Made by a program: the position numbers and the translations under genes. DNA of 64,000 nucleotides from an uncultured Acidobacteriota bacterium (GTDB lineage Bacteria; Acidobacteriota; Thermoanaerobaculia; Multivoradales; UBA5704), in NCBI GenBank assembly GCA_963770895.1, contig CAVYRF010000002.1, forward strand, positions 3,008,001 to 3,072,000. The letters are read 5' to 3'. Positions 1 through 64,000 of this stretch are shown piece by piece; within the stretch, counting starts at the first letter, position 1; every line of letters starts with the position of its first letter. The notes under the pieces were generated by a model that was not told the DNA's origin, ran no database searches, and saw only the letters and a list, made by a program, of their open reading frames with translations.

Positions 1-1827
1 TCACGACTCGCTCCGGGTGACGACGACGTCGCCGAGCACCAGCCGGTCCATGCGCGTGCGCAGGAAGCAGTCGAGCGCCTCGCCGGGGGTGTTGACGATC
101 GGCTCGTTCTCGTTGAACGAAGTATTGAGCACCATCGGCACGCCGGTCTGTTCCTCGAAGGCGCGGATCAGCTGCCAGTAGCGCGGATTGGTGGCGCGCG
201 ACACGGTTTGCAGGCGGCCGGTGCCGTCGACGTGGGTCACCGCCGGGATGAGCGGGCGCCGCTCGGGGCGGATCGGATAGACCTTGATCATGAACGGGTC
301 GGGATAGGCGAGGGTGAACCAGTCGCCGGTGCGCTCGGCGAGCACCGACGGCGCGAATGGGCGGAACGATTCGCGCCGCTTGATCTTGCGGTTGAGCAGC
401 TCCTGCATGTCGGCGCGGCGCGGGTCGGCCAGGATCGAGCGGTTGCCGAGCGCCCGCGGCCCCCATTCGGAGCGCCCCTGGTACCAGCCGACGACCTCGC
501 CGCGGGCCAGCGCCGCGGCGGTGTCGGCGGCCAGGCTGTCGCCGCCGCCGGCCGCCTGGACGCGGATGTCGCCCCAGCTGCCGTCGCGGCCGCCGGAGTC
601 GGGGAGCGCCGCCGCCAGCGCCTGGCGCGCCTGCGCTTCGTCGAAGGCGGGGCCCCAATAGCAGTGCTCCATGACGAAGCCGCGCGGCGCGCCCAGCACC
701 GCGTGCTGCACCCACAGGGCGGCGCCCAGCGAGGTGCCGGCGTCGCCGGCGGCGGCCTGGATGTAGACGTCCTGGACGTCGGTGTGGTCGAACAGCTTGC
801 CGTTGGCAAGCGAGTTCATGGCGCAGCCGCCGGCGAGCGCCAGGCGGCGCAGGCCGGTGCGCCGGGTGACGGCCCTGACCAGGGCGAAGAAGCGCTCTTC
901 GTAGACCTGTTGCAGCGAGGCCGCCAGGTCCTTGTGCTGCTGGGTCAGCTCCTCGCCGGCCTGGCGGGCCGCCATGCCCAGGAGCGCCCCGACGGCCGGG
1001 GTGAAGAGCGGCGCGAGCACCGGCGCGCCGTCGTCCCAGGTCATGTCCACGCCTTCCGAAAGGTGGCGGAAATAGCGCAGGTCGAGGCGGAAGGTGCCGT
1101 CGGGAAGGGCGGGCGCCAGGCGGCCGAGCCGGTCGGCGAAGCGCGGCGACCCGTAGGCCGCCAGGCCCATCACCTTGTATTCGTCGCCGAAGCCCAGGAA
1201 GCCCAGGAACTGCGTGATCGCCGTGTACAGCTGCCCCAGGGAGTGCGGAAAGTGGACGCGCTGCAGGACGTCGATGGCGTTGCCGCGGCCGTGCGCCAGC
1301 ATCGTCGAGGTGAAGTCGCCGAAGCCGTCGACCGACAGGCAGGCGGCCTCTTCGAAGGGCGAGCAGAAAAAGGCGGAAGCCAGGTGCGCCAGGTGGTGCT
1401 CGACCGGGTAGAGGCGCGGCAGCGGGGCGGCCGCGCCGCGGGCGGTGCCGGGCCTGTCCGGCGCCTTGGCGCCGCCGCCACCGCCGCCCACCGCGGCGGC
1501 GATGCGGTCGCCGAGCGCTCCGACCTGCGCCAGGTTGCGCGCCCGCGACATCGCCCGCCGCAGGCTGCGCGGGTGGGTGAGCGCGAGCAGCGCCTTGCGC
1601 CACAGGTAGGCGCGCGGCTGGCGCGACACGGCGAGCGCCGAGACGGCGCCCAGGTCGCCGCCCAGCTGGTCCAGGCAATAGGCGAGCGAGTGCGAGGGGA
1701 ATCCGGCCCAGTGCTTGATGCGGCGAAAGCGCTCCTCTTCGACGCCGGCGACGAAGCTGCCGTCGCGCACCGCCGCCGCCGCCGCGTCGGCATGAAACGC
1801 CGAAAGGCCCAGGACGCTAGACCCCAT
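1..1827 (-). CDS. Carbamoyltransferase (NodU/CmcH family)
   Basis: N-terminal LGLSAFHADAAAA..EEERF.R.KH; HHLAH; AGGCAMN; AGDAGT; EWGPRALGNRS; KRRESFRPFAP; HVDGTGR; NTSFN. Confidence 0.95.
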   Translation of the reverse strand: MGSSVLGLSAFHADAAAAAVRDGSFVAGVEEERFRRIKHWAGFPSHSLAYCLDQLGGDLGAVSALAVSRQPRAYLWRKALLALTHPRSLRRAMSRARNLAQVGALGDRIAAAVGGGGGGAKAPDRPGTARGAAAPLPRLYPVEHHLAHLASAFFCSPFEEAACLSVDGFGDFTSTMLAHGRGNAIDVLQRVHFPHSLGQLYTAITQFLGFLGFGDEYKVMGLAAYGSPRFADRLGRLAPALPDGTFRLDLRYFRHLSEGVDMTWDDGAPVLAPLFTPAVGALLGMAARQAGEELTQQHKDLAASLQQVYEERFFALVRAVTRRTGLRRLALAGGCAMNSLANGKLFDHTDVQDVYIQAAAGDAGTSLGAALWVQHAVLGAPRGFVMEHCYWGPAFDEAQARQALAAALPDSGGRDGSWGDIRVQAAGGGDSLAADTAAALARGEVVGWYQGRSEWGPRALGNRSILADPRRADMQELLNRKIKRRESFRPFAPSVLAERTGDWFTLAYPDPFMIKVYPIRPERRPLIPAVTHVDGTGRLQTVSRATNPRYWQLIRAFEEQTGVPMVLNTSFNENEPIVNTPGEALDCFLRTRMDRLVLGDVVVTRSES

Positions 1828-2758
1828 CGCGCGCCCCCGCGCCGGCCGCGCCGCCGGTCTGGCCGTCCGCGGCCGATGTTGCCGCGGCCGCTGCCGCCGC
1901 GGCGCGCTGCAGCTCCTGCAGGCGGATGTCGACCACCAGGCGGAACCAATAGGCCTGCAGGAAATGGAAGACGAAACCGTTGCTGCCGTCCAGGACGCCG
2001 AGCAGCACGACGTAGCGGTAGAAAAAGTAGAGCGCCGGGCGCAGGAAGAGCGGCATGCGGTAGTAGCGGCTCTTGAGCCACAGGACGCGCTCGTCGGAGG
2101 CGCCGAACAGGCGCGGCGTGAGCTTCCAGGGGAGCCCGCCGCCGCGCCGCGCCAGCTCCTCGCGGGCGAAGGCGTCGGCGTAGCGCAGGTGCTTTTCCAG
2201 GTAGAACAGGATCGCGTCTTCCTTGCGGTTCCACTCTTCGAGCGGCGCGCGCAGGCGGCCGACCGGGCCGTGTACGTAGACGCGGGTGTCCTGCTCGTCG
2301 GGATCGAGCTCGCAGCGGTCGCGCCGGAACAGCTTCAACAGGTGTTTGCCGCCGTAGCCGCCGAAGCGGATGGGGCGGCCGCGAAAGATCTGGCGGCGGC
2401 GAATGTAGAAGCCGGCCTCGGGCCGGCCGGCGTCGGCCAGCACGGCGGCGATCTCCTGGCGCAGGGCGGGGCCGAGCGCCTGGTCGGCCTCCAGGATCAG
2501 CACCCAGGCGTTGCGGATCGGCAGGTGGTCCAGTCCCCACTGGAAGATCCAGGGAATGATGCGCGAATGGTCGTAGGCCAGCACCTGCACCTGGTCGGCG
2601 TAGCGCTGGGCGATCTCGCGCGTGCGGTCGCTGCTCTCTGAATCGATGACGAAGACCTGGTCGGCGAAGCCGTGGACGCTGGCCAGGCAGCGCTCCACGT
2701 TCGCCTCTTCGTTGCGGGTCACGACCAGCACGGACAGCGGTACAGCCGGGGGAGTCAC
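1817..2758 (-). CDS. Glycosyltransferase family 2
   Basis: LSVLVVTRNEEANVERCL..VIDSESSDRT; LILEADQ (DxD-like). GTG start overlaps the upstream stop (GTGA at 2755-2758). Confidence 0.9.
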   Translation of the reverse strand: MTPPAVPLSVLVVTRNEEANVERCLASVHGFADQVFVIDSESSDRTREIAQRYADQVQVLAYDHSRIIPWIFQWGLDHLPIRNAWVLILEADQALGPALRQEIAAVLADAGRPEAGFYIRRRQIFRGRPIRFGGYGGKHLLKLFRRDRCELDPDEQDTRVYVHGPVGRLRAPLEEWNRKEDAILFYLEKHLRYADAFAREELARRGGGLPWKLTPRLFGASDERVLWLKSRYYRMPLFLRPALYFFYRYVVLLGVLDGSNGFVFHFLQAYWFRLVVDIRLQELQRAAAAAAAATSAADGQTGGAAGAGARDGV

Positions 2759-3975
2759 GGGGCCGAGCCTCCCACGATCCGCCCCGCGGCGTCCAGGAGA
2801 TGCCGCCAGGTCGCCGCATAGTCCCAGCGCGCCAGGATCTCGCGATTGGCCGCCGCCACCGCCGCGCGATCGAGCGCCAGCGCCTCGCCGATGCGGCCGG
2901 CCAGCGCCGCGGCGTCGCCAACCGGGTAGAGCCCGCCGTTCGCCCCCGCCGCCAGCAGGTCGTAGCCCGCGCCGACCCGCGACGAAGCCACCACCGGCAG
3001 GCCGCAGGCCAGCGCCTCCTCGACCGACACCCCCCAACGCTCCTCCCGCGCCGGGTGCACGAACAGGTCCGCCGCCGCGTACAGCCGCGGCAGCTCGGCG
3101 TACGGCACGTAGCCCAGAAAGTGCACCCGGCCGGAGTCCGCCGGCGCGTCGTGGGACAGGCCGGCGGCCGCCGCATCTTCCAGGGAGCCCTTGGGGCGAG
3201 GCGCCGGTCGGGCGCCAGCGTGGTCTGCCAGGCGCGCCAGCTCGTCGCGGGCCGGGCCGTCGCCGGCGATCAGCAGGTGGACGTCCGGCGGCAGCAGCGG
3301 CAGCGCGCGCAGCAGGTCCCAGGGGGCCTCGCGCGGGTTGAGCTTGGTGACGGCCAGCACCGCCCTGGCGGCGGGCGGCAGCCCCAGGCGCTGCCGGGCC
3401 GCCGCCCGCGCGGCGGGGGAGACGCGCGCCGCGGCGGTGCGGAAGTGATCGACGTCCACGGCGTAGGGAAAGAGGCCGCGCCGCGCCTGCGGCACGCCGC
3501 AGGCGGCCAGATACTCGAGCGTCAGGCTGCCGGTCCCCAGGTAGAGATCGAACAGCGGCCGCAGCAGCAGCGAGAACAGCACCCGCTTCGCAGCCCGCCG
3601 CGGCGCCCGCGTCCCCCACAGCACGGAATCCAGCCGCAGCGCGGTGGCGATGCGCGCCCGCCGGGCGAGCGCCGCCGCCAGCAGGTAGTGCGACCGCGTG
3701 TAGCCGTTGACGATCAGCAGGTCGCAGGCGCCGGGCGCCAGCCGCTGCGCCAGCCACCGGCCGCGCCCCCGCGCGGGCGCCACGGCATGTGGAAACCCGC
3801 CCAACAGGTCGATTCCCCAGGTCACCGTGCGGCCCAGCTCGGGATCGAACACCGGCTTGCCCGGCGCCGCGCCGGTGAACAGCACCCGCAGCTCGTGCCG
3901 CCGGTCGCGCGCGGCGAAGCGATAGAAAGGCGCCTCGAACTGCGTCGGCCGCTCGACCAGAAAGGTTATCTTCAC
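2755..3975 (-). CDS. Glycosyltransferase family 4
   Basis: AADLFVHPAREERWGVSVEEALACGLPVV (EX7E-like motif); GTGA-coupled start. Confidence 0.9.
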   Translation of the reverse strand: MKITFLVERPTQFEAPFYRFAARDRRHELRVLFTGAAPGKPVFDPELGRTVTWGIDLLGGFPHAVAPARGRGRWLAQRLAPGACDLLIVNGYTRSHYLLAAALARRARIATALRLDSVLWGTRAPRRAAKRVLFSLLLRPLFDLYLGTGSLTLEYLAACGVPQARRGLFPYAVDVDHFRTAAARVSPAARAAARQRLGLPPAARAVLAVTKLNPREAPWDLLRALPLLPPDVHLLIAGDGPARDELARLADHAGARPAPRPKGSLEDAAAAGLSHDAPADSGRVHFLGYVPYAELPRLYAAADLFVHPAREERWGVSVEEALACGLPVVASSRVGAGYDLLAAGANGGLYPVGDAAALAGRIGEALALDRAAVAAANREILARWDYAATWRHLLDAAGRIVGGSAP

Positions 3976-5570
3976 GGCGCTCCGTCCCCCGGTTCCTGCG
4001 GGCCGCGTCGCCGCGTCGCGTCGAGCGGCGCTGGCGCTCCCGGCGCTGGCGCCGGTTGGGCTGCCGCCAATGCTGGAATGGCTGCTCTTGTCGCAAATGG
4101 TTGTCCGGATGATGGCTTGGGCTGCGACATCAGGATCTCTTGATAGAGCTGTTCCATGCGAGCGGCGACGTCCTGCCATGAGAACCGGCTCGCCGCGGCG
4201 AGCCCGCGCTGCCCCATGGCCTGCCGCAACGGCGCATCGGCAAGCAGGCCGGCCAGGGCCGCGGCGAGCGCCGGCGGGTCGCCGGCGGTGACCAGGCCGG
4301 CGCCCGATTCGGCCACCACCTGGGCGGCGCCGACTTCCGCGGTGACGGCGACCGGCAGGCCGGCGGCCATCGCTTCCAGCACGACGTTGCCGAAGTTCTC
4401 CGAATAGGATGGCAGCACCAGCACGTCGGCGCCGTGCAGCAGCGCCGCCTTGTCGGCGCCGGCGACCGCGCCGACGAAGAGAATGCGTCCGGCGACGCCC
4501 GCGCCGGCGGCCAGGGATTCCAGGCGCTGGCGGTATCCCTCCTCGTCGTTGCCGGCGATGACCAGCGTGGCGCCGGGCACCTGGGCAAGCGCCTGCACCA
4601 GGCGATCCAGCCCTTTTTTCCAGGAGATCCGTCCCAGGAAGAGCAGCAGCGGACGGTGCTCCAGGGCGGCGCGAACCGCGGGGGCGAGCGCCAGAGCCGG
4701 CGCGCCAGCCAATCGGTCGGGCGCCGCGAGGAACGCCGCGCCTGGCGCGGCTGCAAGCGCGGCATCGGCCTGGAGGCGCTCGGGCTGCCAAGACTCGGCC
4801 CTTTGAGACGCGAGCGGTTCCGAATTCGACTGGCGGCCCGCTGGCGGCCAAGGTGCGGGGAACCGCGCCGTGGGCGACGCAAGGTTCGGCTGCCCGGCCG
4901 CCTGCGGCCACGCCTGGGGCTGCCAAAGATCCGGGTCGACGCCGTTGGGGATCACGACGACCGGCGGCAGGCGCAACCCGAGGCGCGACGCTTCGTCGGC
5001 TTCCAGCTGGCTGGTGGCGTGGAGGGCGGCGGCGCGCTCCAGGTTGCGGCGCTCGACCAGGGCGATCCACAGGCGCTTGCGCAGCCGGCCGCGTCGGCGG
5101 AGCAGGTCGGCGACCAGCATGCCGCGGGGGGAAATCAGGTAGGGCACCCGCGCCCGCCGCGCTGCTGCTGCTGCTGCTGCGGTCGGCCACAGGAAGACGG
5201 AATGCAGGTGCACGATGTCGAAGCGCGCGCCGGCGTTTGCGCTGGCGGCGGTGTCGCCCGCCAGGTCCCCGGCGCCGTCGTGGGCGGCATCGGGCAGCGC
5301 GCGGCGGAGCGCCTGCTGGAGCGCCGGCGACCGGTAGAGGCGCCGCGGCGTGGTGACCGGGAAGTACCAGGCGGTGACGTCCTCGACCGCCACCGGCGCG
5401 GCGCGCGGCACCTCCGGCCCCAGCGTGCCGCTGCCGTGGACGTCGGTGGTGAACACCGTGACGTCGTGGCCGCGCGCCGCCAGCGCCTTGCAGAGGCCGT
5501 GCACGGCGAAGACGGGGCCGCCGTGACGCCAGGCGGGCACGTAGGTGGGCACCACGTGCAGCACCCTCAT
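3972..5570 (-). CDS. Glycosyltransferase family 4 with long linker insertion
   Basis: MRVLHVVPTY.PAW..GGP; FLGRISWKKG; PSYSENFGNVVLEAMAAG. Confidence 0.92.
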   Translation of the reverse strand: MRVLHVVPTYVPAWRHGGPVFAVHGLCKALAARGHDVTVFTTDVHGSGTLGPEVPRAAPVAVEDVTAWYFPVTTPRRLYRSPALQQALRRALPDAAHDGAGDLAGDTAASANAGARFDIVHLHSVFLWPTAAAAAAARRARVPYLISPRGMLVADLLRRRGRLRKRLWIALVERRNLERAAALHATSQLEADEASRLGLRLPPVVVIPNGVDPDLWQPQAWPQAAGQPNLASPTARFPAPWPPAGRQSNSEPLASQRAESWQPERLQADAALAAAPGAAFLAAPDRLAGAPALALAPAVRAALEHRPLLLFLGRISWKKGLDRLVQALAQVPGATLVIAGNDEEGYRQRLESLAAGAGVAGRILFVGAVAGADKAALLHGADVLVLPSYSENFGNVVLEAMAAGLPVAVTAEVGAAQVVAESGAGLVTAGDPPALAAALAGLLADAPLRQAMGQRGLAAASRFSWQDVAARMEQLYQEILMSQPKPSSGQPFATRAAIPALAAAQPAPAPGAPAPLDATRRRGPQEPGDGAP

Positions 5571-5650
5571 GGCGCTATCTCCCGCAGCGGCACGATGGTG
5601 CGCAGCACCCTCACGGCGCCGTCTCCCGCAGTGGCACGATGGTGCGCAGC
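5558..5650. repeat. 44-bp tandem duplication spanning a gene junction
   Basis: gcagcaccctca(t/c)ggcgc(ta/cg)tctcccgcag(c/t)ggcacgatggtgc at 5558 and 5602; partial third unit at 5646. Confidence 0.9.
5567..5614 (-). CDS. 15-aa coupled mini-ORF (M/V)RVLRTIVPLREIAP created by the duplication
   Basis: GTG overlaps the stop of the upstream GT (GTGA, 5611-5614); its TGA overlaps the ATG of the downstream GT (ATGA, 5567-5570). Confidence 0.45.
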   Translation of the reverse strand: MRVLRTIVPLREIAP

Positions 5651-7179
5651 AAGCCGGTCAGGCGCTCGTAGTAGGCGGGCCAGGTTGCCGCCGCCGCCGA
5701 GGCGCGACATGCCGCGCGCATGGCGCGCACGGCCGGCGCGTGCCCGGCGCACCACGCCATCTGCGCGGCCAGGGCGGCGGCGTCGCCGGCCGGCACGATC
5801 CAGCCGTTGCTCCCGGCGGCGACCAGCTCGGCGGCCCCCACCATGTCGGACACCAGCACCGGCAGGCCGCAGGCCAGCGCCTCGGGCACCACCATGCCGT
5901 ACGAATCGTTGCGCGACGGTAGCACCAGGCAGTCTGCCCGCCGCAGCTCCTGCGCCAGCCGCGGCTGGTCCACCTTGCCGGCGTGGCTGATCCGCCTTCC
6001 GGCGGTAACGCGAGCCAGCAGGGGTGAGGCGTCGCCGGGCGGCCCGACGGTGCGCAGCTCGACCGCGCCAGCAGTCGTGGTGGCCACCCGGTCAAAAGCG
6101 TCGAGCAGCACGTCGAACCCCTTGCGCCGCAGCGCTGCGCCGCAGAAGAGAAAGCGGAAGGGACGGCTTGAACGGTCCGCGCCGGCACCGTCGGTCGCGC
6201 CAGCCGCACCGCTCAGCCCGCGGTCGTCGGCGATTTCCGGCAGCCCCAAACCCTCGGTCGCCCCTGCGTGGTCTGGCCGATCTGTGCCTTTCGTGCCGAC
6301 CGCCGTCTGCGGCGCTTGCATCCGGTAGCCGTCGCTGGCGAGGCGCCGTGCCATTGCTCCCAACCCTGCGCGGTCAGGGTCGGCGCCGCCGTCAACGGTG
6401 GTTGCCGGCAGTCCTTCGTCAGGAGGGCCGGCGTGACCAGCCAGCCCCCCTGCATCTTCGCTTCCCGGCTCCTCGGGCGTGAACAGGTCCAGGTCGGCCC
6501 CCAGGGCGACGGCGTGGACCTTGTCCGGCGACACGCCGGCTTCCAGGTAGCTTTCGCGGGCGAGCTCCGAGACGGTGAGGATGTGGTCGGCGAGCTCGAT
6601 TTCGAGATCCTTGATGCGAGTGATGCGGCGGTGCAGGGCGGGCGGATCGGTCGTGCCGTGCAGGCGGTCCTGCGCCTGGTGGTGCAGCGAGGGCGCGTCC
6701 AGGATGGCGATGATGCCGCGGCGGCGGGCGGCGCGCAGGGTGGTGAGGGCGGAGATTTCGCAGGCGATGACTGCCGATGGCGCCGCTGGTGCCGATGGCG
6801 CCGCCGGCGCCACCTGTGCCGACAATGCTGACGGTGCCGGCGGGCTACCGGCCGCCAGGCGCCGCAGGCCGGCCGCCGCCCAGCGGTCGAACAGGCGGCA
6901 GGCAAGGAGGTCCAACCAGGCGGCGCCGGCGCGCGGCAGCAGGGCATCGCCGGCGCGGCGCAGGGCCGGCGCCGCCGGCCAGCTGCGCAGCAGGTGCGGC
7001 GGCAGGGGCACGGGCTGATAGCCGGCGAGGCGGCGGCGCAGCGACGGCGGCAGCCAGGGGGCCTGGGCGGCGGCTGCCGGAACGCCGGACCAGTAGCCGG
7101 CGAGCATGCCGCCGCCGGCCAGGGCCAGGGCCGCGCGGTGGGAGTGCTGGCGGCCCGGGTGGGTGATCAGGACCTTCAT
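5611..7179 (-). CDS. Glycosyltransferase family 4 with long linker insertion
   Basis: MKVLITHPGRQHSH; FLFCGAALRRKGFD; LPSRNDSYGMVVPEALACG; ATGA-coupled start. Confidence 0.9.
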   Translation of the reverse strand: MKVLITHPGRQHSHRAALALAGGGMLAGYWSGVPAAAAQAPWLPPSLRRRLAGYQPVPLPPHLLRSWPAAPALRRAGDALLPRAGAAWLDLLACRLFDRWAAAGLRRLAAGSPPAPSALSAQVAPAAPSAPAAPSAVIACEISALTTLRAARRRGIIAILDAPSLHHQAQDRLHGTTDPPALHRRITRIKDLEIELADHILTVSELARESYLEAGVSPDKVHAVALGADLDLFTPEEPGSEDAGGLAGHAGPPDEGLPATTVDGGADPDRAGLGAMARRLASDGYRMQAPQTAVGTKGTDRPDHAGATEGLGLPEIADDRGLSGAAGATDGAGADRSSRPFRFLFCGAALRRKGFDVLLDAFDRVATTTAGAVELRTVGPPGDASPLLARVTAGRRISHAGKVDQPRLAQELRRADCLVLPSRNDSYGMVVPEALACGLPVLVSDMVGAAELVAAGSNGWIVPAGDAAALAAQMAWCAGHAPAVRAMRAACRASAAAATWPAYYERLTGLLRTIVPLRETAP

Positions 7180-8609
7180 GCGGCTCCGCCGGCGGCGGCG
7201 GCCGCCGTGTCGCCGACGGGCACGGCGGCCAGGAGCTGCTGCTGCCGCAGCTGCCGGAGCACCGTCTGGCGGTCGAGGTGCTGCACCAGAAAGAGGAGGC
7301 CGCCGAAGAACCAGAAGTAGAGATCGGCGGTGATGTCGAAGACGATGCTGCCGAGCAGCTGGGCGAGGAAGAACATCAGGCAGGCGGTGGCCAGCGCGCG
7401 GTGGAACCGCGTGCGCAGCAGGAACACCTGGCGCAGGGCGTAGGCGACCAGGAAGACGCGGATGAAGTACATGAGGAAGAAGCCGACCGGCCCCAGCTCG
7501 ATCATGATGCGGCCGGTTTCGGCTTCGACTTCCAGGCCGTGCAGCCAGCTGTAGGGCACGATGCCGGGGGTGACCGCCGTGGCGGTCTGGTGGGTGGCGC
7601 CGATGCCGTAGCCGAAGAGGCCGGCGTCGGGCAGGATCTCGAAGGGCGAGGTGAAGGGCACCACCAGCCGCGTTTCCAGGTCCTCGGACGATCCCGCCGC
7701 GCGGCCCAGGAAGGCGTGCAGGGGACCGGCGCCCACCGAGCCGATCAGGCCGGCCAGCAGCGCCACGCCGACGAGCAGCCGCATGAAGGTCATGCCGCCC
7801 TGGGAGTCGCGCAGCACCGCCAGCCACCAGTAGAGTGGAAAGAGCAGCGCCAGCATGAAGATGGGGCCGCGCGAGCCGGTCATCAGCATGCCCAGGAGGG
7901 CGGAGCCGAGCGCGACGTAGACCGGCAGGCTGCCCTGCATCCGCCAGCGCACCGCCGCCATGTAGGCCAGCATCAGGATGGTCATGGCGACCAGGTAGGA
8001 GCTGTAGCCGGTGATGTACGAAAACGTGGCGGTGACGCGCACGAACTCCGACGAGCCGAAGGTCGAGACGTAGCCGGGGCCGACCCCCTCGGTCGCCCGC
8101 GCGTAGGTGTTGAGCGCGCTCGATGCCGGGCTCAGGAACTGTGCCCCGGCGAGCAGCCCGACGGGGATCGACAGGATGATGTAGCGGCGCAGAAACCGCA
8201 GCAGCGCGCGGTCGTCGGCGAACGCCGCCGGCACCACGAACAGCAGCGGCACGTATAGAAAGTAGGCCTTGAAGCCGAGCGCGCCGACCAGCGGGTTGGG
8301 GAGCCGGGGGTTGAACACCTGCAAGGCGCCGACGACGGCGGCGAAGGCCAGCGCCAGGTAGAGCACCGGCAGCTCGGGCGCGCGCACGCGCAGGCGCCCG
8401 CGATCGCGCAGGTAGCCGATGTAAACGCCCACCAGGATCACGTCCTTGGCCAGGTATACCAGGTCCTGGGCGCCGGCGAAGAGCCACTTGCGGATGGCTC
8501 CTTCGACGACCAGCAGCACCATCACCACCTGCAGGCCCTGGCGCCAGCGGTTGGTGGCCCACAGGAAGGCGCCGGCGCCGGCAAGCAGGACGACGATACG
8601 CAGGTCCAT
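7176..8609 (-). CDS. Polytopic membrane protein, probable Wzy polysaccharide polymerase
   Basis: About 10-11 hydrophobic segments; RVTATFS, TGSRG, GYGIG and ELGPVG motifs typical of Wzy_C-like proteins; lies among GTs. Confidence 0.75.
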   Translation of the reverse strand: MDLRIVVLLAGAGAFLWATNRWRQGLQVVMVLLVVEGAIRKWLFAGAQDLVYLAKDVILVGVYIGYLRDRGRLRVRAPELPVLYLALAFAAVVGALQVFNPRLPNPLVGALGFKAYFLYVPLLFVVPAAFADDRALLRFLRRYIILSIPVGLLAGAQFLSPASSALNTYARATEGVGPGYVSTFGSSEFVRVTATFSYITGYSSYLVAMTILMLAYMAAVRWRMQGSLPVYVALGSALLGMLMTGSRGPIFMLALLFPLYWWLAVLRDSQGGMTFMRLLVGVALLAGLIGSVGAGPLHAFLGRAAGSSEDLETRLVVPFTSPFEILPDAGLFGYGIGATHQTATAVTPGIVPYSWLHGLEVEAETGRIMIELGPVGFFLMYFIRVFLVAYALRQVFLLRTRFHRALATACLMFFLAQLLGSIVFDITADLYFWFFGGLLFLVQHLDRQTVLRQLRQQQLLAAVPVGDTAAAAAGGAA

Positions 8610-9721
8610 CAGCGCCCTCCCGGCCTGGTGGCGTCGTTGCCGCGCTTGCCGCTGGCGCCTTCGGCACCCCCGACCGGCACCGCCGCGGCGAGCGCCGCCA
8701 GGTAGCGCCGGGCGACGGTTTCGCCGCGGTGGGCTTCCAGGTGGGCGGCGGCGCCGGCGCGCAGGGCCTGGAGGGCTGCGGGCTGCCGCAACAGCTCCTG
8801 CAGCACGGCCGCCAGCTGCGCCACGTCGCCGTTGGGGAACAGCCGCCCGCAGGGGCCGATCGCTTCGGGCAGGCCGCCGCCGGCCGAGCCCACGACGACG
8901 CAGCCGCAGGCGATGCCTTCCAGGGCGGCGATGCCGAAGGGCTCCTGGTAGCGGGAGGGGACGACCAGGATCTGGTGGCGGTTGAGCAGGCGCACCAGCT
9001 GGGCGCCGGTGCGGGCGCCGGCGAAGTCGATCTGTGCCGCGACCCCCAGGCGCGCCGCCTGCGCTTTGAGCGGCACGGCCTCGGGGCCGTCGCCCACCAC
9101 CGTCAGGCGCGGCCGCAGACCCGCCGCCGCCAGGCGCGCGAGCGCCTCGACCAGCAGGTCGGCGCCCTTGTCGGAGACCAGGCGGCCGAGGAACACCAGC
9201 TCCCGGTCGCGCGGTGTGCCGGCGTCCGGCTGGCATCGGAACAGTTCGTCGCGGTAGGCGTTTTCGATCACCACCGATGGAGTATCCAGGTCGGCCGCCA
9301 TCGCCCTGCTGACCGAGACGGAGAGCACGGCGAAGCGGAGCAGGCGCCGCTTGAGGCGGTCCTGCCAGGCGCGCCGTCCGTCGGCGCGCCGGTACCAGCT
9401 GTGATGCGACACCGCCCAGGGGCGGCGCACCAGCAGCAGCGGCCACAGGCCGCGCAAGCTGACGTTGGCCTGGAAGAAGACGTCGCAGGAGCGCACCGCC
9501 CCGAGCAGCGCCGCGGCGCCAGGCCGGCGCAGCACGCGATAGGGAACGGCCGGCTCGCCAGGGTCTGCCGCCGTCGCCGGGGTTGCCGGCGCGGCTGGGG
9601 TGAGCGTCACCACGGTGACCTGCTGGCCCAGGCGGGTCAGCCATTCGGCCAGCTGCGCCTGGCAGACTTCGAGCCCGCCGAGCGACGGCAGGAAGGCCGG
9701 CGAATAGAGCAGCACCTTCAC
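8609..9721 (-). CDS. Glycosyltransferase family 4
   Basis: FLPSLGGLE; FLGRLVSDKG; PSRYQEPFGIAALEGIACG. Confidence 0.92.
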   Translation of the reverse strand: MKVLLYSPAFLPSLGGLEVCQAQLAEWLTRLGQQVTVVTLTPAAPATPATAADPGEPAVPYRVLRRPGAAALLGAVRSCDVFFQANVSLRGLWPLLLVRRPWAVSHHSWYRRADGRRAWQDRLKRRLLRFAVLSVSVSRAMAADLDTPSVVIENAYRDELFRCQPDAGTPRDRELVFLGRLVSDKGADLLVEALARLAAAGLRPRLTVVGDGPEAVPLKAQAARLGVAAQIDFAGARTGAQLVRLLNRHQILVVPSRYQEPFGIAALEGIACGCVVVGSAGGGLPEAIGPCGRLFPNGDVAQLAAVLQELLRQPAALQALRAGAAAHLEAHRGETVARRYLAALAAAVPVGGAEGASGKRGNDATRPGGR

Positions 9722-10863
9722 CGCGGCCGCCCTTCCACCAAGTCGCGATACCAGCCTGCCTGGAGCGCCAGGCGGTGCCCGTGGTACCACGCCCGCGCCC
9801 GCGCGGCGAGCGCGTCTGGATCGGCGGGAGCGGCGCCGCCGGCCGGGTTCCAAAACGGCGGTTCGCCCGGGTTCAGGCCCTCGCCGTCGCCGTCGGCGGC
9901 GCCGTCGAACGCGGCGGCGCTCTCCCCCGGCGATCCCGGCCAGGCGCAGACCGGCACCATGCCGTGGGCGCAGTAGGCGGCGTGTACCGTGGATTTGGCC
10001 AGCAACCCGGACGGATAGGCGACGAAGCCCGCGTAGGCACGGGCCAGGACGGCGCCCACGTCGCCGGCGGCGAGCGCGCCCAGGGCGCGCACCGGCACGC
10101 CGGCGACCTGCGCCGGCAGTTGGGGCAGCGGCGGCCCGACGTCCACGATCTGTTCGATCGCCAGGGCGCGGCAGGCGGCGGCCAGCTGGGCAGCGAGCTC
10201 AGCGTAGGCGCGACCCCGCGTGCCGGCGCCGCCGAAGACCGCCAGGGTGCGCGGCCGGCGGGCCGCCGGCGCCGTTACCGTGTCCGGTTCGCCGACGGTT
10301 GAAAACACCGGCGCCAGCAGCACCGGGCACGCCGCGGGCCGCCGCAGGCGCGCCAGGATCGCGCCGTACAGGCCGAGCGTGGTGACGGCGGCGTCGCTCG
10401 CGGCAAGCAGCCGCGCCGCCAGCCCGCGCTGCACCGGAAAGAGCCAGAACGAGCTGCGCCAGGGCGGCCCGGTGGCGTAGACCTCGTGAAACACCGTCAC
10501 CAGGCGGCGCCCCGGCGCGGCGCGGCGCCAGCGCACGGCGCCGCCGACCAGCCAGCGCGGGCAGCCGCGCCGCTGGTAGGCGTAGTTGACGTAGTGCACC
10601 AGCACGGTGCCGGCGCCGCTTGCCGCCAGCTGTCGCGCCAGGGCGCCGGCGCGGGGCGCGTCGAGCACCACCGCGGCCGCCGCCGGGTCGCCCTCCGCCA
10701 GGTTGCCCGGGCCGCCATCGCCCGGCGGCGCGGCGTGGTCGGTCACCAGGAAGCGTGACGGGAGGCCGCAGTCGCCGAGCGCCCGCGCCAGCGCCGCGGC
10801 GTAGGCGCCGACGCCGTCGAAGCTGGGCGGCAGGCGGGGCACCACCTGGAGCAGCGGCGTCAC
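9718..10863 (-). CDS. GT-B fold (GT4-like) glycosyltransferase
   Basis: LQVVPRLPPSFDGVGAYA; HYVNYAYQ.RGCP; VFHEVYA; PVFSTVGE; AKSTVHAAYCAHG. Confidence 0.75.
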   Translation of the reverse strand: MTPLLQVVPRLPPSFDGVGAYAAALARALGDCGLPSRFLVTDHAAPPGDGGPGNLAEGDPAAAAVVLDAPRAGALARQLAASGAGTVLVHYVNYAYQRRGCPRWLVGGAVRWRRAAPGRRLVTVFHEVYATGPPWRSSFWLFPVQRGLAARLLAASDAAVTTLGLYGAILARLRRPAACPVLLAPVFSTVGEPDTVTAPAARRPRTLAVFGGAGTRGRAYAELAAQLAAACRALAIEQIVDVGPPLPQLPAQVAGVPVRALGALAAGDVGAVLARAYAGFVAYPSGLLAKSTVHAAYCAHGMVPVCAWPGSPGESAAAFDGAADGDGEGLNPGEPPFWNPAGGAAPADPDALAARARAWYHGHRLALQAGWYRDLVEGRPR

Positions 10864-11975
10864 GGCCATCGCCAACCTTCGCCGTCGGGGCCGGGCAGGT
10901 CCTGGTACGCCGCCAGGCACCGGTCGGCGACCCGCCGCCAGGTGAAGTGCTCCTCGACGCGCTGCCGCGCGCCGTGCGACAGGTGCGCCCACAGGCCCGG
11001 CTCGGCGGCGAGGCGGTCCAGGGCGGCGCCGATGGCAGCGGGGTCGTTGGGTGGCACGAGCAGGCCGCTCTGCTCGTGCTCGACCACCTCGGGCAGCGAC
11101 GCGGCGCGCGACGCGATGACCGGACAGCCGCTCGCCATCGCTTCGATGGGCGCGATACCGAACAGCTCGTTGGCGCCGGCGTCGCCGTTGGCGTCCACCG
11201 GCGTCGGGTGGACCAGGGTCATGGCCCGGCGCAGCAGGTCGGCGACCGCGGCGTCGCCCAGGTCGAGGTGGAAACGCACGTCCTTGCCCGCGGCAAGCGA
11301 CCGCAGACGCTCCAGGTAGTCGGCGTCGAGCGGCGAGCCGACGACGTGCAGGGTGCGGCCCGCCGGCAGACCCTCGATCAGGTAGTGGACGCCCTTGTGC
11401 GGCAGCAGGCGGCCCAGGAAGACGGCGGAGCCGTCGTGCTCGGCCGCGGCGCGCGGGCGATAGCGGCCGGTGTCGACGCCGCAATAGATCACCCGGTAGG
11501 GGAGCGGGCGGCCCGGCAGGCCGCGGGTGGCGTATTCCGAGATCGGCAGGTGCGCCGTCAACCAGCGCGATTGGTCGAATTGATAACCCGGTGTCCAGCC
11601 GCCGCCGCCCAGGTCGGAGACGAAGACGCGGCTGCCCTGGCGGTGGCCGCAGGCGGCGGCGAGAAACGTCGACAGGACGAAGTATTGATGGCAGTGGATC
11701 GCGTCGGCGCCGCGCAGCTCGCGCGCCAGGGCGGGCGAATAGGGCACCATCTTGGAGCGCGACCAGCTGCGCAGGATGACGCGCTCGAAGGAGGCGCTGA
11801 GCCGCTGGCGCAGCGGCCGCCGTCCGAAGCTCACCAGCTTGACCTGGGCGCGGTGGGAAGTGGCAAGGGCCAGCTCTTCGGCGAACCGCTCACCGCCACC
11901 CAGGTACGATTCGGGCGCAAAGTACGTCGGTGTCACGTGGCAGACGGCCAGCCGCCAGCCGGGCTGCCGTGTCAT
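10860..11975 (-). CDS. Glycosyltransferase family 4
   Basis: GGGERF; FLGRLLPHKGV; ELFGIAPIEAMASG. Confidence 0.92.
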   Translation of the reverse strand: MTRQPGWRLAVCHVTPTYFAPESYLGGGERFAEELALATSHRAQVKLVSFGRRPLRQRLSASFERVILRSWSRSKMVPYSPALARELRGADAIHCHQYFVLSTFLAAACGHRQGSRVFVSDLGGGGWTPGYQFDQSRWLTAHLPISEYATRGLPGRPLPYRVIYCGVDTGRYRPRAAAEHDGSAVFLGRLLPHKGVHYLIEGLPAGRTLHVVGSPLDADYLERLRSLAAGKDVRFHLDLGDAAVADLLRRAMTLVHPTPVDANGDAGANELFGIAPIEAMASGCPVIASRAASLPEVVEHEQSGLLVPPNDPAAIGAALDRLAAEPGLWAHLSHGARQRVEEHFTWRRVADRCLAAYQDLPGPDGEGWRWP

Positions 11976-12721
11976 CCCCGCCCTGCCGCCTTGTCGCGCG
12001 CCCGCCGCAGGTACCAGCCGGCGGTGCGCAGCCAGCGGTCGGCGGCGAGCCGGGCGCGCGGATACGGCCTGACGCGCTCCACGAAGCGCGCCAGCTCCGC
12101 CTCGATGTTGGGGGCGCCGTGCACGATGGTTTCGGAAAACTGGAAGGTGTCGTCCCAGAACAGCCACTGCACGTGGCCTTCCGGCGGCAGGCGGCGCAGG
12201 AAGCGCGGCGGCAGGGACAGCCGCCAGTGGCTGTGGATCTTGTGATACTTCATCATGAAACGCGCGGCGGCCGGCGCCGCGCCGGCGGCGGGGATGAAAT
12301 CGATCAGCCAGCGGTGATGCGACCAGCCCACCTGTCCCGGCTCGATGCCGCGGCTCGATTCGGCGATACGCGACGGCACCTCCAGGTATCCGGCCCTGCC
12401 GATGCGCACGATCTCGGAGCACACCCACAGCGGATCGCGCAGGTCTTCCAGGGTGTGGGAGCAGATCACGAAATCGATCGACTTATCCGCAAACGGGTAG
12501 GGCTCGCGGGTGCAGAGATCGCGCCGGATCCAGGTGGCGCTGCTGAAGTGCTCGCGCTGCCCGCCCTGCGCCGGCAGGCCGTAGTGGCCGCGCGTTTCGT
12601 AGGACTCCTGATCGATCACGTAGTTGGCGCGATTGAACGGGCGCGCCCAGCCGCCGATGTCGAGCACCACGTCGCCTGCGGAAAGGCGGCTCAGAATGAG
12701 CTGGTCGTTGGCCGGATGCAA
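11972..12721 (-). CDS. Class I SAM-dependent methyltransferase
   Basis: VLDIGG; YPFADKSIDFVICSHTLEDLRDP. Confidence 0.85.
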   Translation of the reverse strand: MHPANDQLILSRLSAGDVVLDIGGWARPFNRANYVIDQESYETRGHYGLPAQGGQREHFSSATWIRRDLCTREPYPFADKSIDFVICSHTLEDLRDPLWVCSEIVRIGRAGYLEVPSRIAESSRGIEPGQVGWSHHRWLIDFIPAAGAAPAAARFMMKYHKIHSHWRLSLPPRFLRRLPPEGHVQWLFWDDTFQFSETIVHGAPNIEAELARFVERVRPYPRARLAADRWLRTAGWYLRRARDKAAGRG

Positions 12722-12752
12722 GGGGTGGGCTCCTGGTCGCAGGCAGGATCGA

Positions 12753-13355
12753 TCAATCGCCGCCGGTAGCGGAGACCTTGACGGCGCTCAGCTTGAACTG
12801 CAGAAACCAGGCCGGGTAGATCCAGGCGAAGCGCCGCTCGTAGGTCTGCGGGTGGCGGTTGGCGAACCGCGCCATGAGCCGCGCCAGCGGGCCGCCGGTA
12901 TGAAACGCGATAAAGCGCTCGACGATGCGAAAGCGCGCCGCCGAATAGAAATCCCATTGGTGGCCTGCGGTGAAGTAATCGAAAGAAAAGTAGCTGAGGT
13001 GAAAGCGGTGGGTCGGGTCGGTATAGGAATTGGCGCTGGAAAAGTGCGGCGTGGTGATCTCCAGCACGCCGCCCGGCGCCAGCAGGGCGTGCGCCTCCTC
13101 CATGAAGCTCCGGATGTCGGCCAGGTGCTCCACCACGTCGTGCGCGTAGATGTGCTGGAAATGATCGCGCGGCAGGGGGTAGGGATGGCGGTCGAGATCC
13201 ATCACCAGGTCCGGCTGGACCTGCGGCAGGACGTCCACGTTCAGGCAGCCGGGCCGCCGCTTGCGGCCGCAGCCCAGGTTGAGCTCCAGGGGCACCTCTC
13301 CGTCGGCGCCGGTGGCGATGGTGGCGGCGGGGGGCGGCGTGGTGGCGGCGGTCAT
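12753..13355 (-). CDS. Class I SAM-dependent methyltransferase
   Basis: LNLGCG; HDVVEHL; LAPGG..EITTPHF; DPTH. Confidence 0.88.
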   Translation of the reverse strand: MTAATTPPPAATIATGADGEVPLELNLGCGRKRRPGCLNVDVLPQVQPDLVMDLDRHPYPLPRDHFQHIYAHDVVEHLADIRSFMEEAHALLAPGGVLEITTPHFSSANSYTDPTHRFHLSYFSFDYFTAGHQWDFYSAARFRIVERFIAFHTGGPLARLMARFANRHPQTYERRFAWIYPAWFLQFKLSAVKVSATGGD

Positions 13356-13362
13356 GCGGGCA

Positions 13363-14751
13363 TCACTCCCAGTGCACCAGGGTGGGGCGCACAAAACCGA
13401 TGGCGGTGATGACCGCCTGCTCGCAAAGGCCGAAGGCGGCGCTGCCCAGGTTGAAGAGCAGCACGCCGTGGGTGGTGCCGAGCGGCAGCCAGGCGACCAG
13501 CGCCGCCTGGGCGCAGGCATACACCAGCATGGCGAGCCCCTGCCAACGGTTCCACGAGCGGGCGAGGTTGACGCCCACCAGGTAGCCGCTCACCAGGGTG
13601 ATACCGGCCGACGCCACCACCAGCCCCAGCTCGCTGTCGAGCCCCCGGTAGTGCTCGCCCAGAATCGTCAGCAGCAGGTGCGGGATGGCGGCGGCGACCA
13701 GCCACATCGCCGCGGCGATGGCGGCGAGCAGGGCGCCGAACTGCAAAAACCGCATGCGGTAGTGGCGCTCGTCGTGGATGCGCGACAGGCGCGGCAGCAG
13801 GACGGTGGCCGACAGGTTCGAAAACAGGGCTAGCGCCAGGCCGAGCCGCGACAGGGCGCCGACCTCGGCGATGTTGCGCGCCGAGCCGAAGGTGGCGGAC
13901 AGCCATACCACCAGCGGCGTCTGGATCGAAAAGTAGAGAGCGCTGGGAAGCGTCGGCAGCAGGTAGCGCAGGACCCGGCGGCGGTACGGCGCCAGGGTCT
14001 GGCGCGAGGGCGGTGTCGCGGCGGCCGCGGCGGCTTTTGCGTCACCCCGCGGGCGCGCCAAAAGCGCGGTCAGGGCGATCGCCGCAGCGTTGGCGGCGAC
14101 GGCCAGCCAGGCATACAGCACGGACGTCAGCGCCATGGTGCCGGCCGCCGCCAGGCGCACGCCGCCGCCGGCGATCTCGGCGCGGTAGGACTGGCCGTAG
14201 CGATCGAGCAGACGCAGGACCAGCACCCCGAGCGACGAGCGGATCTGGAACCAGGCGCACACCAGGACGCCGGCGGTCGCCAGGGCGATGTCGCGGCCGG
14301 CGAACCCCTGCGCCGCGGCGGCGCGCGGCAGCGCCACCAGCACGGCGGCGGCGCCCACCAGGAAGGCGGTGCTCCGCAGCGAGCGCACGGCGGCCAGGTA
14401 GAGGGGGAACTCGCCCGGTCCGTTCATCTCGGCGGCCGCCGCTGGCGCGGCGCCGTTCGGCCGCGCGGGGCCTCCGGTGCGATGGAAGAAGTAGAGCAGC
14501 GAGCTGGTGCTTCCCAGGTCCGAGACGAAGGTGAAGAAGGTCACCACCGACAGCGCCAGCGTGTAGAGCGCAAACTGGCGCACCGGCATGGTGCGCACCA
14601 GGACCAGGCCGGCGCTCAGGCCCAGCAGCTGGGTGAGCGCCTGGGCGCTGAAGTATGCCGACAGCAGCTTGAACCAGCGCCGCAGGCGCGACGACGCCGG
14701 CGCCGCGGCCGGTTGGGGATGCGTCGCCAGCGCTTCGGGAAGGGCGCTCAC
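13363..14751 (-). CDS. Wzx-like polysaccharide flippase
   Basis: About 12 TM segments; QALTQLLG...LVRTM..QFALYTL; SDLG motif; EPS context. Confidence 0.75.
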   Translation of the reverse strand: MSALPEALATHPQPAAAPASSRLRRWFKLLSAYFSAQALTQLLGLSAGLVLVRTMPVRQFALYTLALSVVTFFTFVSDLGSTSSLLYFFHRTGGPARPNGAAPAAAAEMNGPGEFPLYLAAVRSLRSTAFLVGAAAVLVALPRAAAAQGFAGRDIALATAGVLVCAWFQIRSSLGVLVLRLLDRYGQSYRAEIAGGGVRLAAAGTMALTSVLYAWLAVAANAAAIALTALLARPRGDAKAAAAAATPPSRQTLAPYRRRVLRYLLPTLPSALYFSIQTPLVVWLSATFGSARNIAEVGALSRLGLALALFSNLSATVLLPRLSRIHDERHYRMRFLQFGALLAAIAAAMWLVAAAIPHLLLTILGEHYRGLDSELGLVVASAGITLVSGYLVGVNLARSWNRWQGLAMLVYACAQAALVAWLPLGTTHGVLLFNLGSAAFGLCEQAVITAIGFVRPTLVHWE

Positions 14752-16715
14752 GCCGCCGCCGCCGCCCTGCCGGCTGCCGCGGCGCCCGCCGCCGCCGCCG
14801 GCAGCGCCGGGATGGTGATGCCGAACTCCGCCAGGATCAGCCGCGCCAGGACGCGCGAGCGGGCCCCCAGGTGCTGTGCCGCCGGCCCCAGCTCGCCCGG
14901 CCGCAGCCATTCCAGGACCGGGATGTAAAAGCCGCTCTTGGGCCGCTGCCACAGGCCGTCCGGCAGCTCGGGAGCCAGGCGCCGCACCAGGGCGGCCTTG
15001 CCCAGCCGCCGGGCGGGCTGGAAGCCCTGGGCGGCCAGCTGCCCGCGCAGCACCGCGTCCACCAGCGGCACCCGCAGCTCGACCGACCAGGCCATCGACG
15101 CCCAATCGGCGTCGCGCAGCAGCTGGTTGCGCAGATAGAGAGCGGATTCCATCTGGTGCACGGCGAGCCAGGGATCGGTGCGGCCCGCCGCGCCGGCCGC
15201 CGTGCCGTGCGCCGCGGCGTCGCCGTCGCGGGTGTCGGGGCAGGGGCCGGGGCCGGCGAGAGCGGCGCCGGCGCCGGCGATCGGGTCGTAGGCGGCGAGC
15301 GCCGCGGCGGCGGCTTCGGCGCCCAGGAGCGCCGGCAGCTCTTCGGGCAGGAACAGGGCGCGGCGCAGAAAGTAGCTGCCCGGCAGGGTGGCGCCGTAGC
15401 GCAGCAGCCCGGCGAGCTTGGGGCGCGACGGCGCCAGGTGCCGCGCCAGGGCCGGCCAGCCGGCGGCGAGCCCCGGCAGCCGGCGCCCCCAGCGGGCGGC
15501 GCGGGCGGCGCGCGGCACGTCGGCGAACGACGGGTAGCTGCCGAACAGCTCGTCGCCGCCGAGGCCGGACAGCACCACCTTGAAGCCGGCCTGGTGCGCG
15601 GCGCGGCTGATGACGAAGGTGTTGAAGCCGTCGATCGAGGGTTGGTCCATGGCGGCGAGCGCCGCCGGCCACAGTGGCGCGAAGTCGGCGCGGCCCATGT
15701 CGATGGCGTGATGGCGGGCGCCCAGCCGCCGCGCCACCTGGGCGGCCAGCGGCGCTTCGTCGCGCGGCGTGCCGGCCAGGACGTCGAAGCCGACCGTCAG
15801 GGTGGTCAGCGGCGCGGCGGCGTGGCGGCGTGCCAGCGCCGCGACCAGGGCCGAATCGAGCCCCGCCGAAAGGAACACCGCCACCGGCACGTCCGCCACC
15901 AGGTGCGCGGCGACCGACTGCTCGATCGCCGCACCGGCGGCGGCGGTCGCGGCATCGGGCGCCTGCCGCGGCGCCGGGTGAGTGGCTGCGACCGCGGCCG
16001 GGGCGGCCGCCAGCGGGTAGCGCCGCGGCTCGCCGGGACCGTCGCCGTCCACCCACAGCAGGTGGCCGGCGGGCAGGCAGCGGATTTCCGCGTAGAGCGT
16101 CGCCGGCTCGGGGACCGATCCCCAGAGCAGGAACCCGGCGAGCCCCGCCGGGTCGACGGCGCGCGACACCGGGCCGCCCGCGGTCAGCGCCTTGACCTGC
16201 GAAGCGAAGCGCAGCTGGCCCCGCCCCGGCGAACACGACGGGCACGAGTAATACAGCGGCTTGATGCCGCAGGGGTCGCGCGCCAGCAGCAGGCGCGGAC
16301 GCTGGCGGTCGCGGCCGTCCCAGATCGCCAGGCCGAACATGCCGCGCAGCAGCGGCAGGAACGCTTCGCCGTGCCGCAGGTAGAGGGCCAGCACCACTTC
16401 GGTGTCGCCGGCGCCGCGCGGCGGCAGCCCCGCCGCGGCAAGCCCGGCGGCCAGCTCGCGGAAGTTGTAGATCTCGCCGTTGAAGGCGATCTGGACGCGC
16501 CCCCCGGCCGCCGCCATCGGCTGGGCGCCGGCCGGCGACAGGTCCAGGATCGCCAGGCGCCGGCTGGCCAGGCCGGCCCTGCCGTCGTCGCTGATCCAGG
16601 CGCCGGCGTCATCCGGCCCGCGCGCCGCCATCAGGTCGCGCGTCCGCAGCAGCTCGGCGCGATCGACCGCCGGCGCCTGGGGCGCGAAGCTGAAAATGCC
16701 GTTGATGCCGCACAT
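14748..16715 (-). CDS. asnB: Asparagine synthase-like glutamine amidotransferase (glycan amidation)
   Basis: N-terminal MCGI; RGPD; RRLAILD; FNGEIYN; RDPCGIKPLYY; FLSAGLDS; LSGLGGDELF. Confidence 0.93.
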   Translation of the reverse strand: MCGINGIFSFAPQAPAVDRAELLRTRDLMAARGPDDAGAWISDDGRAGLASRRLAILDLSPAGAQPMAAAGGRVQIAFNGEIYNFRELAAGLAAAGLPPRGAGDTEVVLALYLRHGEAFLPLLRGMFGLAIWDGRDRQRPRLLLARDPCGIKPLYYSCPSCSPGRGQLRFASQVKALTAGGPVSRAVDPAGLAGFLLWGSVPEPATLYAEIRCLPAGHLLWVDGDGPGEPRRYPLAAAPAAVAATHPAPRQAPDAATAAAGAAIEQSVAAHLVADVPVAVFLSAGLDSALVAALARRHAAAPLTTLTVGFDVLAGTPRDEAPLAAQVARRLGARHHAIDMGRADFAPLWPAALAAMDQPSIDGFNTFVISRAAHQAGFKVVLSGLGGDELFGSYPSFADVPRAARAARWGRRLPGLAAGWPALARHLAPSRPKLAGLLRYGATLPGSYFLRRALFLPEELPALLGAEAAAAALAAYDPIAGAGAALAGPGPCPDTRDGDAAAHGTAAGAAGRTDPWLAVHQMESALYLRNQLLRDADWASMAWSVELRVPLVDAVLRGQLAAQGFQPARRLGKAALVRRLAPELPDGLWQRPKSGFYIPVLEWLRPGELGPAAQHLGARSRVLARLILAEFGITIPALPAAAAGAAAAGRAAAAA

Positions 16716-16738
16716 GACCGAGATCGCCGCGCCGCCGC

Positions 16739-17842
16739 TCAGGCCACCAGGCGGTCGAGCAGCGGCCACAGCCGCTGGGCAAACCGCTCCGGAGCGAAGT
16801 CCCGCTCGAAACGCCGGCGCCCCGCCGCGCCCAGGTCCGCGGCGTAGGCGGGCGCAGTGAACAGGCGGTCGAGCGCGGCGGCGATCGCCGCCGGGTCCGC
16901 CGGGTCCACCAGCAGACCGGTCTGACCGTCGACGACGATCTCCGCCGCGGCGCTGTCGCGCGCCGCGACGCACGGCTTGCCGGCCCGCATCGCCTCCAGG
17001 TAGACCAGGCCGAAGCCCTCTCCCTGGCTGGGCATCACCAGCACCGCGGCGCGCGCATACAGCTCGGCCAGCGTCGCTTCGCTGACGAAGCCGGTGAACA
17101 GCACCCGCTCGCCAAGCCCCAGGTCTGCCGCCAGGGCGGCCAGACGCGGCCGGTCGTCGCCGTCGCCGGCCACCACCAGCCGCACGCCGCCGGCAGGCGC
17201 GGCCGGCATCCCCGCCAGCGCGGCAAACAGCGCCTGGTGCCCCTTGTAGCGCTCGCTCGCCGCCATGCGTCCGACGATCAGCGCGAAGCCGGAGCCGGCC
17301 TGCGCCAGCAGCGCCGGATCGCGGTCGCCCCCGGGCGGCCGCTCTTCCAGGCAGAGCGGCACCACGTCGATGCCGCCGATGCCGCCGTTGGCCGCCAGCG
17401 TCCGCGCCCGCGTGTACTCCGAGATCGCCAGCCGCACCGCCGCCTGGCGCAGGGCGCGCCGCCGCCCGCCGGCCAGCCGGCGCCACACTTCGATGCCGTA
17501 GATCGTCACCAGGTAGGGTGCCCGCAGCGGCGGCGGCAGCAGGGTCTGCACCCGCGCCGGCCCCAGCAGGTCATAGACGCACGCCGCCCGCCCGCCGAGC
17601 TGCTGCCGCCATGCCGCCAGCGCCAGCGCCCGCCGTCCGTCGCCGAAGCTGCGGGCGCGCGGATCGGAGCCGAATCCGTCCAGCCCGCGCAGCGACAGCA
17701 GCCGCCAGCCGATGCCGCGGTCGCGCGCAAACGCCGCGCAGCTCCCCGCCAGCAGCCGCGCCGCCAGCGCCCGCCCGCCACCGTCCAGATCCAGTCCCGC
17801 AGATACGAAGATCAGGTCGCGGATGGCGAATAGCCTTTGCAC
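16739..17842 (-). CDS. Glycosyltransferase family 4
   Basis: GIEVW; VGRMAASERYKGH; MPSQGEGFGLVYLEAM. Start codon uncertain. Confidence 0.88.
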   Translation of the reverse strand: MQRLFAIRDLIFVSAGLDLDGGGRALAARLLAGSCAAFARDRGIGWRLLSLRGLDGFGSDPRARSFGDGRRALALAAWRQQLGGRAACVYDLLGPARVQTLLPPPLRAPYLVTIYGIEVWRRLAGGRRRALRQAAVRLAISEYTRARTLAANGGIGGIDVVPLCLEERPPGGDRDPALLAQAGSGFALIVGRMAASERYKGHQALFAALAGMPAAPAGGVRLVVAGDGDDRPRLAALAADLGLGERVLFTGFVSEATLAELYARAAVLVMPSQGEGFGLVYLEAMRAGKPCVAARDSAAAEIVVDGQTGLLVDPADPAAIAAALDRLFTAPAYAADLGAAGRRRFERDFAPERFAQRLWPLLDRLVA

Positions 17843-17998
17843 GCGCCGCCGTGCGCCGCGGAAGAAACCGCCGAAGAGACGCTAAACCCATGAAGATGCA
17901 AGACGCTACCCACCACAGAGCACCAGGAGATCCCCCCGGCGATTGTCCCAGAAGCCGCCGGGCGGCGCAACCGCTTGTCCTGGCGGATTGCCCTGGGC

Positions 17999-19216
17999 TC
18001 AAGGTGTTCGCGGGCCCTGCCGGGAGGGCTCCGGCGCCGACCTCCCAGCCAGGATGGCGCAGACACATCCGATGATGCTCGATACCAGCAAAGAGGCCCA
18101 GATTGGCTCGCCGGTCAGCAGCCCGAAGGCGAACCCGATCGCGAGCCCGATCAGGAGGCCGCCGAAGGCCGGGCTCACGCCGGAAGACGAGTCGGCAGGA
18201 CCGGCGGCGGCCGCAAGGCGTGCGTCCGGAGCCGGTCCGGGGATGTGCCGGGGATCGTCCCAAGTGGTCCATCCCGCAAACCCTGGGACCTGCGATTGCG
18301 CCAGCGCGATGGCGTCGCGTAGCGCTGCCAGGGTGGGGCAGCTCTCAAGCTTCGGCTCGTTCCAGGAGCGGCGAAAGACCTCCAAAAAGGCGGGCGCGAT
18401 CAGGTGGAGCCAGGGCTCGGCAAGCTGGTAGCGGGCGCGGCCGACGTCGGTCCCATGGTGGTCGGTGAAAAAGCCTTGCTCGGTGGCCAGCCGGGAGAGG
18501 TCGGCGTCCGCCAGGATCAGGATCTCCGCCGCCAGGACGGCGGCGGCATAGCGGTCGCCCGCGGCATGCCAGAGGTTGGCGCCGGGCGCCATGCTCACGT
18601 GACGATATCCGGGTGATCCAGTGGACGGATCGATGGGCCGCACGGCGCCCGGCAGGTACATATCCTCCAGGTCCAGGAGCGCGATCTCATGCACGCTCCG
18701 GTCGATCATCACGTTGCCGGGCGAGATGTCGGTGTGGGCGGCTCCGCGCTCTTCGAGCCCCGCCACGATGGTCAGGAAACGCTGGCACAGCTCGATCGCC
18801 ACGCCGCGATCGAGCTTCCAGGCCCCGGCCCTGGCCTCGTTGAGCAGATCGAACCAGGTGCTGCCGGCGAGCCAGGGGATGAGGATCGAATAGGAGAGAT
18901 CGGGATTCAGGAGCGCCGCCGGCTCGGACTCCAGGACGACCCGCCGGTTGGCCGCGGCGAGGCCGGGGAGGTCGTGCAGCGCCCGCAGGTGATCGTTCGC
19001 CGCGACCAGGTTTGGTCCGCGGTACTTTCGCCGCAGCAGCTTGAGGGCGAACAGCCGGCCGTCTTTTTGACTCGTCAGGGCATAGACGACGGCGCGAGTG
19101 CCCTCGGACGAATGAGGCATCCCCGCGGCGCCGGGATGCGTCCGCACGTGGAAGGTCTCGCCGAACAGGACCAGCTGTTCGCCCGCGACCGGGGCGAACC
19201 GGCTAGGGCTTGCCAT
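17999..19216 (-). CDS. Ser/Thr protein kinase-like protein with C-terminal TM helices
   Basis: EGTRAVVY; FALK; HTDISPGN catalytic loop; LLDLED; GSPGY; DRYA; two hydrophobic C-terminal helices. Confidence 0.8.
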   Translation of the reverse strand: MASPSRFAPVAGEQLVLFGETFHVRTHPGAAGMPHSSEGTRAVVYALTSQKDGRLFALKLLRRKYRGPNLVAANDHLRALHDLPGLAAANRRVVLESEPAALLNPDLSYSILIPWLAGSTWFDLLNEARAGAWKLDRGVAIELCQRFLTIVAGLEERGAAHTDISPGNVMIDRSVHEIALLDLEDMYLPGAVRPIDPSTGSPGYRHVSMAPGANLWHAAGDRYAAAVLAAEILILADADLSRLATEQGFFTDHHGTDVGRARYQLAEPWLHLIAPAFLEVFRRSWNEPKLESCPTLAALRDAIALAQSQVPGFAGWTTWDDPRHIPGPAPDARLAAAAGPADSSSGVSPAFGGLLIGLAIGFAFGLLTGEPIWASLLVSSIIGCVCAILAGRSAPEPSRQGPRTP

Positions 19217-20810
19217 CGCTTTTCCCCTTCCGGGTGAGCTCGATGTCGTAGTAGCCGAGGAATCGCTTTCTGGAAAGCCCCATTTGCCGGCCGGAAAGAG
19301 TGATCTGGCTGCGGCCGAGGAGCCCTCCTGTTCTGTCCAAGGCGTCGAATGTCACTTCCGTCCTTGGTGCCGAGCCGGTCAGGTACGCCAGCAAGCAACT
19401 CTCGCCGGTTCTACATTTCTGCGTCAGCACGCTCGTCCCAGACGCGGCGATGACTTTAAGATCGGAGGCGCCGGTCGCAGCGAATTCGACGTGAGCTACG
19501 ATCTCTCCAACTCGGCCTTTGTGCTGCGCGGGGAAATCGCCGAATCGTTTTGTGAAGTCGAGCTGCGACAGCTGCCGCTGGTTCACCTCGAACGTCTGCG
19601 GGACCGGCGCCGGCGACACGGGCGTGGTGGCTCGAATTGGAGCTGGGGCCGGGACTGGGTCCTTCTTCGTCGTCGTTCCTGCTTTGCGGCCCGCCGGTCG
19701 CGGTGTCACCGCCGTTTTCCCGGCGGACACGCGAAAAAACCAAAAACAGAGCAGGAGGCCAACCACCCCCGCCGCCAGGCCCGCCGCGAAACTTGCGAGA
19801 AGCGGCCGCCGATGCATGCGCCCGTAGCGCCGAATGGACGAGACCCTCCTGGACTGTGCTGTCGCGCCTCTCCGGTTTACTTTGGCTCCTGAACGCGGCC
19901 CGGACGCGCCCGCCGCCATTTCTGGCCTGGGATTACGGACAATGATCGGGGGTTGCGACACCGCAGTCCCCATCGCCAGTTTTTTCTCTTTGCCCGCGGG
20001 AAGGGACCTCCGAATCTCGAGGGCGATGAAGGACAGGTCATCCACCTTGGCGCGCTCGTCCGCTTCGGCCTGGAAAACCTGTTCCGACACCCACGGCTTC
20101 GCCAGCGACTCGGCCCACACCTTTCGCAGGCCGTCGGAATGGATGACGATTCCGGCCACGTCGTGCAGTGGCGTGACCCGTAGCCGGAGGTCGCTCTGCC
20201 CGCGGCTGGCCCACCTGCCGTTGGCATCCGCCTTTTCTTCCTGGCGGCCGTTCTTGCGATGGAAGACCCAGGAAAAGATGTCGCCGACTTGATAGAGCGT
20301 CAAATCCTCGCGCGGACCGCGAAAATCGAGCAGGAAGGCAGCGAAGACGGCCCGGCTGCCTTTTTTTTCCCGCACTGGCGCCAGCGCTTCTTCCAGGTTT
20401 GGATTTGCCGGCCGCGTCTCCTGCACGACCGGATCCACTTCGCCGGCCAGCGCAAGGAGCCACTGTGCGAAGTCCTCTTCGGCCGGCGGCTGAGCGCGCT
20501 TCTGCCAGAGGTAATCCATCACCTTTTGGCTCACCTCTCGCGCCGCGATGTCGCCGTAATACGATTGGCTGACCCCGTCGGCCACGATTCCCACCACATA
20601 GCCAACGTCGCCACGAACAGCGCAGAAGTCCTGGCCGCAGGAGTTATCCGCTTCGAAGTCCAGGCACCGGCGGTAGCCCCATGCGCCCGTTACCTCGATG
20701 CCGCCACGTAGGCCACGGATTTGGAAAGGTGTGTACTGCACCTTTCCGCTTCGCTGCTCCGAGTGATCGTCAATCATGGATGGTGCAAGGCTATGGTTTC
20801 GGGGTGCCAT
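19203..20810 (-). CDS. PP2C-family phosphatase with TM helix and C-terminal extracytoplasmic domain
   Basis: CGQDF; IVADGVSQS; HSDGL; DDLSFI; TM LLASFAAGLAAGVVGLLLCFWFF. Start uncertain (20810 or 20777). Confidence 0.78.
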   Translation of the reverse strand: MAPRNHSLAPSMIDDHSEQRSGKVQYTPFQIRGLRGGIEVTGAWGYRRCLDFEADNSCGQDFCAVRGDVGYVVGIVADGVSQSYYGDIAAREVSQKVMDYLWQKRAQPPAEEDFAQWLLALAGEVDPVVQETRPANPNLEEALAPVREKKGSRAVFAAFLLDFRGPREDLTLYQVGDIFSWVFHRKNGRQEEKADANGRWASRGQSDLRLRVTPLHDVAGIVIHSDGLRKVWAESLAKPWVSEQVFQAEADERAKVDDLSFIALEIRRSLPAGKEKKLAMGTAVSQPPIIVRNPRPEMAAGASGPRSGAKVNRRGATAQSRRVSSIRRYGRMHRRPLLASFAAGLAAGVVGLLLCFWFFRVSAGKTAVTPRPAGRKAGTTTKKDPVPAPAPIRATTPVSPAPVPQTFEVNQRQLSQLDFTKRFGDFPAQHKGRVGEIVAHVEFAATGASDLKVIAASGTSVLTQKCRTGESCLLAYLTGSAPRTEVTFDALDRTGGLLGRSQITLSGRQMGLSRKRFLGYYDIELTRKGKSDGKP

Positions 20811-21960
20811 GAGCGCCATTCCCCGCAAGAGCTGGAGCGTTGGGGTCGGGGGTGACCGCAGGGTGAGGGGCCCATGCGAGGATCTGCCTTTCCGGTACGG
20901 ACGGGAGCGGTGCTGCATGCTTCTCCCACCGCACCGGCTCTGGTGCGACAGGGGCCTGGGGGAGCGGCTCCACGGGCCCGAAGGTCACCAGCTCCTTGGG
21001 CGACTGTCGCTCCAAAGGAGCAAAGGGCTCCCAGGTGACGTCGTCCAGGGCCGTCACCCACTCGGCGAGCCTTGGGCACTCGGCGAAGGTCCGTGAAGCC
21101 CAGGCGCGTTCCAGCAGGGCCCTGGCAGTGGGACGTTGCGCCTCGACCGCCGAGGCGAGCACATGGAACCGTGCGCTCGAAGGGATCTGCATCTCCTTCG
21201 GATCGAAGAACGACTCGCCGTAGCGGGCGGCGCGCACCGGTTCGGCGTACCAGGCGAGGATCTCGGACAGCAGGATGGCGCCGGCGAAGCGGTCAGCATC
21301 AGCTCCCCTCTGCCCCTGGGCGCTGGCGTGGTGCTGATAGCCGGGGGTGCCCAGCATGACGTTCTTCGGCGTCGCGAAACCGGGTCCGAACAGGTCCTCG
21401 ACGTCGATCAGCTGAGGACTGCCGTCGACGGCGTCGAGAAGCAGGTTGGCCGACGAAATGTCGCAGTGGGCCATCGACTCGCGCTCGAGGTGAGCCAGGA
21501 TGAGCGCAAACCTTCTGGTCAGCGAAAGAGCCGCGGGAGCGTTCACCACGTGCTGCTGCTGATTCAGGATCTCCGTCCAGGAGGGACCGGAGATCCACGG
21601 CATGAGGATCGAAAAGGAGAGGTCCGGAAAGCTGCCGAGAATGCTCGCGGCGGTGCTTTGGCTCAGGCAGCGACGCTTGCAGACCCGCAGACCGTCCCAG
21701 CTGTGCAGCGGTTCGAGGCGCTGACAGACGTCGACCAGGGCCGGGTCGATGAAGCGCTGGCGCATCACCTTGAATGCATATTCGGCCGCCCCCGGCGAGC
21801 GCGATCCCCTCTCCCGCAAGTGATAGACGAATGCCTGCCCACCTTCCATCGAATGGACCGTTCCTCGGGCGTTCGGATGCTCGATGGCCTCCAGCCGGTA
21901 GGTGTCGGCGCCGATGGAAAGATCGAGCTGCTGGCCTGGATTCAGGCGGAAGCGAGTCAT
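20791..21960 (-). CDS. Ser/Thr protein kinase-like protein
   Basis: EGGQAFVY; YAFK; HCDISSAN; LIDVED; GTPGY; DRFAG; paralogous to 17999-19216. Confidence 0.82.
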   Translation of the reverse strand: MTRFRLNPGQQLDLSIGADTYRLEAIEHPNARGTVHSMEGGQAFVYHLRERGSRSPGAAEYAFKVMRQRFIDPALVDVCQRLEPLHSWDGLRVCKRRCLSQSTAASILGSFPDLSFSILMPWISGPSWTEILNQQQHVVNAPAALSLTRRFALILAHLERESMAHCDISSANLLLDAVDGSPQLIDVEDLFGPGFATPKNVMLGTPGYQHHASAQGQRGADADRFAGAILLSEILAWYAEPVRAARYGESFFDPKEMQIPSSARFHVLASAVEAQRPTARALLERAWASRTFAECPRLAEWVTALDDVTWEPFAPLERQSPKELVTFGPVEPLPQAPVAPEPVRWEKHAAPLPSVPERQILAWAPHPAVTPDPNAPALAGNGAHGTPKP

Positions 21961-21997
21961 CGCGATCGTCCTCTGTCGAGTTGGAGTCGCATGGGCA

Positions 21998-22747
21998 TCA
22001 CCGGGTCGGCGTCGCGCCCGACATCGCGAAAGCCAGCTCCACCAGCTCCTTGCTGATGCCCGGGATGAGCATCCGGCAGCCGGCCTTGAGCGCATACCCG
22101 TCGGCCTGCACCACCTCGGCGTAGCCGGCAGGGAGCTCCGACGACATGTTGAACAGCTTGGCGGCGTAGGGATTATTGAGCTCCGCGACGTCCGTGAACC
22201 CGGCCCATGTGGAGGCGTCGGTGATCGGCTGCCGGGTGAGGTCGGGGGCGATGAAAATGTTTTCGACCAGCACCTTGCCGTCGTCGTTGCTCAGCTGCAT
22301 GATCTGCTGGGCAATCGGCTCCGGATCGTCGCCGGTGTAGGCCCCGTCCGTGAGGTGGCAGACCATCGGCGCCGGGTGGCCCTTCAGGTTCGGCAGCTCC
22401 TTCTGCAGCAGACCGAGCGCGAAGCGGAACGCCTCGGCCGTATCCGTGGTGGTGGTCGGGGAGAAGTTGGGGCGCCCCAGGTCCCAGACCTCCTTGATCG
22501 TCTTGACGCCGCCCACCACGTCGCGCGGCCTGTCGCTGTAGGGGATCAGGGCCAGGTTGTAGCGGGGCGAAACCACGTTGCCCTTGGTCGAGCGCTGCAC
22601 CATGCGCCGCAGGACGCCATGGAGAGCCTCGTTCAGATGCTCGATCTTCCTGGCGCCCTCGAATTGCTCGCCCATCGAGCCGCTGCAGTCGAGGAGGTAG
22701 ATGACCAGCGCGGGCGTGGCCGCCGTCGCCACGGTGTTATAGGGCAT
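21998..22747 (-). CDS. vWA domain protein (TerY-like)
   Basis: MIDAS motif YLLDCSGSM, T in TTDT, HLTDG. Confidence 0.88.
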   Translation of the reverse strand: MPYNTVATAATPALVIYLLDCSGSMGEQFEGARKIEHLNEALHGVLRRMVQRSTKGNVVSPRYNLALIPYSDRPRDVVGGVKTIKEVWDLGRPNFSPTTTTDTAEAFRFALGLLQKELPNLKGHPAPMVCHLTDGAYTGDDPEPIAQQIMQLSNDDGKVLVENIFIAPDLTRQPITDASTWAGFTDVAELNNPYAAKLFNMSSELPAGYAEVVQADGYALKAGCRMLIPGISKELVELAFAMSGATPTR

Positions 22748-22849
22748 GCAGGTCCCCTTTCAGGTTGCCGTCAGCCGGGCAGATCCCAGCTGGCAACCTC
22801 AGGAGACACCTCGCACGCGAGGACTGTTTAGTACATTGCAGCCCGGCCG

Positions 22850-23635
22850 CTACCCCTGCGTGCGGCGCTGGATCTCGGCTTCGATGGCGGGCATGAGCTG
22901 GGGCGGGGCGGCGACCAGGCGGGTGAGCAGGGGGTGGGGGCGGTTGAAGCGCTCTTCGTCGCGGCTGCCGGCGGCGATGCGGCCGCCGGCGGCGAGGACC
23001 AGGGCGGCGCCGGCGGCGACGTCCCATTCGTGTTTGGGCACCAGGGTCCAGGTGGCGTCGGCGAGGCCGGCGGCGACCAGGGCCAGCTTGTAGGCGACGG
23101 AGCCCAGCGGCACGACGCGGAAGGGGGCGCCGGCGAAGGGCTGCCAGCGGCCTTTTTCCACCTCGGTGCGGCTGGCCAGGACCTGGGCTCCGGCGAGCGT
23201 CGGCCGGTCGCTCATGCGCGCCGGCTGGCCGTTGAGGGTGACGCCGTGGCCGCGGGCGCCCAGGAAGACCTGCTGGGCGGGCGGGCAGGCGATGCCGCCG
23301 GCGACGGGCTGGCCGTCTTCGACCAGCCCGACCGAAATGGACCATTCGGGCAGGCCCAGGACGAACTCGCGGGTACCGTCGAGCGGATCGACCACCCAGA
23401 CCCTGCGGTGGTCGAGCCGCGCGCGGTCGTCGGCGGTCTCTTCGGAGAGCCACCCCTCGCCCGGCTGGTGGAGCAGCCGCTTGAGCACCGAGTCGACCAG
23501 GGTGTCGGCCTCGGTGACGGGGTCGCCGCCGCTCTTGCGCCGGGCCTCGATGGCGCCCGGCACGAAGCGGGCTATCACCCGCTGCGCTTCGTCAAGAGCG
23601 GCGGCGATGCGGGCCAGGTCTTCGCTGTACGGCAT
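22850..23635 (-). CDS. cysQ: 3'(2'),5'-bisphosphate nucleotidase / inositol monophosphatase family
   Basis: DPVTEAD; LSEE; WVVDPLDGTREF; EWDVAAG; adjacent to sat-cysC. Confidence 0.85.
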   Translation of the reverse strand: MPYSEDLARIAAALDEAQRVIARFVPGAIEARRKSGGDPVTEADTLVDSVLKRLLHQPGEGWLSEETADDRARLDHRRVWVVDPLDGTREFVLGLPEWSISVGLVEDGQPVAGGIACPPAQQVFLGARGHGVTLNGQPARMSDRPTLAGAQVLASRTEVEKGRWQPFAGAPFRVVPLGSVAYKLALVAAGLADATWTLVPKHEWDVAAGAALVLAAGGRIAAGSRDEERFNRPHPLLTRLVAAPPQLMPAIEAEIQRRTQG

Positions 23636-23664
23636 CGTTTGCCTTCCCGTCCCGCCGCGCCGGC

Positions 23665-25461
23665 CTAGCTGGCGAGGGTGGCGCCGAGATAGCCTTCGCG
23701 CTCCAGGTACAGCAGGATCTCCTGGGCCGACTGCTCGGGGGAGAGGCTGCCGGCGTCGAGCGTCAGCTCGGCGTCCACCGGCGCCTCGTAGGGGTCGGAG
23801 ATGCCGGTGAACTCCTTGAGGATGCCGGCGCGGGCCTTGGCGTACAGCCCCTTGCGGTCGCGTTGCTCGCAGACGTCGATCGACGTCGCCACGTGCACCA
23901 GCATGAAGCCGCCGCCGGGCTCGACCATCGACCGCACCTCCTTGCGCACCGCGTCGTAGGGGGCGATGGGGGCGCACAGCGCGATGCCGCCGTTGCGGGT
24001 GATCTCGGCGGCGACGAAGCCGATGCGCCGGATGTTGATGTCGCGGTGCTCCTTCGAGAAGTTGAGCTCGGAGGAGAGGTTCTTGCGCACGATGTCGCCG
24101 TCGAGCAGCGTCACCGGCCGGCCTCCCATCTCCATCAGCTTGATCTGCAGGGCGTTGGCGATGGTCGATTTGCCGGCGCCCGACAGGCCGGTGAGGAAGA
24201 TGGTGAAACCCTGCCGCGCGCGCGGCGGGTGGGTGCGGCGCAGCTCGTCGGCCACCTCGGGGAAGGTGAACCAGCCGGGCAGGTCGCTGCCCTCGGCGAG
24301 GCGGCGGCGCAGCTCGGTGCCCGAGATGTCGAGCGTCCGTCTGCCCTCCGGCACTTCGTCCACCGGCAGGTAGGTATCCATGTCCTCGACGTAGACCAGC
24401 TGCTTGAACGGCACCATCTGCACGCCCAGCTCCCCTTCGTGGGCGCGCAGCAGCTCCTGCGCGTCGTACGGGCCGTAGAACGGCTTGCCGGACGAATCGG
24501 CGCCCGGTCCGGCGTGGTCGCGGCCGACGATGAAGTGGGTGCAGCCGTGGTTCTTGCGGATGATGGCGTGCAGCAGCGCTTCGCGCGGGCCGCCCATGCG
24601 CATGGCGAGGCCGAGCAGGGCGAGCTTCGCGGTGTGCTGCGGGAAGCGGTGCAGGATCGCCTGGTAGCAGCGCACGCGGGTGTAGTGATCCAGGTCGCGC
24701 GGCTTGGTCATGCCGACGGTGGGATGGATCAGCAGGTTGGCGCGCGCCTCCTTGGCCGCGGCCAGCGTCAGCTCGCAGTGGGCGCGGTGCATCGGGTTGC
24801 GGGTCTGGAACGCCACCACCCGCCGCCAGCCTTCGCGCGCCATCTCGGCGCGCAGCTCGGCGGGCGTCAGGCGCAGCGGGCGAAAGTCGTAGTGGACCGG
24901 CGCCTGCACGCCTTCCAGGCGGCCGGCGACAAACACCGGGTGGGTGCGGTCCAGCTGGTAGGCGACGCCGGGATGCTTCTTGTTGGTGGTGCCGAACACG
25001 GCCTTGGCGCTGGCCGCCAGGTCGGGCTCCCACATCTCGTCGACGTGCAGGGCGGCGAGCATGACGCCTTCGGCGTCGCGCAGGGCCAGCACTGAGCGCC
25101 CGACGTGCAGCGTCGCGGCCAGCTCGCGCGGGATGTCCAGGGTGATCGGGATCGGCCACAGCGTGCCGTTGGCCAGCCGCATGCCGGCGCAGACCGCGTC
25201 GTGGTCGGCCTGGCCCAGGAAGCCGGTGAGCGGCGAAAAGCTGCCGTCCAGCAGCAGCTCCAGGTCGCAGATCTGCCGCGGCGTCAGGTCCCAGGACGGC
25301 CAGTCGCGGGACGCTGCCTTCAGCTCGGCGGCGCGCTGCGGCTCCGCCATCAGGTTGACCAACGTGCCGCCGTGCGGCTCGATCAAGGCATCGGCGCCGC
25401 TCTCTCTGGGGTCGGCCGGGGCGCCGGAAGGAAACGCAAGGGTATTTTTCATTGAGTCCAT
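23665..25461 (-). CDS. sat: Bifunctional sulfate adenylyltransferase / adenylylsulfate kinase (PAPS synthesis)
   Basis: PHGG; AFQTRNPMHRAH; GPREA; GRDHAG; C-terminal APS kinase GLSGAGKST, LLDGD, FTGISDPYE. Confidence 0.95.
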   Translation of the reverse strand: MDSMKNTLAFPSGAPADPRESGADALIEPHGGTLVNLMAEPQRAAELKAASRDWPSWDLTPRQICDLELLLDGSFSPLTGFLGQADHDAVCAGMRLANGTLWPIPITLDIPRELAATLHVGRSVLALRDAEGVMLAALHVDEMWEPDLAASAKAVFGTTNKKHPGVAYQLDRTHPVFVAGRLEGVQAPVHYDFRPLRLTPAELRAEMAREGWRRVVAFQTRNPMHRAHCELTLAAAKEARANLLIHPTVGMTKPRDLDHYTRVRCYQAILHRFPQHTAKLALLGLAMRMGGPREALLHAIIRKNHGCTHFIVGRDHAGPGADSSGKPFYGPYDAQELLRAHEGELGVQMVPFKQLVYVEDMDTYLPVDEVPEGRRTLDISGTELRRRLAEGSDLPGWFTFPEVADELRRTHPPRARQGFTIFLTGLSGAGKSTIANALQIKLMEMGGRPVTLLDGDIVRKNLSSELNFSKEHRDINIRRIGFVAAEITRNGGIALCAPIAPYDAVRKEVRSMVEPGGGFMLVHVATSIDVCEQRDRKGLYAKARAGILKEFTGISDPYEAPVDAELTLDAGSLSPEQSAQEILLYLEREGYLGATLAS

Positions 25462-25688
25462 GGGGTCGGGTCTTTCGGACGGCGCAGCGAGGACGCCTGG
25501 TCAGGGAGGCAGGAATGCCCGTAACAGTTGTGCTGGGCAAGGCCAGGAAGCGGACAGCCGCGGCGTATTTCAGCCCGCGCGCGCAAGCCGGCCGCGCCGC
25601 CGGCCGCCGGCACGAAGCTGCCGCGAGCCGCCGGCAGGGTGCCGCGGGGCGTCGGGCGCCGGCAGGGCCGGCAGCGGTGCGTTGGGGA

Positions 25689-26354
25689 TTACGGCCGCGA
25701 CGGCGACGACTGCGGGCGATCGACGATGATCGTCGTGATGCCGCCGGCGCCGGCGGCGATCAGCGGGATGAGGATCTCTTTGCGCTCCCACCAGGCGACG
25801 ACACAGGTGCGGCAGGTCTTGTCGGTGCGCGTGATGGTCTGGTAGTTGATGCGGGTGGCGATGCCGTCGCACAGGAAGCCCATGACGCGGTTGTTTTCCT
25901 GCTGGGCGGTGGTTTCGCCGATCGTCAGGTTTTGCGCCGCGCCGTACTGTTGCGGCGTCAGCTGCACCTTGCAGTCGCTGGTCACCTTGGCGGTGCGCAC
26001 CGCCGAGCGCACGACTTCGGCGCCGGCGGCGTCGACCAGCACGCCGTAGTATTCGACCTGGGTGGTGTGCGATTCGGGCTTGGGGGGCGTCGCCCAATAC
26101 TTGCCCGGACCGTCGTGCTCCAGCTCCACCCAGTATTTGTCGCCGTGATCCAGCCAGCGGAAGTAGAGCCGCGCCGAGCTGCCGCCAGGTTCGCCCGCCG
26201 TCGTGGCGTGCACCACCTGGTTGTCGGCGGTCCGCATGCAGCTCAGCTGTTCCACCGCAATCGTCGGCCCCTGCGCCGCCAGGGGCCCACCGGCTCCGGC
26301 GGCAAGCGCCAGCGTGGCGACCGCAGCGGCACTCAGGATCTGGCGTACAGTCAT
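25689..26354 (-). CDS. Secreted hypothetical protein with C-terminal hydrophobic tail
   Basis: Signal peptide; beta-rich body; ends ILIPLIAAGAGGITTIIVDRPQSSPSRP; strong GC3 bias. Confidence 0.7.
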   Translation of the reverse strand: MTVRQILSAAAVATLALAAGAGGPLAAQGPTIAVEQLSCMRTADNQVVHATTAGEPGGSSARLYFRWLDHGDKYWVELEHDGPGKYWATPPKPESHTTQVEYYGVLVDAAGAEVVRSAVRTAKVTSDCKVQLTPQQYGAAQNLTIGETTAQQENNRVMGFLCDGIATRINYQTITRTDKTCRTCVVAWWERKEILIPLIAAGAGGITTIIVDRPQSSPSRP

Positions 26355-26504
26355 CGATCAGACCAACCTTTCTGGAACTACCACCCGCAGCTGCCCAAAC
26401 CGCGACGCGCAGTCGTCAAGCGACGCAATTATATACCCCGTGACGCCTTGCTGGAAAGTGCCGGCGCGGCAGCGCGTGGACGTCGGCCCTGGGGGCATGG
26501 GTTT

Positions 26505-28040
26505 TCAAGGGCCGGTGCCGAGGATGCGTTTGACGTAGCCGTCGACATAGGCGGTCTTTTGCAGGTTGGGCAGGGACCGCTTGAGGGCGGCGGCGGCGGC
26601 CGTCGGGTCGCCGCTTTCGTAGAGCGACACGGCCAGGTAGAACAGCAGCTCCGGGTGGTCGTCGCCGGGCATGCCGCCGCGCCTGAAGTAGGCGACGGCT
26701 TCGCTCCAGCGCGAGTTGCGATAGGCCGCCTCGGCTGCCAGGTACTGGGCCTCGGGCGAATCGGGGTGGGCCTCGGACAGGTCGTGGGCCAGGCGCAGCG
26801 CATCCTTCAGATCGCGGGCGTTGGCCGAGGTGAGCAGGCGCTCGGCGCGCACCTTGGAGTCGCGCTCGGCTGCCGTCCAGGCGCGCCCGGTGGCCGCCGG
26901 GGTCCTGCCTGCGGCCGAGGCCGGCGCGCCGGCGCCGGCGGCGGTGCCGGGAGCCGCCGACGGCTGCGCCTGGTGCGCCTGCTGAGGGGCGGCCGCCGGC
27001 GGCACGCGGGCGCTCAGGGGGGCGCCGGCTGGCATGCCGCCGGTGCCGGTCGGGCCGGCCGGGCTCTGCGGAGCTCTGGGCGGCGGCGCGGCGGCGGCGG
27101 TGGTCGTGGTGTCGCGCGGACCGGCGGCGGTGCCCGGCGCCGCCGAGGTCGCGGTGCGCGTGGCTTCGGCGCGATGCTTCGCCACCCGCTGGGCCAGCGC
27201 CGCCAGGCGCTTGTCGCCCTTGAAGGCGGCGGGGAACGCCTGCACCTGGTCCTCGGCCTGGCGCCATTGCCCCAGGGTGGTGCGGCAGCCCAGCAGGGCG
27301 GCGGCGTAGCGCGGCTCGCGCCCGCACCTTAAGCAGGGGTCCAGGTCGACGACCGCTTCCGCGCAGCGGCCGCTTGCCGCCCGCGCCAGGCCGCGCACGC
27401 AGAGCGCCTGCGCGTCCTGCGGCGCCAGGGTGACGGTCTGCTCGGCGCGGGTCAGCGCGGCCGCGGTGTGGCCTTCGCTCAGGTCGAGGTCCGCGAGCTG
27501 CAGGTTCCAGGCGACGTTCCTGGGCTCCTTGGCCAGGCGCTCTTCCAGCTGGCGGCGTTTTTCGCGCGGTGGCAGCGCCGCGAACTGCCCTTCCAGCTTG
27601 CGGCTGAGCAGCCCGCGAAAGGCGGGGATCGTCTCCAGGGTCGCCGCGGGGATGGCGGTCGTCGCACGCTGTTCGAAGGCGTTGCGGACGTCGGCGGGCA
27701 GGTCGGCCCGGCTGTAGGCGCCGAAGCGCTCTTCGACTTCGGTGATGCGATGGAAGGTTTCGCGGAAGCCCTCGACGTCGCCCGCCGCTCCCTGGGCGAC
27801 GGCGAGCCGCGTCAGGCAGGCGGCCAGGGGCGCCGGTTCGTCCAGCAGTCCGAAGCAGGCCAGGCGCAGGCGTTTGGCGGCGACGGCAAACTCGCCGCGA
27901 TCGTAGGACTGGATGCCGTCGCGCAGCAGATCGGAGTAGAACGGGTCCGGCGCCACGGCGCCGCGCGCCGCGGCAGCGCCGCCGCCCAAGGCGGTGAGCG
28001 CCAAGAGAGCCACGGGCGCCAGGATCGCCGGGATCTTCAT
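26505..28040 (-). CDS. Secreted tetratricopeptide-repeat protein
   Basis: Signal peptide; TPR-like helices (AQYLAAEAAY, LLFYLAVSLYESG); ATGA-coupled to cpsB-like gene. Confidence 0.78.
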   Translation of the reverse strand: MKIPAILAPVALLALTALGGGAAAARGAVAPDPFYSDLLRDGIQSYDRGEFAVAAKRLRLACFGLLDEPAPLAACLTRLAVAQGAAGDVEGFRETFHRITEVEERFGAYSRADLPADVRNAFEQRATTAIPAATLETIPAFRGLLSRKLEGQFAALPPREKRRQLEERLAKEPRNVAWNLQLADLDLSEGHTAAALTRAEQTVTLAPQDAQALCVRGLARAASGRCAEAVVDLDPCLRCGREPRYAAALLGCRTTLGQWRQAEDQVQAFPAAFKGDKRLAALAQRVAKHRAEATRTATSAAPGTAAGPRDTTTTAAAAPPPRAPQSPAGPTGTGGMPAGAPLSARVPPAAAPQQAHQAQPSAAPGTAAGAGAPASAAGRTPAATGRAWTAAERDSKVRAERLLTSANARDLKDALRLAHDLSEAHPDSPEAQYLAAEAAYRNSRWSEAVAYFRRGGMPGDDHPELLFYLAVSLYESGDPTAAAAALKRSLPNLQKTAYVDGYVKRILGTGP

Positions 28041-28894
28041 CGCGCGGCGCGCCAGGCGTTGCGCCCCGGCGGTGCCGCGACCTGGGCCGCGGGCGGAGCC
28101 GGCGCGGCCGGTGCGGCGGCCAGCTGGGTGTGGGACGGCACGCCGCCGTCGCCGGCACCGCCGCCGCTGCTGGCAACGAGGGCGCGCGGGTTGTCCACCA
28201 TCAGCTGGCGGGCGGTGGCTTCGCCCCAGCGCGCGGCGATCGCCTTGTAGGCGGCTGCCATGCCGGGCGGCCGCCGCACCATGTCGTGCGCGTCGCTGGC
28301 GACGAAGTGCACCAGGCCGCGGTCGATCAGGCGCAGGGTGTCGCTCTGCGCCCGGCTGCCGAAGTCGCCCGTCACGCTCATCGCGGTCACCTGGGAGAGG
28401 GCGCCCAGCGACACCAGGTCGGCGAGCGCCGGCGACTTGAGCAGCCAGGGGAAATGTTCCGGGTGAGCGATGACCGGGTGCCAGCCGGCGATGGACAGCT
28501 CATGCACCAGGTGCGCCGCCGAAACCGGCGAGTCGGTGGCGCCGAACTCGATCAGCAGGTGGCGCGAGCCGGCCAGGGGCTGCGGGCCCTGGGCGTCGTC
28601 GTCGGGCGCGCCGCCGCGCAGCGCCAGGATCTCGCCCAGCAGCTGAGGATCGACGTGGATCTCACCGCCCGGCAGGATGCGCGGCGCCGGCCCCACCGCT
28701 GCCTGGAGCTGGGTGCGCAGCGCGGCGAGCGCCTGCCGGTCGCAGTTCCACCAGCCGCCCCGCCGTTGGTGCGGCGTGGCGACGATGGCTTCGCAGCCGG
28801 CGGCGGCGGCGGCGTGGCACATCTCCACCGCCTGCTCCAGCGTGCGCGGTCCGTCGTCGATGCCGGGCAGGATGTGGCAGTGGACGTCGATCAT
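28037..28894 (-). CDS. CpsB/CapC PHP-family tyrosine phosphatase
   Basis: MIDVHCHILPGIDDG; ATPH; IAHPE; ASDAH. Confidence 0.93.
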   Translation of the reverse strand: MIDVHCHILPGIDDGPRTLEQAVEMCHAAAAAGCEAIVATPHQRRGGWWNCDRQALAALRTQLQAAVGPAPRILPGGEIHVDPQLLGEILALRGGAPDDDAQGPQPLAGSRHLLIEFGATDSPVSAAHLVHELSIAGWHPVIAHPEHFPWLLKSPALADLVSLGALSQVTAMSVTGDFGSRAQSDTLRLIDRGLVHFVASDAHDMVRRPPGMAAAYKAIAARWGEATARQLMVDNPRALVASSGGGAGDGGVPSHTQLAAAPAAPAPPAAQVAAPPGRNAWRAAR

Positions 28895-28899
28895 GGCGC

Positions 28900-31467
28900 T
28901 CAGGCGGCCGAGCCGGCTTGCGTCGTCGCGGGCTGATCGGCGGCGACGTAGCTCTCGTAGGAGCGGTAGCGCTTGCCGAGCCCGGAGTGGGAGGACCGAT
29001 AGCGGTTGAGCACGGCTCCCAGGATCCGCACGTCGGCCTGGCGCAGGCGGTCGCGGCACAGGCGGGCCTCTTCGCGCGTCACCTTGCCGCTGCGCAGCGT
29101 CAGCACCACGCCGTCGGCCATCACGCCGACGATGGTGGCGTCGGTGACCGCGAGAGCCGGCGGGGTGTCGATGATGACGTACTCGAAATGGCTGCGCACG
29201 GTGTGCAGCCACTCCTTCATGCGGTCCGATGACAGCAGCTCCGAGGGGTTGGGGGCGATCGGTCCGGACGGGATCACCCACAGGTGCGGAATGGCGGAGC
29301 GCTGGACGATTTCGTCGGCGCCCATGCCCGCGGTCAGGTGGCTCACCAGGCCGATCTGGTTGGACAGGCGGAAGACCTGGTGCAGGCGGGGCTTGCGCAG
29401 GTCCGCGTCGACGATCAGCACCGGCCGCCCCAGCTGCGCCAGGACGATCGCCAGGTTGGTGGCGGTCGCCGTCTTGCCCTCGCCGGCGGTGGCGGAGGTG
29501 ACCGCCACCACTTTCAGCTCGCGGGCGCTGGACAGCAGCATCGCGGTGCGCAGCGAGCGGTAGGCTTCCGAGATCTGGGTGCGCGGCAGCTCGTGCGGCA
29601 CCAGCTCGATCTGCGTCGGCGCCGCCTGCCGGTTGGCGGCGCCGCGCTTCCTGTCCAGGCGCTCGCTGCCGTCGGCGGCAGTCCCCACGGCGGGCGGCGG
29701 GCCGGCCGGTTGCGCCGCGGCAGCCGCGGCGCCGGCGCCGCGGGTTTCGCGCCCCGCCCGGCCGGCGCGGGTGGCCGGCAGCGGCGGCGCCGCGGGCGCG
29801 CCGGTGGTCGCCGGCGACTGGAAGTAGCCGGACCCCGAGCCGTACCCGTAGCCGTAGCCGTAGCGCTCGCCATAGCCGTAGGACTTGCCGGCTTCGACGA
29901 TGTCCTGGATGACCGCCAGCGTCGGCAGGCCCAGGCGCCGTTCCACTTCGTCGGGGGTCTTGATGGTGCGGTCGAGGAATTCGATGAGCAGCGCCGAGCC
30001 GACGCCCAGCAGCAGGCCGAACAGCAGGCCGTAGGAGACGTCGCGGCGCAGCGACGGATAGAACGGTCCGCCCGGCACCAGGGCGCGATCGACGATGTGG
30101 ATGTTCGAGTCGCGGGTGTCCTGCAGGCGCGCCTGCACCTCGTTTTCGGAATGCTTGTGCTGCAGCTCGTTGAGCGTGTCGGTGCGGGCTTTGATCTCGT
30201 TGACCAGGCTGTTGTATTCGACCGCCACGGTATTCTGATCCATCGCCTGCGACTTGATCTTGTTGATCTCTGTTTCCAGCGCCTGCTCCTGGGCCAGCGC
30301 CGTCAGGTAGGCGGTGTGGGCGCTCTTGCGCGCGTTGGCGACCATCTCACCGACCACCGCGGTGATGTGCTGCTTGTTCTTTTCGATCTCGGTATGCAGC
30401 GACTGCATCGCCGGCCACTCGGGCTTGTAGGTTTTGAGCTTGGTGTCGTAGTCGCGCTCCAGCTTGAGCTGGTCGGCGCGCAGGCTGGAGATGACTCCCG
30501 GTTGCAGGGCGTCCGCCACGCTGTCGTCGGGCGCCGTCATCAGGCCGTGATAGGTCGCCTCTTTGTCGATGCGGGTGTTCTTGGCGTCCATGTAGCTGCC
30601 GTTGAGCGATTGCAGCCGCTGCATGGTGACGTTGGCGCCGGGCTCCATGGTCACGATGTCGGTGCGGCGGCTGTACGCCTGCAGCTTCGCTTCCTTGTCG
30701 CCGATCTCCTTTTGCAGCGCCTCGATCTGCGAGCTGAGAAACGTCGAGGTCTTGCCGGCGCTGTTGAAGCGGTACTCGATCCCCATGTCGATGAAGGCGT
30801 CCGCAAAACCGTTGGCGGCGCGGGCGGCGAACAGGGGCGAGGAGGCGTGATACGAGATCTCCACCAGCTGGGTGTTGCGCACCGGCTCGACCGAGAGCCC
30901 CGACCGCAGCCGCTCGGCAAGCCCGCCCAGGGTCGTCAGGTCGTCGTCGGCGGTCGGCGCATGGTTGTCGGCGCCGACGGCGCCAACGGCGCCGGGTGCA
31001 CCGCCTGCAGTGGGCGCGCCGCCGAGCGGCGACCGCGACGCGAGCTGCGCCAGCGACGCGCTGACGCCGCCGCCGGAGCGGCCGGGATTGAACACCGGGT
31101 CGGACGCCAGGTCCAGGCGCTTGACCACCCGCTCGGCCAGACCGCGGCTTTCCAGCAGCGCGTACTGGGTGGGGTAGTACTCGGCGTCAAAGTAGCTTTC
31201 CAGCCAGGGTGCCTGGCTGGTCAGCGTCGGCGCCAGGGTGCGGCGCTCGATCTGGATGATCGCCGTCGCCACGTAGGCCTTGGGAGTGATGGCGTAATGG
31301 ATGGCCCCGCCGATCACCGCGATCAGGCAGGCGGCCGCCACCAGCTTCCAGTGGCGCCGCACCATCGCCAGGTATTCGGCCAGGTTGAATTCTGATTCGG
31401 GCTCGGGCGCCGCGACCTCGTCGTCGAGGGCCGGCAGGGCCGCGACAGCCATGGCGGTTTTCTTCAA
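28900..31467 (-). CDS. wzc: Wzc-type polysaccharide co-polymerase / tyrosine autokinase
   Basis: Two TMs flanking a coiled-coil periplasmic region; EAYRSLRT; GEGKT; IVDADLRKP; IIDTPP. Start could be ATG 31452. Confidence 0.93.
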   Translation of the reverse strand: MKKTAMAVAALPALDDEVAAPEPESEFNLAEYLAMVRRHWKLVAAACLIAVIGGAIHYAITPKAYVATAIIQIERRTLAPTLTSQAPWLESYFDAEYYPTQYALLESRGLAERVVKRLDLASDPVFNPGRSGGGVSASLAQLASRSPLGGAPTAGGAPGAVGAVGADNHAPTADDDLTTLGGLAERLRSGLSVEPVRNTQLVEISYHASSPLFAARAANGFADAFIDMGIEYRFNSAGKTSTFLSSQIEALQKEIGDKEAKLQAYSRRTDIVTMEPGANVTMQRLQSLNGSYMDAKNTRIDKEATYHGLMTAPDDSVADALQPGVISSLRADQLKLERDYDTKLKTYKPEWPAMQSLHTEIEKNKQHITAVVGEMVANARKSAHTAYLTALAQEQALETEINKIKSQAMDQNTVAVEYNSLVNEIKARTDTLNELQHKHSENEVQARLQDTRDSNIHIVDRALVPGGPFYPSLRRDVSYGLLFGLLLGVGSALLIEFLDRTIKTPDEVERRLGLPTLAVIQDIVEAGKSYGYGERYGYGYGYGSGSGYFQSPATTGAPAAPPLPATRAGRAGRETRGAGAAAAAAQPAGPPPAVGTAADGSERLDRKRGAANRQAAPTQIELVPHELPRTQISEAYRSLRTAMLLSSARELKVVAVTSATAGEGKTATATNLAIVLAQLGRPVLIVDADLRKPRLHQVFRLSNQIGLVSHLTAGMGADEIVQRSAIPHLWVIPSGPIAPNPSELLSSDRMKEWLHTVRSHFEYVIIDTPPALAVTDATIVGVMADGVVLTLRSGKVTREEARLCRDRLRQADVRILGAVLNRYRSSHSGLGKRYRSYESYVAADQPATTQAGSAA

Positions 31468-32345
31468 AAGAAGGACTCCTTGACGACCACGATGTCGCCC
31501 TGGCGCAGCTCGACGTCGGGGTCCTTGCCGGCCAGGATGCGGTTGTAGTCCACCTCAAGCTCGGGTGCACCGGCGGCCGCGTCGGAGCGCTTGACGCGCA
31601 GCTTGTGCGAGGCGCGGTCGGTGAGGCCGCCGGCACGCGCGATGACGGCCAGCACAGTGATGCGGTCGGTGCTCTTGAAGGGCACCGCTCCGGGGTGGTT
31701 CACCGCCCCCAGGCAGTACAGGGTGATCTCCACCGCGTTGGGTACGTTGATCAGGTCGTTGGCGACCAGCGGGATGTTGACCCGCGGATCGGCGCGCACC
31801 AGCAGGTCGTCGAGCGAAATGGTCACCTGGTCGGACAGGCCGTCGTCGGCGCGGCGCAGGACGTACAGGACGTTGCCGCGGTTCTCGGCCACGCCGCCCG
31901 CGGCGGTGAGCGCTTCGAGCAGCGTCCAGCGCCCCGAAAAGGCAAGGCTGCCGGGCAGCTTGACCGCGCCGATGACCGAGATCGGCCGCGATTTGAATTC
32001 CTGCACTTCCACCGCGACGGTGGCGCGCTGCGCGTATTTGGCTTCCAGCAGGAGCTTGAGCTTTTCGCCGACTTCCGTTTCGGTGAGGCCGGCGACCGCC
32101 AGGTCGGGCAGCGGCGCCATGCTGATCGAGCCGTCTTCGGAAACCCTGCGGGTGCCGTTGAGCTCGGGCATTTCGAACACCTTGATGTCAAGCAGGTCGC
32201 GCGGACCGACGCGATAGCCCGGCCGGCTTGGTTCGCCGGGCGCGGACGTTCCCGCCGCAGGTTGAGGGGGCACCTGCGCTCCGGCCAACCCTCCCAGGGA
32301 AAGCAGCCCGGCAAACGCCCATAAGAATAAGTCTATCTTCTTCAC
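31464..32345 (-). CDS. wza: Wza-like polysaccharide export protein (Poly_export + SLBB)
   Basis: YRVGPRDLLDIKVF; VIGAVKLPG; TLLEALTAAGG; LRQGDIVVVKESFF. Confidence 0.88.
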   Translation of the reverse strand: MKKIDLFLWAFAGLLSLGGLAGAQVPPQPAAGTSAPGEPSRPGYRVGPRDLLDIKVFEMPELNGTRRVSEDGSISMAPLPDLAVAGLTETEVGEKLKLLLEAKYAQRATVAVEVQEFKSRPISVIGAVKLPGSLAFSGRWTLLEALTAAGGVAENRGNVLYVLRRADDGLSDQVTISLDDLLVRADPRVNIPLVANDLINVPNAVEITLYCLGAVNHPGAVPFKSTDRITVLAVIARAGGLTDRASHKLRVKRSDAAAGAPELEVDYNRILAGKDPDVELRQGDIVVVKESFF

Positions 32346-32498
32346 GCCATTAACGTTACCGGAAGTATTCTAGCAGCAATGGCGGCGCCGGTCCAGGGGC
32401 GCCGCAGTGCTGCGGTGCTGCCGGCGCCGCCGTCGTTCTGCAACGGATACGTGGCGCCGCGGATTCCCGATGAGTCGCGCCGGGGAGCCGGCGGGCGC

Positions 32499-33809
32499 CT
32501 ACGGCTCCACTGCGTTGGGCGGCCGGCCGGCGGCGAGGTTGAGGTTGAGGCCCAGGGTGTTGATCGAGCGTGCCAGGCCCGGCAGGTTGGAGGTAAAGCG
32601 CGTGCTCGAACCGACCAGGCTGACCACGGCGCCGCGCGCCACGTCGAAGGACAGCGCGCCGCCGAACGACACCAGGTCGTCGTGCCGCTCCGGCGTGCCG
32701 GTGGCGCCGGCGATTTGGGTATAGCCCAGGCTGCCGGTCTCACCGAAGCCGCTGACCTTGGCGCGGGCGCCCAGCTTGACGTGCAGCGCCACGCCGTGGC
32801 GCAGGTCGTCGAAGTAGGAATAGTCGGGCAGCAGCGAATAGACCAGGTTGCGGTTGGCGTAGACGAAGACTTCGGTCGCCGGAGTGATCTCGTAGGAGAC
32901 CGTGATGTGGCCGGTGGTCTTGTCGTAATGGGCGAACGACGACCCCTGCGTCGCCGACAGCGACCGCTGGGCCAGGTCGACCTCGAAGAACAGGCGCCCG
33001 TGCTCGCGCGACAGCTCCAGCACCGGCGCCGTGCCGGAGTTGGAGCGGTTGGGGACGCCGGGCAGGTGGTCGTCAAAGGTGACGTCGGAATGCTCGGCGC
33101 CGGCGCCCACCAGCCAGCCGGGGGCCGGCCGCCAGCGCAGCCCGGCGCGCTCGACGCGCTCCTCGTGGTTGAGCTCGTCGAGCTCTACGGCGGTGGGGTC
33201 GTCGGCGCTGGCGAGGTTGGTCTGGCGGGTGATCTCGCCGCTGACGAAGGGCGACAGGGTGGACGTCGCCGCCACCTCGACGGTGGCCGCGACGTGGTCG
33301 ATGCGGGCGCTGGTCAGGGTGGGCAGCTCGGCGGTGAGGATCTGCTGCTGCGTGTCGCTGCCGGCCGTGAGCCGCAGCGTCAGGCGGTTGAAAAAGCCGT
33401 CGAAGCCGGCGCCGTACAGGCCGTCGAAGCGCCGCCGGTCGCTCTCTTTCTGCCACCAGACGTACTCGGGCAGAGCGTAGGCGGTCCACATCGCCTTGCT
33501 GCCGGCGGGCAGGTAGAAGCGCGCGCCGCCGGCGACGGTGGCGGTGAAGTCGGTGGGGTTCGCGTCGCCCGCCGAGCCCAGCAGGTTCTTGACGTAATCG
33601 ACGTCCTTGAGCTCGAACGCCGGCGCGATCTTGAGCGCGCCCAGGCTGAAGCGGGCGCTCTGGGCTTCCTTTTCCAGCTCGCCCTTGCGATCGATCGGGC
33701 GCCCCTCGGGGCCGCCGGGGGTCGTATACTCGGTGAATTGAGCCCAGGCGGAGCTGGCGACGAACAGCGACAGGAGGGTTGCACTGCAAGACCGGGTGAG
33801 CCGCCGCAT
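32499..33809 (-). CDS. Outer-membrane beta-barrel protein associated with EPS export
   Basis: Signal peptide ending SAWA-Q; alternating amphipathic beta strands; directly upstream of wza. Confidence 0.7.
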   Translation of the reverse strand: MRRLTRSCSATLLSLFVASSAWAQFTEYTTPGGPEGRPIDRKGELEKEAQSARFSLGALKIAPAFELKDVDYVKNLLGSAGDANPTDFTATVAGGARFYLPAGSKAMWTAYALPEYVWWQKESDRRRFDGLYGAGFDGFFNRLTLRLTAGSDTQQQILTAELPTLTSARIDHVAATVEVAATSTLSPFVSGEITRQTNLASADDPTAVELDELNHEERVERAGLRWRPAPGWLVGAGAEHSDVTFDDHLPGVPNRSNSGTAPVLELSREHGRLFFEVDLAQRSLSATQGSSFAHYDKTTGHITVSYEITPATEVFVYANRNLVYSLLPDYSYFDDLRHGVALHVKLGARAKVSGFGETGSLGYTQIAGATGTPERHDDLVSFGGALSFDVARGAVVSLVGSSTRFTSNLPGLARSINTLGLNLNLAAGRPPNAVEP

Positions 33810-33865
33810 AGTCTCTCCGTGCAGCAGAGCGTTGGATTGATGCCGGACCAAGGGAAAGCGGCGCC

Positions 33866-35413
33866 ATGATACGCCATTCCGGCGCGGCTTTGACCGCCCT
33901 GCTGGTCGCCCTGGTGATCTGGGCGCCGCTGCCCTTTGGCGGCGTCACCACCTGGGCCGAGGCGAGCCTGCAGACGCTGGCCTTCCTGGCCCTCGCCCTG
34001 GCGATGGTGGTGGTCGAGCGCGCCTCCGATCTGCGCCCGGTGGCGCTGCCGGCGCTGGCGCTGGGCGGCGTGGCGCTCGTCGGGGTGCTGCAGGCGCTGC
34101 CCTGGCCGGCGGCGCTGGTCGGGGTGCTGTCGCCGGGTGCGGCGCGGCTCTACGGGCAGGCGGGGGCGCTGGCCGGCGCCGCCGCGGCGACCCACTTCAG
34201 CCTGGCGCCCGCCGCCACCTGGGCCGCGGCGCTCAGCTGGGCCGCGACCGCCGCCTGCCTGCTGGCCGGCGCTGCCGCGGGGCGCCGGCGCTATCGACGG
34301 CGTTGGGTGGGCGGAGCGTTGCTGGTCAGCGCCGTGGCCCAGATCTTCGTCGGCGCGCGCGCCGCCAACGCCGGCGACCGCACGCTGTGGGGAGTCGAGG
34401 TGCCGATCATAACCAGCCGGCTGCACGGCACCTTCTTCAACTCCAATCACCTGGCGCTCTACCTGGAGATGGCGCTGGCGGTGTGCTTCGCCTGGGGCTG
34501 GTGGGCGGTGCGCAGCTCGCGTGGGGACGGCGCCCTGGAAAAGCGCATCCTGGCGCTGGCGCCGCCGGCGCTGGTGTGGTTGACGCTCTTTGCCGGGCTG
34601 TCGTTCACCGCCTCGCGCGGCGGCCTGCTGGCGGCCTTGGCCGGCATCCTGGTCCAGGGCGCGCTGCTGGCCACGCTGCGGCGGCGGTGGGCGCCGGCGG
34701 CCCTGGGCGCGGCGGTGGCCGGTGTGGGGATCGCCACGGTGCTCGCCCTGGGATTGCAGTCCGGACCGGCGCGGATGCTGGCGACGCTGCCTTTCGACGT
34801 CAGCCTGGGGGCGCGGCGTCAGGCATGGGCGGCGACGTTCGCGCTGTGGCGGCGCTTTCCGCTGGCCGGCACCGGGCTGGGCACCTTTCGCGACGCCTTC
34901 ACGCTGACGCAGCCGGCGGACCTGGACGGCACCTGGTGGCATGCGCACAGCGGGCCGCTGGAGCTGCTGGCGACCGCGGGTCCGGTGGGGCCTCTGCTGA
35001 TCGCCGCCGGCCTGGTGGCGCTGGTGATGCGCCTGCTGGTCGTGCTGCGGCGCGGGCGGCGCTCCGAAGACCGGGCGGCGGGCCTGGCGGCGCTGGGTGC
35101 GCTGGCCATGGCGGTGGCGCACGAAGGGCTCGATTTTGGGCTGACGATGCCCGCCAATGCGCTCACCCTGGCGGTGCTGGCCGGTGCCGCCGCGACCGCC
35201 CGGCTGGCCGCGCCCGAGCCGTCGCCGTCACTCGGTGGCGGTGGCGGTGCCCGTGCCGCTGCCGGCGCCCGAGCCGGCGGCCAGCCGCACGCGGCCGGGA
35301 CGCACCGCGCCGCCGGCGACGCTTTCGATCTCCAGCAGGTGCAGCCCCGGCCCCAGGGCGGCAGGCAGGGTAAGGGTGGCGCCCGGAGCCACCGGGAAAG
35401 CGCCGACCACTGA
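33866..35413 (+). CDS. O-antigen ligase (Wzy_C) family membrane protein
   Basis: PLPFGGV; RLHGTFFNSNHLA; TASRGG; GTGLGTF; HAHSGPLE. Confidence 0.88.
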   Translation: MIRHSGAALTALLVALVIWAPLPFGGVTTWAEASLQTLAFLALALAMVVVERASDLRPVALPALALGGVALVGVLQALPWPAALVGVLSPGAARLYGQAGALAGAAAATHFSLAPAATWAAALSWAATAACLLAGAAAGRRRYRRRWVGGALLVSAVAQIFVGARAANAGDRTLWGVEVPIITSRLHGTFFNSNHLALYLEMALAVCFAWGWWAVRSSRGDGALEKRILALAPPALVWLTLFAGLSFTASRGGLLAALAGILVQGALLATLRRRWAPAALGAAVAGVGIATVLALGLQSGPARMLATLPFDVSLGARRQAWAATFALWRRFPLAGTGLGTFRDAFTLTQPADLDGTWWHAHSGPLELLATAGPVGPLLIAAGLVALVMRLLVVLRRGRRSEDRAAGLAALGALAMAVAHEGLDFGLTMPANALTLAVLAGAAATARLAAPEPSPSLGGGGGARAAAGARAGGQPHAAGTHRAAGDAFDLQQVQPRPQGGRQGKGGARSHRESADH

Positions 35414-36994
35414 GTCGTCCAGGCGCACCTCGACGGCGGCGCCCAGCAGCGGCGCGGCGTCGACCGCGATGATGAACGCCGGCGCCTCGCCGGCGGCCAG
35501 CAGCTCCAGGCGGGAGGTCGCGCCCTGCACGTCCCAGGCGGCGGCGGGCCACTCGCGGGCCGCCAGGCGCGTCAGGGCCTGCGCCGCCGCCGTCTCGCCC
35601 GCGGCGTCGCCGGCGGCGTGGGCGATCGCCGCCTTGACCTGCCAGGTGTTGGGGCGGTCCAGCCAGCTGTGCGGCAGCTCGACCAGCGCATCCTGGGCGT
35701 CGGCCGCGGCGTGGCCCTTGGCCAGCAGCATCTTGGCCTTCAGCAGCCGGTAGGGCGCCCACTCCTCGCTCCAGGCCGTGGCGTAGGTGCGCTCCAGCAC
35801 CTCGGCGCGCGGCAGATCGCCGGTGACCACCGCCGCCATGGCGTCCAGGCGGGGATCCAGGTCGCGGCAGAAACCGGCCAGGCGGGCGAGCGGCCGCTGC
35901 GGCAGGGGGCACTCGAAGAGGCGGCAGCGGTCCAGGTTCCAGGCCAGCTGCCGGGCCAGGCGCTCCGCCGTGCGGTGGTCGACCGAGCCGGGCGGGCAGC
36001 TTTCCAGCGCGCGGGTGAGCAGCGAAAGGTAGCTGCGGCCGGGCCGCGCTTCGGCGGCGATGGCCAGGAAGCGCTCGCGCGCGTCGGGCGCCCCCGGCCG
36101 CTCCGCCGTCGCGGCCAGGCGGTACGCCAGGCTTTCGCGCAGGACCTGGTTCCAGCGATCGCGGGCGGCGCAATAGCCCGTCCAATCGGCGTGCTGGGAG
36201 TAGAACTGCTGCACCGTGTCCCACGCTTCCGGGTCGTGGGGGATGACCGCAAAGGCTTCGGCGCGGCTCGCCGCCGTGGTCAGCCAGGGCGCCAGCAGGC
36301 CGGCGAGCACCTGCGGATCGGCAAAGACGCTGGTCAGCAGCTGCTTTTCGCGCTCGCGCTTGGCGGCCGAGAGCTGCGGCCACAGCTCCAGGTAGGCGGC
36401 GGCCAGCAGGCGGGCGGCGTCGGTGCGCCCGGGGGCCAGCGCCATCGCCGCTTCCAGGGGCCGCTCCCAGGTCGGCGCCTGGGTGAACAGCCGCGTGTCG
36501 TGCGCCTGCGACCACGAGAGATAGGTCGCGGCGCCCAGCACCATCGCCGCCTCCCAGGCCGCCGGGCGCGCCGTCAGGCCGGCCCCCGCCAGCCCCGCCG
36601 TCTCCGCCAGGCGCGACGCCGCGGTGCCCTGCCGGCCGTCGTCGCCGGCGGCCGGCAGGTCGGCGCGACGGGTGGGATCGAGCTCGGCGGCGAGCGCGGC
36701 GCGCGCCGCCCGCAGGTCGACGCGGCCCGGATCGGGCTCGTACTCCAGCTCGCGCGGCACCGTGGCGCCGCCGGCCACCAGCCACGCCGCCATCTGTTCC
36801 TGGCGTGCCGCCAGCGCGTGCTGCTGCGCCATCGCCACCGCCGCCAGCGCCAGCCCCGCCAGCGCGCCGCCGGCACGCCACGCCAGCCCGCCGCGATGCA
36901 GCCACGCCCCTGGCGTGCCGGCCTGCCCGGAGCCGCCGCCGCGATCGCCGGCGGGCTCCGAGCCGGGCACCGAACCCGGCCGTTGCATGTTCAT
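35228..36994 (-). CDS. Hypothetical membrane-anchored helical/TPR-like protein
   Basis: N-terminal hydrophobic segment, helical repeats, C-terminal beta-rich segment; codon bias supports this frame. Confidence 0.6.
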   Translation of the reverse strand: MNMQRPGSVPGSEPAGDRGGGSGQAGTPGAWLHRGGLAWRAGGALAGLALAAVAMAQQHALAARQEQMAAWLVAGGATVPRELEYEPDPGRVDLRAARAALAAELDPTRRADLPAAGDDGRQGTAASRLAETAGLAGAGLTARPAAWEAAMVLGAATYLSWSQAHDTRLFTQAPTWERPLEAAMALAPGRTDAARLLAAAYLELWPQLSAAKREREKQLLTSVFADPQVLAGLLAPWLTTAASRAEAFAVIPHDPEAWDTVQQFYSQHADWTGYCAARDRWNQVLRESLAYRLAATAERPGAPDARERFLAIAAEARPGRSYLSLLTRALESCPPGSVDHRTAERLARQLAWNLDRCRLFECPLPQRPLARLAGFCRDLDPRLDAMAAVVTGDLPRAEVLERTYATAWSEEWAPYRLLKAKMLLAKGHAAADAQDALVELPHSWLDRPNTWQVKAAIAHAAGDAAGETAAAQALTRLAAREWPAAAWDVQGATSRLELLAAGEAPAFIIAVDAAPLLGAAVEVRLDDSVVGAFPVAPGATLTLPAALGPGLHLLEIESVAGGAVRPGRVRLAAGSGAGSGTGTATATE

Positions 36995-37104
36995 GGCCCG
37001 ATGATACCAAGGCCCTCTACGAGGCGCGCCGCCGGCGGCGTCAGGCACCCCCGATCGACCTGGCGCAGAGGCGGGGCTGCGGGGGGAGCCGTCGCCGCTG
37101 ATCT

Positions 37105-38451
37105 ATGCTCATGGCGATGTCCGGCCGCGGAGTGCGCTTCGATCCTCCCGCGCTGCCGCTGACGCCGGCGGTGCGCTGGATGCTGCTGCGCGCCTTCGGG
37201 CCGCCGGGCGCCGCCCTGGGTGCGGTGGGAGCGGTTGGGGCAGCGGGCGCGGCAGGTGCAGCGGGTGGGGCGGCGCCGCCGGCGGTGGCGCCCGCGGCGG
37301 CGCTGGCGCTCAGCCGGCGCTTCGACCTTGCGGCGCGCATCGCGGCGCGCCAGGGGCGGGCGCGGCTGGCGGCGGAGCTGGGCGAAACCGCGGTGGTGGA
37401 AGGCTTCGTGCACGACCGCGCGGCGGCGGCCGCGGCAACGCTGCGCGCCATGGCGCTGGTCGAGCAGGTGGCGGCGGCGGCGGCGGCGCGGCAGATTCCG
37501 GTGGTGTTCCTCAAGCTGGCGGCCCTGGAGCTGCTGGGCGTGCTGGCGCCGGGCAGCCGGGCGGGTTGCGACCTGGACGTGCTGGCGCCGGCGGAGCGGG
37601 CCGGCGAGCTGCTGCAGGCGCTGGTCGAGCGCGGCTTTCGCGCCTCGCCGCTGCCCGAGCAGGAGCACCAGCTGGCCGCCCTGGAGGGGCCGGACGGAGT
37701 TGTCGAGGTGCACCGGATGCTGCTCGGCGTGCGCCTCGATGGCCGGCCCGACCAGCCTGACCAGCGCCCCGGGCAAACCCGGCAACCCCGGCGACGCGCG
37801 CGATCAGCGCGGTGGGCCGACTTGCAGCGAGCGGGCCTGCTGACCGCGCTGCCGCGGCTGCCGGGCGCCGCGGCGGTGCCGGTGCCGGCGGTGGCCGCGG
37901 CGCATGCGCTGGTGCACGGCATCGCCCAGCACGGCTGGGCGCCGGGCTCGTATTCGCTGCTCAGGATGGTCGGCGACCTGATCGACCTGGGCTTTGCCGA
38001 GTCCCGTCCGCTCGCCGCGAGCGTCGCCGCATGGGTCGCCGGCGACGTGACGCCGGTGGAGGTGGAGGCGGCGCGGCGCTTGGCGGCGGAGCTGGCGGCG
38101 GGTGCGTGGGAGGATTCGCGGGCGCCCGAGGCGGTGCTGCTGCGGCACGCCCTGGCCGGCCGTCTGGACCCGGAATACCAGCGCTCGCTGCGCCTGGCGC
38201 TGTTCCGCCGGCAGCCGAGCGACCTGCCGCAGGCGCTGCGGCTGGCGCGGGCGGTCGCCGGCACCGTGTGGCTCAGCCGCGCGCGGGTGGACGCGATCTA
38301 CGGGCCGCCGCGCCACCGCCTGGGCTACCTGGGCCGCCGGCTGCTGCGACCGCTCGACCTGCTGGCCCGGCTCGCCAGCTCCGCCCGCCAGGCCTGGCGC
38401 GTCCGCCGCCGCCCGGCCGGGAACGCGGGCGGCGGCGGCACGGCGCCGTAG
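37105..38451 (+). CDS. Nucleotidyltransferase family protein (NTP_transf_5-like, as in RiPP clusters)
   Basis: IPVVFLKLAAL; R..CDLDVL; VEVH; HALVH; LRMVGDLIDL. Confidence 0.75.
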   Translation: MLMAMSGRGVRFDPPALPLTPAVRWMLLRAFGPPGAALGAVGAVGAAGAAGAAGGAAPPAVAPAAALALSRRFDLAARIAARQGRARLAAELGETAVVEGFVHDRAAAAAATLRAMALVEQVAAAAAARQIPVVFLKLAALELLGVLAPGSRAGCDLDVLAPAERAGELLQALVERGFRASPLPEQEHQLAALEGPDGVVEVHRMLLGVRLDGRPDQPDQRPGQTRQPRRRARSARWADLQRAGLLTALPRLPGAAAVPVPAVAAAHALVHGIAQHGWAPGSYSLLRMVGDLIDLGFAESRPLAASVAAWVAGDVTPVEVEAARRLAAELAAGAWEDSRAPEAVLLRHALAGRLDPEYQRSLRLALFRRQPSDLPQALRLARAVAGTVWLSRARVDAIYGPPRHRLGYLGRRLLRPLDLLARLASSARQAWRVRRRPAGNAGGGGTAP

Positions 38452-38471
38452 CGGTCAGGCCGCTGGTCTGT

Positions 38472-38621
38472 CTAGTTGGTGCACACCGTGGGGCAATAGG
38501 TTTCGAAGTAGGTGACGCACTCGCTGCGCGGGCCGGTCATGGCGGCGACCCGGGGGAGCTGGCCGTGGCTGAGCTGCTGCAGGGTTTCGCGGCTCAGCTT
38601 CATCGACTTTTTGGTCTTCAT
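38472..38621 (-). CDS. Putative lanthipeptide-like precursor peptide (49 aa)
   Basis: RBS aggaga; MKTKKSMKLSRETLQQLSHGQLPRVAAMTGPRSECVTYFETYCPTVCTN; core has 3 Cys and 6 Ser/Thr. Confidence 0.7.
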   Translation of the reverse strand: MKTKKSMKLSRETLQQLSHGQLPRVAAMTGPRSECVTYFETYCPTVCTN

Positions 38622-38769
38622 CAACGTTTCTCCTGGGGCTGCGAAGCGTTCGAGCGGACGCGCCCGAGCGCGCGCGGCGCTCCTACTTCGCAGGGTGCCT
38701 GGCGGCGGGTGAAGCGGTCCCCGCCGGGCTCGCCGCCGCCGGCGCAGGCGGACATATACTCCTCCCGCC

Positions 38770-40275
38770 GTGAGCAAGCCCCGATCCAACCGCGGCCGGC
38801 GCCCCCCCGCCGCCGCCGGTCCCGCCGCCTCGGCGTCGAGGCGCCGCCAGACGGTGGCCGGCGCCGTCGCCGCGATGCCCGCGGTGCCCTGGAAGGCGCT
38901 GGCGCCGACCGGAAAGGCGGCGGTGGCGCTGCTCTGGCTGCTGGTGCTGGTGCCCGCCTGGTGGTATTCGCCGGCGGCCAAGGATGCGTTCCGGTTGCCC
39001 AAGCTGATGCTGGCCGAGTGGCTGGGCCTTGCGTCGCTTTTGCCGCTGGCCTGGCAGCTGTCGCGCGTGCCGCGGATCGGGTGGCGCGACCTGTGGCGAT
39101 GGCCGGCGGTGCGCGCCGTGGTGCCGCTCCTGGCGATCGCGACCCTGGGGCTGGCGACCAGCGCCCACGCCCTGCACGTGCGGCAGGGGCTGATCGACCT
39201 TTGGATCGGCGCGGCGTGCCTGGTGGGGTGGAGCGTGGCGCTGCCGGCCGGCCGGCTGGGACGCCTGCTCGGCCTGCTGCTGGTGCCCGCGATCGCCCTG
39301 GCCGTGCTGGGCATCCTGCAGTTCCACGGCGTGCTGCACGCGCCGGTCGGCGGCATGCACGGGACGGCGCCGCGCTTCAGCGTGATCTCGCGGGCAGGCA
39401 ATCCTGGCGACCTGGGCGCTTTCCTGGTGCTCCCCTGCCTGGTCGCGCAGTGGCTGCTGGCGCGGGCGCCGCGGCGGCGGGGGTGGCTGCTGGCGGCGCT
39501 GGCGATCTGTGCCTACGGCGTGGCGATCACCCAGACGGTCGCCGCGCTGTCGGCGCTGCTGGTCGGCAGCCTGGTGCTGTGGGGCGCCGCCCTGGGACGC
39601 GGCGTCGCCGCCGGCCAGCGCGCCAGGATCGCCGGGGCCGTGGTGGCGCTCGGCCTGGTCGCCGCCCTGGCCGCCGCCGCGGTGCCGGCGCTGCGCCAGC
39701 GCGTGGCGGACAAGCTGGCCGCGGCGCGGCACGGAGACTGGAACGACGTGCTGACCGGGCGGGTGGACGGTTGGCGGGCGGCCCTGTGGATGCTCGGCCA
39801 GCACCCCTGGAGCGGGGTCGGCCAGGGCGCTTTCCGCGCCGAGTTCGCGCCCGCCAAGCTGGCCCTGCTGGACCGCGGCGCCAGGCCGTTCTACTCGGGC
39901 CAGCAGCAGAGCTTCGTCAACGCCCACGACGAGGCGCTGGAGGTTGGCGCCGACCTGGGCTGGCCGGGCCTGGTCGCGCTCGCCTGGGCGCTCTGGGTCC
40001 TGGCGGCGGCGGTGCGTGCCGGCGATGCCCGCGATGCCAGCAATGGGGGCGATGGCGGTGTCGAGCGGTCCGACCCCACGGCTGGCCAGGCGCCCGGCGA
40101 GCGGGCGGCGCGGGCGGATGCCGCCCTGGCCATGGCGGGGACGGCGGCGCTCGGCGTGCTGGCGCTGGTCGACTTCCCGTTCCGCATCGCGCTGGTGGCG
40201 TTCCCGGCCCTGCTGCTCCTCGCCTGGGTGCTGGCGCGGGCCGGCGCCGCCGTCGCGGCGGAGGGTGGCGCGTGA
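38770..40275 (+). CDS. O-antigen ligase (Wzy_C) family membrane protein
   Basis: DAFRLPK; GNPGDLG; GR...W; GVGQGAF; NAHDEALE; FPFR. Confidence 0.85.
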   Translation: MSKPRSNRGRRPPAAAGPAASASRRRQTVAGAVAAMPAVPWKALAPTGKAAVALLWLLVLVPAWWYSPAAKDAFRLPKLMLAEWLGLASLLPLAWQLSRVPRIGWRDLWRWPAVRAVVPLLAIATLGLATSAHALHVRQGLIDLWIGAACLVGWSVALPAGRLGRLLGLLLVPAIALAVLGILQFHGVLHAPVGGMHGTAPRFSVISRAGNPGDLGAFLVLPCLVAQWLLARAPRRRGWLLAALAICAYGVAITQTVAALSALLVGSLVLWGAALGRGVAAGQRARIAGAVVALGLVAALAAAAVPALRQRVADKLAAARHGDWNDVLTGRVDGWRAALWMLGQHPWSGVGQGAFRAEFAPAKLALLDRGARPFYSGQQQSFVNAHDEALEVGADLGWPGLVALAWALWVLAAAVRAGDARDASNGGDGGVERSDPTAGQAPGERAARADAALAMAGTAALGVLALVDFPFRIALVAFPALLLLAWVLARAGAAVAAEGGA

Positions 40276-40724
40276 AGGGGCGGCCGCTGGCGGTGGCGTT
40301 GATCGTCGTGCTGGCGGTGGCGCTCGGCGCCCAGAGCGTGCGCTGGCGCGACCGGCTGCTGGCCAGCGAGCTGGTCAACGAGGTGGAGGTGATCTCGGTC
40401 AGCGCCGCCACCCGCGGCTCGGCGACGCTCGAGCGGGTGCTGCCCGGCGTGCTGGCGGCGTTGCGGCGCGCCGGCGACGCCGATCCGCTGGACGTGGAGG
40501 TGCCGCTGGCGCGCGGCTCGCTGTACTACCTGCTGCGGCGTCCCGACGAGGCGATCGCCAGCTACCAGAGCGCCGCGGAGCTGGAACCGCACGCCGAGAT
40601 CCTGCTGCACCTGGGCGACGCCCTGCTCGCCGCCGGGCGCCAGGACGAAGCCCGCCGCAGCTATCGCGACGCGCTTCGCCTGGCCCCCTGGCTGTGGCCG
40701 CTGGTGCCTGCCGGGGAGCGGTAG
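40272..40724 (+). CDS. Membrane-anchored TPR protein
   Basis: GTGA-coupled to ligase; N-terminal TM; TPRs (RGSLYYLL..PDEAIASY, HLGDALLAAG..DEARRSY..AL). Confidence 0.75.
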   Translation: MKGRPLAVALIVVLAVALGAQSVRWRDRLLASELVNEVEVISVSAATRGSATLERVLPGVLAALRRAGDADPLDVEVPLARGSLYYLLRRPDEAIASYQSAAELEPHAEILLHLGDALLAAGRQDEARRSYRDALRLAPWLWPLVPAGER

Positions 40725-40758
40725 CGTCCCGCTCGCCGCCCCCCGGCAAGCGACCTGG

Positions 40759-40947
40759 CTACCAGGGCGACGGCTCAGGGTCCGACAGGTGCCATGGCAC
40801 CGGGGGCGGATTGGAGGTCTTCCAGGGCGAGGGTTCGGGATTGAGCCGGATCGGCCCGATCGGCAGCCACGGCGACGGCTGAGGGCCGCTGCCGCGGACG
40901 GCGCGCAGCGCCTGGCCGGGCGCTGTCGAACGGTGAATCTTCTTCAT
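40759..40947 (-). CDS. Putative multi-core precursor peptide with four PxPxPW repeats (62 aa)
   Basis: RBS aaaaggag; MKKIHRSTAPGQALRAVRGS-GPQPSPW-LPIGPIRL-NPEPSPW-KTS-NPPPVPW-HLS-DPEPSPW. Confidence 0.72.
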   Translation of the reverse strand: MKKIHRSTAPGQALRAVRGSGPQPSPWLPIGPIRLNPEPSPWKTSNPPPVPWHLSDPEPSPW

Positions 40948-41087
40948 TGCGTCTCCTTTTCCTGAAGTACGGCACACAAGATAGAAGCATGTGCATTTGA
41001 GCGCGCAATGCGTGACCGCGCTCCCGCGAGACGTCCCCCCTGCTTCTGGTAGCATGGCGGCGGCAGCCATGCCTGCCTGGCCGGGCC

Positions 41088-41525
41088 ATGACCCCTTCCT
41101 CCAACCAAACCGCCGCGGATGACCCCGGCACGCGCGTCGCGGCGGCGTTGCGCGACATGGCGCGCCAGCAGCCGATCGTGCTGGCCGTCAGCGGCGACTG
41201 CATGGCGCCGGTGCTGCGCCACGGCGACCGCGTGCAGGTGGCGCCGGCGCGCCGCTACTGGCCGGGCGACATCGTGGCGCTGCCGACGGCGCAGGGGCGG
41301 GTGGCGGTGCACCGGTTGCTCGGCTACCGGCTGGCCGCGGGGCGCTGGCTGTGCGTGACGCGCGGCGACCTGTGCGCCAGCCCCGACGCGCCGCTGCCGG
41401 CGCGGCTGCTGCTGGGGCGGGCCAGCGTGCGCCCGTCGCTCGCCGCGCGGGTCCGGGCCGTCGCGGCGTTCGCCGCTCTCGCGTTTGCCGCCGCCCGGCG
41501 CCGGGCGGCGGGTCGCCCGGCGTGA
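41088..41525 (+). CDS. S24/S26 family peptidase-like protein
   Basis: VSGDCMAPVLRHGDRV (GxSM-like with Cys at the nucleophile position); GDIV; HR; TRGD. Confidence 0.75.
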   Translation: MTPSSNQTAADDPGTRVAAALRDMARQQPIVLAVSGDCMAPVLRHGDRVQVAPARRYWPGDIVALPTAQGRVAVHRLLGYRLAAGRWLCVTRGDLCASPDAPLPARLLLGRASVRPSLAARVRAVAAFAALAFAAARRRAAGRPA

Positions 41526-42445
41526 GCTTCGGCGCCAAATACCTGCGGCGTCCCGATCGCTTCCCGCACGTCGAGGACAGCGAGCCGTGGGGCGAATGCC
41601 AGGTGGCGCTCGACCTGCCGGGCGGTCCCTACCACTTCACCGGTCTTTCGGCGGCGCAGCTGGATGGCGTGCGGGCGGCGTTCCCCGGCGCCGTCGCGGC
41701 GGGTGCTGCCGCCGGCGCGACGGCCCCCTGCCGGCTGCTGCGTGCCGCCGCCGGCGACTTCCTGCCGGTCGACACGCGCGGCTGGGAGTACGCCATGGAT
41801 GCCGACTGGCAGCCCCAGGCGGTGCGGTTCGCGGGGCTGGGGCTGCTGGCGCGGCTGGATTGGAAGCCGGGCTTGACGGGCGGCGCGCTGTGGACCTGCG
41901 AGGACGGCGGCGCGCGCTTTCCGGGCGTGTTCGAAAACTTCCTGCGCATCCTGGTCGCCTACCGCCTGGTGGAGATCGGCGGTGTCGTGCTGCACAGCGC
42001 GGGGGTGGTCAAGAACGGCGCGGCGTTCCTGTTTCTGGGGCGCTCCGGCGCCGGCAAGACCACCATTTCGCGGCTCAGCCTGGCGCGCGGCGGCGAGGTG
42101 CTGAGCGACGACCTCAACGCCCTGTTCCCCGCCCCCGGCGGCTGCGAGGTGCGCCAGCTGCCCTTCACCGGCGACCTGGGGGAGCGCGGCGCGGTGCGGC
42201 GGGCGGTGCCCCTGGGCGCGCTGGTGCGGCTCGAGCAGGACACCCTGGACGCGGTGTCGCCGCTGCCGCGGGCGCGCGCGCTGGCCTGCCTGCTGGCCTG
42301 CTCGCCGTTCGTCAACGTCGATCCCTACCGGCGCGATCGCCTGGAGGGAGCCCTGCTCGCCCTGCTCGCCGCCGCCCGCCGCCCGGCGCTCGCGCTGCGC
42401 TTCTCGTTGGGCGGTGGCTTCTGGTCTATAATCGACGCAAAATGA
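41522..42445 (+). CDS. HPr-kinase-related P-loop protein
   Basis: LHSAGVV..GAAFLFLGRSGAGKTT; VLSDDL; PFTG; GTGA-coupled. Confidence 0.75.
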   Translation: MSFGAKYLRRPDRFPHVEDSEPWGECQVALDLPGGPYHFTGLSAAQLDGVRAAFPGAVAAGAAAGATAPCRLLRAAAGDFLPVDTRGWEYAMDADWQPQAVRFAGLGLLARLDWKPGLTGGALWTCEDGGARFPGVFENFLRILVAYRLVEIGGVVLHSAGVVKNGAAFLFLGRSGAGKTTISRLSLARGGEVLSDDLNALFPAPGGCEVRQLPFTGDLGERGAVRRAVPLGALVRLEQDTLDAVSPLPRARALACLLACSPFVNVDPYRRDRLEGALLALLAAARRPALALRFSLGGGFWSIIDAK

Positions 42446-42819
42446 AGCAGATCGAAGGTTTAGGCTTGCAACCCGACAGCGTTCTCCAGCGCTCGGGCGA
42501 TGTGCGCTTTCGCGTCGTCGACGACGAAGGGGTGGTGGTGCGCCAGGCGGCGGGCGAAGTGCTGGTGCTCAACGCCATGGCAACCCGCATCCTGGCCCTT
42601 GCCGACGGCGTCGCGCCGGTCGACGCGTGGGTCCAGGCCCTGCTCGCCGAGTACGACGTGGACCGTCAGGTGCTGCAACGGGACGTGCTCGCCTTTGCCG
42701 CGGAGCTGCTGGAGGAGGGCATGCTGGAACCCGCCGCCGCCCCCGCCAGCCCGCCGCCTGCGACAATGGCGACGGCGCCCGGTGCCGGGGCAGGCCCGAC
42801 GCATAAGGACGGCGCATGA
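42442..42819 (+). CDS. PqqD-family RiPP recognition element
   Basis: FRVVDDEGVVV..VLNAMATRIL.LADG..LLAEYDVD..LQRDV..F..EL...GML; ATGA-coupled on both sides. Confidence 0.9.
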   Translation: MKQIEGLGLQPDSVLQRSGDVRFRVVDDEGVVVRQAAGEVLVLNAMATRILALADGVAPVDAWVQALLAEYDVDRQVLQRDVLAFAAELLEEGMLEPAAAPASPPPATMATAPGAGAGPTHKDGA

Positions 42820-43949
42820 GCTTTCAAGACGTGCTGCAGCGCACCTGGACCGGCAACCACCTGTTTTCGGTTCTGGTGGAGCTGACCTATCGCTGCAACC
42901 TCGACTGCTTCTTCTGCTACAACGACCTGGCACAGCGCGGCAAGCCGCTGTCGGCGGCACAATATTGCTCATTCTTCGCCGACCTGCGCGATCTGCAGGT
43001 GCTCAACCTCACCCTCACCGGCGGTGAGCCGCTGGCGCATCCGGACTTTCTACAGCTGGGCGCCAAGGCGCGCGAGCTGGGCTTCGTGGTGCGCATCAAG
43101 TCGAACGGTCATTCGCTGCGCGGCGCCATGGCGCGCCGCATCCGCGACCAGGTCGATCCCTTTCTGATCGAAGTCAGCCTGCATGGCGCGACGGCGGCGA
43201 CGCACGACCGCCAGACGCGGGTGCCGGGGAGCTTCGATCGATTGCTGGCCAACCTGCGCGCGGCGCGGCGCCTGGGGCTGCGCCTCAAGATCAACTCCAC
43301 GATGACGGCGTGGAACGAGCACGAAGTCGAAGGCATGCTGGCGCTGGCCGACGATCTGGGGCTGCCGCTGCAAATAGATCCCGAGGTGACGCAGCGCGAC
43401 GACGGCGGCCGCGAGCCGCTGGCGATCACCGCGTCCCACGCCGGCGTGCAGCGCCTGTTCGAGCTGCTGGCGGCCAGGGCCGAGGGCGCCGCGGTCCAGG
43501 ACGCCTCCGGCGCAACGTCCCCCGCGCCCAGGCCGGCGGGCGCTCCGGTCGAGCTCATGCGCCAGGCCGACGACGGGTTGCCGACGGGCGGGGTCGACAA
43601 GCACTGCGGCGCCGGTTCCTCGGGCATCGCCGTCGATCCGTTCGGCAACGTCTACCCCTGCGTGCAGTGGCGGCGGCCGGTCGGCAATCTCCATGAGCGC
43701 TCGATCCGCGACATCTGGGCCAGCTCAGCCGGCCTGGACCAGGTGCGCGCCTTGACGGTTGCCGCCAAGCAGCGGGTCGACGAATTTGGCGAGGGGGGGG
43801 CGCTGCTGGCGTTCTGTCCGGGCAACGCCGCGGCGTTGACCGGCGATCCGCTGCAAATCTATCCGGGGGCGCTGCGCCGGATGGAGATCGCCTCCGCGGC
43901 GCAACAGGCGATCAAAGCCAGACGGGCGCTGCTGCCGATCCTGCGCTGA
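42816..43949 (+). CDS. Radical SAM protein with SPASM/Twitch-type C-terminal domain
   Basis: CNLDCFFC; LTGGEP; SNG; CGAG..AVDPFGNVYPC; GNL; FCPG. Confidence 0.93.
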   Translation: MSFQDVLQRTWTGNHLFSVLVELTYRCNLDCFFCYNDLAQRGKPLSAAQYCSFFADLRDLQVLNLTLTGGEPLAHPDFLQLGAKARELGFVVRIKSNGHSLRGAMARRIRDQVDPFLIEVSLHGATAATHDRQTRVPGSFDRLLANLRAARRLGLRLKINSTMTAWNEHEVEGMLALADDLGLPLQIDPEVTQRDDGGREPLAITASHAGVQRLFELLAARAEGAAVQDASGATSPAPRPAGAPVELMRQADDGLPTGGVDKHCGAGSSGIAVDPFGNVYPCVQWRRPVGNLHERSIRDIWASSAGLDQVRALTVAAKQRVDEFGEGGALLAFCPGNAAALTGDPLQIYPGALRRMEIASAAQQAIKARRALLPILR

Positions 43950-43981
43950 CCGGCGGCGCAGCAGCAGGGTCTGGCTGCACT

Positions 43982-44158
43982 TCAGGACGAAATAGGGCCG
44001 GTGGGGCAGTGGCCGCGGTCCGCCTTGGCCGGCGGCGACGGGCTGCAGATGGACGCCATGGCCTCCAACGGCTCGCGAAACAGGATGCGCGGCGGAGCAT
44101 AGGGACGGCGCGCGCTGGTCCCGTCGGTCTCCGCTGCCGGGTGCTGTCTGGAGATCAT
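43982..44158 (-). CDS. Putative RiPP precursor with YxxP leader (58 aa)
   Basis: Purine-rich RBS aaggggaag; MISRQHPAAETDGTSARRPYAPPRILFREPLEAMASICSPSPPAKADRGHCPTGPISS; adjacent to rSAM/PqqD. Confidence 0.78.
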   Translation of the reverse strand: MISRQHPAAETDGTSARRPYAPPRILFREPLEAMASICSPSPPAKADRGHCPTGPISS

Positions 44159-44433
44159 CTGTTGCTTCCCCTTCGCTCGCTCTCGGGCGATGTCAATAGC
44201 GCGCCACCTTGACGAAACTGGTTTGGTCCCGGAGCCTGCGCGGACCATTATATGTCATATGTGCCGTCCATGCAGCCACTTTCAGGTCCATGGCCGATGC
44301 ATGCAAAAATGCAATATTAACGATCTTTTGTGTCGCCGCGCCGGCGCGCGGTCACCACCAGTACGCGGCAGCGCCGCGCCGCGGATGGCGCCCGGGCGGG
44401 AGCTTGACCGCTGCGCTGCGATCACGCCGCACC

Positions 44434-45846
44434 TCAGACGCCGCGCGACGACAGGACGATCCGCACCGTGCGCAGCAAGATCGAAAGGTCGAGCCATAGC
44501 GTCCAATTGGCGGCGTACGCCAGGTCGTAGCGCAGCTTGTTCTGCGGGCTTGAGTGGTATTCGCCGTTGACCTGCGCCAGACCGGTGAGCCCCGGCGCGA
44601 GCGAAAAGCGCTCGGCGTAGCCGGGGATCTCCTTGACATAGCGCTGCACGAACCCGGGCCGCTCGGGGCGCGGCCCCACCAGGCTCATGCTGCCCGCCAG
44701 GACGTTCCACAGCTGCGGGATCTCGTCCAGGCGGAAGCGCCGCAACAAGGCGCCGCAGGGGGTGAGCCGCGGATCGCCGGGTTGCGCCAGCACCTCGCCG
44801 GAGTCGGCTTCGGCGTCGATGCGCATCGTCCGCAGCTTGAGCAGGGTGAAGGGGCGCTGGCCGCGGCCGACACGCACCTGGGCGTACACCACCGGCCCCG
44901 GCGAGGTGAGCCGCACCGCCAGCGCACAGGCGGCCAGCACGGGGACGGCGGCGGCCAGCAGCAACCCCCCCGCCGTCAGGTCGAGCAGGCGCTTGAGCGG
45001 CCAGTTGATCCGCCACTCCGATTCGCGCACCACCTCGATCAGCGGCAGGTCGTGCACCCAGCGGTAGCGCATGCGGCCGATGAGGCTTTCGAAGGGCCCC
45101 GGCAGCAGCAATACGTTGGTGTGATCGGGCCGCGTTCCGGCCAGGGCGTCGATCAGCCGCGTCTGCCACGAGTCGCCGCTGTCGGCAAGGATGATGTCTT
45201 CGACGATGCCCGCGGCCAGCAGGTTGGGCAGGTCGTCCGCCGTTCCCAAAAGCGGTCCCAGGGCAGGCTCGACGGGATCGACAGCGGCGCGAGCGGCCGC
45301 CGGCGGCTGGCCCGGCAGCGGCACGAAGCCGGCGACGGTGAGCCCGTGCCAGCGGTACTTGGCCAGGGTGCGGGCGATCTCGCCGGCCGCCTGCCCGTCG
45401 CCGACGATCGCGACCCGCCGTTCGCGCAGCTGGCTGCTGCGGTCGATGACGCTGCGCCAGAGCAACAGCGCCGCCAGGTCGAACAGCACGTACAGCAGCA
45501 GCACCGAGCGCGGGAAGCTGCGGAAGGTAAAAAAGAAGTAGCCGGTGAGCGCGGCGCCCTGGATCGCCGCGGCGCCGGCGAGCAGGCGCAGCGCCTCGGT
45601 GCGTGAGCGCGGGTGCGGCCTGTCGTAGAAACCGAAAAAGTAGAGGCTGGCGAACTGCGCCAGCAGCGCGACCCCCCAGTCGCGGCGCAGGAACAGCAAC
45701 CGGTCGCCGGGCAGCAGCCCGGCGGTGAACGGCAGCGGCAGGTGGATGCGGACCCAGAACGCGGCGCCAAACGCCGCGGCCGTGGCCGCCGCGTCGCCGA
45801 TCGCGCGCAGGACCTGCTTGCCGCGGCTTTCTCGCCGCAGGCTCAT
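44434..45846 (-). CDS. Priming undecaprenyl-phosphate sugar phosphotransferase (WcaJ/WbaP family)
   Basis: LKRLLD; KLRTM; DPRLT; RLDEIPQLWNVL.GSMSLVGPRPE; PGLTGLAQV. Confidence 0.95.
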   Translation of the reverse strand: MSLRRESRGKQVLRAIGDAAATAAAFGAAFWVRIHLPLPFTAGLLPGDRLLFLRRDWGVALLAQFASLYFFGFYDRPHPRSRTEALRLLAGAAAIQGAALTGYFFFTFRSFPRSVLLLYVLFDLAALLLWRSVIDRSSQLRERRVAIVGDGQAAGEIARTLAKYRWHGLTVAGFVPLPGQPPAAARAAVDPVEPALGPLLGTADDLPNLLAAGIVEDIILADSGDSWQTRLIDALAGTRPDHTNVLLLPGPFESLIGRMRYRWVHDLPLIEVVRESEWRINWPLKRLLDLTAGGLLLAAAVPVLAACALAVRLTSPGPVVYAQVRVGRGQRPFTLLKLRTMRIDAEADSGEVLAQPGDPRLTPCGALLRRFRLDEIPQLWNVLAGSMSLVGPRPERPGFVQRYVKEIPGYAERFSLAPGLTGLAQVNGEYHSSPQNKLRYDLAYAANWTLWLDLSILLRTVRIVLSSRGV

Positions 45847-45975
45847 CGGCGCCGACCTTTGCCCATTGGCACAACTCTATCCGATCTCGCCGCTTGACCC
45901 TGGCGGCGGTGCGCAGTAGTCTGCCCCCGCAACCGCCTGTCTGGCCGTGCCGCCTGCCTTCCAGCACTTCGAACG

Positions 45976-46926
45976 ATGAAAGTCATCGACCACCTGGCGC
46001 GATCGCAGCGCCCGCTGATCAGCTTCGAGATCATCCCGCCGCTGCGCGGCGGCAACGTGCGGCCGCTGCTGGCCCTGGTCGACGACCTGGTGAAGTACCG
46101 GCCGCCGTTCATCGACATCACCAGCCATGCGGCGGAGGTGATCTACGAAGAAACGCCCAAGGGTATCCAGCGCCGGGTCAAGCGCAAGCGGCCGGGCACC
46201 CTGGGGGTGTGCGCGCTGCTGCAGAACAAATACCAGATCGACGCCGTGCCGCACATCCTCTGCCAGGGGTTTTCCCGCGAGGAGACCGAGGACTTTCTGA
46301 TCGAGCTCAAGTACCTGGGCATCGACAACGTCCTGGCGGTGCGCGGCGACGACAGCGGCTACGAGAAGCCGCTGCATCACGGCCGCAGCGCCAACCATTT
46401 TGCCTGCGACCTGGTGGCGCAGATCGCGGCGATGAATCAGGGCCGCTACCTGGAAGAGGACCTGATGGACGCCGAGCCTTCCGACTTCTGCGTCGGCGTC
46501 GGCGGCTATCCCGAAAAGCACTTCGAAGCGCCCAACCTGCGCCTGGACGCGCGGCGGGTCAAGGAGAAGCTGGACGCCGGCGGCCACTACGTGGTCACCC
46601 AGATGTTTTTCGACAATCAGTATTTCTTTCGCTTCGTCGAGCTCTGCCGCGAGCTCGGCGTGACGGCGCCGATCATCCCCGGCCTCAAGGTGCTCAGCGC
46701 GCACAAACAGCTGTCCACCCTGCCGAGCAACTTCCACGTCGAGATCCCCGCCGCCCTGTCGGACGAAGTGATGGCGGCGCCGCCCGAACGCACCCTGGAC
46801 ATCGGCGTCGAATGGGCGCGCCGGCAGGTCGAGGAGCTGCTGTCGCGCGGCGTGCCCTCGGTGCACTTCTACGTCATGCAGAGCGCCACCGCGATCAAGC
46901 GGCTGCTGGACAAGATCGACCTGTGA
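45976..46926 (+). CDS. metF: Methylenetetrahydrofolate reductase
   Basis: SFEIIPP; RKRPGT; PHILC; AVRGD; GYPEKH; TQMFFDN; IIPG; HFY. Confidence 0.93.
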   Translation: MKVIDHLARSQRPLISFEIIPPLRGGNVRPLLALVDDLVKYRPPFIDITSHAAEVIYEETPKGIQRRVKRKRPGTLGVCALLQNKYQIDAVPHILCQGFSREETEDFLIELKYLGIDNVLAVRGDDSGYEKPLHHGRSANHFACDLVAQIAAMNQGRYLEEDLMDAEPSDFCVGVGGYPEKHFEAPNLRLDARRVKEKLDAGGHYVVTQMFFDNQYFFRFVELCRELGVTAPIIPGLKVLSAHKQLSTLPSNFHVEIPAALSDEVMAAPPERTLDIGVEWARRQVEELLSRGVPSVHFYVMQSATAIKRLLDKIDL

Positions 46927-46969
46927 TCGGCGGGCGCCCGCGCGCTCGCTCGTCCGCTGACAGGATTCG

Positions 46970-47641
46970 CTAGCGGTACAGGCGCGCGCCGCGCTGCAGC
47001 TCCTCCACCCAGACCAGCTCGCAGGCCCCCGGCCCGGTGTCCTCGCGGGTCAGCGACGTGGCCCAGCGGAAGCCGCGGTCGCTTTCGACGTCCACCAGCA
47101 GGCCGCGCACGTGCACGCTGTCGCCGGAGCCGACGTGCGCCAGGGCGCGCGCCAGGTTGCGCGTGGCCGGGATCATGTGCATGTTGGCCGAATGGGTGGC
47201 GATGTAGTGCAGGTCGAGGCTGCCGTCGTGGGTGCGCCAGAAATAGAAGCGCGCCATCTGGGAGTACGAAACCTTGCCGCGGTAGGGTTCCAGCGGCAGC
47301 TGGCCCCAGGTCATCACCAGGTCCACCGGCACCAGGAAGGCGCCCGCGTCCAGGCTGTAGGGTTCGGCCGCGGCAACCACCGCGGCGATGTCGAACGCCG
47401 CGCGGGGGCGCACCGTCACTTCGCCGCTGCCGGTCGGCACGACGAAGGCCACGCGTTCGGTGTCCGTTTGCAGCGGCTCGCGCTGCCACTCGATCGGCGC
47501 ATCGGTCGGCACCGATCCGGCGGGCAGGGCGAACCCGCAGCCGCCGGCAGCCAGCCCGGCAAGAGCGGTCAGCCCCAGCAGCAGCAGGGCGCCAGCTGAG
47601 CGGGACCGCCGATGGAGCGGGCGGCGGGCGTGGCTGGTCAT
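46970..47641 (-). CDS. Hypothetical exported protein, possible lipoprotein
   Basis: Hydrophobic N-terminus ending LAAGGC; PVDL..TWG; SANMHMIPA; SLTREDTGPGACE. Confidence 0.7.
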   Translation of the reverse strand: MTSHARRPLHRRSRSAGALLLLGLTALAGLAAGGCGFALPAGSVPTDAPIEWQREPLQTDTERVAFVVPTGSGEVTVRPRAAFDIAAVVAAAEPYSLDAGAFLVPVDLVMTWGQLPLEPYRGKVSYSQMARFYFWRTHDGSLDLHYIATHSANMHMIPATRNLARALAHVGSGDSVHVRGLLVDVESDRGFRWATSLTREDTGPGACELVWVEELQRGARLYR

Positions 47642-47649
47642 CGGTGAGG

Positions 47650-48087
47650 CTAACGCAGGCGGGCGAGGATTTCGCCCAGGTCCGAGCCGATGCGCTGCAG
47701 CTGGTCGCGGTGGGTGGCGGCGAGCGGCTCGAGCAGCTCGGCGCCGCGCGGCGTGAGGCTGATGAAGACCTGGCGGCGGTCGTCGGCGCCGGGCTGGCGC
47801 ACCAGCAGGCCCTGGGACACCAGGCGATCGATCAGGCCGACGGCGCTGTGGTGGCGGATCTGCAGGCACTCGGCCAGCTCGCTCACCGTCAGGCGGTCGG
47901 CGCCGCCGAAGCCGCGCACGGCCAGCAGCGCCAGGTACTTTTGCGGCGTCACCCCGGCCCGTCGCGCCGCCTCTTCGCTGAAGTGCAGAAACTGCCGCAA
48001 GGCGTAGCGGAAAGCCGCCAGCGTCCGGTATTCCTCGTCGCTCACCGGTCGCGGGCCGGGAGCTGGTTCGCTGCTTCGGGTGCCCAT
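47650..48087 (-). CDS. MarR family transcriptional regulator
   Basis: YRTLAAFRYALRQFLHFSE; TVSELAE..HHSAVGLIDRL; DDRRQVFISLT. Start may be GTG 48045. Confidence 0.9.
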   Translation of the reverse strand: MGTRSSEPAPGPRPVSDEEYRTLAAFRYALRQFLHFSEEAARRAGVTPQKYLALLAVRGFGGADRLTVSELAECLQIRHHSAVGLIDRLVSQGLLVRQPGADDRRQVFISLTPRGAELLEPLAATHRDQLQRIGSDLGEILARLR

Positions 48088-48127
48088 CGTCAGCGGCGGA
48101 TTGTAGCAGTGTCCATGCCAAGATAAT

Positions 48128-48140
48128 ATCGTAATACGAT
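48128..48140. promoter_or_regulatory. Palindrome ATCGTA-a-TACGAT, probable MarR operator
   Basis: Perfect 6-1-6 inverted repeat in an AT-rich patch about 40 bp upstream of marR. Confidence 0.6.
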
Positions 48141-48144
48141 GCAA

Positions 48145-48312
48145 ATGAGGCAAGAGGGCGGAGGCCACGGGGCCGTGCGCGCTCTGGCGCGCGCCCCTGA
48201 CGGCAAGCTGACCGTGTTGGAGGCGGGCAGCGCCGAACCGCTGGCCGCCCTGGAGCGCCGCCTCACCGAAGAAGAGGTCCGCCAGCCCGGCTGGCTGCGC
48301 CGCCGCGGCTGA
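48145..48312 (+). pseudogene. Short ORF, possible remnant of the 3' end of a ClC/CBS chloride-channel gene
   Basis: 55 aa with GC3 bias ending DGKLTVL..LAALERRLTEEEVRQPGWLRRRG; divergent from marR; family resemblance recalled, not searched. Confidence 0.35.
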
Positions 48313-48330
48313 GGGCGGGAGCAGGGCGCT

Positions 48331-49370
48331 CTACGCGGTGCGGCGCAGGATCGCGCCGGAGGCGAAGCCGGCGCCAAAGGCCACGTCGATTTCGAAAGGC
48401 TTTGCCGGGTCGCTCGCGCGGGTGCCAGGGTTTCGTAATAACCGATCGGAATCGAAGCGGTCGAGGTGTTGCCATAGCGCGCGATGCCGTCGGTATAGAC
48501 CCTTTCCATCGGCACGCCCAGCTTTTTGCTGACCGCCTCGATGATGCGAAAGTTAGCCTGGTGGGGAAACAGGTAGCTCACGTCGTCCAGGCTGATCGCG
48601 GTCTGCCGCGCGTGGTTGTATTTGGCGATCACCGCCAGGATGTCGTTGACCATCGTCTTGACCGCGACCGGGAAGACCCGCGGCCCGTCCATGTGCAGGT
48701 AGGGCCGCACGCCCTGATCGCGGTGCGAGAAAGTGTGGTCGCCGTCGTGCTGGCATTCCAGCACCGGGTCGCTGTACAGCAGATCGCCGTAGCGGCCGTC
48801 GGCATGGGTGTGGATGGCCTCGATGCCGCCCGCCGGGACGGCGCCCATGACCACCGCGCCGGCGCCGTCACCGAGCACCACGCAGGTCGTGCGGTCGCTC
48901 CAGTCGGTGATGTGCGACAGGCCGTCGACGCCGACGACAAGGCACAGGAGGTCGCGGCCGTGCACCTCCCGCTCGACGTAAATCTTGTTGTAGGCCTCTT
49001 CCACGGCGTAGATGAATCCGGCGCAACCGGCGCTGACGTCGGCGGCGGCGGCGGTTTCGGCGCCGAGCTCCCGCTGCAGCTGCGTCGCCAGGCTGGGAAA
49101 CCGCATCCAGGTGTTGACCGCCACCCTGATGTCACCGATCCGGCTGGCGTCGATCCCGGCGTCGGCGATGGCCTGCCGCGCCGCCGACACCGCCATGCCG
49201 AGGATGGTTTCCTGCGGTCCCAGGACGCGCCGCTCGCGAATGCCGGTGCGGCGCTGGATCCAGGCGTCGCTGGTATTGACCAGCCGTTCGAGATCGGTGT
49301 TGGTGAGCGTTGCGCCGGGAACCCAGCGCCCATGGCCTAGGTAACCGATGTGAAACGCCGCGCGCGGCAT
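48331..49370 (-). CDS. fabH: 3-oxoacyl-ACP synthase III, frameshifted near the 3' end
   Basis: TSDAWI..RTGI.ERR; AGCAGF; GDGAGA; PHQAN; YGNTSTAS. The terminal VAFGAGFASGAIL motif is in another frame ending TAG at 48331. Confidence 0.85.
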
Positions 49371-49786
49371 GGAATCCTCCTTGAGCCCGCTTCGCCCCTT
49401 GCCGACGGTTCGGCGCGAGACGCGTTGATCGACGTCCGCATACAGCGCTGCGCCATGAGGGTTTCTCGCATTCTATACGTGTCCGGGCCGGACGGTAGTG
49501 CTCGCCTCCTCCTCCGGTCGTGTCCTCACTCCGTGTTGGTGGCGAAGGCGCCGGGCGGCGGTGGGGGCGGAGGGCGGGACGGTGGCCGCTGCGGGAGCAG
49601 ATGCCGGGGAGGTTGGCGGCCGGTCGGCCCTGGTGCCGCCGCCGGACCGGCGCCGGCTTGAGGCGGATGCATTGTCGTGGCGCGCAGGAAGTTCCAGCCT
49701 GCGCGCCACAACTGGATGGCCGGCGTCCACGGTACCGCGCCCGGCTGGCGCGATTTGCGGCTTGATCTGAGTGCGGCTGGCGCGCT

Positions 49787-50005
49787 TCAGTCCAGGCAGC
49801 CGTCGAGGCAGTCCGTATAGTGGGTGCCGCAGTTCTGCTCGCAGGTCGGATTGCCGTTGCAGCCCTGCAGGCAGAGCGTCTGCTGGCGCCCGCAGTCCTG
49901 GACGCAGATGCAGGAGTAGCACGGTACGGCGCTGGCTGGCTGGAGGGCCACCAAGCCGAGCAGGGCGACCATCAATCCGAACAGCAGGACGCGAGTGCGC
50001 TTCAT
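49787..50005 (-). CDS. Secreted cysteine-rich mini-protein (72 aa, 10 Cys)
   Basis: RBS aaaaggag; signal peptide ending ASA; mature VPCYSCICVQDCGRQQTLCLQGCNGNPTCEQNCGTHYTDCLDGCLD. Confidence 0.8.
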   Translation of the reverse strand: MKRTRVLLFGLMVALLGLVALQPASAVPCYSCICVQDCGRQQTLCLQGCNGNPTCEQNCGTHYTDCLDGCLD

Positions 50006-50233
50006 CTTTGCATCTCCTTTTGGGGACCTGGGGTGAGCGCCTCATGCGATCATCCCCATAAATGCAAAGTGAAGTCCGCTCGCAATCCGTGACATTCCGC
50101 AACCGCCCGCCGTCCGCCAGTCCGCGCCCCATGCCTGCTTCTCCAAAATGCGATCAATTCGATCTTAATAGTCGTTAAAGCGGAGCGTGAGATGGCCCGC
50201 GAACAGAAGGGCGCGGGCCAGCGGCCAGCTCAG

Positions 50234-51547
50234 TCAGTGCGCGTTCGGCCCGCGGACGATGACGCCTCCCTTCATCACGAAATCCAGGTGCTCCAGGGCG
50301 CGCACGTCTGTCAGGGGATTGCCCGGGGCTGCGACGAGGTCGGCGAGCTGGCCCGGCGCGATGGTGCCGCGATCGGTGACGCCGAGGAGGTCGGCGGCGG
50401 CCAGCGTGGCGGAGCGGATGGCATCCAGCGGCGACAGGCCGGCGTCGACCAGGAGCGCGAACTGGCGGGCGTTCTCGCCGTGGGGGTAGACGCCGGCGTC
50501 GGTGCCGTAGGCGATCTTGACGCCGGCGCGAATGGCCCTGCGCAGGCTCTCCGCGGCGCGGCGGCTCTCCTCCCGGCCCTTGACGGCCATCTCGTCGGGG
50601 AGGTCGACGGCCGCCCCATGCGCGACGCCGACGTATGGCGTCGGCACCAGGTAGGTGCCCTTCTCCTTCATCAGGCGGATGGCTTCGTCGTCGAGCTGCG
50701 AGCCGTGCTCGATCGAGTCGACGCCGGCATGGAGGGCGGCGAGGGTTCCGGCCAAGGCCTCGGCGTGCGCCAGAACTTTAAGGCCGTTGCGCTTCGCTTC
50801 CTCGACGACGGTGCGCATCTCCTCCTCCGAGAACTGCTGCACGTCGAGCGTCCGTTCGAAGCTGGCGACCCCGCCGGTGACCATGAGCTTGATCACCCGC
50901 GCGCCGTGCTTGATCTGATAGCGCACGGCGTGCAGCAGCTGCTGCGGGCCGTCGGCGATCCCCTGCTCCGGCCCGTGCTCGAAAACGCCGGGCGGGAATC
51001 CGGTGTCGTCGCCGTGGCCGCCGGTCATACTGATCTGATAGCCCGCGGGCGTGATCCGCGGCCCGCTGGCGAATCCTTCCGCGATGGCCTTGGCGAGCGC
51101 CACGTCGATGAAGTCGTTGTCTCCCGCCGAGCGAACGCTGGTGAAGCCCGCCGCCAAGGTGGCGCGGGCGTTGTCCGCCGCCCGCAGAGCCGAGTCGACC
51201 GCGCTGTCGAAGAGATATTGCGCGAACCTCCCGGGCCGCGCGCTGCCCACCGACAGGTGGACGTGCATATCGAACAGCCCCGGCAGCAGGGTGCGGTCGC
51301 CGAGCGCCACCACCCGCGCTCCCGCCGGCAGCGCCACCGCGGTGCGGGCTCCGGCGGCTTGGATGCGCTCGCCTTCGACGACCACCACGGCGTCGTCCAC
51401 GACCCTCCCGCTGCGCACGTCGATCATGCGGTTCGCGGTGATCGCCAACACCTCCGCACCTGTCGCGGCAGGATTCGACGCTCCTGCCAGGAGCACCGCG
51501 ATCGCCACGGCGCCGCCGGCGCGCCCGATTGCCTGGTGCCTGCGCAT
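50234..51547 (-). CDS. Secreted metal-dependent amidohydrolase (Xaa-Pro dipeptidase-like)
   Basis: LLPGLFDMHVH; GFTSVR; GGHGD; IK; AH; SIEHG; GTDAG; ADLV. Start may be 51568. Confidence 0.9.
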   Translation of the reverse strand: MRRHQAIGRAGGAVAIAVLLAGASNPAATGAEVLAITANRMIDVRSGRVVDDAVVVVEGERIQAAGARTAVALPAGARVVALGDRTLLPGLFDMHVHLSVGSARPGRFAQYLFDSAVDSALRAADNARATLAAGFTSVRSAGDNDFIDVALAKAIAEGFASGPRITPAGYQISMTGGHGDDTGFPPGVFEHGPEQGIADGPQQLLHAVRYQIKHGARVIKLMVTGGVASFERTLDVQQFSEEEMRTVVEEAKRNGLKVLAHAEALAGTLAALHAGVDSIEHGSQLDDEAIRLMKEKGTYLVPTPYVGVAHGAAVDLPDEMAVKGREESRRAAESLRRAIRAGVKIAYGTDAGVYPHGENARQFALLVDAGLSPLDAIRSATLAAADLLGVTDRGTIAPGQLADLVAAPGNPLTDVRALEHLDFVMKGGVIVRGPNAH

Positions 51548-51581
51548 ACGCTGCCACCTGCCTTTCATTGTCCCCGCCTGG

Positions 51582-52658
51582 TCAGGTGCCGGGGCTGATG
51601 CGCCGGGCGTAGATCGTGGTGGCCGGCTCGGTGGCCCAGACGGCGACCGCGGTGGTGCCGCTGGCGGCCAGGGCGGGGCTGTGCTGCGCGCCGGCGGTGG
51701 TGGTGTTGACGGGGAAGTCGAAACCGGTGGGGATGCCGGCGGGGGCGATGAGGCGCCCGAAGATGCTGCTGGCGTCGCCGTCGCGGCCGGATTCGTCCTC
51801 CCAGATGGCGACGAAGCCCTGGTGGTTGGCGAAGGCGGCGAGTTGGGGAGTGACGAGGGTGTCGGCCGGGTGGCGGCTGATGGCGGCCGGACCATCGCGG
51901 AGGGCGGTCCCGATGGCGACGAAGAAGCGGCCGGAGATGCCGTTTGCGGGGATGGGGGAAAGGGGCAGGTCGCCCAGACTCGCGGGCCGGGCGCTGTCCC
52001 AGAGGGCGCCGATGATGCCATCGTTGCCGACCGCGACGGCGGCATCGTAGCTGGGATCGATGCAGCAACGGGAGTCGAGCTGGTCGATGGGCTGAAACGT
52101 CCCGTCGGGAGAGAGGCGGTAGAGCACGACCTCGACGCTGTCGCCCCAATCGGTGACCATGGTCAGCAGCGACCCGTCGGGGGCGAAGGCGGCGCGGGCG
52201 TGCACCGCCACCTGGTTGGTGACCGGCGCGCCACCGCGATCGAAGAGCTGCATCATCACGCGGCTGAACGGCGAGGTGCCCGCCTGCGGCACGATCTGGT
52301 CCCACAGCACCACGAACTGGTGGTCGCCCACCACCCCCACCCCATCCACCAACGCGCTGCCCGAAAGCGGCCGCACGACCAGGAACTCTCCCGACGAGGG
52401 CGCTCCCGACTTGAGGAACAGCCGCGCATGGATCACCGTCGGCGTCTGCGGGCCGGCGTTCCCACGCGCGTTCCACACCACGACGAAACCCCCGTCGGGA
52501 AAGACCGCCACCTTGGGCGCCGACTGCACATCCGCCGTGCTCACGCTGACCCGGATCTCCGGGCCCAGGACCACCGACGCCCCAGCCGGCGCCGCCAAGG
52601 CCGCCAGCCCGCAGGTGGCGAAAAACATCGCCGCGCGCAGGTTCCACAGATCTTTCAT
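51582..52658 (-). CDS. Secreted repeat protein (EFxVN..Q..P.VA beta-repeat type)
   Basis: Signal peptide; repeats GPEIRVS..QSAPKVA..GGFVVVW and DFPVNTTTAGAQHSPALA. Confidence 0.72.
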   Translation of the reverse strand: MKDLWNLRAAMFFATCGLAALAAPAGASVVLGPEIRVSVSTADVQSAPKVAVFPDGGFVVVWNARGNAGPQTPTVIHARLFLKSGAPSSGEFLVVRPLSGSALVDGVGVVGDHQFVVLWDQIVPQAGTSPFSRVMMQLFDRGGAPVTNQVAVHARAAFAPDGSLLTMVTDWGDSVEVVLYRLSPDGTFQPIDQLDSRCCIDPSYDAAVAVGNDGIIGALWDSARPASLGDLPLSPIPANGISGRFFVAIGTALRDGPAAISRHPADTLVTPQLAAFANHQGFVAIWEDESGRDGDASSIFGRLIAPAGIPTGFDFPVNTTTAGAQHSPALAASGTTAVAVWATEPATTIYARRISPGT

Positions 52659-52805
52659 CTCTTTCCCCCTGAGGAGCGCAACCGCCCCTATCTGATCTGC
52701 TCCGATACTGCCAGGTTGCTTTCAGGCGTGCAAATGTCAGTGCACGACGATCGGTTCGTCGAGGCCGGGTAGCGGGAGCGAAACGGCCGAAAACGGCCAG
52801 GTCGC

Positions 52806-52834
52806 TTGCCGGTGCGCCGCGAGCGTGGTACAGT
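52806..52834 (+). promoter_or_regulatory. Sigma70-type promoter upstream of the riboswitch and metH
   Basis: TTGCCG-N17-TACAGT with extended -10 TG; predicted start about 52841. Confidence 0.55.
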
Positions 52835-52840
52835 GGCCGC

Positions 52841-52950
52841 GGCATTACGAGCGGTCCGGCACAGCCGGGCTCGGCAACCTGGGGCGGACACCCAAGGTGC
52901 CCTCTCGCGCAAGCGAGGATGCGGTCGCGGCGGCGACAACCAAGTGTCCT
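52841..52950 (+). ncRNA. SAM riboswitch, SAM-I/IV variant
   Basis: P1 GCAT/ATGC; GAGC..GCTC; GGCAACC..GGTGCC core; 3' hairpin GTCGC/GCGAC; pseudoknot GGACAC (52886-91) with GTGTCC (52944-49); upstream of metH. Confidence 0.85.
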
Positions 52951-52970
52951 GCAGTCGGCGTTGACCAGCT

Positions 52971-53008
52971 AAACCCGCTCTCGTGATGCTCGACGAGGCG
53001 GGTTTTTT
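52971..53008 (+). terminator. Intrinsic terminator (riboswitch expression platform)
   Basis: aaacccgc-tctcgt-gatgctcg-acgag-gcggg followed by a T tract. Confidence 0.8.
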
Positions 53009-53042
53009 GTCGTTTCCCCCCGCCCATGGACTGGAGGCTTTG

Positions 53043-56591
<3,549 letters not shown>

Positions 56592-56776
56592 GCGGCCGCA
56601 GGCCGGCGCCGCGGTGGTGATCCGCGCCGGCAGCCGCCTGGTGACGCCCGCCATGGCGGCGCCCGCAGCGGCGGCCCCCCGCGGAATCTGCGCCGCGGGG
56701 TGTAACTCCGCAGCGGATAGAATCGTCTCCGGGGCAGGGGGTCGGTAGATCGGGCAGGGAGCAGGAAGATCCAATC

Positions 56777-58396
56777 ATGCGTGCAACTCCTGCAAAGCCG
56801 CTGTTCGGCCGTGCCGCCGCCTTGGCCTCGCTGATGGCGCTGCTGCCGTTCCTGCTGCCGGTGGCAGCTCTGGCGGCGTCTCCTGCGTCGCCGGCGACGC
56901 CGACATTGCCGGCACCGCCTCTGTCGTCAGCCTCGCCGGCGGTGCGGTCGTCCGCTGCGCCGCCGCCGGTGGCGGGCGGTGCCGCGGTCCTGTCGTCGGC
57001 CGCGATCGGTGCGGCGCGGGCGCTGGTGGCGACCGCTTTCGATCAGCTGGAGACGGCGGCTAAAGCATGGCGGCAGACGGCGCCGGCGGCCTGGCAACCG
57101 GTCCTGGAGGATGACGCCGCGGCCCTGGGCGACAGCCTGGGTGCGCTCGACGCGGCGCTCGCCGCTGCAAATCCGGGGTACCTGGCGATCCTGGGAGACG
57201 CCGATCGCGGCCTGGTGGCGCTGCAACTGGCCTGGCGCCGGGCGCAGGGGGCGGCGGCGCCCGGTTCTGCGCGGCGGTCCGAGCCGGTGGTGCGCGCGCT
57301 CGACAGCCTTGCGGAAGCGATGTCGCAACTGGTCGGCACCTACGGTGCGGCCGCCCGGCGCGCCGCCCGTGGCCCCATGTCGGTGGGTGAATCCAGCAGC
57401 TTCATCCGTCTCAACCAGGCCGCTGCAAGCTTGCAGGCGCGTCTCCCCGCCCTGGCTGCGGCGGCGCGGGGCCAGGGGGATGCGGCCCTGGCAGCAACCC
57501 TGGCGAGCCTGCAGGAAACCTTGCAGCAGATCGCCGCCGCACCGCCGACTCTTGCCGGCTACCTGGTCGCCCTCCAGGCAAGCAGCGACGCAGTAGCCCT
57601 GTGGAACGGCAGCGCCCCGTTCCTCTCCGCGGCCGAGCAGGCAGCCTCGCAGCAAGCCGAAAGCGCCGCCGGCGATCTGACCACGGCCGCCGAAACCGGC
57701 TTTGTCTTCACCACCGACTTTGCCAGCGGCGCCACCTCCTCCTTTGTGGCCGCAGCGCCTGCCGACAACGCGCCGGGCGGCGGTCCTGCCGGCGGCGGGG
57801 CCGGAATGGGGCCTGCCGACGACGACGACCTAGACGGCGGCTGGGGCGCGTCCGCTGCCGATCCCATGTCGCGGGGAGCCTTCCCGGCGGCCGCGGCCCC
57901 TGTCGACGCAGCAGAGGCCGCCGACGCCGCCGCCGGCGGTGGCAGCGTCGGCATTCGCCCCGGCGCCGCACTTGCCGATGCCATCCCAGCGGATCCAGCC
58001 GCGAGCACCGGAGGCTTCGCGAGCCTGGGTGGCGCCGCCGCGGCACCAGCCCTGCCGCCGGGCGCCAACCCGCCGGCCGGCAGCGCCGACCCAGGCCGGA
58101 TCGTCATTCACGGCGGAGCCGCCGGCATCGCCGAAGCGGCCGCCGCCGGCATCGACATCAGCGGCGACGGCGCCCCGGCGTTCTCCTTCGAGCTGGGAGA
58201 CCTGTCCGGCGAAGCCATGGCCGCGGCCCTCGCCGCCAGTCCTGAAGACGAAGCGCCCTCCACCTTCGATCCAGACGCGGACGCCGGTATCGATGAGCCC
58301 CCTGGTCCCCTGGCCTGGGAACCGCTCTGCCGCCCCTGGCAGCCGCCGCCTGGAGGCCACGACCTCTGCCTTGCCCCGTCCGCGGCGCGCCACTAG
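56777..58396 (+). CDS. Hypothetical secreted Ala-rich protein with low-complexity acidic C-terminal half
   Basis: Signal-like N-terminus; RBS-like aggaag; fills the gap between metH and the antiporter. Confidence 0.55.
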   Translation: MRATPAKPLFGRAAALASLMALLPFLLPVAALAASPASPATPTLPAPPLSSASPAVRSSAAPPPVAGGAAVLSSAAIGAARALVATAFDQLETAAKAWRQTAPAAWQPVLEDDAAALGDSLGALDAALAAANPGYLAILGDADRGLVALQLAWRRAQGAAAPGSARRSEPVVRALDSLAEAMSQLVGTYGAAARRAARGPMSVGESSSFIRLNQAAASLQARLPALAAAARGQGDAALAATLASLQETLQQIAAAPPTLAGYLVALQASSDAVALWNGSAPFLSAAEQAASQQAESAAGDLTTAAETGFVFTTDFASGATSSFVAAAPADNAPGGGPAGGGAGMGPADDDDLDGGWGASAADPMSRGAFPAAAAPVDAAEAADAAAGGGSVGIRPGAALADAIPADPAASTGGFASLGGAAAAPALPPGANPPAGSADPGRIVIHGGAAGIAEAAAAGIDISGDGAPAFSFELGDLSGEAMAAALAASPEDEAPSTFDPDADAGIDEPPGPLAWEPLCRPWQPPPGGHDLCLAPSAARH

Positions 58397-58422
58397 ACCC
58401 GCCGTTGCCTGCGTGAGGCCGG

Positions 58423-60363
<1,941 letters not shown>

Positions 60364-60431
60364 CCGCGCATGCTATCCCGCGCCGCCTGAGGCCCGCCGT
60401 CTTCGCGCAATCTGAGGTAGGCTGGCTGCCT

Positions 60432-61673
60432 ATGTCCGACCGCGTACCTGCTACCGCCGGGGCCGCCGCCGATCCGGCGGCCGCCGCCGGCGCCGTGACG
60501 TTGGGGGCGGCGCGCTTCTGGGACGGGCAGGTTGCCAGCCCCGACGCGCAGAGCCGCCACTGGCTGGAGTCGCCGCAGGCCGCCAGGCTGGTCAATCGGC
60601 GCGTCACCGGCAGGGAGGACGTGTACCCCCTGGTGGCGTTGGCCGAGCAGCTGCGCGGGCACCTGCCGATCCGGCACGCTCTGTCGATTGGCTGCGGCAC
60701 CGGCAGCCTGGAGCGCGAGGCGGTGCTGGCCGGCATGGTGGAGCGCATCGACGGCATCGACGTGAGCGCCGCGGCGCTCGACTGCGCGCGCGACGCGGCG
60801 CGCGCCGACGCCGGCCTGGCCCGCCGCATCGCCTACACCCAGGTGGACGCCGCCACCTGGCTGGCGGCCACGGAGCCGGGGCGCTATCAGTTGATCGTCT
60901 TCCACGGCAGCCTGCATCACATCGCCGAGCTGGAGGTGGTGCTGGCGCACTGCGCCACGGTGCTGCGCGGCGCGCCGGCGGGCCAGGGCTGGCTCTACCT
61001 GGACGAATACGTGGGGCCGTCGCGCGATCAGTGGTGCGACGCCGACCTGGCGCCGGCGCGCGAGCTGTTCGCGCAGGTGCCCGCGCAGCTGCGCCGCACG
61101 CCACGCCTGGATCAGCCGATGGACCAGGACGACCCCAGCGAAATGGTGCGCTCGGCCGACATCGAGCCGGTGCTGCGCAGCTGGTTCGAGGTGGAGAGCT
61201 ACCGCCCCTACCACGGCAACCTGCTCTATCCCTTGCTGTCGGCGGTGCGCGCCGATGCGTACGCCCACCCCGCGGTCGAGCGCCTGGTGGCGGCCGCCGC
61301 GGCGCGCGAAGATGCGCTGGCCGCCGGCGGCAGCTTGCGGCCGTTGTTCGCCTGCTACCTGGCCCGGCCGCGCCCGGCTGCCGAGGCCGCCGAGCGGGCC
61401 GCCGTCTGGTTCGCCAGGCAGGGTGCGGCGCTGGAGGCGGCGGGCGCCGACCAGGCGTGGCTCGACGGCGGGCCGCTGCCCAGCTACGAAACCGAGCTCG
61501 GCTTGCGCCGCCTGCTCGCCCAGCGCACCGCCGAGCAGCGCGACCTGTACCGCGAGATCGGCAGGCTGGGGCAGCTCATCAAATCCATGGAATCGGCGCG
61601 GGCTTGGCGCCTTCACGCCTGGCTGGAGCGCCACGTCCGCGTCCCGCTGCGGCGCCTCGGACGGCGCGGATAG
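60432..61673 (+). CDS. Class I SAM-dependent methyltransferase with C-terminal coiled coil
   Basis: LSIGCGTG; DGIDVS; SLHHI; EYVGP; DPSE; tail LIKSMESARAWRL. Confidence 0.85.
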   Translation: MSDRVPATAGAAADPAAAAGAVTLGAARFWDGQVASPDAQSRHWLESPQAARLVNRRVTGREDVYPLVALAEQLRGHLPIRHALSIGCGTGSLEREAVLAGMVERIDGIDVSAAALDCARDAARADAGLARRIAYTQVDAATWLAATEPGRYQLIVFHGSLHHIAELEVVLAHCATVLRGAPAGQGWLYLDEYVGPSRDQWCDADLAPARELFAQVPAQLRRTPRLDQPMDQDDPSEMVRSADIEPVLRSWFEVESYRPYHGNLLYPLLSAVRADAYAHPAVERLVAAAAAREDALAAGGSLRPLFACYLARPRPAAEAAERAAVWFARQGAALEAAGADQAWLDGGPLPSYETELGLRRLLAQRTAEQRDLYREIGRLGQLIKSMESARAWRLHAWLERHVRVPLRRLGRRG

Positions 61674-61729
61674 CGGCGGCTGGCGGAGCGACAAAGGACG
61701 GCCTGCGGGCTCAGGGGAGGGTTGCGGCG

Positions 61730-62209
61730 ATGACCAGTTCGATGGTGATCTACGGTGTGGCGTTGGGCCTGGGTATCGTTGCCGGGTTGCGCACGTTCAC
61801 GGCGCCGGCGGCGACCTGCTGGGGGGCGTCGTGGGGTTGGTTGCACCTGCAGGGGTCGCGCCTGGGGTGGATGGCCTCGCCGGTCGCGGTCTGGCTGTTC
61901 ACGCTGGCGGCGCTGGGCGAGCTGGTCCTGGACAAGCTGCCGGGCACCGGCAGCCGCACTGCGGCCGGCCCGCTCACCGGCAGGGTGATCAGCGGCGGGT
62001 TGTGCGGCGCCGCGGCGGGCATCGCCGGCGGCCAGGGGGTGATCGTCTGCGTGCTGCTGGGCGCCGTCGGCGCCCTGATCGGCACCTTCGGCGGCCACCA
62101 GGCTCGCACCGGGCTGGTGCGGGCGCTGGGCGTGCCGGACTTCGTCATCGCCCTGCTGGAGGACGCCGTGGCGATCGCCGGCGGCTTCTGGCTCGCCTCG
62201 CGCCTGTAG
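61730..62209 (+). CDS. Small membrane protein (DUF4126-like)
   Basis: GIVAGLRTFTAPA; GELVLDKLP..SR; ALLEDAVA; RBS ggggagg. Confidence 0.8.
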   Translation: MTSSMVIYGVALGLGIVAGLRTFTAPAATCWGASWGWLHLQGSRLGWMASPVAVWLFTLAALGELVLDKLPGTGSRTAAGPLTGRVISGGLCGAAAGIAGGQGVIVCVLLGAVGALIGTFGGHQARTGLVRALGVPDFVIALLEDAVAIAGGFWLASRL

Positions 62210-62236
62210 CCTCTCGCGCCTGCAGCTCCCCGCCTG

Positions 62237-63361
62237 CTAGGGCTGCGCGGGGCGCGCAGGCCACAGCACCGAGCGGTCGATGGCGGCGATGGTGGTGGTG
62301 CCGCAGAGCGCCATCGTCGTCTCCAGCTCGGCGACCAGGATCTTGAGCAGGCGCTCGACCCCGGCGGCGCCGCCCGCCGCCAGCGCCCACAGGTGGGGGC
62401 GGCCGATGAAGACGGCACGGGCGCCCAGGGCCAGCGCCTTGACCACGTCGGTGCCGCGCCGCACGCCGCCGTCGAGCAGGACGGGGATGCGGCCCGCAAC
62501 CGCCTGCACGACGCCGGGGAGCGCCTCGATCGTCGCCGGCGTGGTGTCCAGGTTGCGGGCGCCGTGGTTGGACACGATGATGCCGGCGGCGCCGTGTTCC
62601 ACCGCCAGCGCCGCGTCCTCGGGCGACAGCACCCCCTTGAGCAGGATGGGGATCCTGGCGAAGCCGGCAATCCAGTCGATGCCATCCCAGGTGAGGGTGG
62701 GATCGAAGATCGTGCCGTAGACGCCGCTTTCGTCGAAGTGGCTGGCCTGGGCGCCCTTGCAGCCGCGCAGGTTGGCGCGCTCCAGCCCGGCGGACAGGGC
62801 GAAGCGGTCGCGCGTCTCGCGGTTGCGGGTGCCTGGCACCGGCGTGTCGACGGTGATGCAGAGCGCCTTGCAGCCGGCGGCCTCCGCCCGCGCCACCAGG
62901 TCGCGGGTGAACTCGCGGTCGGATTGCACGTACAGCTGGAACCACAGCGGCGCCGTGGCCGCGGCCGCGATCTCCTCGACGGCGGTGGTGGCGAACGAGC
63001 TGACCACCATGGTCATGCCGGCGGCGCCGGCGGCGCGCGCCGTGCCCAGCTCGCCGTCGGGGTGGACCATGCGGTGGTACGCGGTCGGGGCGAGCAGGAT
63101 GGGAACGAGCTGCGGCTGGCCGAGCAGGTGGGTCGCGGTGTCCAACCGGCTGACGTCGCGCAGGATGCGCGGCTTGAGCAGGATGTCGTCAAAACAGCTG
63201 CAGTTGCGGCGCAGCGAAATCTCGTCGCCGGCGCCGCCGACGATGTAGCTGTAGACCGTCTGCGGCAGGCGCTGCCGGGCGATCGCCTCGAAGTCGGCGC
63301 AGTTGACCGGGTTGGCGGCGGCGAGGGCCGCGGCTTCGGCGGCGACGTCCGGTTCGCTCAT
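62237..63361 (-). CDS. FMN-dependent alpha-hydroxy-acid oxidase/dehydrogenase
   Basis: GGAGDE; LAPTA; WFQLY; TVDTP; LKGV; VSNHGARNLD; DGGVRRGTDV.KALALGA. Confidence 0.95.
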   Translation of the reverse strand: MSEPDVAAEAAALAAANPVNCADFEAIARQRLPQTVYSYIVGGAGDEISLRRNCSCFDDILLKPRILRDVSRLDTATHLLGQPQLVPILLAPTAYHRMVHPDGELGTARAAGAAGMTMVVSSFATTAVEEIAAAATAPLWFQLYVQSDREFTRDLVARAEAAGCKALCITVDTPVPGTRNRETRDRFALSAGLERANLRGCKGAQASHFDESGVYGTIFDPTLTWDGIDWIAGFARIPILLKGVLSPEDAALAVEHGAAGIIVSNHGARNLDTTPATIEALPGVVQAVAGRIPVLLDGGVRRGTDVVKALALGARAVFIGRPHLWALAAGGAAGVERLLKILVAELETTMALCGTTTIAAIDRSVLWPARPAQP

Positions 63362-63382
63362 GGCGTCTGTGCAGACCCGGGG

Positions 63383-64000
63383 TCAGATCCCTTGCGCTGC
63401 CTTCGCCGGTTTGGCTTCGCGGGCCTTGGCGTCCTTGGCTTCCTTGACCATGCGCCGCACGTCGGCGAGCAGCTGCTTGGCATCGTAGACGATGCCGTCC
63501 TTGATGGTGTACCGGACGCCGCCGGCCCGCACCACCTCGTTCTTGTCGTTGAGCTTGGTCACGCCGGTGCCGTACAGGCTCGCCAGGTTGGCCAGCGGGT
63601 TTTCGTCGACCACCACCAGGTCGGCCAGCTTGCCCGGTTCGACCGAGCCGATCTGGCTGGCCATGCCCAGCGCCTCGGCGCCCTTGAGGGTGGCGGCGCG
63701 GATCACCTCCAGCGGGTGAAAGCCCGCCTCGCGCAGCAGCTCCAGCTCGCGCACGTAGTCGAAGCCGTAGAGCTTGTAGAGGAAGCCGCTGTCGGTGCCC
63801 ACCGTGACCCTGCCGCCGCGGTTCTTGTATTCGTTGACGAACGCCATCCACAGGCGGTAGTTGTTTTTCCACTCCACTTCGTCCTCGGTGGTCCAGTGGA
63901 ACCAGAAGGAGCCGTGATTCTGGCGGCTCGGCTGGTAGAACTCCCACAGCGAGGGCAGCGTGTATTCGTCGTGCCATTCCGCCCGCCGCACCCGCATCAG
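63383..64000 (-). CDS. Amidohydrolase family protein (C-terminal part; 5' end beyond the window)
   Basis: GTDSG; RELELL.EAGFHPLEVI.AAT; GSVEPGKLADLVV. Confidence 0.85.
   Translation of the reverse strand: MMRVRRAEWHDEYTLPSLWEFYQPSRQNHGSFWFHWTTEDEVEWKNNYRLWMAFVNEYKNRGGRVTVGTDSGFLYKLYGFDYVRELELLREAGFHPLEVIRAATLKGAEALGMASQIGSVEPGKLADLVVVDENPLANLASLYGTGVTKLNDKNEVVRAGGVRYTIKDGIVYDAKQLLADVRRMVKEAKDAKAREAKPAKAAQGI

Follow-up and report, generated by a model that had tools for sequence, protein, structure and literature searches.

What is made by the group of small coupled genes lying within an exopolysaccharide (EPS) locus, and is its product tied to the polysaccharide? This question is raised by a stretch of 64,000 nucleotides (hereafter, the window) from an uncultured Acidobacteriota bacterium. 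An initial annotation had placed a RiPP-type cassette with three small peptide genes there, and had drawn the neighbouring polysaccharide genes into its function. In our reading, one of the peptide genes (pepC) and a coupled operon at 41088-43949 constitute a ribosomal-peptide maturation system that would work as described below; we assign this reading a probability of about 0.7. The product is probably a cross-linked, phosphorylated small peptide.

The GC content of the window is approximately 72%. Real reading frames were therefore picked using GC3 periodicity, and the start codons given here are our choices in high-GC DNA, i.e., predicted starts. The enzyme genes of the cassette and the adjacent genes of NTP_transf_5, Wzy_C and TPR proteins are all located on the plus strand (37105-43949). 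Start and stop codons overlap in the Wzy_C and TPR genes (GTGA, 40272-40275), the peptidase and kinase genes (GTGA, 41522-41525), the kinase and PqqD genes (ATGA, 42442-42445), and the PqqD and radical SAM (rSAM) genes (ATGA, 42816-42819). These overlaps, visible in the sequence, bear out the previously claimed translational coupling of the operon. The flanks are also as claimed: genes of Wzc (28900-31467) and Wza (31464-32345) on one side and of a priming polyprenyl glycosylphosphotransferase (44434-45846; TIGR03025, 365.5 bits with a cut-off of 295.6) on the other, all on the minus strand. Every domain call of the initial annotation was recovered by Pfam or NCBIfam profile matches. It was likewise right in reporting no lasso cyclase or B2 protease, as we found neither among the ORFs called in 37105-44158. 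Elsewhere in the window, an AsnB-like gene (14748-16973) was considered as a lasso cyclase and rejected: it scored 142 with a cut-off of 525 and passed the asparagine-synthase cut-off instead.

All three small ORFs are on the minus strand, and each is preceded by a purine-rich, Shine-Dalgarno-like stretch. To this extent the three proposed peptide genes are real; conservation was found for pepC, while pepA and pepB have no syntenic homologues in the 15 related loci. The gene pepA (38472-38621) encodes 49 amino acids, is Cys-rich, and has AGGAGA ahead of its ATG and GC1/2/3 values of 0.48/0.48/0.92. Seven weaker look-alikes of pepA are scattered through the host genome (E from 2e-4 to 8e-3). 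Judged by synteny, pepA is outside the conserved cassette. The gene pepB (40759-40947; 62 amino acids, GC3 of 0.86, AAGGAGA ahead of the ATG) is Pro-rich with P-S-P-W repeats, and low-complexity sequences were its only matches among those listed. It is housed in the gap between the TPR and peptidase genes, which in relatives is between 0 and about 5 kb long. The gene pepB appears to be lineage-specific, and its relevance to the cassette is doubtful.

The gene pepC (43982-44158) encodes a precursor peptide of 58 amino acids with GC3 of 0.85, and the purine-rich GAAGGGGAAG lies 7 nt upstream of its ATG. Its start coincides with the end of the region outlined in the initial annotation (44158). 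It is present in a single copy in the host genome. In 15 of 15 related loci pepC adjoins the rSAM gene (tblastn, E from 2e-22 to 2e-7), and it was found at 63 of 80 further loci from several phyla; this conservation bears out the idea that the cassette is of RiPP type and has a real precursor. Almost all of the comparison genomes are metagenome bins. The C-terminal residue is Ser in all 68 copies of pepC from the 80-locus set, although the search pattern placed no constraint on the C-terminus, and it is the only invariant Ser of the peptide (68/68). Other invariant columns are P23, I25, E29, E32, A35, K45, and C51, and Y20 and C38 are kept in at least 90% of rows (alignment A5).

Linear polyphosphorylated peptides (LPP; genes LppA/K/B/S/D/N) of Bacillota are described by Popov et al. 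(Nat Commun 2026, PMC13381572) with the leader motif YxxPxVLxHQxIxFETxxS. This motif can be aligned by eye with Y20...A35 of pepC (alignment A5), and the predicted boundary between leader and core was drawn from that alignment. The leader (approximately M1-A35) would then be of the YxxP type (Y20-x-x-P23-x-I25...E29..E32..A35), and the predicted core (S36-S58) would include C38, K45, C51, and the C-terminal Ser. Across the family, the leader is Y/WxxP, a type to which recognition proteins such as lasso B1 and LppB bind.

The first enzyme of the operon (41088-41525) is a candidate leader peptidase similar to signal peptidase I of the archaeal/ER type (SpI-like, clan SF). It matches PF00717 (Peptidase_S24, E 2.1e-5) and, below the cut-off, TIGR02228 (archaeal-type signal peptidase I, E 8.8e-7). 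Cys38 is at the nucleophile position, together with His75 and Asp94/Asp100. The closest folds to its AF2 model (pLDDT 92.7) are the LexA C-domain, human SEC11 (7p2q_A, TM 0.53), SipA, and SpsB, with E from 2e-3 to 2e-2; no match reached 1e-3. Across 64 aligned rows (the window and 63 loci), Cys prevails at the nucleophile position and Ser is found in some rows, while in alignment A6 (35 rows) H75, D94, and D100 do not vary.

The second gene (41522-42445) encodes a P-loop protein that is predicted from its fold, P-loop, and SDD motif to be an HprK-like kinase (HprK/PEPCK fold, similar to LppK and PadeK). Profile matches to ScmC (E 5.7e-9) and HprK_rel_A (E 1.4e-4) are both far below cut-offs. 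Foldseek searches with the AF2 model (pLDDT 92.8) found PEPCK (E about 1e-6) and HprK/P (1kkl and 1jb1, E about 1e-3, 23% identity). The P-loop residues G173, S175, G178, K179, and T181 and the motif S195-D196-D197 are invariant in 46 sequences; in PsmK, D158/D159 are the metal site (PMC6993621). The kinase family comprises 299 clusters at 50% identity (E<=1e-30).

The third gene (42442-42819) encodes a discrete PqqD-type RiPP recognition element of the lasso-B1 type (PF05402, E 4.7e-14), and its nearest solved relatives are the lasso recognition elements TbiB1 (2.9e-6) and TfuB1 (4.4e-5). The cassette combines this discrete recognition element with a YxxP leader (Y20-x-x-P23, I25, E29, E32) that it would recognise. 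The fourth gene (42816-43949) encodes an rSAM/SPASM maturase (PF04055, 1.6e-17; PF13186, 2.7e-8). Among 40 genomes of relatives, 27 have an ortholog with 57-77% identity, a count of matches at E<=1e-89, some of them split or fragmentary.

The nearest NCBIfam models of the rSAM protein are NirJ, AhbD, ScmE, MftC, and PqqE. Together with the discrete PqqD and the few invariant core residues (C, K, C, and the terminal S), this could point to a small redox cofactor or metabolite that is excised from the precursor, as in PQQ and mycofactocin, and then decorated by the kinase or a transferase. However, all of these model scores are far below cut-offs, and no dehydrogenase or oxidoreductase partner recurs beside the cassette in 14 annotated distant loci. 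The kinase, the SpI-like peptidase, and the YxxP leader fit the logic of LPP and lasso systems as described, in which the peptide itself is the product. We therefore consider a cofactor extremely improbable.

The five parts (pepC and the four enzymes) travel together in Acidobacteriota, Gammaproteobacteria, Myxococcota, and other groups. Across the 80 loci, PqqD was found at 76, rSAM at 72, and the peptidase at 64, and the family includes at least 399 confirmed loci among species-representative genomes.

In the maturation system that we propose, PqqD would bind the YxxP leader of pepC and present the peptide to the enzymes. The rSAM/SPASM enzyme would cross-link the peptide once or twice at its two conserved Cys, and the HprK-like kinase would put one or more phosphates on Ser. 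The likeliest phosphorylation site would be the invariant C-terminal Ser, by analogy with paeninodin and pseudomycoidin, whose kinases PadeK and PsmK attach phosphate to the C-terminal Ser through its side chain (PMC6993621). The target Ser is a guess, because the position of the LPP phospho-Ser3 is Cys in pepC. The SpI-like peptidase with its Cys/His/Asp set would cut the leader after the invariant Ala35, at an A-x-A-like site, as LppS does in LPP; LppS uses S29/H68/D93 and requires the recognition protein (PMC13381572).

By comparison with relatives, the cassette is in a variable slot of the EPS locus, between the conserved NTP_transf_5/Wzy_C/TPR block and the priming transferase. The latter is the right border of the slot and is syntenic with metF in relatives. 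The NTP_transf_5 nucleotidyltransferase gene of the block (37105-38451; PF14907, E 8.5e-11) is 2.6 kb upstream of the cassette; we take PF14907 to be the Pfam family of PsmN and LppN. The gene of a Wzy_C-family membrane protein (38770-40275; PF04932, E 8.5e-12, 45.5 bits with a gathering score of 31.7) is followed by that of a small TPR protein with an N-terminal hydrophobic segment (40272-40724; TPR Pfam families, E 4e-12). The Wzy_C protein had no informative sequence match in PDB and no NCBIfam model match; the sequence indicates family membership only, and a polymerase, a ligase, and an O-oligosaccharyltransferase cannot be told apart. The window contains a second Wzy_C gene at 33866-35413.

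The initial annotation treated these proteins as partners of the cassette. According to its model, the terminal Ser of the peptide is activated by the kinase and the nucleotidyltransferase and receives an Und-linked glycan from Wzy_C, and the product is a primer, anchor, or signal of the EPS. The invariance of the C-terminal Ser agrees with this, and Wzy_C-family O-oligosaccharyltransferases, e.g., PilO, glycosylate the C-terminal Ser of pilin. EPS genes adjoin the cassette in 28 of 28 well-flanked loci of one acidobacterial clade (clade A), and polysaccharide genes adjoin some distant cassettes (L072, L077, L099, and L102). The same slot in one relative without the cassette is occupied by a kinase-type lasso peptide cluster. 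In pseudomycoidin, the PF14907-type PsmN is needed for the addition of hexose to the phosphate of phospho-Ser (PMC6993621); thus what had been presented as established about the kinases and the nucleotidyltransferase holds in that source. LPP and paeninodin clusters are situated in capsule loci of Bacilli (PMC13381572).

The case against this model comes from the distribution of genes. Among five relatives without the cassette, Wzy_C orthologs (44-57% identity) and the TPR gene are kept in 5/5 and the NTP_transf_5 gene in 3/5 (tblastn). For this reason we regard the three as EPS-backbone genes which, as far as sequence comparison goes, are not dedicated partners of the peptide, contrary to the earlier assignment; the NTP_transf_5 protein may serve the polysaccharide rather than the peptide. 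Outside clade A, EPS genes adjoin only 5 of 18 well-flanked loci (no EPS marker in 13), so the proposed link with EPS stands within clade A but at only a minority of loci beyond it. The suggested neighbourhood check gave a similarly mixed answer: the precursor, kinase, and rSAM co-occur, but NTP_transf_5, found by our own HMM at 26 of 28 well-flanked loci in clade A, is at 4 of 18 outside it, where Wzy_C is at 2 of 18 and absent from 16. The EPS context belongs largely to one clade of the kinase tree, so one event that was then inherited may account for most of the linkage. Moreover, NCBIfam and Pfam scans of window ORFs found no ABC/MsbA-like exporter that would carry the peptide to the periplasmic site of Wzy_C; ABC exporters are present at some distant cassette loci, e.g., L075 and L087. 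Transfer of a glycan onto the peptide by Wzy_C is pure inference, and we hold the whole model to be very unlikely. Co-expression of the cassette with matrix production is plausible, and the recurrence of phospho-RiPP clusters in polysaccharide loci (here, in Bacilli, and in the lasso slot) is in favour of some link.

Elsewhere, the cassette usually has a giant PorU-like C25 peptidase as its partner, encoded directly ahead of pepC; it is missing from this locus. Among well-flanked loci, a gene of this kind is near the cassette at 14 of 28 in clade A and at 14 of 18 outside it. At 36 of 45 loci with both genes, pepC follows the C25 ORF on the same strand and starts less than 400 nt after it, and tandem C25-plus-pepC pairs occur at L016, L017, and L065. 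The giants match the PorU sortase model with E from 1e-42 to 1e-61, below the cut-off. The peptide could act with the C25 protein as its substrate, its inhibitor, or a transpeptidation ligand joined to a surface molecule, with the siting in the EPS locus being incidental. On the other hand, a C25 gene is lacking near the cassette in the window and in about half of clade-A loci, and the two C25 genes of the host genome, both far away, have no adjacent pepC. The tie is not specific to pepC, because a C25 giant also precedes the lasso cluster in G016, and we know of no biochemical precedent for a peptide-C25 partnership. We consider it unlikely.

A more general role may be imagined for the Ser-terminated, cross-linked phosphopeptide, namely that of a cell-envelope building block that is exported and joined through phospho-Ser to a glycan or surface molecule by NTP_transf_5/Wzy_C or C25. 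We find this distinctly unlikely. If it is true, kinase-type RiPPs (this family, LPP, and paeninodin-like lasso peptides) would be able to replace one another as peptide caps or anchors on exopolysaccharide, which would explain why different kinase-type clusters are found in one EPS slot.

Several known systems resemble the proposed maturation system. SynChlorMet (ScmC/ScmD/ScmE/ScmF) and HPr-rel-A, known to us from NCBIfam/TIGRFAM definitions (we found no SynChlorMet paper), also combine an HprK-like protein, a PqqD relative, and rSAM/SPASM enzymes, and their product is not known. In contrast to them, our cassette has one rSAM enzyme instead of two and an additional SpI-like peptidase. Membership was rejected by the scores for both SynChlorMet (ScmC 35.7 vs 125, ScmE 93.9 vs 400, and ScmF 65.2 vs 400 bits) and HPr-rel-A (HprK_rel_A 21.1 vs 200 and PqqD_rel_X 24.4 vs 35 bits). 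Mycofactocin and PQQ systems share the pair of PqqD and rSAM/SPASM, the short precursor, and the dependence on few conserved residues near the precursor C-terminus, but the cassette has no partners of the MftD/MftE or PqqB/C types and does have a kinase and an SpI-like peptidase. Two conserved Cys and an rSAM/SPASM enzyme are compatible with thioether cross-links, as in sactipeptides and ranthipeptides (StsB, 82.7 bits with a cut-off of 625).

With paeninodin and pseudomycoidin, as described, the cassette shares an HprK-like kinase with a DD metal site (PadeK/PsmK), a PF14907-type protein (PsmN), and a YxxP leader, which in those systems is bound by a B1-type PqqD. Their C-terminal Ser accepts between one and three phosphates, followed by hexose, and pepC is Ser-terminated too. 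A lasso peptide of the paeninodin type was rejected, since the ORFs called in 37105-44158 include no macrolactam cyclase or B2 protease; cross-linking is presumably performed by the rSAM enzyme instead.

The closest likeness is to LPP as presented in PMC13381572. Common features are the predicted SpI-like archaeal-type signal peptidase (in LPP, a leader peptidase dependent on the recognition protein), the discrete PqqD, the HprK-like kinase, a PF14907-type NTP transferase nearby, the YxxP...L leader motif, and location within polysaccharide loci together with kinase-type lasso modules. The main text of that paper does not mention the words "radical", "SPASM", "Acidobacter", or "C25". Unlike LPP, this locus lacks an MsbA-like exporter (LppD), the phospho-Ser3 core position corresponds to Cys38 of pepC by motif alignment, and Ser is invariably the last residue of pepC. 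In place of the Ser of a Ser/His/Asp triad, the peptidase mostly has Cys at the nucleophile position, pairing with a PorU-like C25 giant is frequent, and the cassette occurs in Gram-negative phyla, whereas LPP is called Bacillota-restricted. A further difference is the extra rSAM/SPASM enzyme, which argues for a cross-linked rather than a linear product. The peptidase, kinase, PqqD, rSAM/SPASM enzyme, and pepC are thus best read as a radical-SAM-containing relative of LPP, a family first reported in 2026, and this relative is itself undescribed.

The window has a GC content of about 72%, so open frames are plentiful and genes were chosen by third-position GC. Domain searches confirmed the gene list that the initial annotation gave for 37105-44158. 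In order, the region encodes a PF14907 nucleotidyltransferase, a Wzy_C protein and a small TPR protein. These are followed by a peptidase of the S24/S26 type, a P-loop protein that scores best with the models for ScmC and HprK-related kinase A, a PqqD protein, and a radical SAM/SPASM (rSAM) enzyme. The claimed coupling is visible as GTGA or ATGA overlaps in the Wzy_C/TPR pair and among the four genes of the operon 41088-43949 (+), which encode the peptidase, the kinase-like protein, PqqD and rSAM. The flanks are Wzc, Wza and the priming transferase, as described. Scans for sigma-70 promoters and intrinsic terminators around pepC and in the 40650-41150 gap gave nothing above shuffled sequence except a weak terminator-like site at 40921-40935.

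The entire stretch 1-45846 is an exopolysaccharide (EPS) locus. Besides many GT4 genes, it contains genes for PAPS synthesis, a carbamoyltransferase and an AsnB-type amidotransferase. At 22850-25461 (-) it encodes a sulfate adenylyltransferase/APS kinase, a bifunctional enzyme scoring 893 bits where the cut-off is 669, next to a phosphatase of CysQ-like type, which hints at a sulfated polysaccharide. The conserved backbone of the locus also includes a second Wzy_C gene (33866-35413, +) and two proteins of 606 aa (35228-37048, -) and 450 aa (32499-33851, -) that NCBIfam assigned to no family, the 450-aa protein having only a weak EpsL match (E 0.008). Neither Wzy_C protein of the window gave an informative match when searched against PDB sequences. 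A 405-aa protein at 17999-19216 (-) has only weak matches (E 3e-7 and 1e-6), which fall on the kinase region in class III/IV lanthionine synthetases; it probably represents a Ser/Thr-kinase-like domain encoded within the EPS locus.

Three small minus-strand ORFs of the region, pepA (38472-38621), pepB (40759-40947) and pepC (43982-44158), have coding-like third-position GC and a purine-rich Shine-Dalgarno-like stretch ahead of each; NCBIfam assigned none of them to a family. The initial annotation treated all three as peptide genes; by conservation it is right about pepC and wrong about pepA and pepB, for which the matches listed include no syntenic homologue. In the 20-kb surroundings of the rSAM ortholog, compared across 15 related genomes, pepC is the only conserved small ORF of the three. 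It adjoins the rSAM gene in 15/15 loci (tblastn), four of which come from other families of the order. A further 80 loci, the best of at least 399, were searched with a loose leader pattern that left the C-terminus unconstrained, and pepC was found in 63 of them. The proposal of a peptide-maturation cassette is borne out. All 68 pepC peptides found in this set end in Ser. The invariant columns are P23, I25, E29, E32, A35, K45 and C51, and Y20 and C38 are retained in at least 90% of rows. A complex prediction from the PqqD and pepC alignments scored 0.56 versus 0.43 for a single control, which weighs neither for nor against an interaction.

We rejected pepA and pepB as precursors because neither shows syntenic conservation in the 15 related loci. 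The pepB matches listed were only Pro-rich low-complexity ones, and the gap containing pepB additionally ranges in size between 0 and about 5 kb across related loci. The two ORFs have features of their own. The 49-aa pepA has a K-L-S-R-E-T-L-Q-Q-L-type leader, a Cys-rich tail and GC1/2/3 of 0.48/0.48/0.92. Seven weaker look-alikes, sharing an R-E-T-L-R-x-L leader and Cys-containing tails, are dispersed in the same genome; together they may form a distinct family of small peptides that are secreted or modified. The 62-aa pepB has AAGGAGA ahead of its start codon and repeats P-S-P-W / P-V-P-W three to four times; the ORF is lineage-specific, no homologue being found among the matches listed for the 15 related loci.

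The kinase was modeled with a pLDDT of 92.8, and its structural matches are PEPCK and HprK/P. Invariant positions are the P-loop residues G173, S175, G178, K179 and T181 and an SDD motif. The precomputed Pfam label of its homologues is PF27840, which does not occur in the searchable literature. The SpI-like peptidase (pLDDT 92.7) matches the LexA C-domain, human SEC11, SipA and SpsB, only at E 2e-3 to 2e-2. Across its orthologs (loci L026-L105) the nucleophile position is mostly Cys (Cys38 in the window) and Ser in a minority, the base position always carries His instead of Lys, and two Asp residues are likewise invariant. The family resembles the archaeal/ER-type signal peptidase fold in a Cys/His form. 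Among solved structures, PqqD is nearest to TbiB1 and TfuB1, two recognition proteins of lasso systems.

Species-representative genomes were scanned with a five-sequence kinase alignment. This gave at least 399 confirmed kinase relatives, and the best 80 loci were taken for study. Their hosts belong to Thermoanaerobaculia, Holophagae, Vicinamibacteria, Competibacteraceae, other Gammaproteobacteria, Myxococcota and Beta-/'Delta'-proteobacteria. Using HMMs built here, we found PqqD in 76, rSAM in 72 and the peptidase in 64 of the 80 loci. A library of 1.84 billion representatives holds 299 kinase clusters at 50% identity (E<=1e-30). Thus the cassette defines a large, previously unstudied family.

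In a kinase tree of 79 rows built by a quick method, loci with EPS markers fall essentially into one well-supported Acidobacteriota clade (clade A). This clade has 47 rows, including the window cassette, and EPS markers are present in 41 of them; the six rows lacking markers are mostly short contigs. The EPS label requires at least 11 changes on the tree, 6 of them forced by starred branches. We restricted the context counts to loci flanked on each side by 6 kb or more. Among the 28 such loci of clade A, 28 have an EPS marker, 27 Wzy_C, 26 PF14907 and 14 a Peptidase_C25 (C25) gene; the corresponding numbers among the 18 loci outside the clade are 5, 2, 4 and 14. A partial PF14907 gene at locus L098 was added by Pfam. 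The expected neighbourhood of the cassette with EPS genes therefore holds in all 28 of these clade-A loci but in only 5/18 outside the clade. Pfam annotation of 14 distant loci found polysaccharide genes adjoining the cassette in four: GT4 and Glycos_transf_4 genes (L072), Wzc upstream and Wzy_C downstream (L077), Wzz/Wzc (L099), and PF14907, glycosyltransferases and EpsG (L102). Beside the cassette in the other ten, Pfam detected no polysaccharide genes, the neighbours being housekeeping or unrelated.

The initial annotation had proposed that a Wzy_C ligase may join glycan to the peptide, making a primer, anchor or signal for the EPS. We searched five relatives without a kinase ortholog; three belong to the window's family and two to its order. 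All five keep Wzy_C, at 44-57% identity, as well as the 606-aa protein and TPR, and three keep PF14907. Since they are kept where the cassette is missing, the Wzy_C, 606-aa, TPR and PF14907 genes belong to the EPS backbone. Together with the scarcity of Wzy_C outside clade A, this leaves a dedicated ligase unsupported.

In two of these relatives the slot between the TPR gene and the priming transferase holds related genes. In one genome (G016), positions 10135-17595 of locus L109 (G016:C1:4420000-4439999) encode a C25 giant of PorU-like type and, after it, a complete lasso cluster of the kinase type. The cluster comprises a cyclase (E 1e-111), a lasso-leader precursor of 70 aa (15856-16068), an HprK-related kinase, B1 and B2. 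The other (G014) has an HprK-related kinase together with a PqqD of lasso type. In the remaining three, an IS element or unrelated genes fill the slot. Some loci carry, in the same EPS locus as the rSAM cassette, a second module that encodes PqqD, a protein resembling lasso B2 and one resembling HprK-related kinase A (e.g., L050, 14800-17500). It occurs in 16 clade-A loci and also in L074 and L075; a cyclase-like gene shows in L074 and L104 only. The window lacks this module.

In distant loci pepC lies directly 3' of a 1300-2700-aa protein ending in Peptidase_C25. Its start is less than 400 nt downstream of C25 on the same strand in 36 of the 45 loci with both genes. These giants match the PorU sortase model below its cut-off. 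The genome of the window encodes two C25 genes far from it, at C2:167605-171849 and C2:4609414-4613691. Their products are about 1400 aa long with a C25 domain resembling PorU (E 1e-57 and 1e-61, both below cut-off), and no pepC was found beside them. One of the two also bears an AgmC-like N-terminal region. Elsewhere in this genome, C1:740000-757000 contains two B12-binding radical SAM proteins, one radical SAM/SPASM protein, a GT4-like protein, a weak HprK-related protein and a weak PF14907-like match.

The closest known systems are the linear polyphosphorylated peptides (LPP; Popov et al. 2026, PMC13381572) and the lasso peptides paeninodin and pseudomycoidin. According to the LPP paper, the precursors carry the motif YxxPxVLxHQxIxFETxxS, Ser3 of the core is polyphosphorylated, and the leader peptidase LppS requires a recognition protein. 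The clusters sit in loci for capsular polysaccharide, frequently with paeninodin-like lasso clusters alongside, and are described there as restricted to Bacillota; the main text makes no mention of radical SAM, SPASM, C25 or Acidobacteria. In a by-eye alignment with this motif, pepC agrees at Y20, P23, I25, L26, R28, E29 and L31. The invariant Ala35 corresponds to position -1, and Cys38 takes the place of LPP Ser3. The window's cassette would therefore work like LPP, with three differences: it adds an rSAM/SPASM enzyme, lacks a pump and has a different pepC core. In paeninodin and pseudomycoidin, PMC6993621 reports, the kinase targets the C-terminal Ser and phosphorylates its side chain; the hexose on that phosphate requires the PF14907-type protein PsmN. 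The invariant terminal Ser of pepC fits this precedent, by which it would be the kinase site, and the proposed phospho-Ser end is probable by analogy.

Literature searches combining HPr kinase/HprK, radical SAM/SPASM, PqqD/RiPP, SynChlorMet, lasso and exopolysaccharide showed no description of the cassette among the papers listed. Its predicted activities unite radical-SAM cross-linking, HprK-type phosphorylation and an SpI-like leader peptidase with a Cys nucleophile, a combination absent from the searchable literature. With a predicted precursor and a short invariant list (C38, K45, C51 and the terminal Ser), this chemistry is directly testable. Kinase-type peptide clusters in polysaccharide loci, reported for Bacilli (PMC13381572), recur in Acidobacteriota as two cluster types in one slot, which gives a comparative handle on the role of such phosphopeptides. 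We interpret the cassette as a previously undescribed relative, equipped with an rSAM enzyme, of phosphorylated RiPPs of the LPP/paeninodin type.

Follow-up and report, generated by a model that had tools for sequence, protein, structure and literature searches.

Small peptides that leave the cell through C39-ABC exporters, among them class II bacteriocins, pheromones of the ComC type and peptides of Gram-negative bacteria, carry a double-glycine leader, whose consensus has Gly-Gly at positions -2/-1 and hydrophobic residues at -4, -7 and -12. Other double-glycine peptides are RiPPs, with precursors scattered through the genome and enzymes encoded at unlinked sites. Repeated cores occur in the substrates of radical SAM enzymes, and the precursors of plant lyciumins hold several short cores, each ending in Trp, together with a fused BURP-domain enzyme. 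In lasso peptide clusters, homologues of HPr kinase transfer phosphate to the C-terminal Ser of the precursor, and an accompanying nucleotidyltransferase adds a hexose to that phosphate (PMC8498205). We compared with these systems a small gene found in a stretch of DNA of 64,000 nucleotides (the whole of which we call the window), whose product contains four proline-rich heptads that end in Trp. Our reading, to which we give a probability of about 0.6 on the basis of sequence comparison, is that the gene encodes a lineage-specific prepeptide with a double-glycine leader, belonging to a rare family that we call PxPxPW, exported by a C39-ABC transporter and not the substrate of the modification cassette next to it.

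The gene is embedded in a large exopolysaccharide locus that takes up positions 1-46000 of the window and includes several GT4 glycosyltransferases, two Wzy-type ligases, an ATP sulfurylase/APS kinase for sulfate activation (23665-25461), a Wzz/BY-kinase (28900-31467), Wza (31464-32345), an EpsL-like outer-membrane protein (32499-33851) and a priming transferase (44434-45846); from its genes for sulfate activation, the polymer may be a sulfated one. On the + strand, a nucleotidyltransferase of the NTP_transf_5 type (37105..38451, part of the same conserved cluster), a Wzy-type ligase and a TPR protein (40272..40724) precede an operon of four genes in which stop codons overlap the following starts: an S24/S26-type peptidase (41088..41525), a HprK-like or ScmC-like P-loop kinase (41522..42445; start codon uncertain, with a 4-nt overlap with the S24 stop), a PqqD-family peptide-recognition protein, or RRE (42442..42819), and a radical SAM/SPASM enzyme (42816..43949). 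The kinase has 527 homologues at E<=1e-40, and it and all 120 of the homologues listed are annotated PF27840 in the protein database. A conserved 58-residue Cys-containing peptide (ORF58; 43982..44158, - strand) follows the operon. The PxPxPW gene (40759..40947, - strand; 62 codons plus a TAG stop) lies between the TPR gene, on which it converges, and the S24 gene, from which it diverges, with 140 nt between its ATG at 40947 and the S24 ATG at 41088. The first-pass annotation had placed it in an intergenic region shared with a peptidase-kinase-RRE-rSAM operon, and both the arrangement and the gene identities hold.

Translation of 40759-40947 (-) gives a peptide of 62 amino acids, and it bears out the earlier description of four (G/N/D)PxPxPW repeats in a protein that ends on the last Trp, the TAG stop being directly 3' of that Trp codon. 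Residues 1-20 (MKKIHRS...ALRAVRGS; 40888..40947, -) form a basic leader, which the family alignment assigns to the double-glycine type. Residues 21-62 (40762..40887, -) form a core of 42 residues that is 36% Pro, with a net charge of -1 and Trp at the C-terminus; its heptads GPQPSPW, NPEPSPW, NPPPVPW and DPEPSPW (40867-40887, 40822-40842, 40792-40812 and 40762-40782) keep Ser in three cases out of four. The Pro codons vary by heptad (CCT/CCG/CCG, CCC/CCC/CCC, CCG/CCC/CCG/CCA and CCT/CCG/CCC), as the earlier observation of differing codons between repeats had it. The strong ribosome-binding site claimed for the gene is also present, as AAGGAG 5 nt before the ATG (40953..40958, -), and the GC content at the three codon positions (0.65/0.65/0.85) is gene-like for a genome of 71% GC. 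In a six-frame scan of the 8.16-Mb genome, 723 matches to P.P.PW were found; this ORF is the only open frame that holds three or more of them, and the only other ORF in which they are sensibly clustered is a paralogue with two heptads, described below.

Upstream of the gene is a GC-poor region (40948..41046; 56-59% GC) in which a promoter and terminator scan found no consensus sigma-70 promoter; a terminator-like match from the same scan falls inside the PxPxPW ORF on the wrong strand and was discarded. Between the convergent TPR and PxPxPW genes is an inverted repeat with 16-nt arms, 88% complementary, and a 14-nt loop (40706..40751), possibly a terminator working in both directions. Rfam gave no match over 40500-41300.

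Natural variation at the locus was sought by aligning contigs from soil metagenomes to it, and one contig of 276 nt, from a different study, spans 40792-41030 with 14 differences from the window. Within the core there are three changes, all of them synonymous and at third positions of Pro codons, and none that is non-synonymous; within the leader there are three non-synonymous changes, one of which turns Gly-Ser into Gly-Gly; the ORF further has one in-frame 3-nt insertion, and AAGGAG is retained. Small as this sample is, its changes behave like those of a coding sequence with a constrained core. Taking together the ribosome-binding site, the gene-like third-position GC, the homologue family (below) and this core-constrained variant, we regard the ORF as a real, selected small gene. 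That it is instead a chance or decaying frame within inserted DNA, without function, is very improbable: the absence of the gene from all relatives searched would suit such a frame, but 26 credible family members keep the motif, the leader and the end point, the variant changes its core only synonymously and its length only in frame, and a paralogue has the same ribosome-binding site, in addition to the binding site and GC3 of the gene itself. A Pro/Trp-rich translational attenuator was considered too and rejected, because no co-directional gene lies downstream and secreted homologues exist.

Homologues were collected by a word-indexed search of 5.8 billion proteins, which returned four other homologue clusters, and by a HMMER search of 1.84 billion representatives with a six-sequence profile, which returned 26 matches at E<=1e-3. 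Two of the latter (P0059 and P0075) were set aside as repeat artefacts of large eukaryote-like proteins, and two further sequences (P0003 and P0005) were added, giving a credible set of 26 members. Each has between two and six heptads, so that homologues do keep the repeat, as the first-pass annotation would have them do; the residue before the first Pro of a heptad is mostly N, D or E, and Trp is the very last residue in 13 of the 26 members. Members with unrelated N-termini share heptads such as NPPPVPW, and the linkers between heptads are not conserved in the family alignment and hold no obvious cleavage signal. The N-termini themselves (assigned by eye and with a simple count of hydrophobic runs) fall into 15 double-glycine leaders, eight Sec-like or lipoprotein-like signals and three that are neither. 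Since eight members bear Sec-like or lipoprotein-like signals ahead of the same heptads, the repeat part would be expected to work outside the cytoplasm.

The earlier statement that the family is not a recognised one stands. No Pfam or NCBIfam model recognises it, the only matches being of single members at E about 0.1, and no paper describing it was found by a motif search of the searchable literature, which does not take in about 1.7 million PubMed Central articles. Searches of the ESM Atlas and of plasmids by tblastn gave no usable match. A scan of metagenome contigs matched at least seven loci, of which two, on contigs of 3.5 kb (L003) and 1.2 kb (L005), are real members, whose neighbours on these short contigs are limited to a gene resembling polysaccharide deacetylase, one for a stress protein and one resembling a kinase. 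Five others (L004 and L006-L009) are false relatives, namely tRNA-Gly(tcc) genes that yield ...NPQPSPW... when translated from the antisense strand; such antisense tRNA genes are a trap for motif searches of this family. The sole match of a scan of genome contigs (L002) was a chance match within a large gene on the opposite strand. By these comparisons the peptide belongs to what appears to be a rare, undescribed family of exported peptides.

How far the leader conforms to the double-glycine type can be judged from the 15 leaders that align. Positions -2/-1 are Gly-Gly in 13 of them, Gly-Ser in the window peptide and Ala-Gly in P0003; position -4 is Val in 13 and Ala in two; position -7 is Leu in 14 and Trp in one; and position -12 is hydrophobic (L, I, V or M) in 12, with Ala in the window peptide, which has Val at -4 and Leu at -7. 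The double-glycine-like leader proposed in the first-pass annotation is thus of that type by alignment, with the correction that this copy has Gly-Ser where most of the family has Gly-Gly, a departure that counts against our reading. So does the failure of curated double-glycine models on these leaders, where single members only are matched at E 0.09-0.14: TIGR01847 (bacteriocin_sig) and PF03047 (ComC) each match one of the 15 members, at E 0.14 and 0.13, and neither matches the window peptide.

Machinery for export is present in the genome, which has nine C39-domain matches, including a canonical protein with C39, ABC_membrane and ABC_tran domains on contig C1, beside an outer-membrane efflux protein. 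None of it is close to the peptide, which is a further point against our reading: a scan of 31 window ORFs found no C39 or ABC domain near the gene, and about 68 kb separate it from the nearest C39 match. Some 65-80 kb upstream of the peptide (L066, C2:2966000-2985000) are a LanC-like protein, a GAF-HlyD protein and a 1374-residue RHS-repeat protein with a weak C39 match, and there is a strong C39 match at C2:2972020. From the leader and the exporters we infer that an ABC exporter whose gene is at another site in the genome would remove the 20-residue leader, its C39 domain cutting behind Gly19-Ser20, and that a 42-residue, Pro-rich, slightly acidic peptide of four Trp-terminated heptads would be exported. 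Such a peptide would probably be extended rather than globular, with each heptad and the C-terminus presenting an invariant Trp, and it may act extracellularly, whether in signalling, in antagonism or by binding an envelope- or polysaccharide-related protein.

The six-frame scan identified the second copy of the family in the same genome, a paralogue of 54 amino acids at C2:5328957-5329121 (L001:9957-10121; - strand). It has AAGGAG, a leader that begins MKKI and ends in GG, and two EPEPNPW heptads, the last of which is the end of the protein. Genes flanking it encode an M20 peptidase, a TetR regulator, efflux proteins, a PKD protein and a secreted-looking protein, and no RiPP enzymes are near it. 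Similarity between the paralogue and window loci is confined to the ribosome-binding site and start region; a mobile element was rejected as an explanation, the two loci being without flanking repeats. Close relatives of the paralogue subtype (P0070, P0072, P0074 and P0078) occur in metagenomes.

These observations bear on the possibility that the family represents RiPPs, or multi-core peptides, of a new kind, with unlinked enzymes and with Trp-terminated heptads that are modified at Trp or Pro or are cut out. We consider this doubtful. The maintenance of heptads such as NPPPVPW behind quite different leaders, the 13 members that end on Trp, the conservation of leaders within subfamilies and the precedent of scattered double-glycine precursors would all agree with it, but no candidate enzyme lies beside either genome copy or on L003 and L005, versions with Sec or lipoprotein signals would bypass an enzyme that is guided by a leader in the cytoplasm, and the unconserved linkers offer no obvious site at which heptads would be released. 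The members with Sec or lipoprotein signals, together with the orphan paralogue, argue against an obligatory cytoplasmic, leader-guided modification. The neighbourhoods read were those of the two genome copies and of the two short metagenome contigs, and other members may have a dedicated modifying enzyme beside them, a point that weakens our own reading. An exported peptide with a double-glycine leader remains our preferred reading.

Comparison with relatives suggests how the gene came to be where it is. Genomes of the same genus and the same family keep the gene order of the cluster from the outer-membrane protein to MetF; in them the TPR gene directly precedes the S24 gene, the gap between the two is short and without a PxPxPW ORF, and none of the 13 syntenic loci has the peptide. 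In an alignment with four relatives of the same genus, the window genome has some 315 additional nucleotides (40725 to about 41040), a stretch that holds the hairpin, the ORF, its ribosome-binding site and the GC-poor upstream part. Roughly 30-60 nt before the S24 start is a TAnnAT element that is also present in relatives, so the S24 operon presumably keeps its own promoter. A profile HMM of the peptide found it in 1 of 92 family genomes, namely the window genome itself (0 of the 91 others), in 1 of 401 genomes of a class sample and in 1 of 401 of a phylum sample; these genome searches scored 16-149 candidates per genome, so that weak copies may escape them, and the two copies of the window genome were always recovered. 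No credible copy was found in 40 relatives, and two weak genome matches (G039, E 3.9e-5; G002, E 0.003) have no PxPxPW ORF inside them. The gene therefore looks like a recent, lineage-specific insertion beside a conserved cassette. The same gap is occupied in another genome of the family (G015; L045, 10400-15430) by a 5-kb module resembling that of a lasso peptide, with PqqD, Transglut_core3 (a transglutaminase-like protease), a P-loop protein, NTP_transf_5 and a 578-residue protein, and on the strength of this module, peptide-related genes seem to have an insertion hot spot in this gap.

The cassette has a peptide of its own. ORF58 is found in all 13 relatives' loci, within a few hundred nucleotides of the radical SAM or PqqD gene in 11 of them, and two order-level relatives have it immediately upstream and in the same orientation. 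Its leader, RRPYxPPRILFREPLEAMA, is conserved behind a variable N-terminus, its core has two invariant Cys, and its last residue is Ser in every one of 20 sequences; the S24/S26 peptidase could cleave at the AMA that precedes the core. The peptide has 48 other clusters in the protein database and is present in 73 of 92 family genomes. The kinase, which matches strongly in 21 of 24 family genomes, is accompanied by ORF58 in every one of those 21 and in none of the three others. ORF58 travels with the S24 peptidase, HprK-like kinase, PqqD, radical SAM/SPASM and NTP_transf_5 genes inside the exopolysaccharide locus. Source names in the database records of this system are all 'hypothetical', some of them from Thermoanaerobaculia or Acidobacteria assemblies, and no paper on ORF58 or the cassette was found by name or motif in the searchable literature. 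The C-terminal Ser that HPr-kinase homologues modify (PMC8498205) fits ORF58 together with the kinase and NTP_transf_5 of this cluster, and is at odds with a peptide whose last residue is Trp. ORF58 is likely the cognate precursor of the S24/kinase/PqqD/radical SAM operon, and the cassette as a whole looks like an uncharacterised RiPP-like system.

The first-pass annotation had proposed that the PxPxPW peptide is a multi-core RiPP precursor modified by this operon, perhaps by Trp cross-linking or Ser phosphorylation, which would now make it a second substrate after ORF58. Its position (divergent, with 140 nt between start codons), the Ser in three of its four heptads, the lasso-like RiPP module found in the same gap of G015 and the repeated cores known among radical SAM substrates speak for such a role, and the landing of an unrelated gene right beside a RiPP-type operon would be an unlikely coincidence, which also weighs against our own reading. 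We nevertheless consider the proposal quite unlikely. The operon is conserved without the peptide, which is lacking from each of the 91 other family genomes and each of the 13 syntenic loci; it already has a conserved precursor-like peptide in ORF58, whose leader motif has no counterpart in the PxPxPW leader; the family includes members with Sec or lipoprotein signals as well as an orphan paralogue; and the HPr-kinase homologues characterised in RiPP clusters need a C-terminal Ser (PMC8498205), where this peptide has Trp. No contig of 48,216 bp, the size of that of P0003, is among the 49 ORF58 matches or among the 120 listed of the 527 kinase matches, a slight hint that P0003, the closest homologue of the peptide, may not be beside such a cassette. 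Because relatives keep the cluster but lack the peptide, ORF58 is present and the kinase precedent points to ORF58, the adjacent operon is probably not the partner of the PxPxPW peptide, and the claim that it is a precursor for that operon is not upheld.

A wider proposal joins parts of these alternatives: (N/D/E)PxPxPW would be a new class of exported multi-unit peptides that use three export signals, each Trp-terminated heptad being a functional unit that is modified at Trp or Pro or released, and the window copy, inside an exopolysaccharide locus, would have been captured as a second substrate of the radical SAM/kinase cassette or be co-regulated with it. As a whole we think this unlikely. 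The prepeptide with a double-glycine leader, presumably exported and probably unconnected with the cassette, adds to the known small exported peptides a sparse family that is distinct in sequence and has no Pfam or NCBIfam model. The occurrence of the same Trp-terminated Pro heptads behind double-glycine, Sec and lipoprotein signals points to an extracellular function and makes the family a target for peptidomics. The locus further illustrates that adjacency to RiPP enzymes can mislead, comparative genomics having reassigned the cassette to the widely conserved ORF58.

Set against the described systems, the peptide is closest to the C39-ABC double-glycine peptides, with which it has in common a short leader, small size and an exporter in the genome. 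It differs from them in a core that is 26-37% Pro in 14 of 15 members (18% in P0067) and in having no exporter or immunity gene nearby, and from the cationic, amphipathic bacteriocins in particular in that the core is neutral to acidic, with two to four Trp-terminated heptads. The precursors of RRE-dependent radical SAM/SPASM enzymes (streptide, three-residue cyclophanes and PapA-type peptides) are similar in being small ORFs beside PqqD and radical SAM/SPASM genes with a repeated aromatic core motif, but the PxPxPW peptide does not co-occur with the enzymes, which have another conserved peptide, and its last Trp is C-terminal, with no partner residue downstream. The resemblance to plant lyciumin precursors lies in the multiple short cores that end in Trp; those precursors are eukaryotic, with another core motif and a BURP fusion, and no such enzyme was seen here. 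PEPxxWA-CTERM or PEP-CTERM proteins (NF035944) are similar in that heptads of the family such as PEPSPW and PEPNPWA match PEPxxW(A), and that the gene has a place in an exopolysaccharide locus of the kind found with exosortase systems, whereas the peptide lacks a transmembrane helix or basic tail after the motif; a PEP-CTERM decoy was rejected, NF035944 having a match in a single one of the 15 members (E 8.7) and none in the genome, where there is one weak exosortase match. The phosphorylated and phosphoglycosylated lasso peptides (paeninodin and pseudomycoidin), which have an HPr-kinase homologue and a nucleotidyltransferase, are resembled by the surrounding cluster in its HprK-like kinase, PqqD and NTP_transf_5, but those kinases act on a C-terminal Ser (PMC8498205), as in ORF58 and not in the PxPxPW peptide, and no lasso cyclase or B2 protease was found in the window. 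On this comparison we judge the peptide to be a rare variant of the exported peptides with double-glycine leaders, apparently inserted beside a RiPP-like cassette that has its own precursor.
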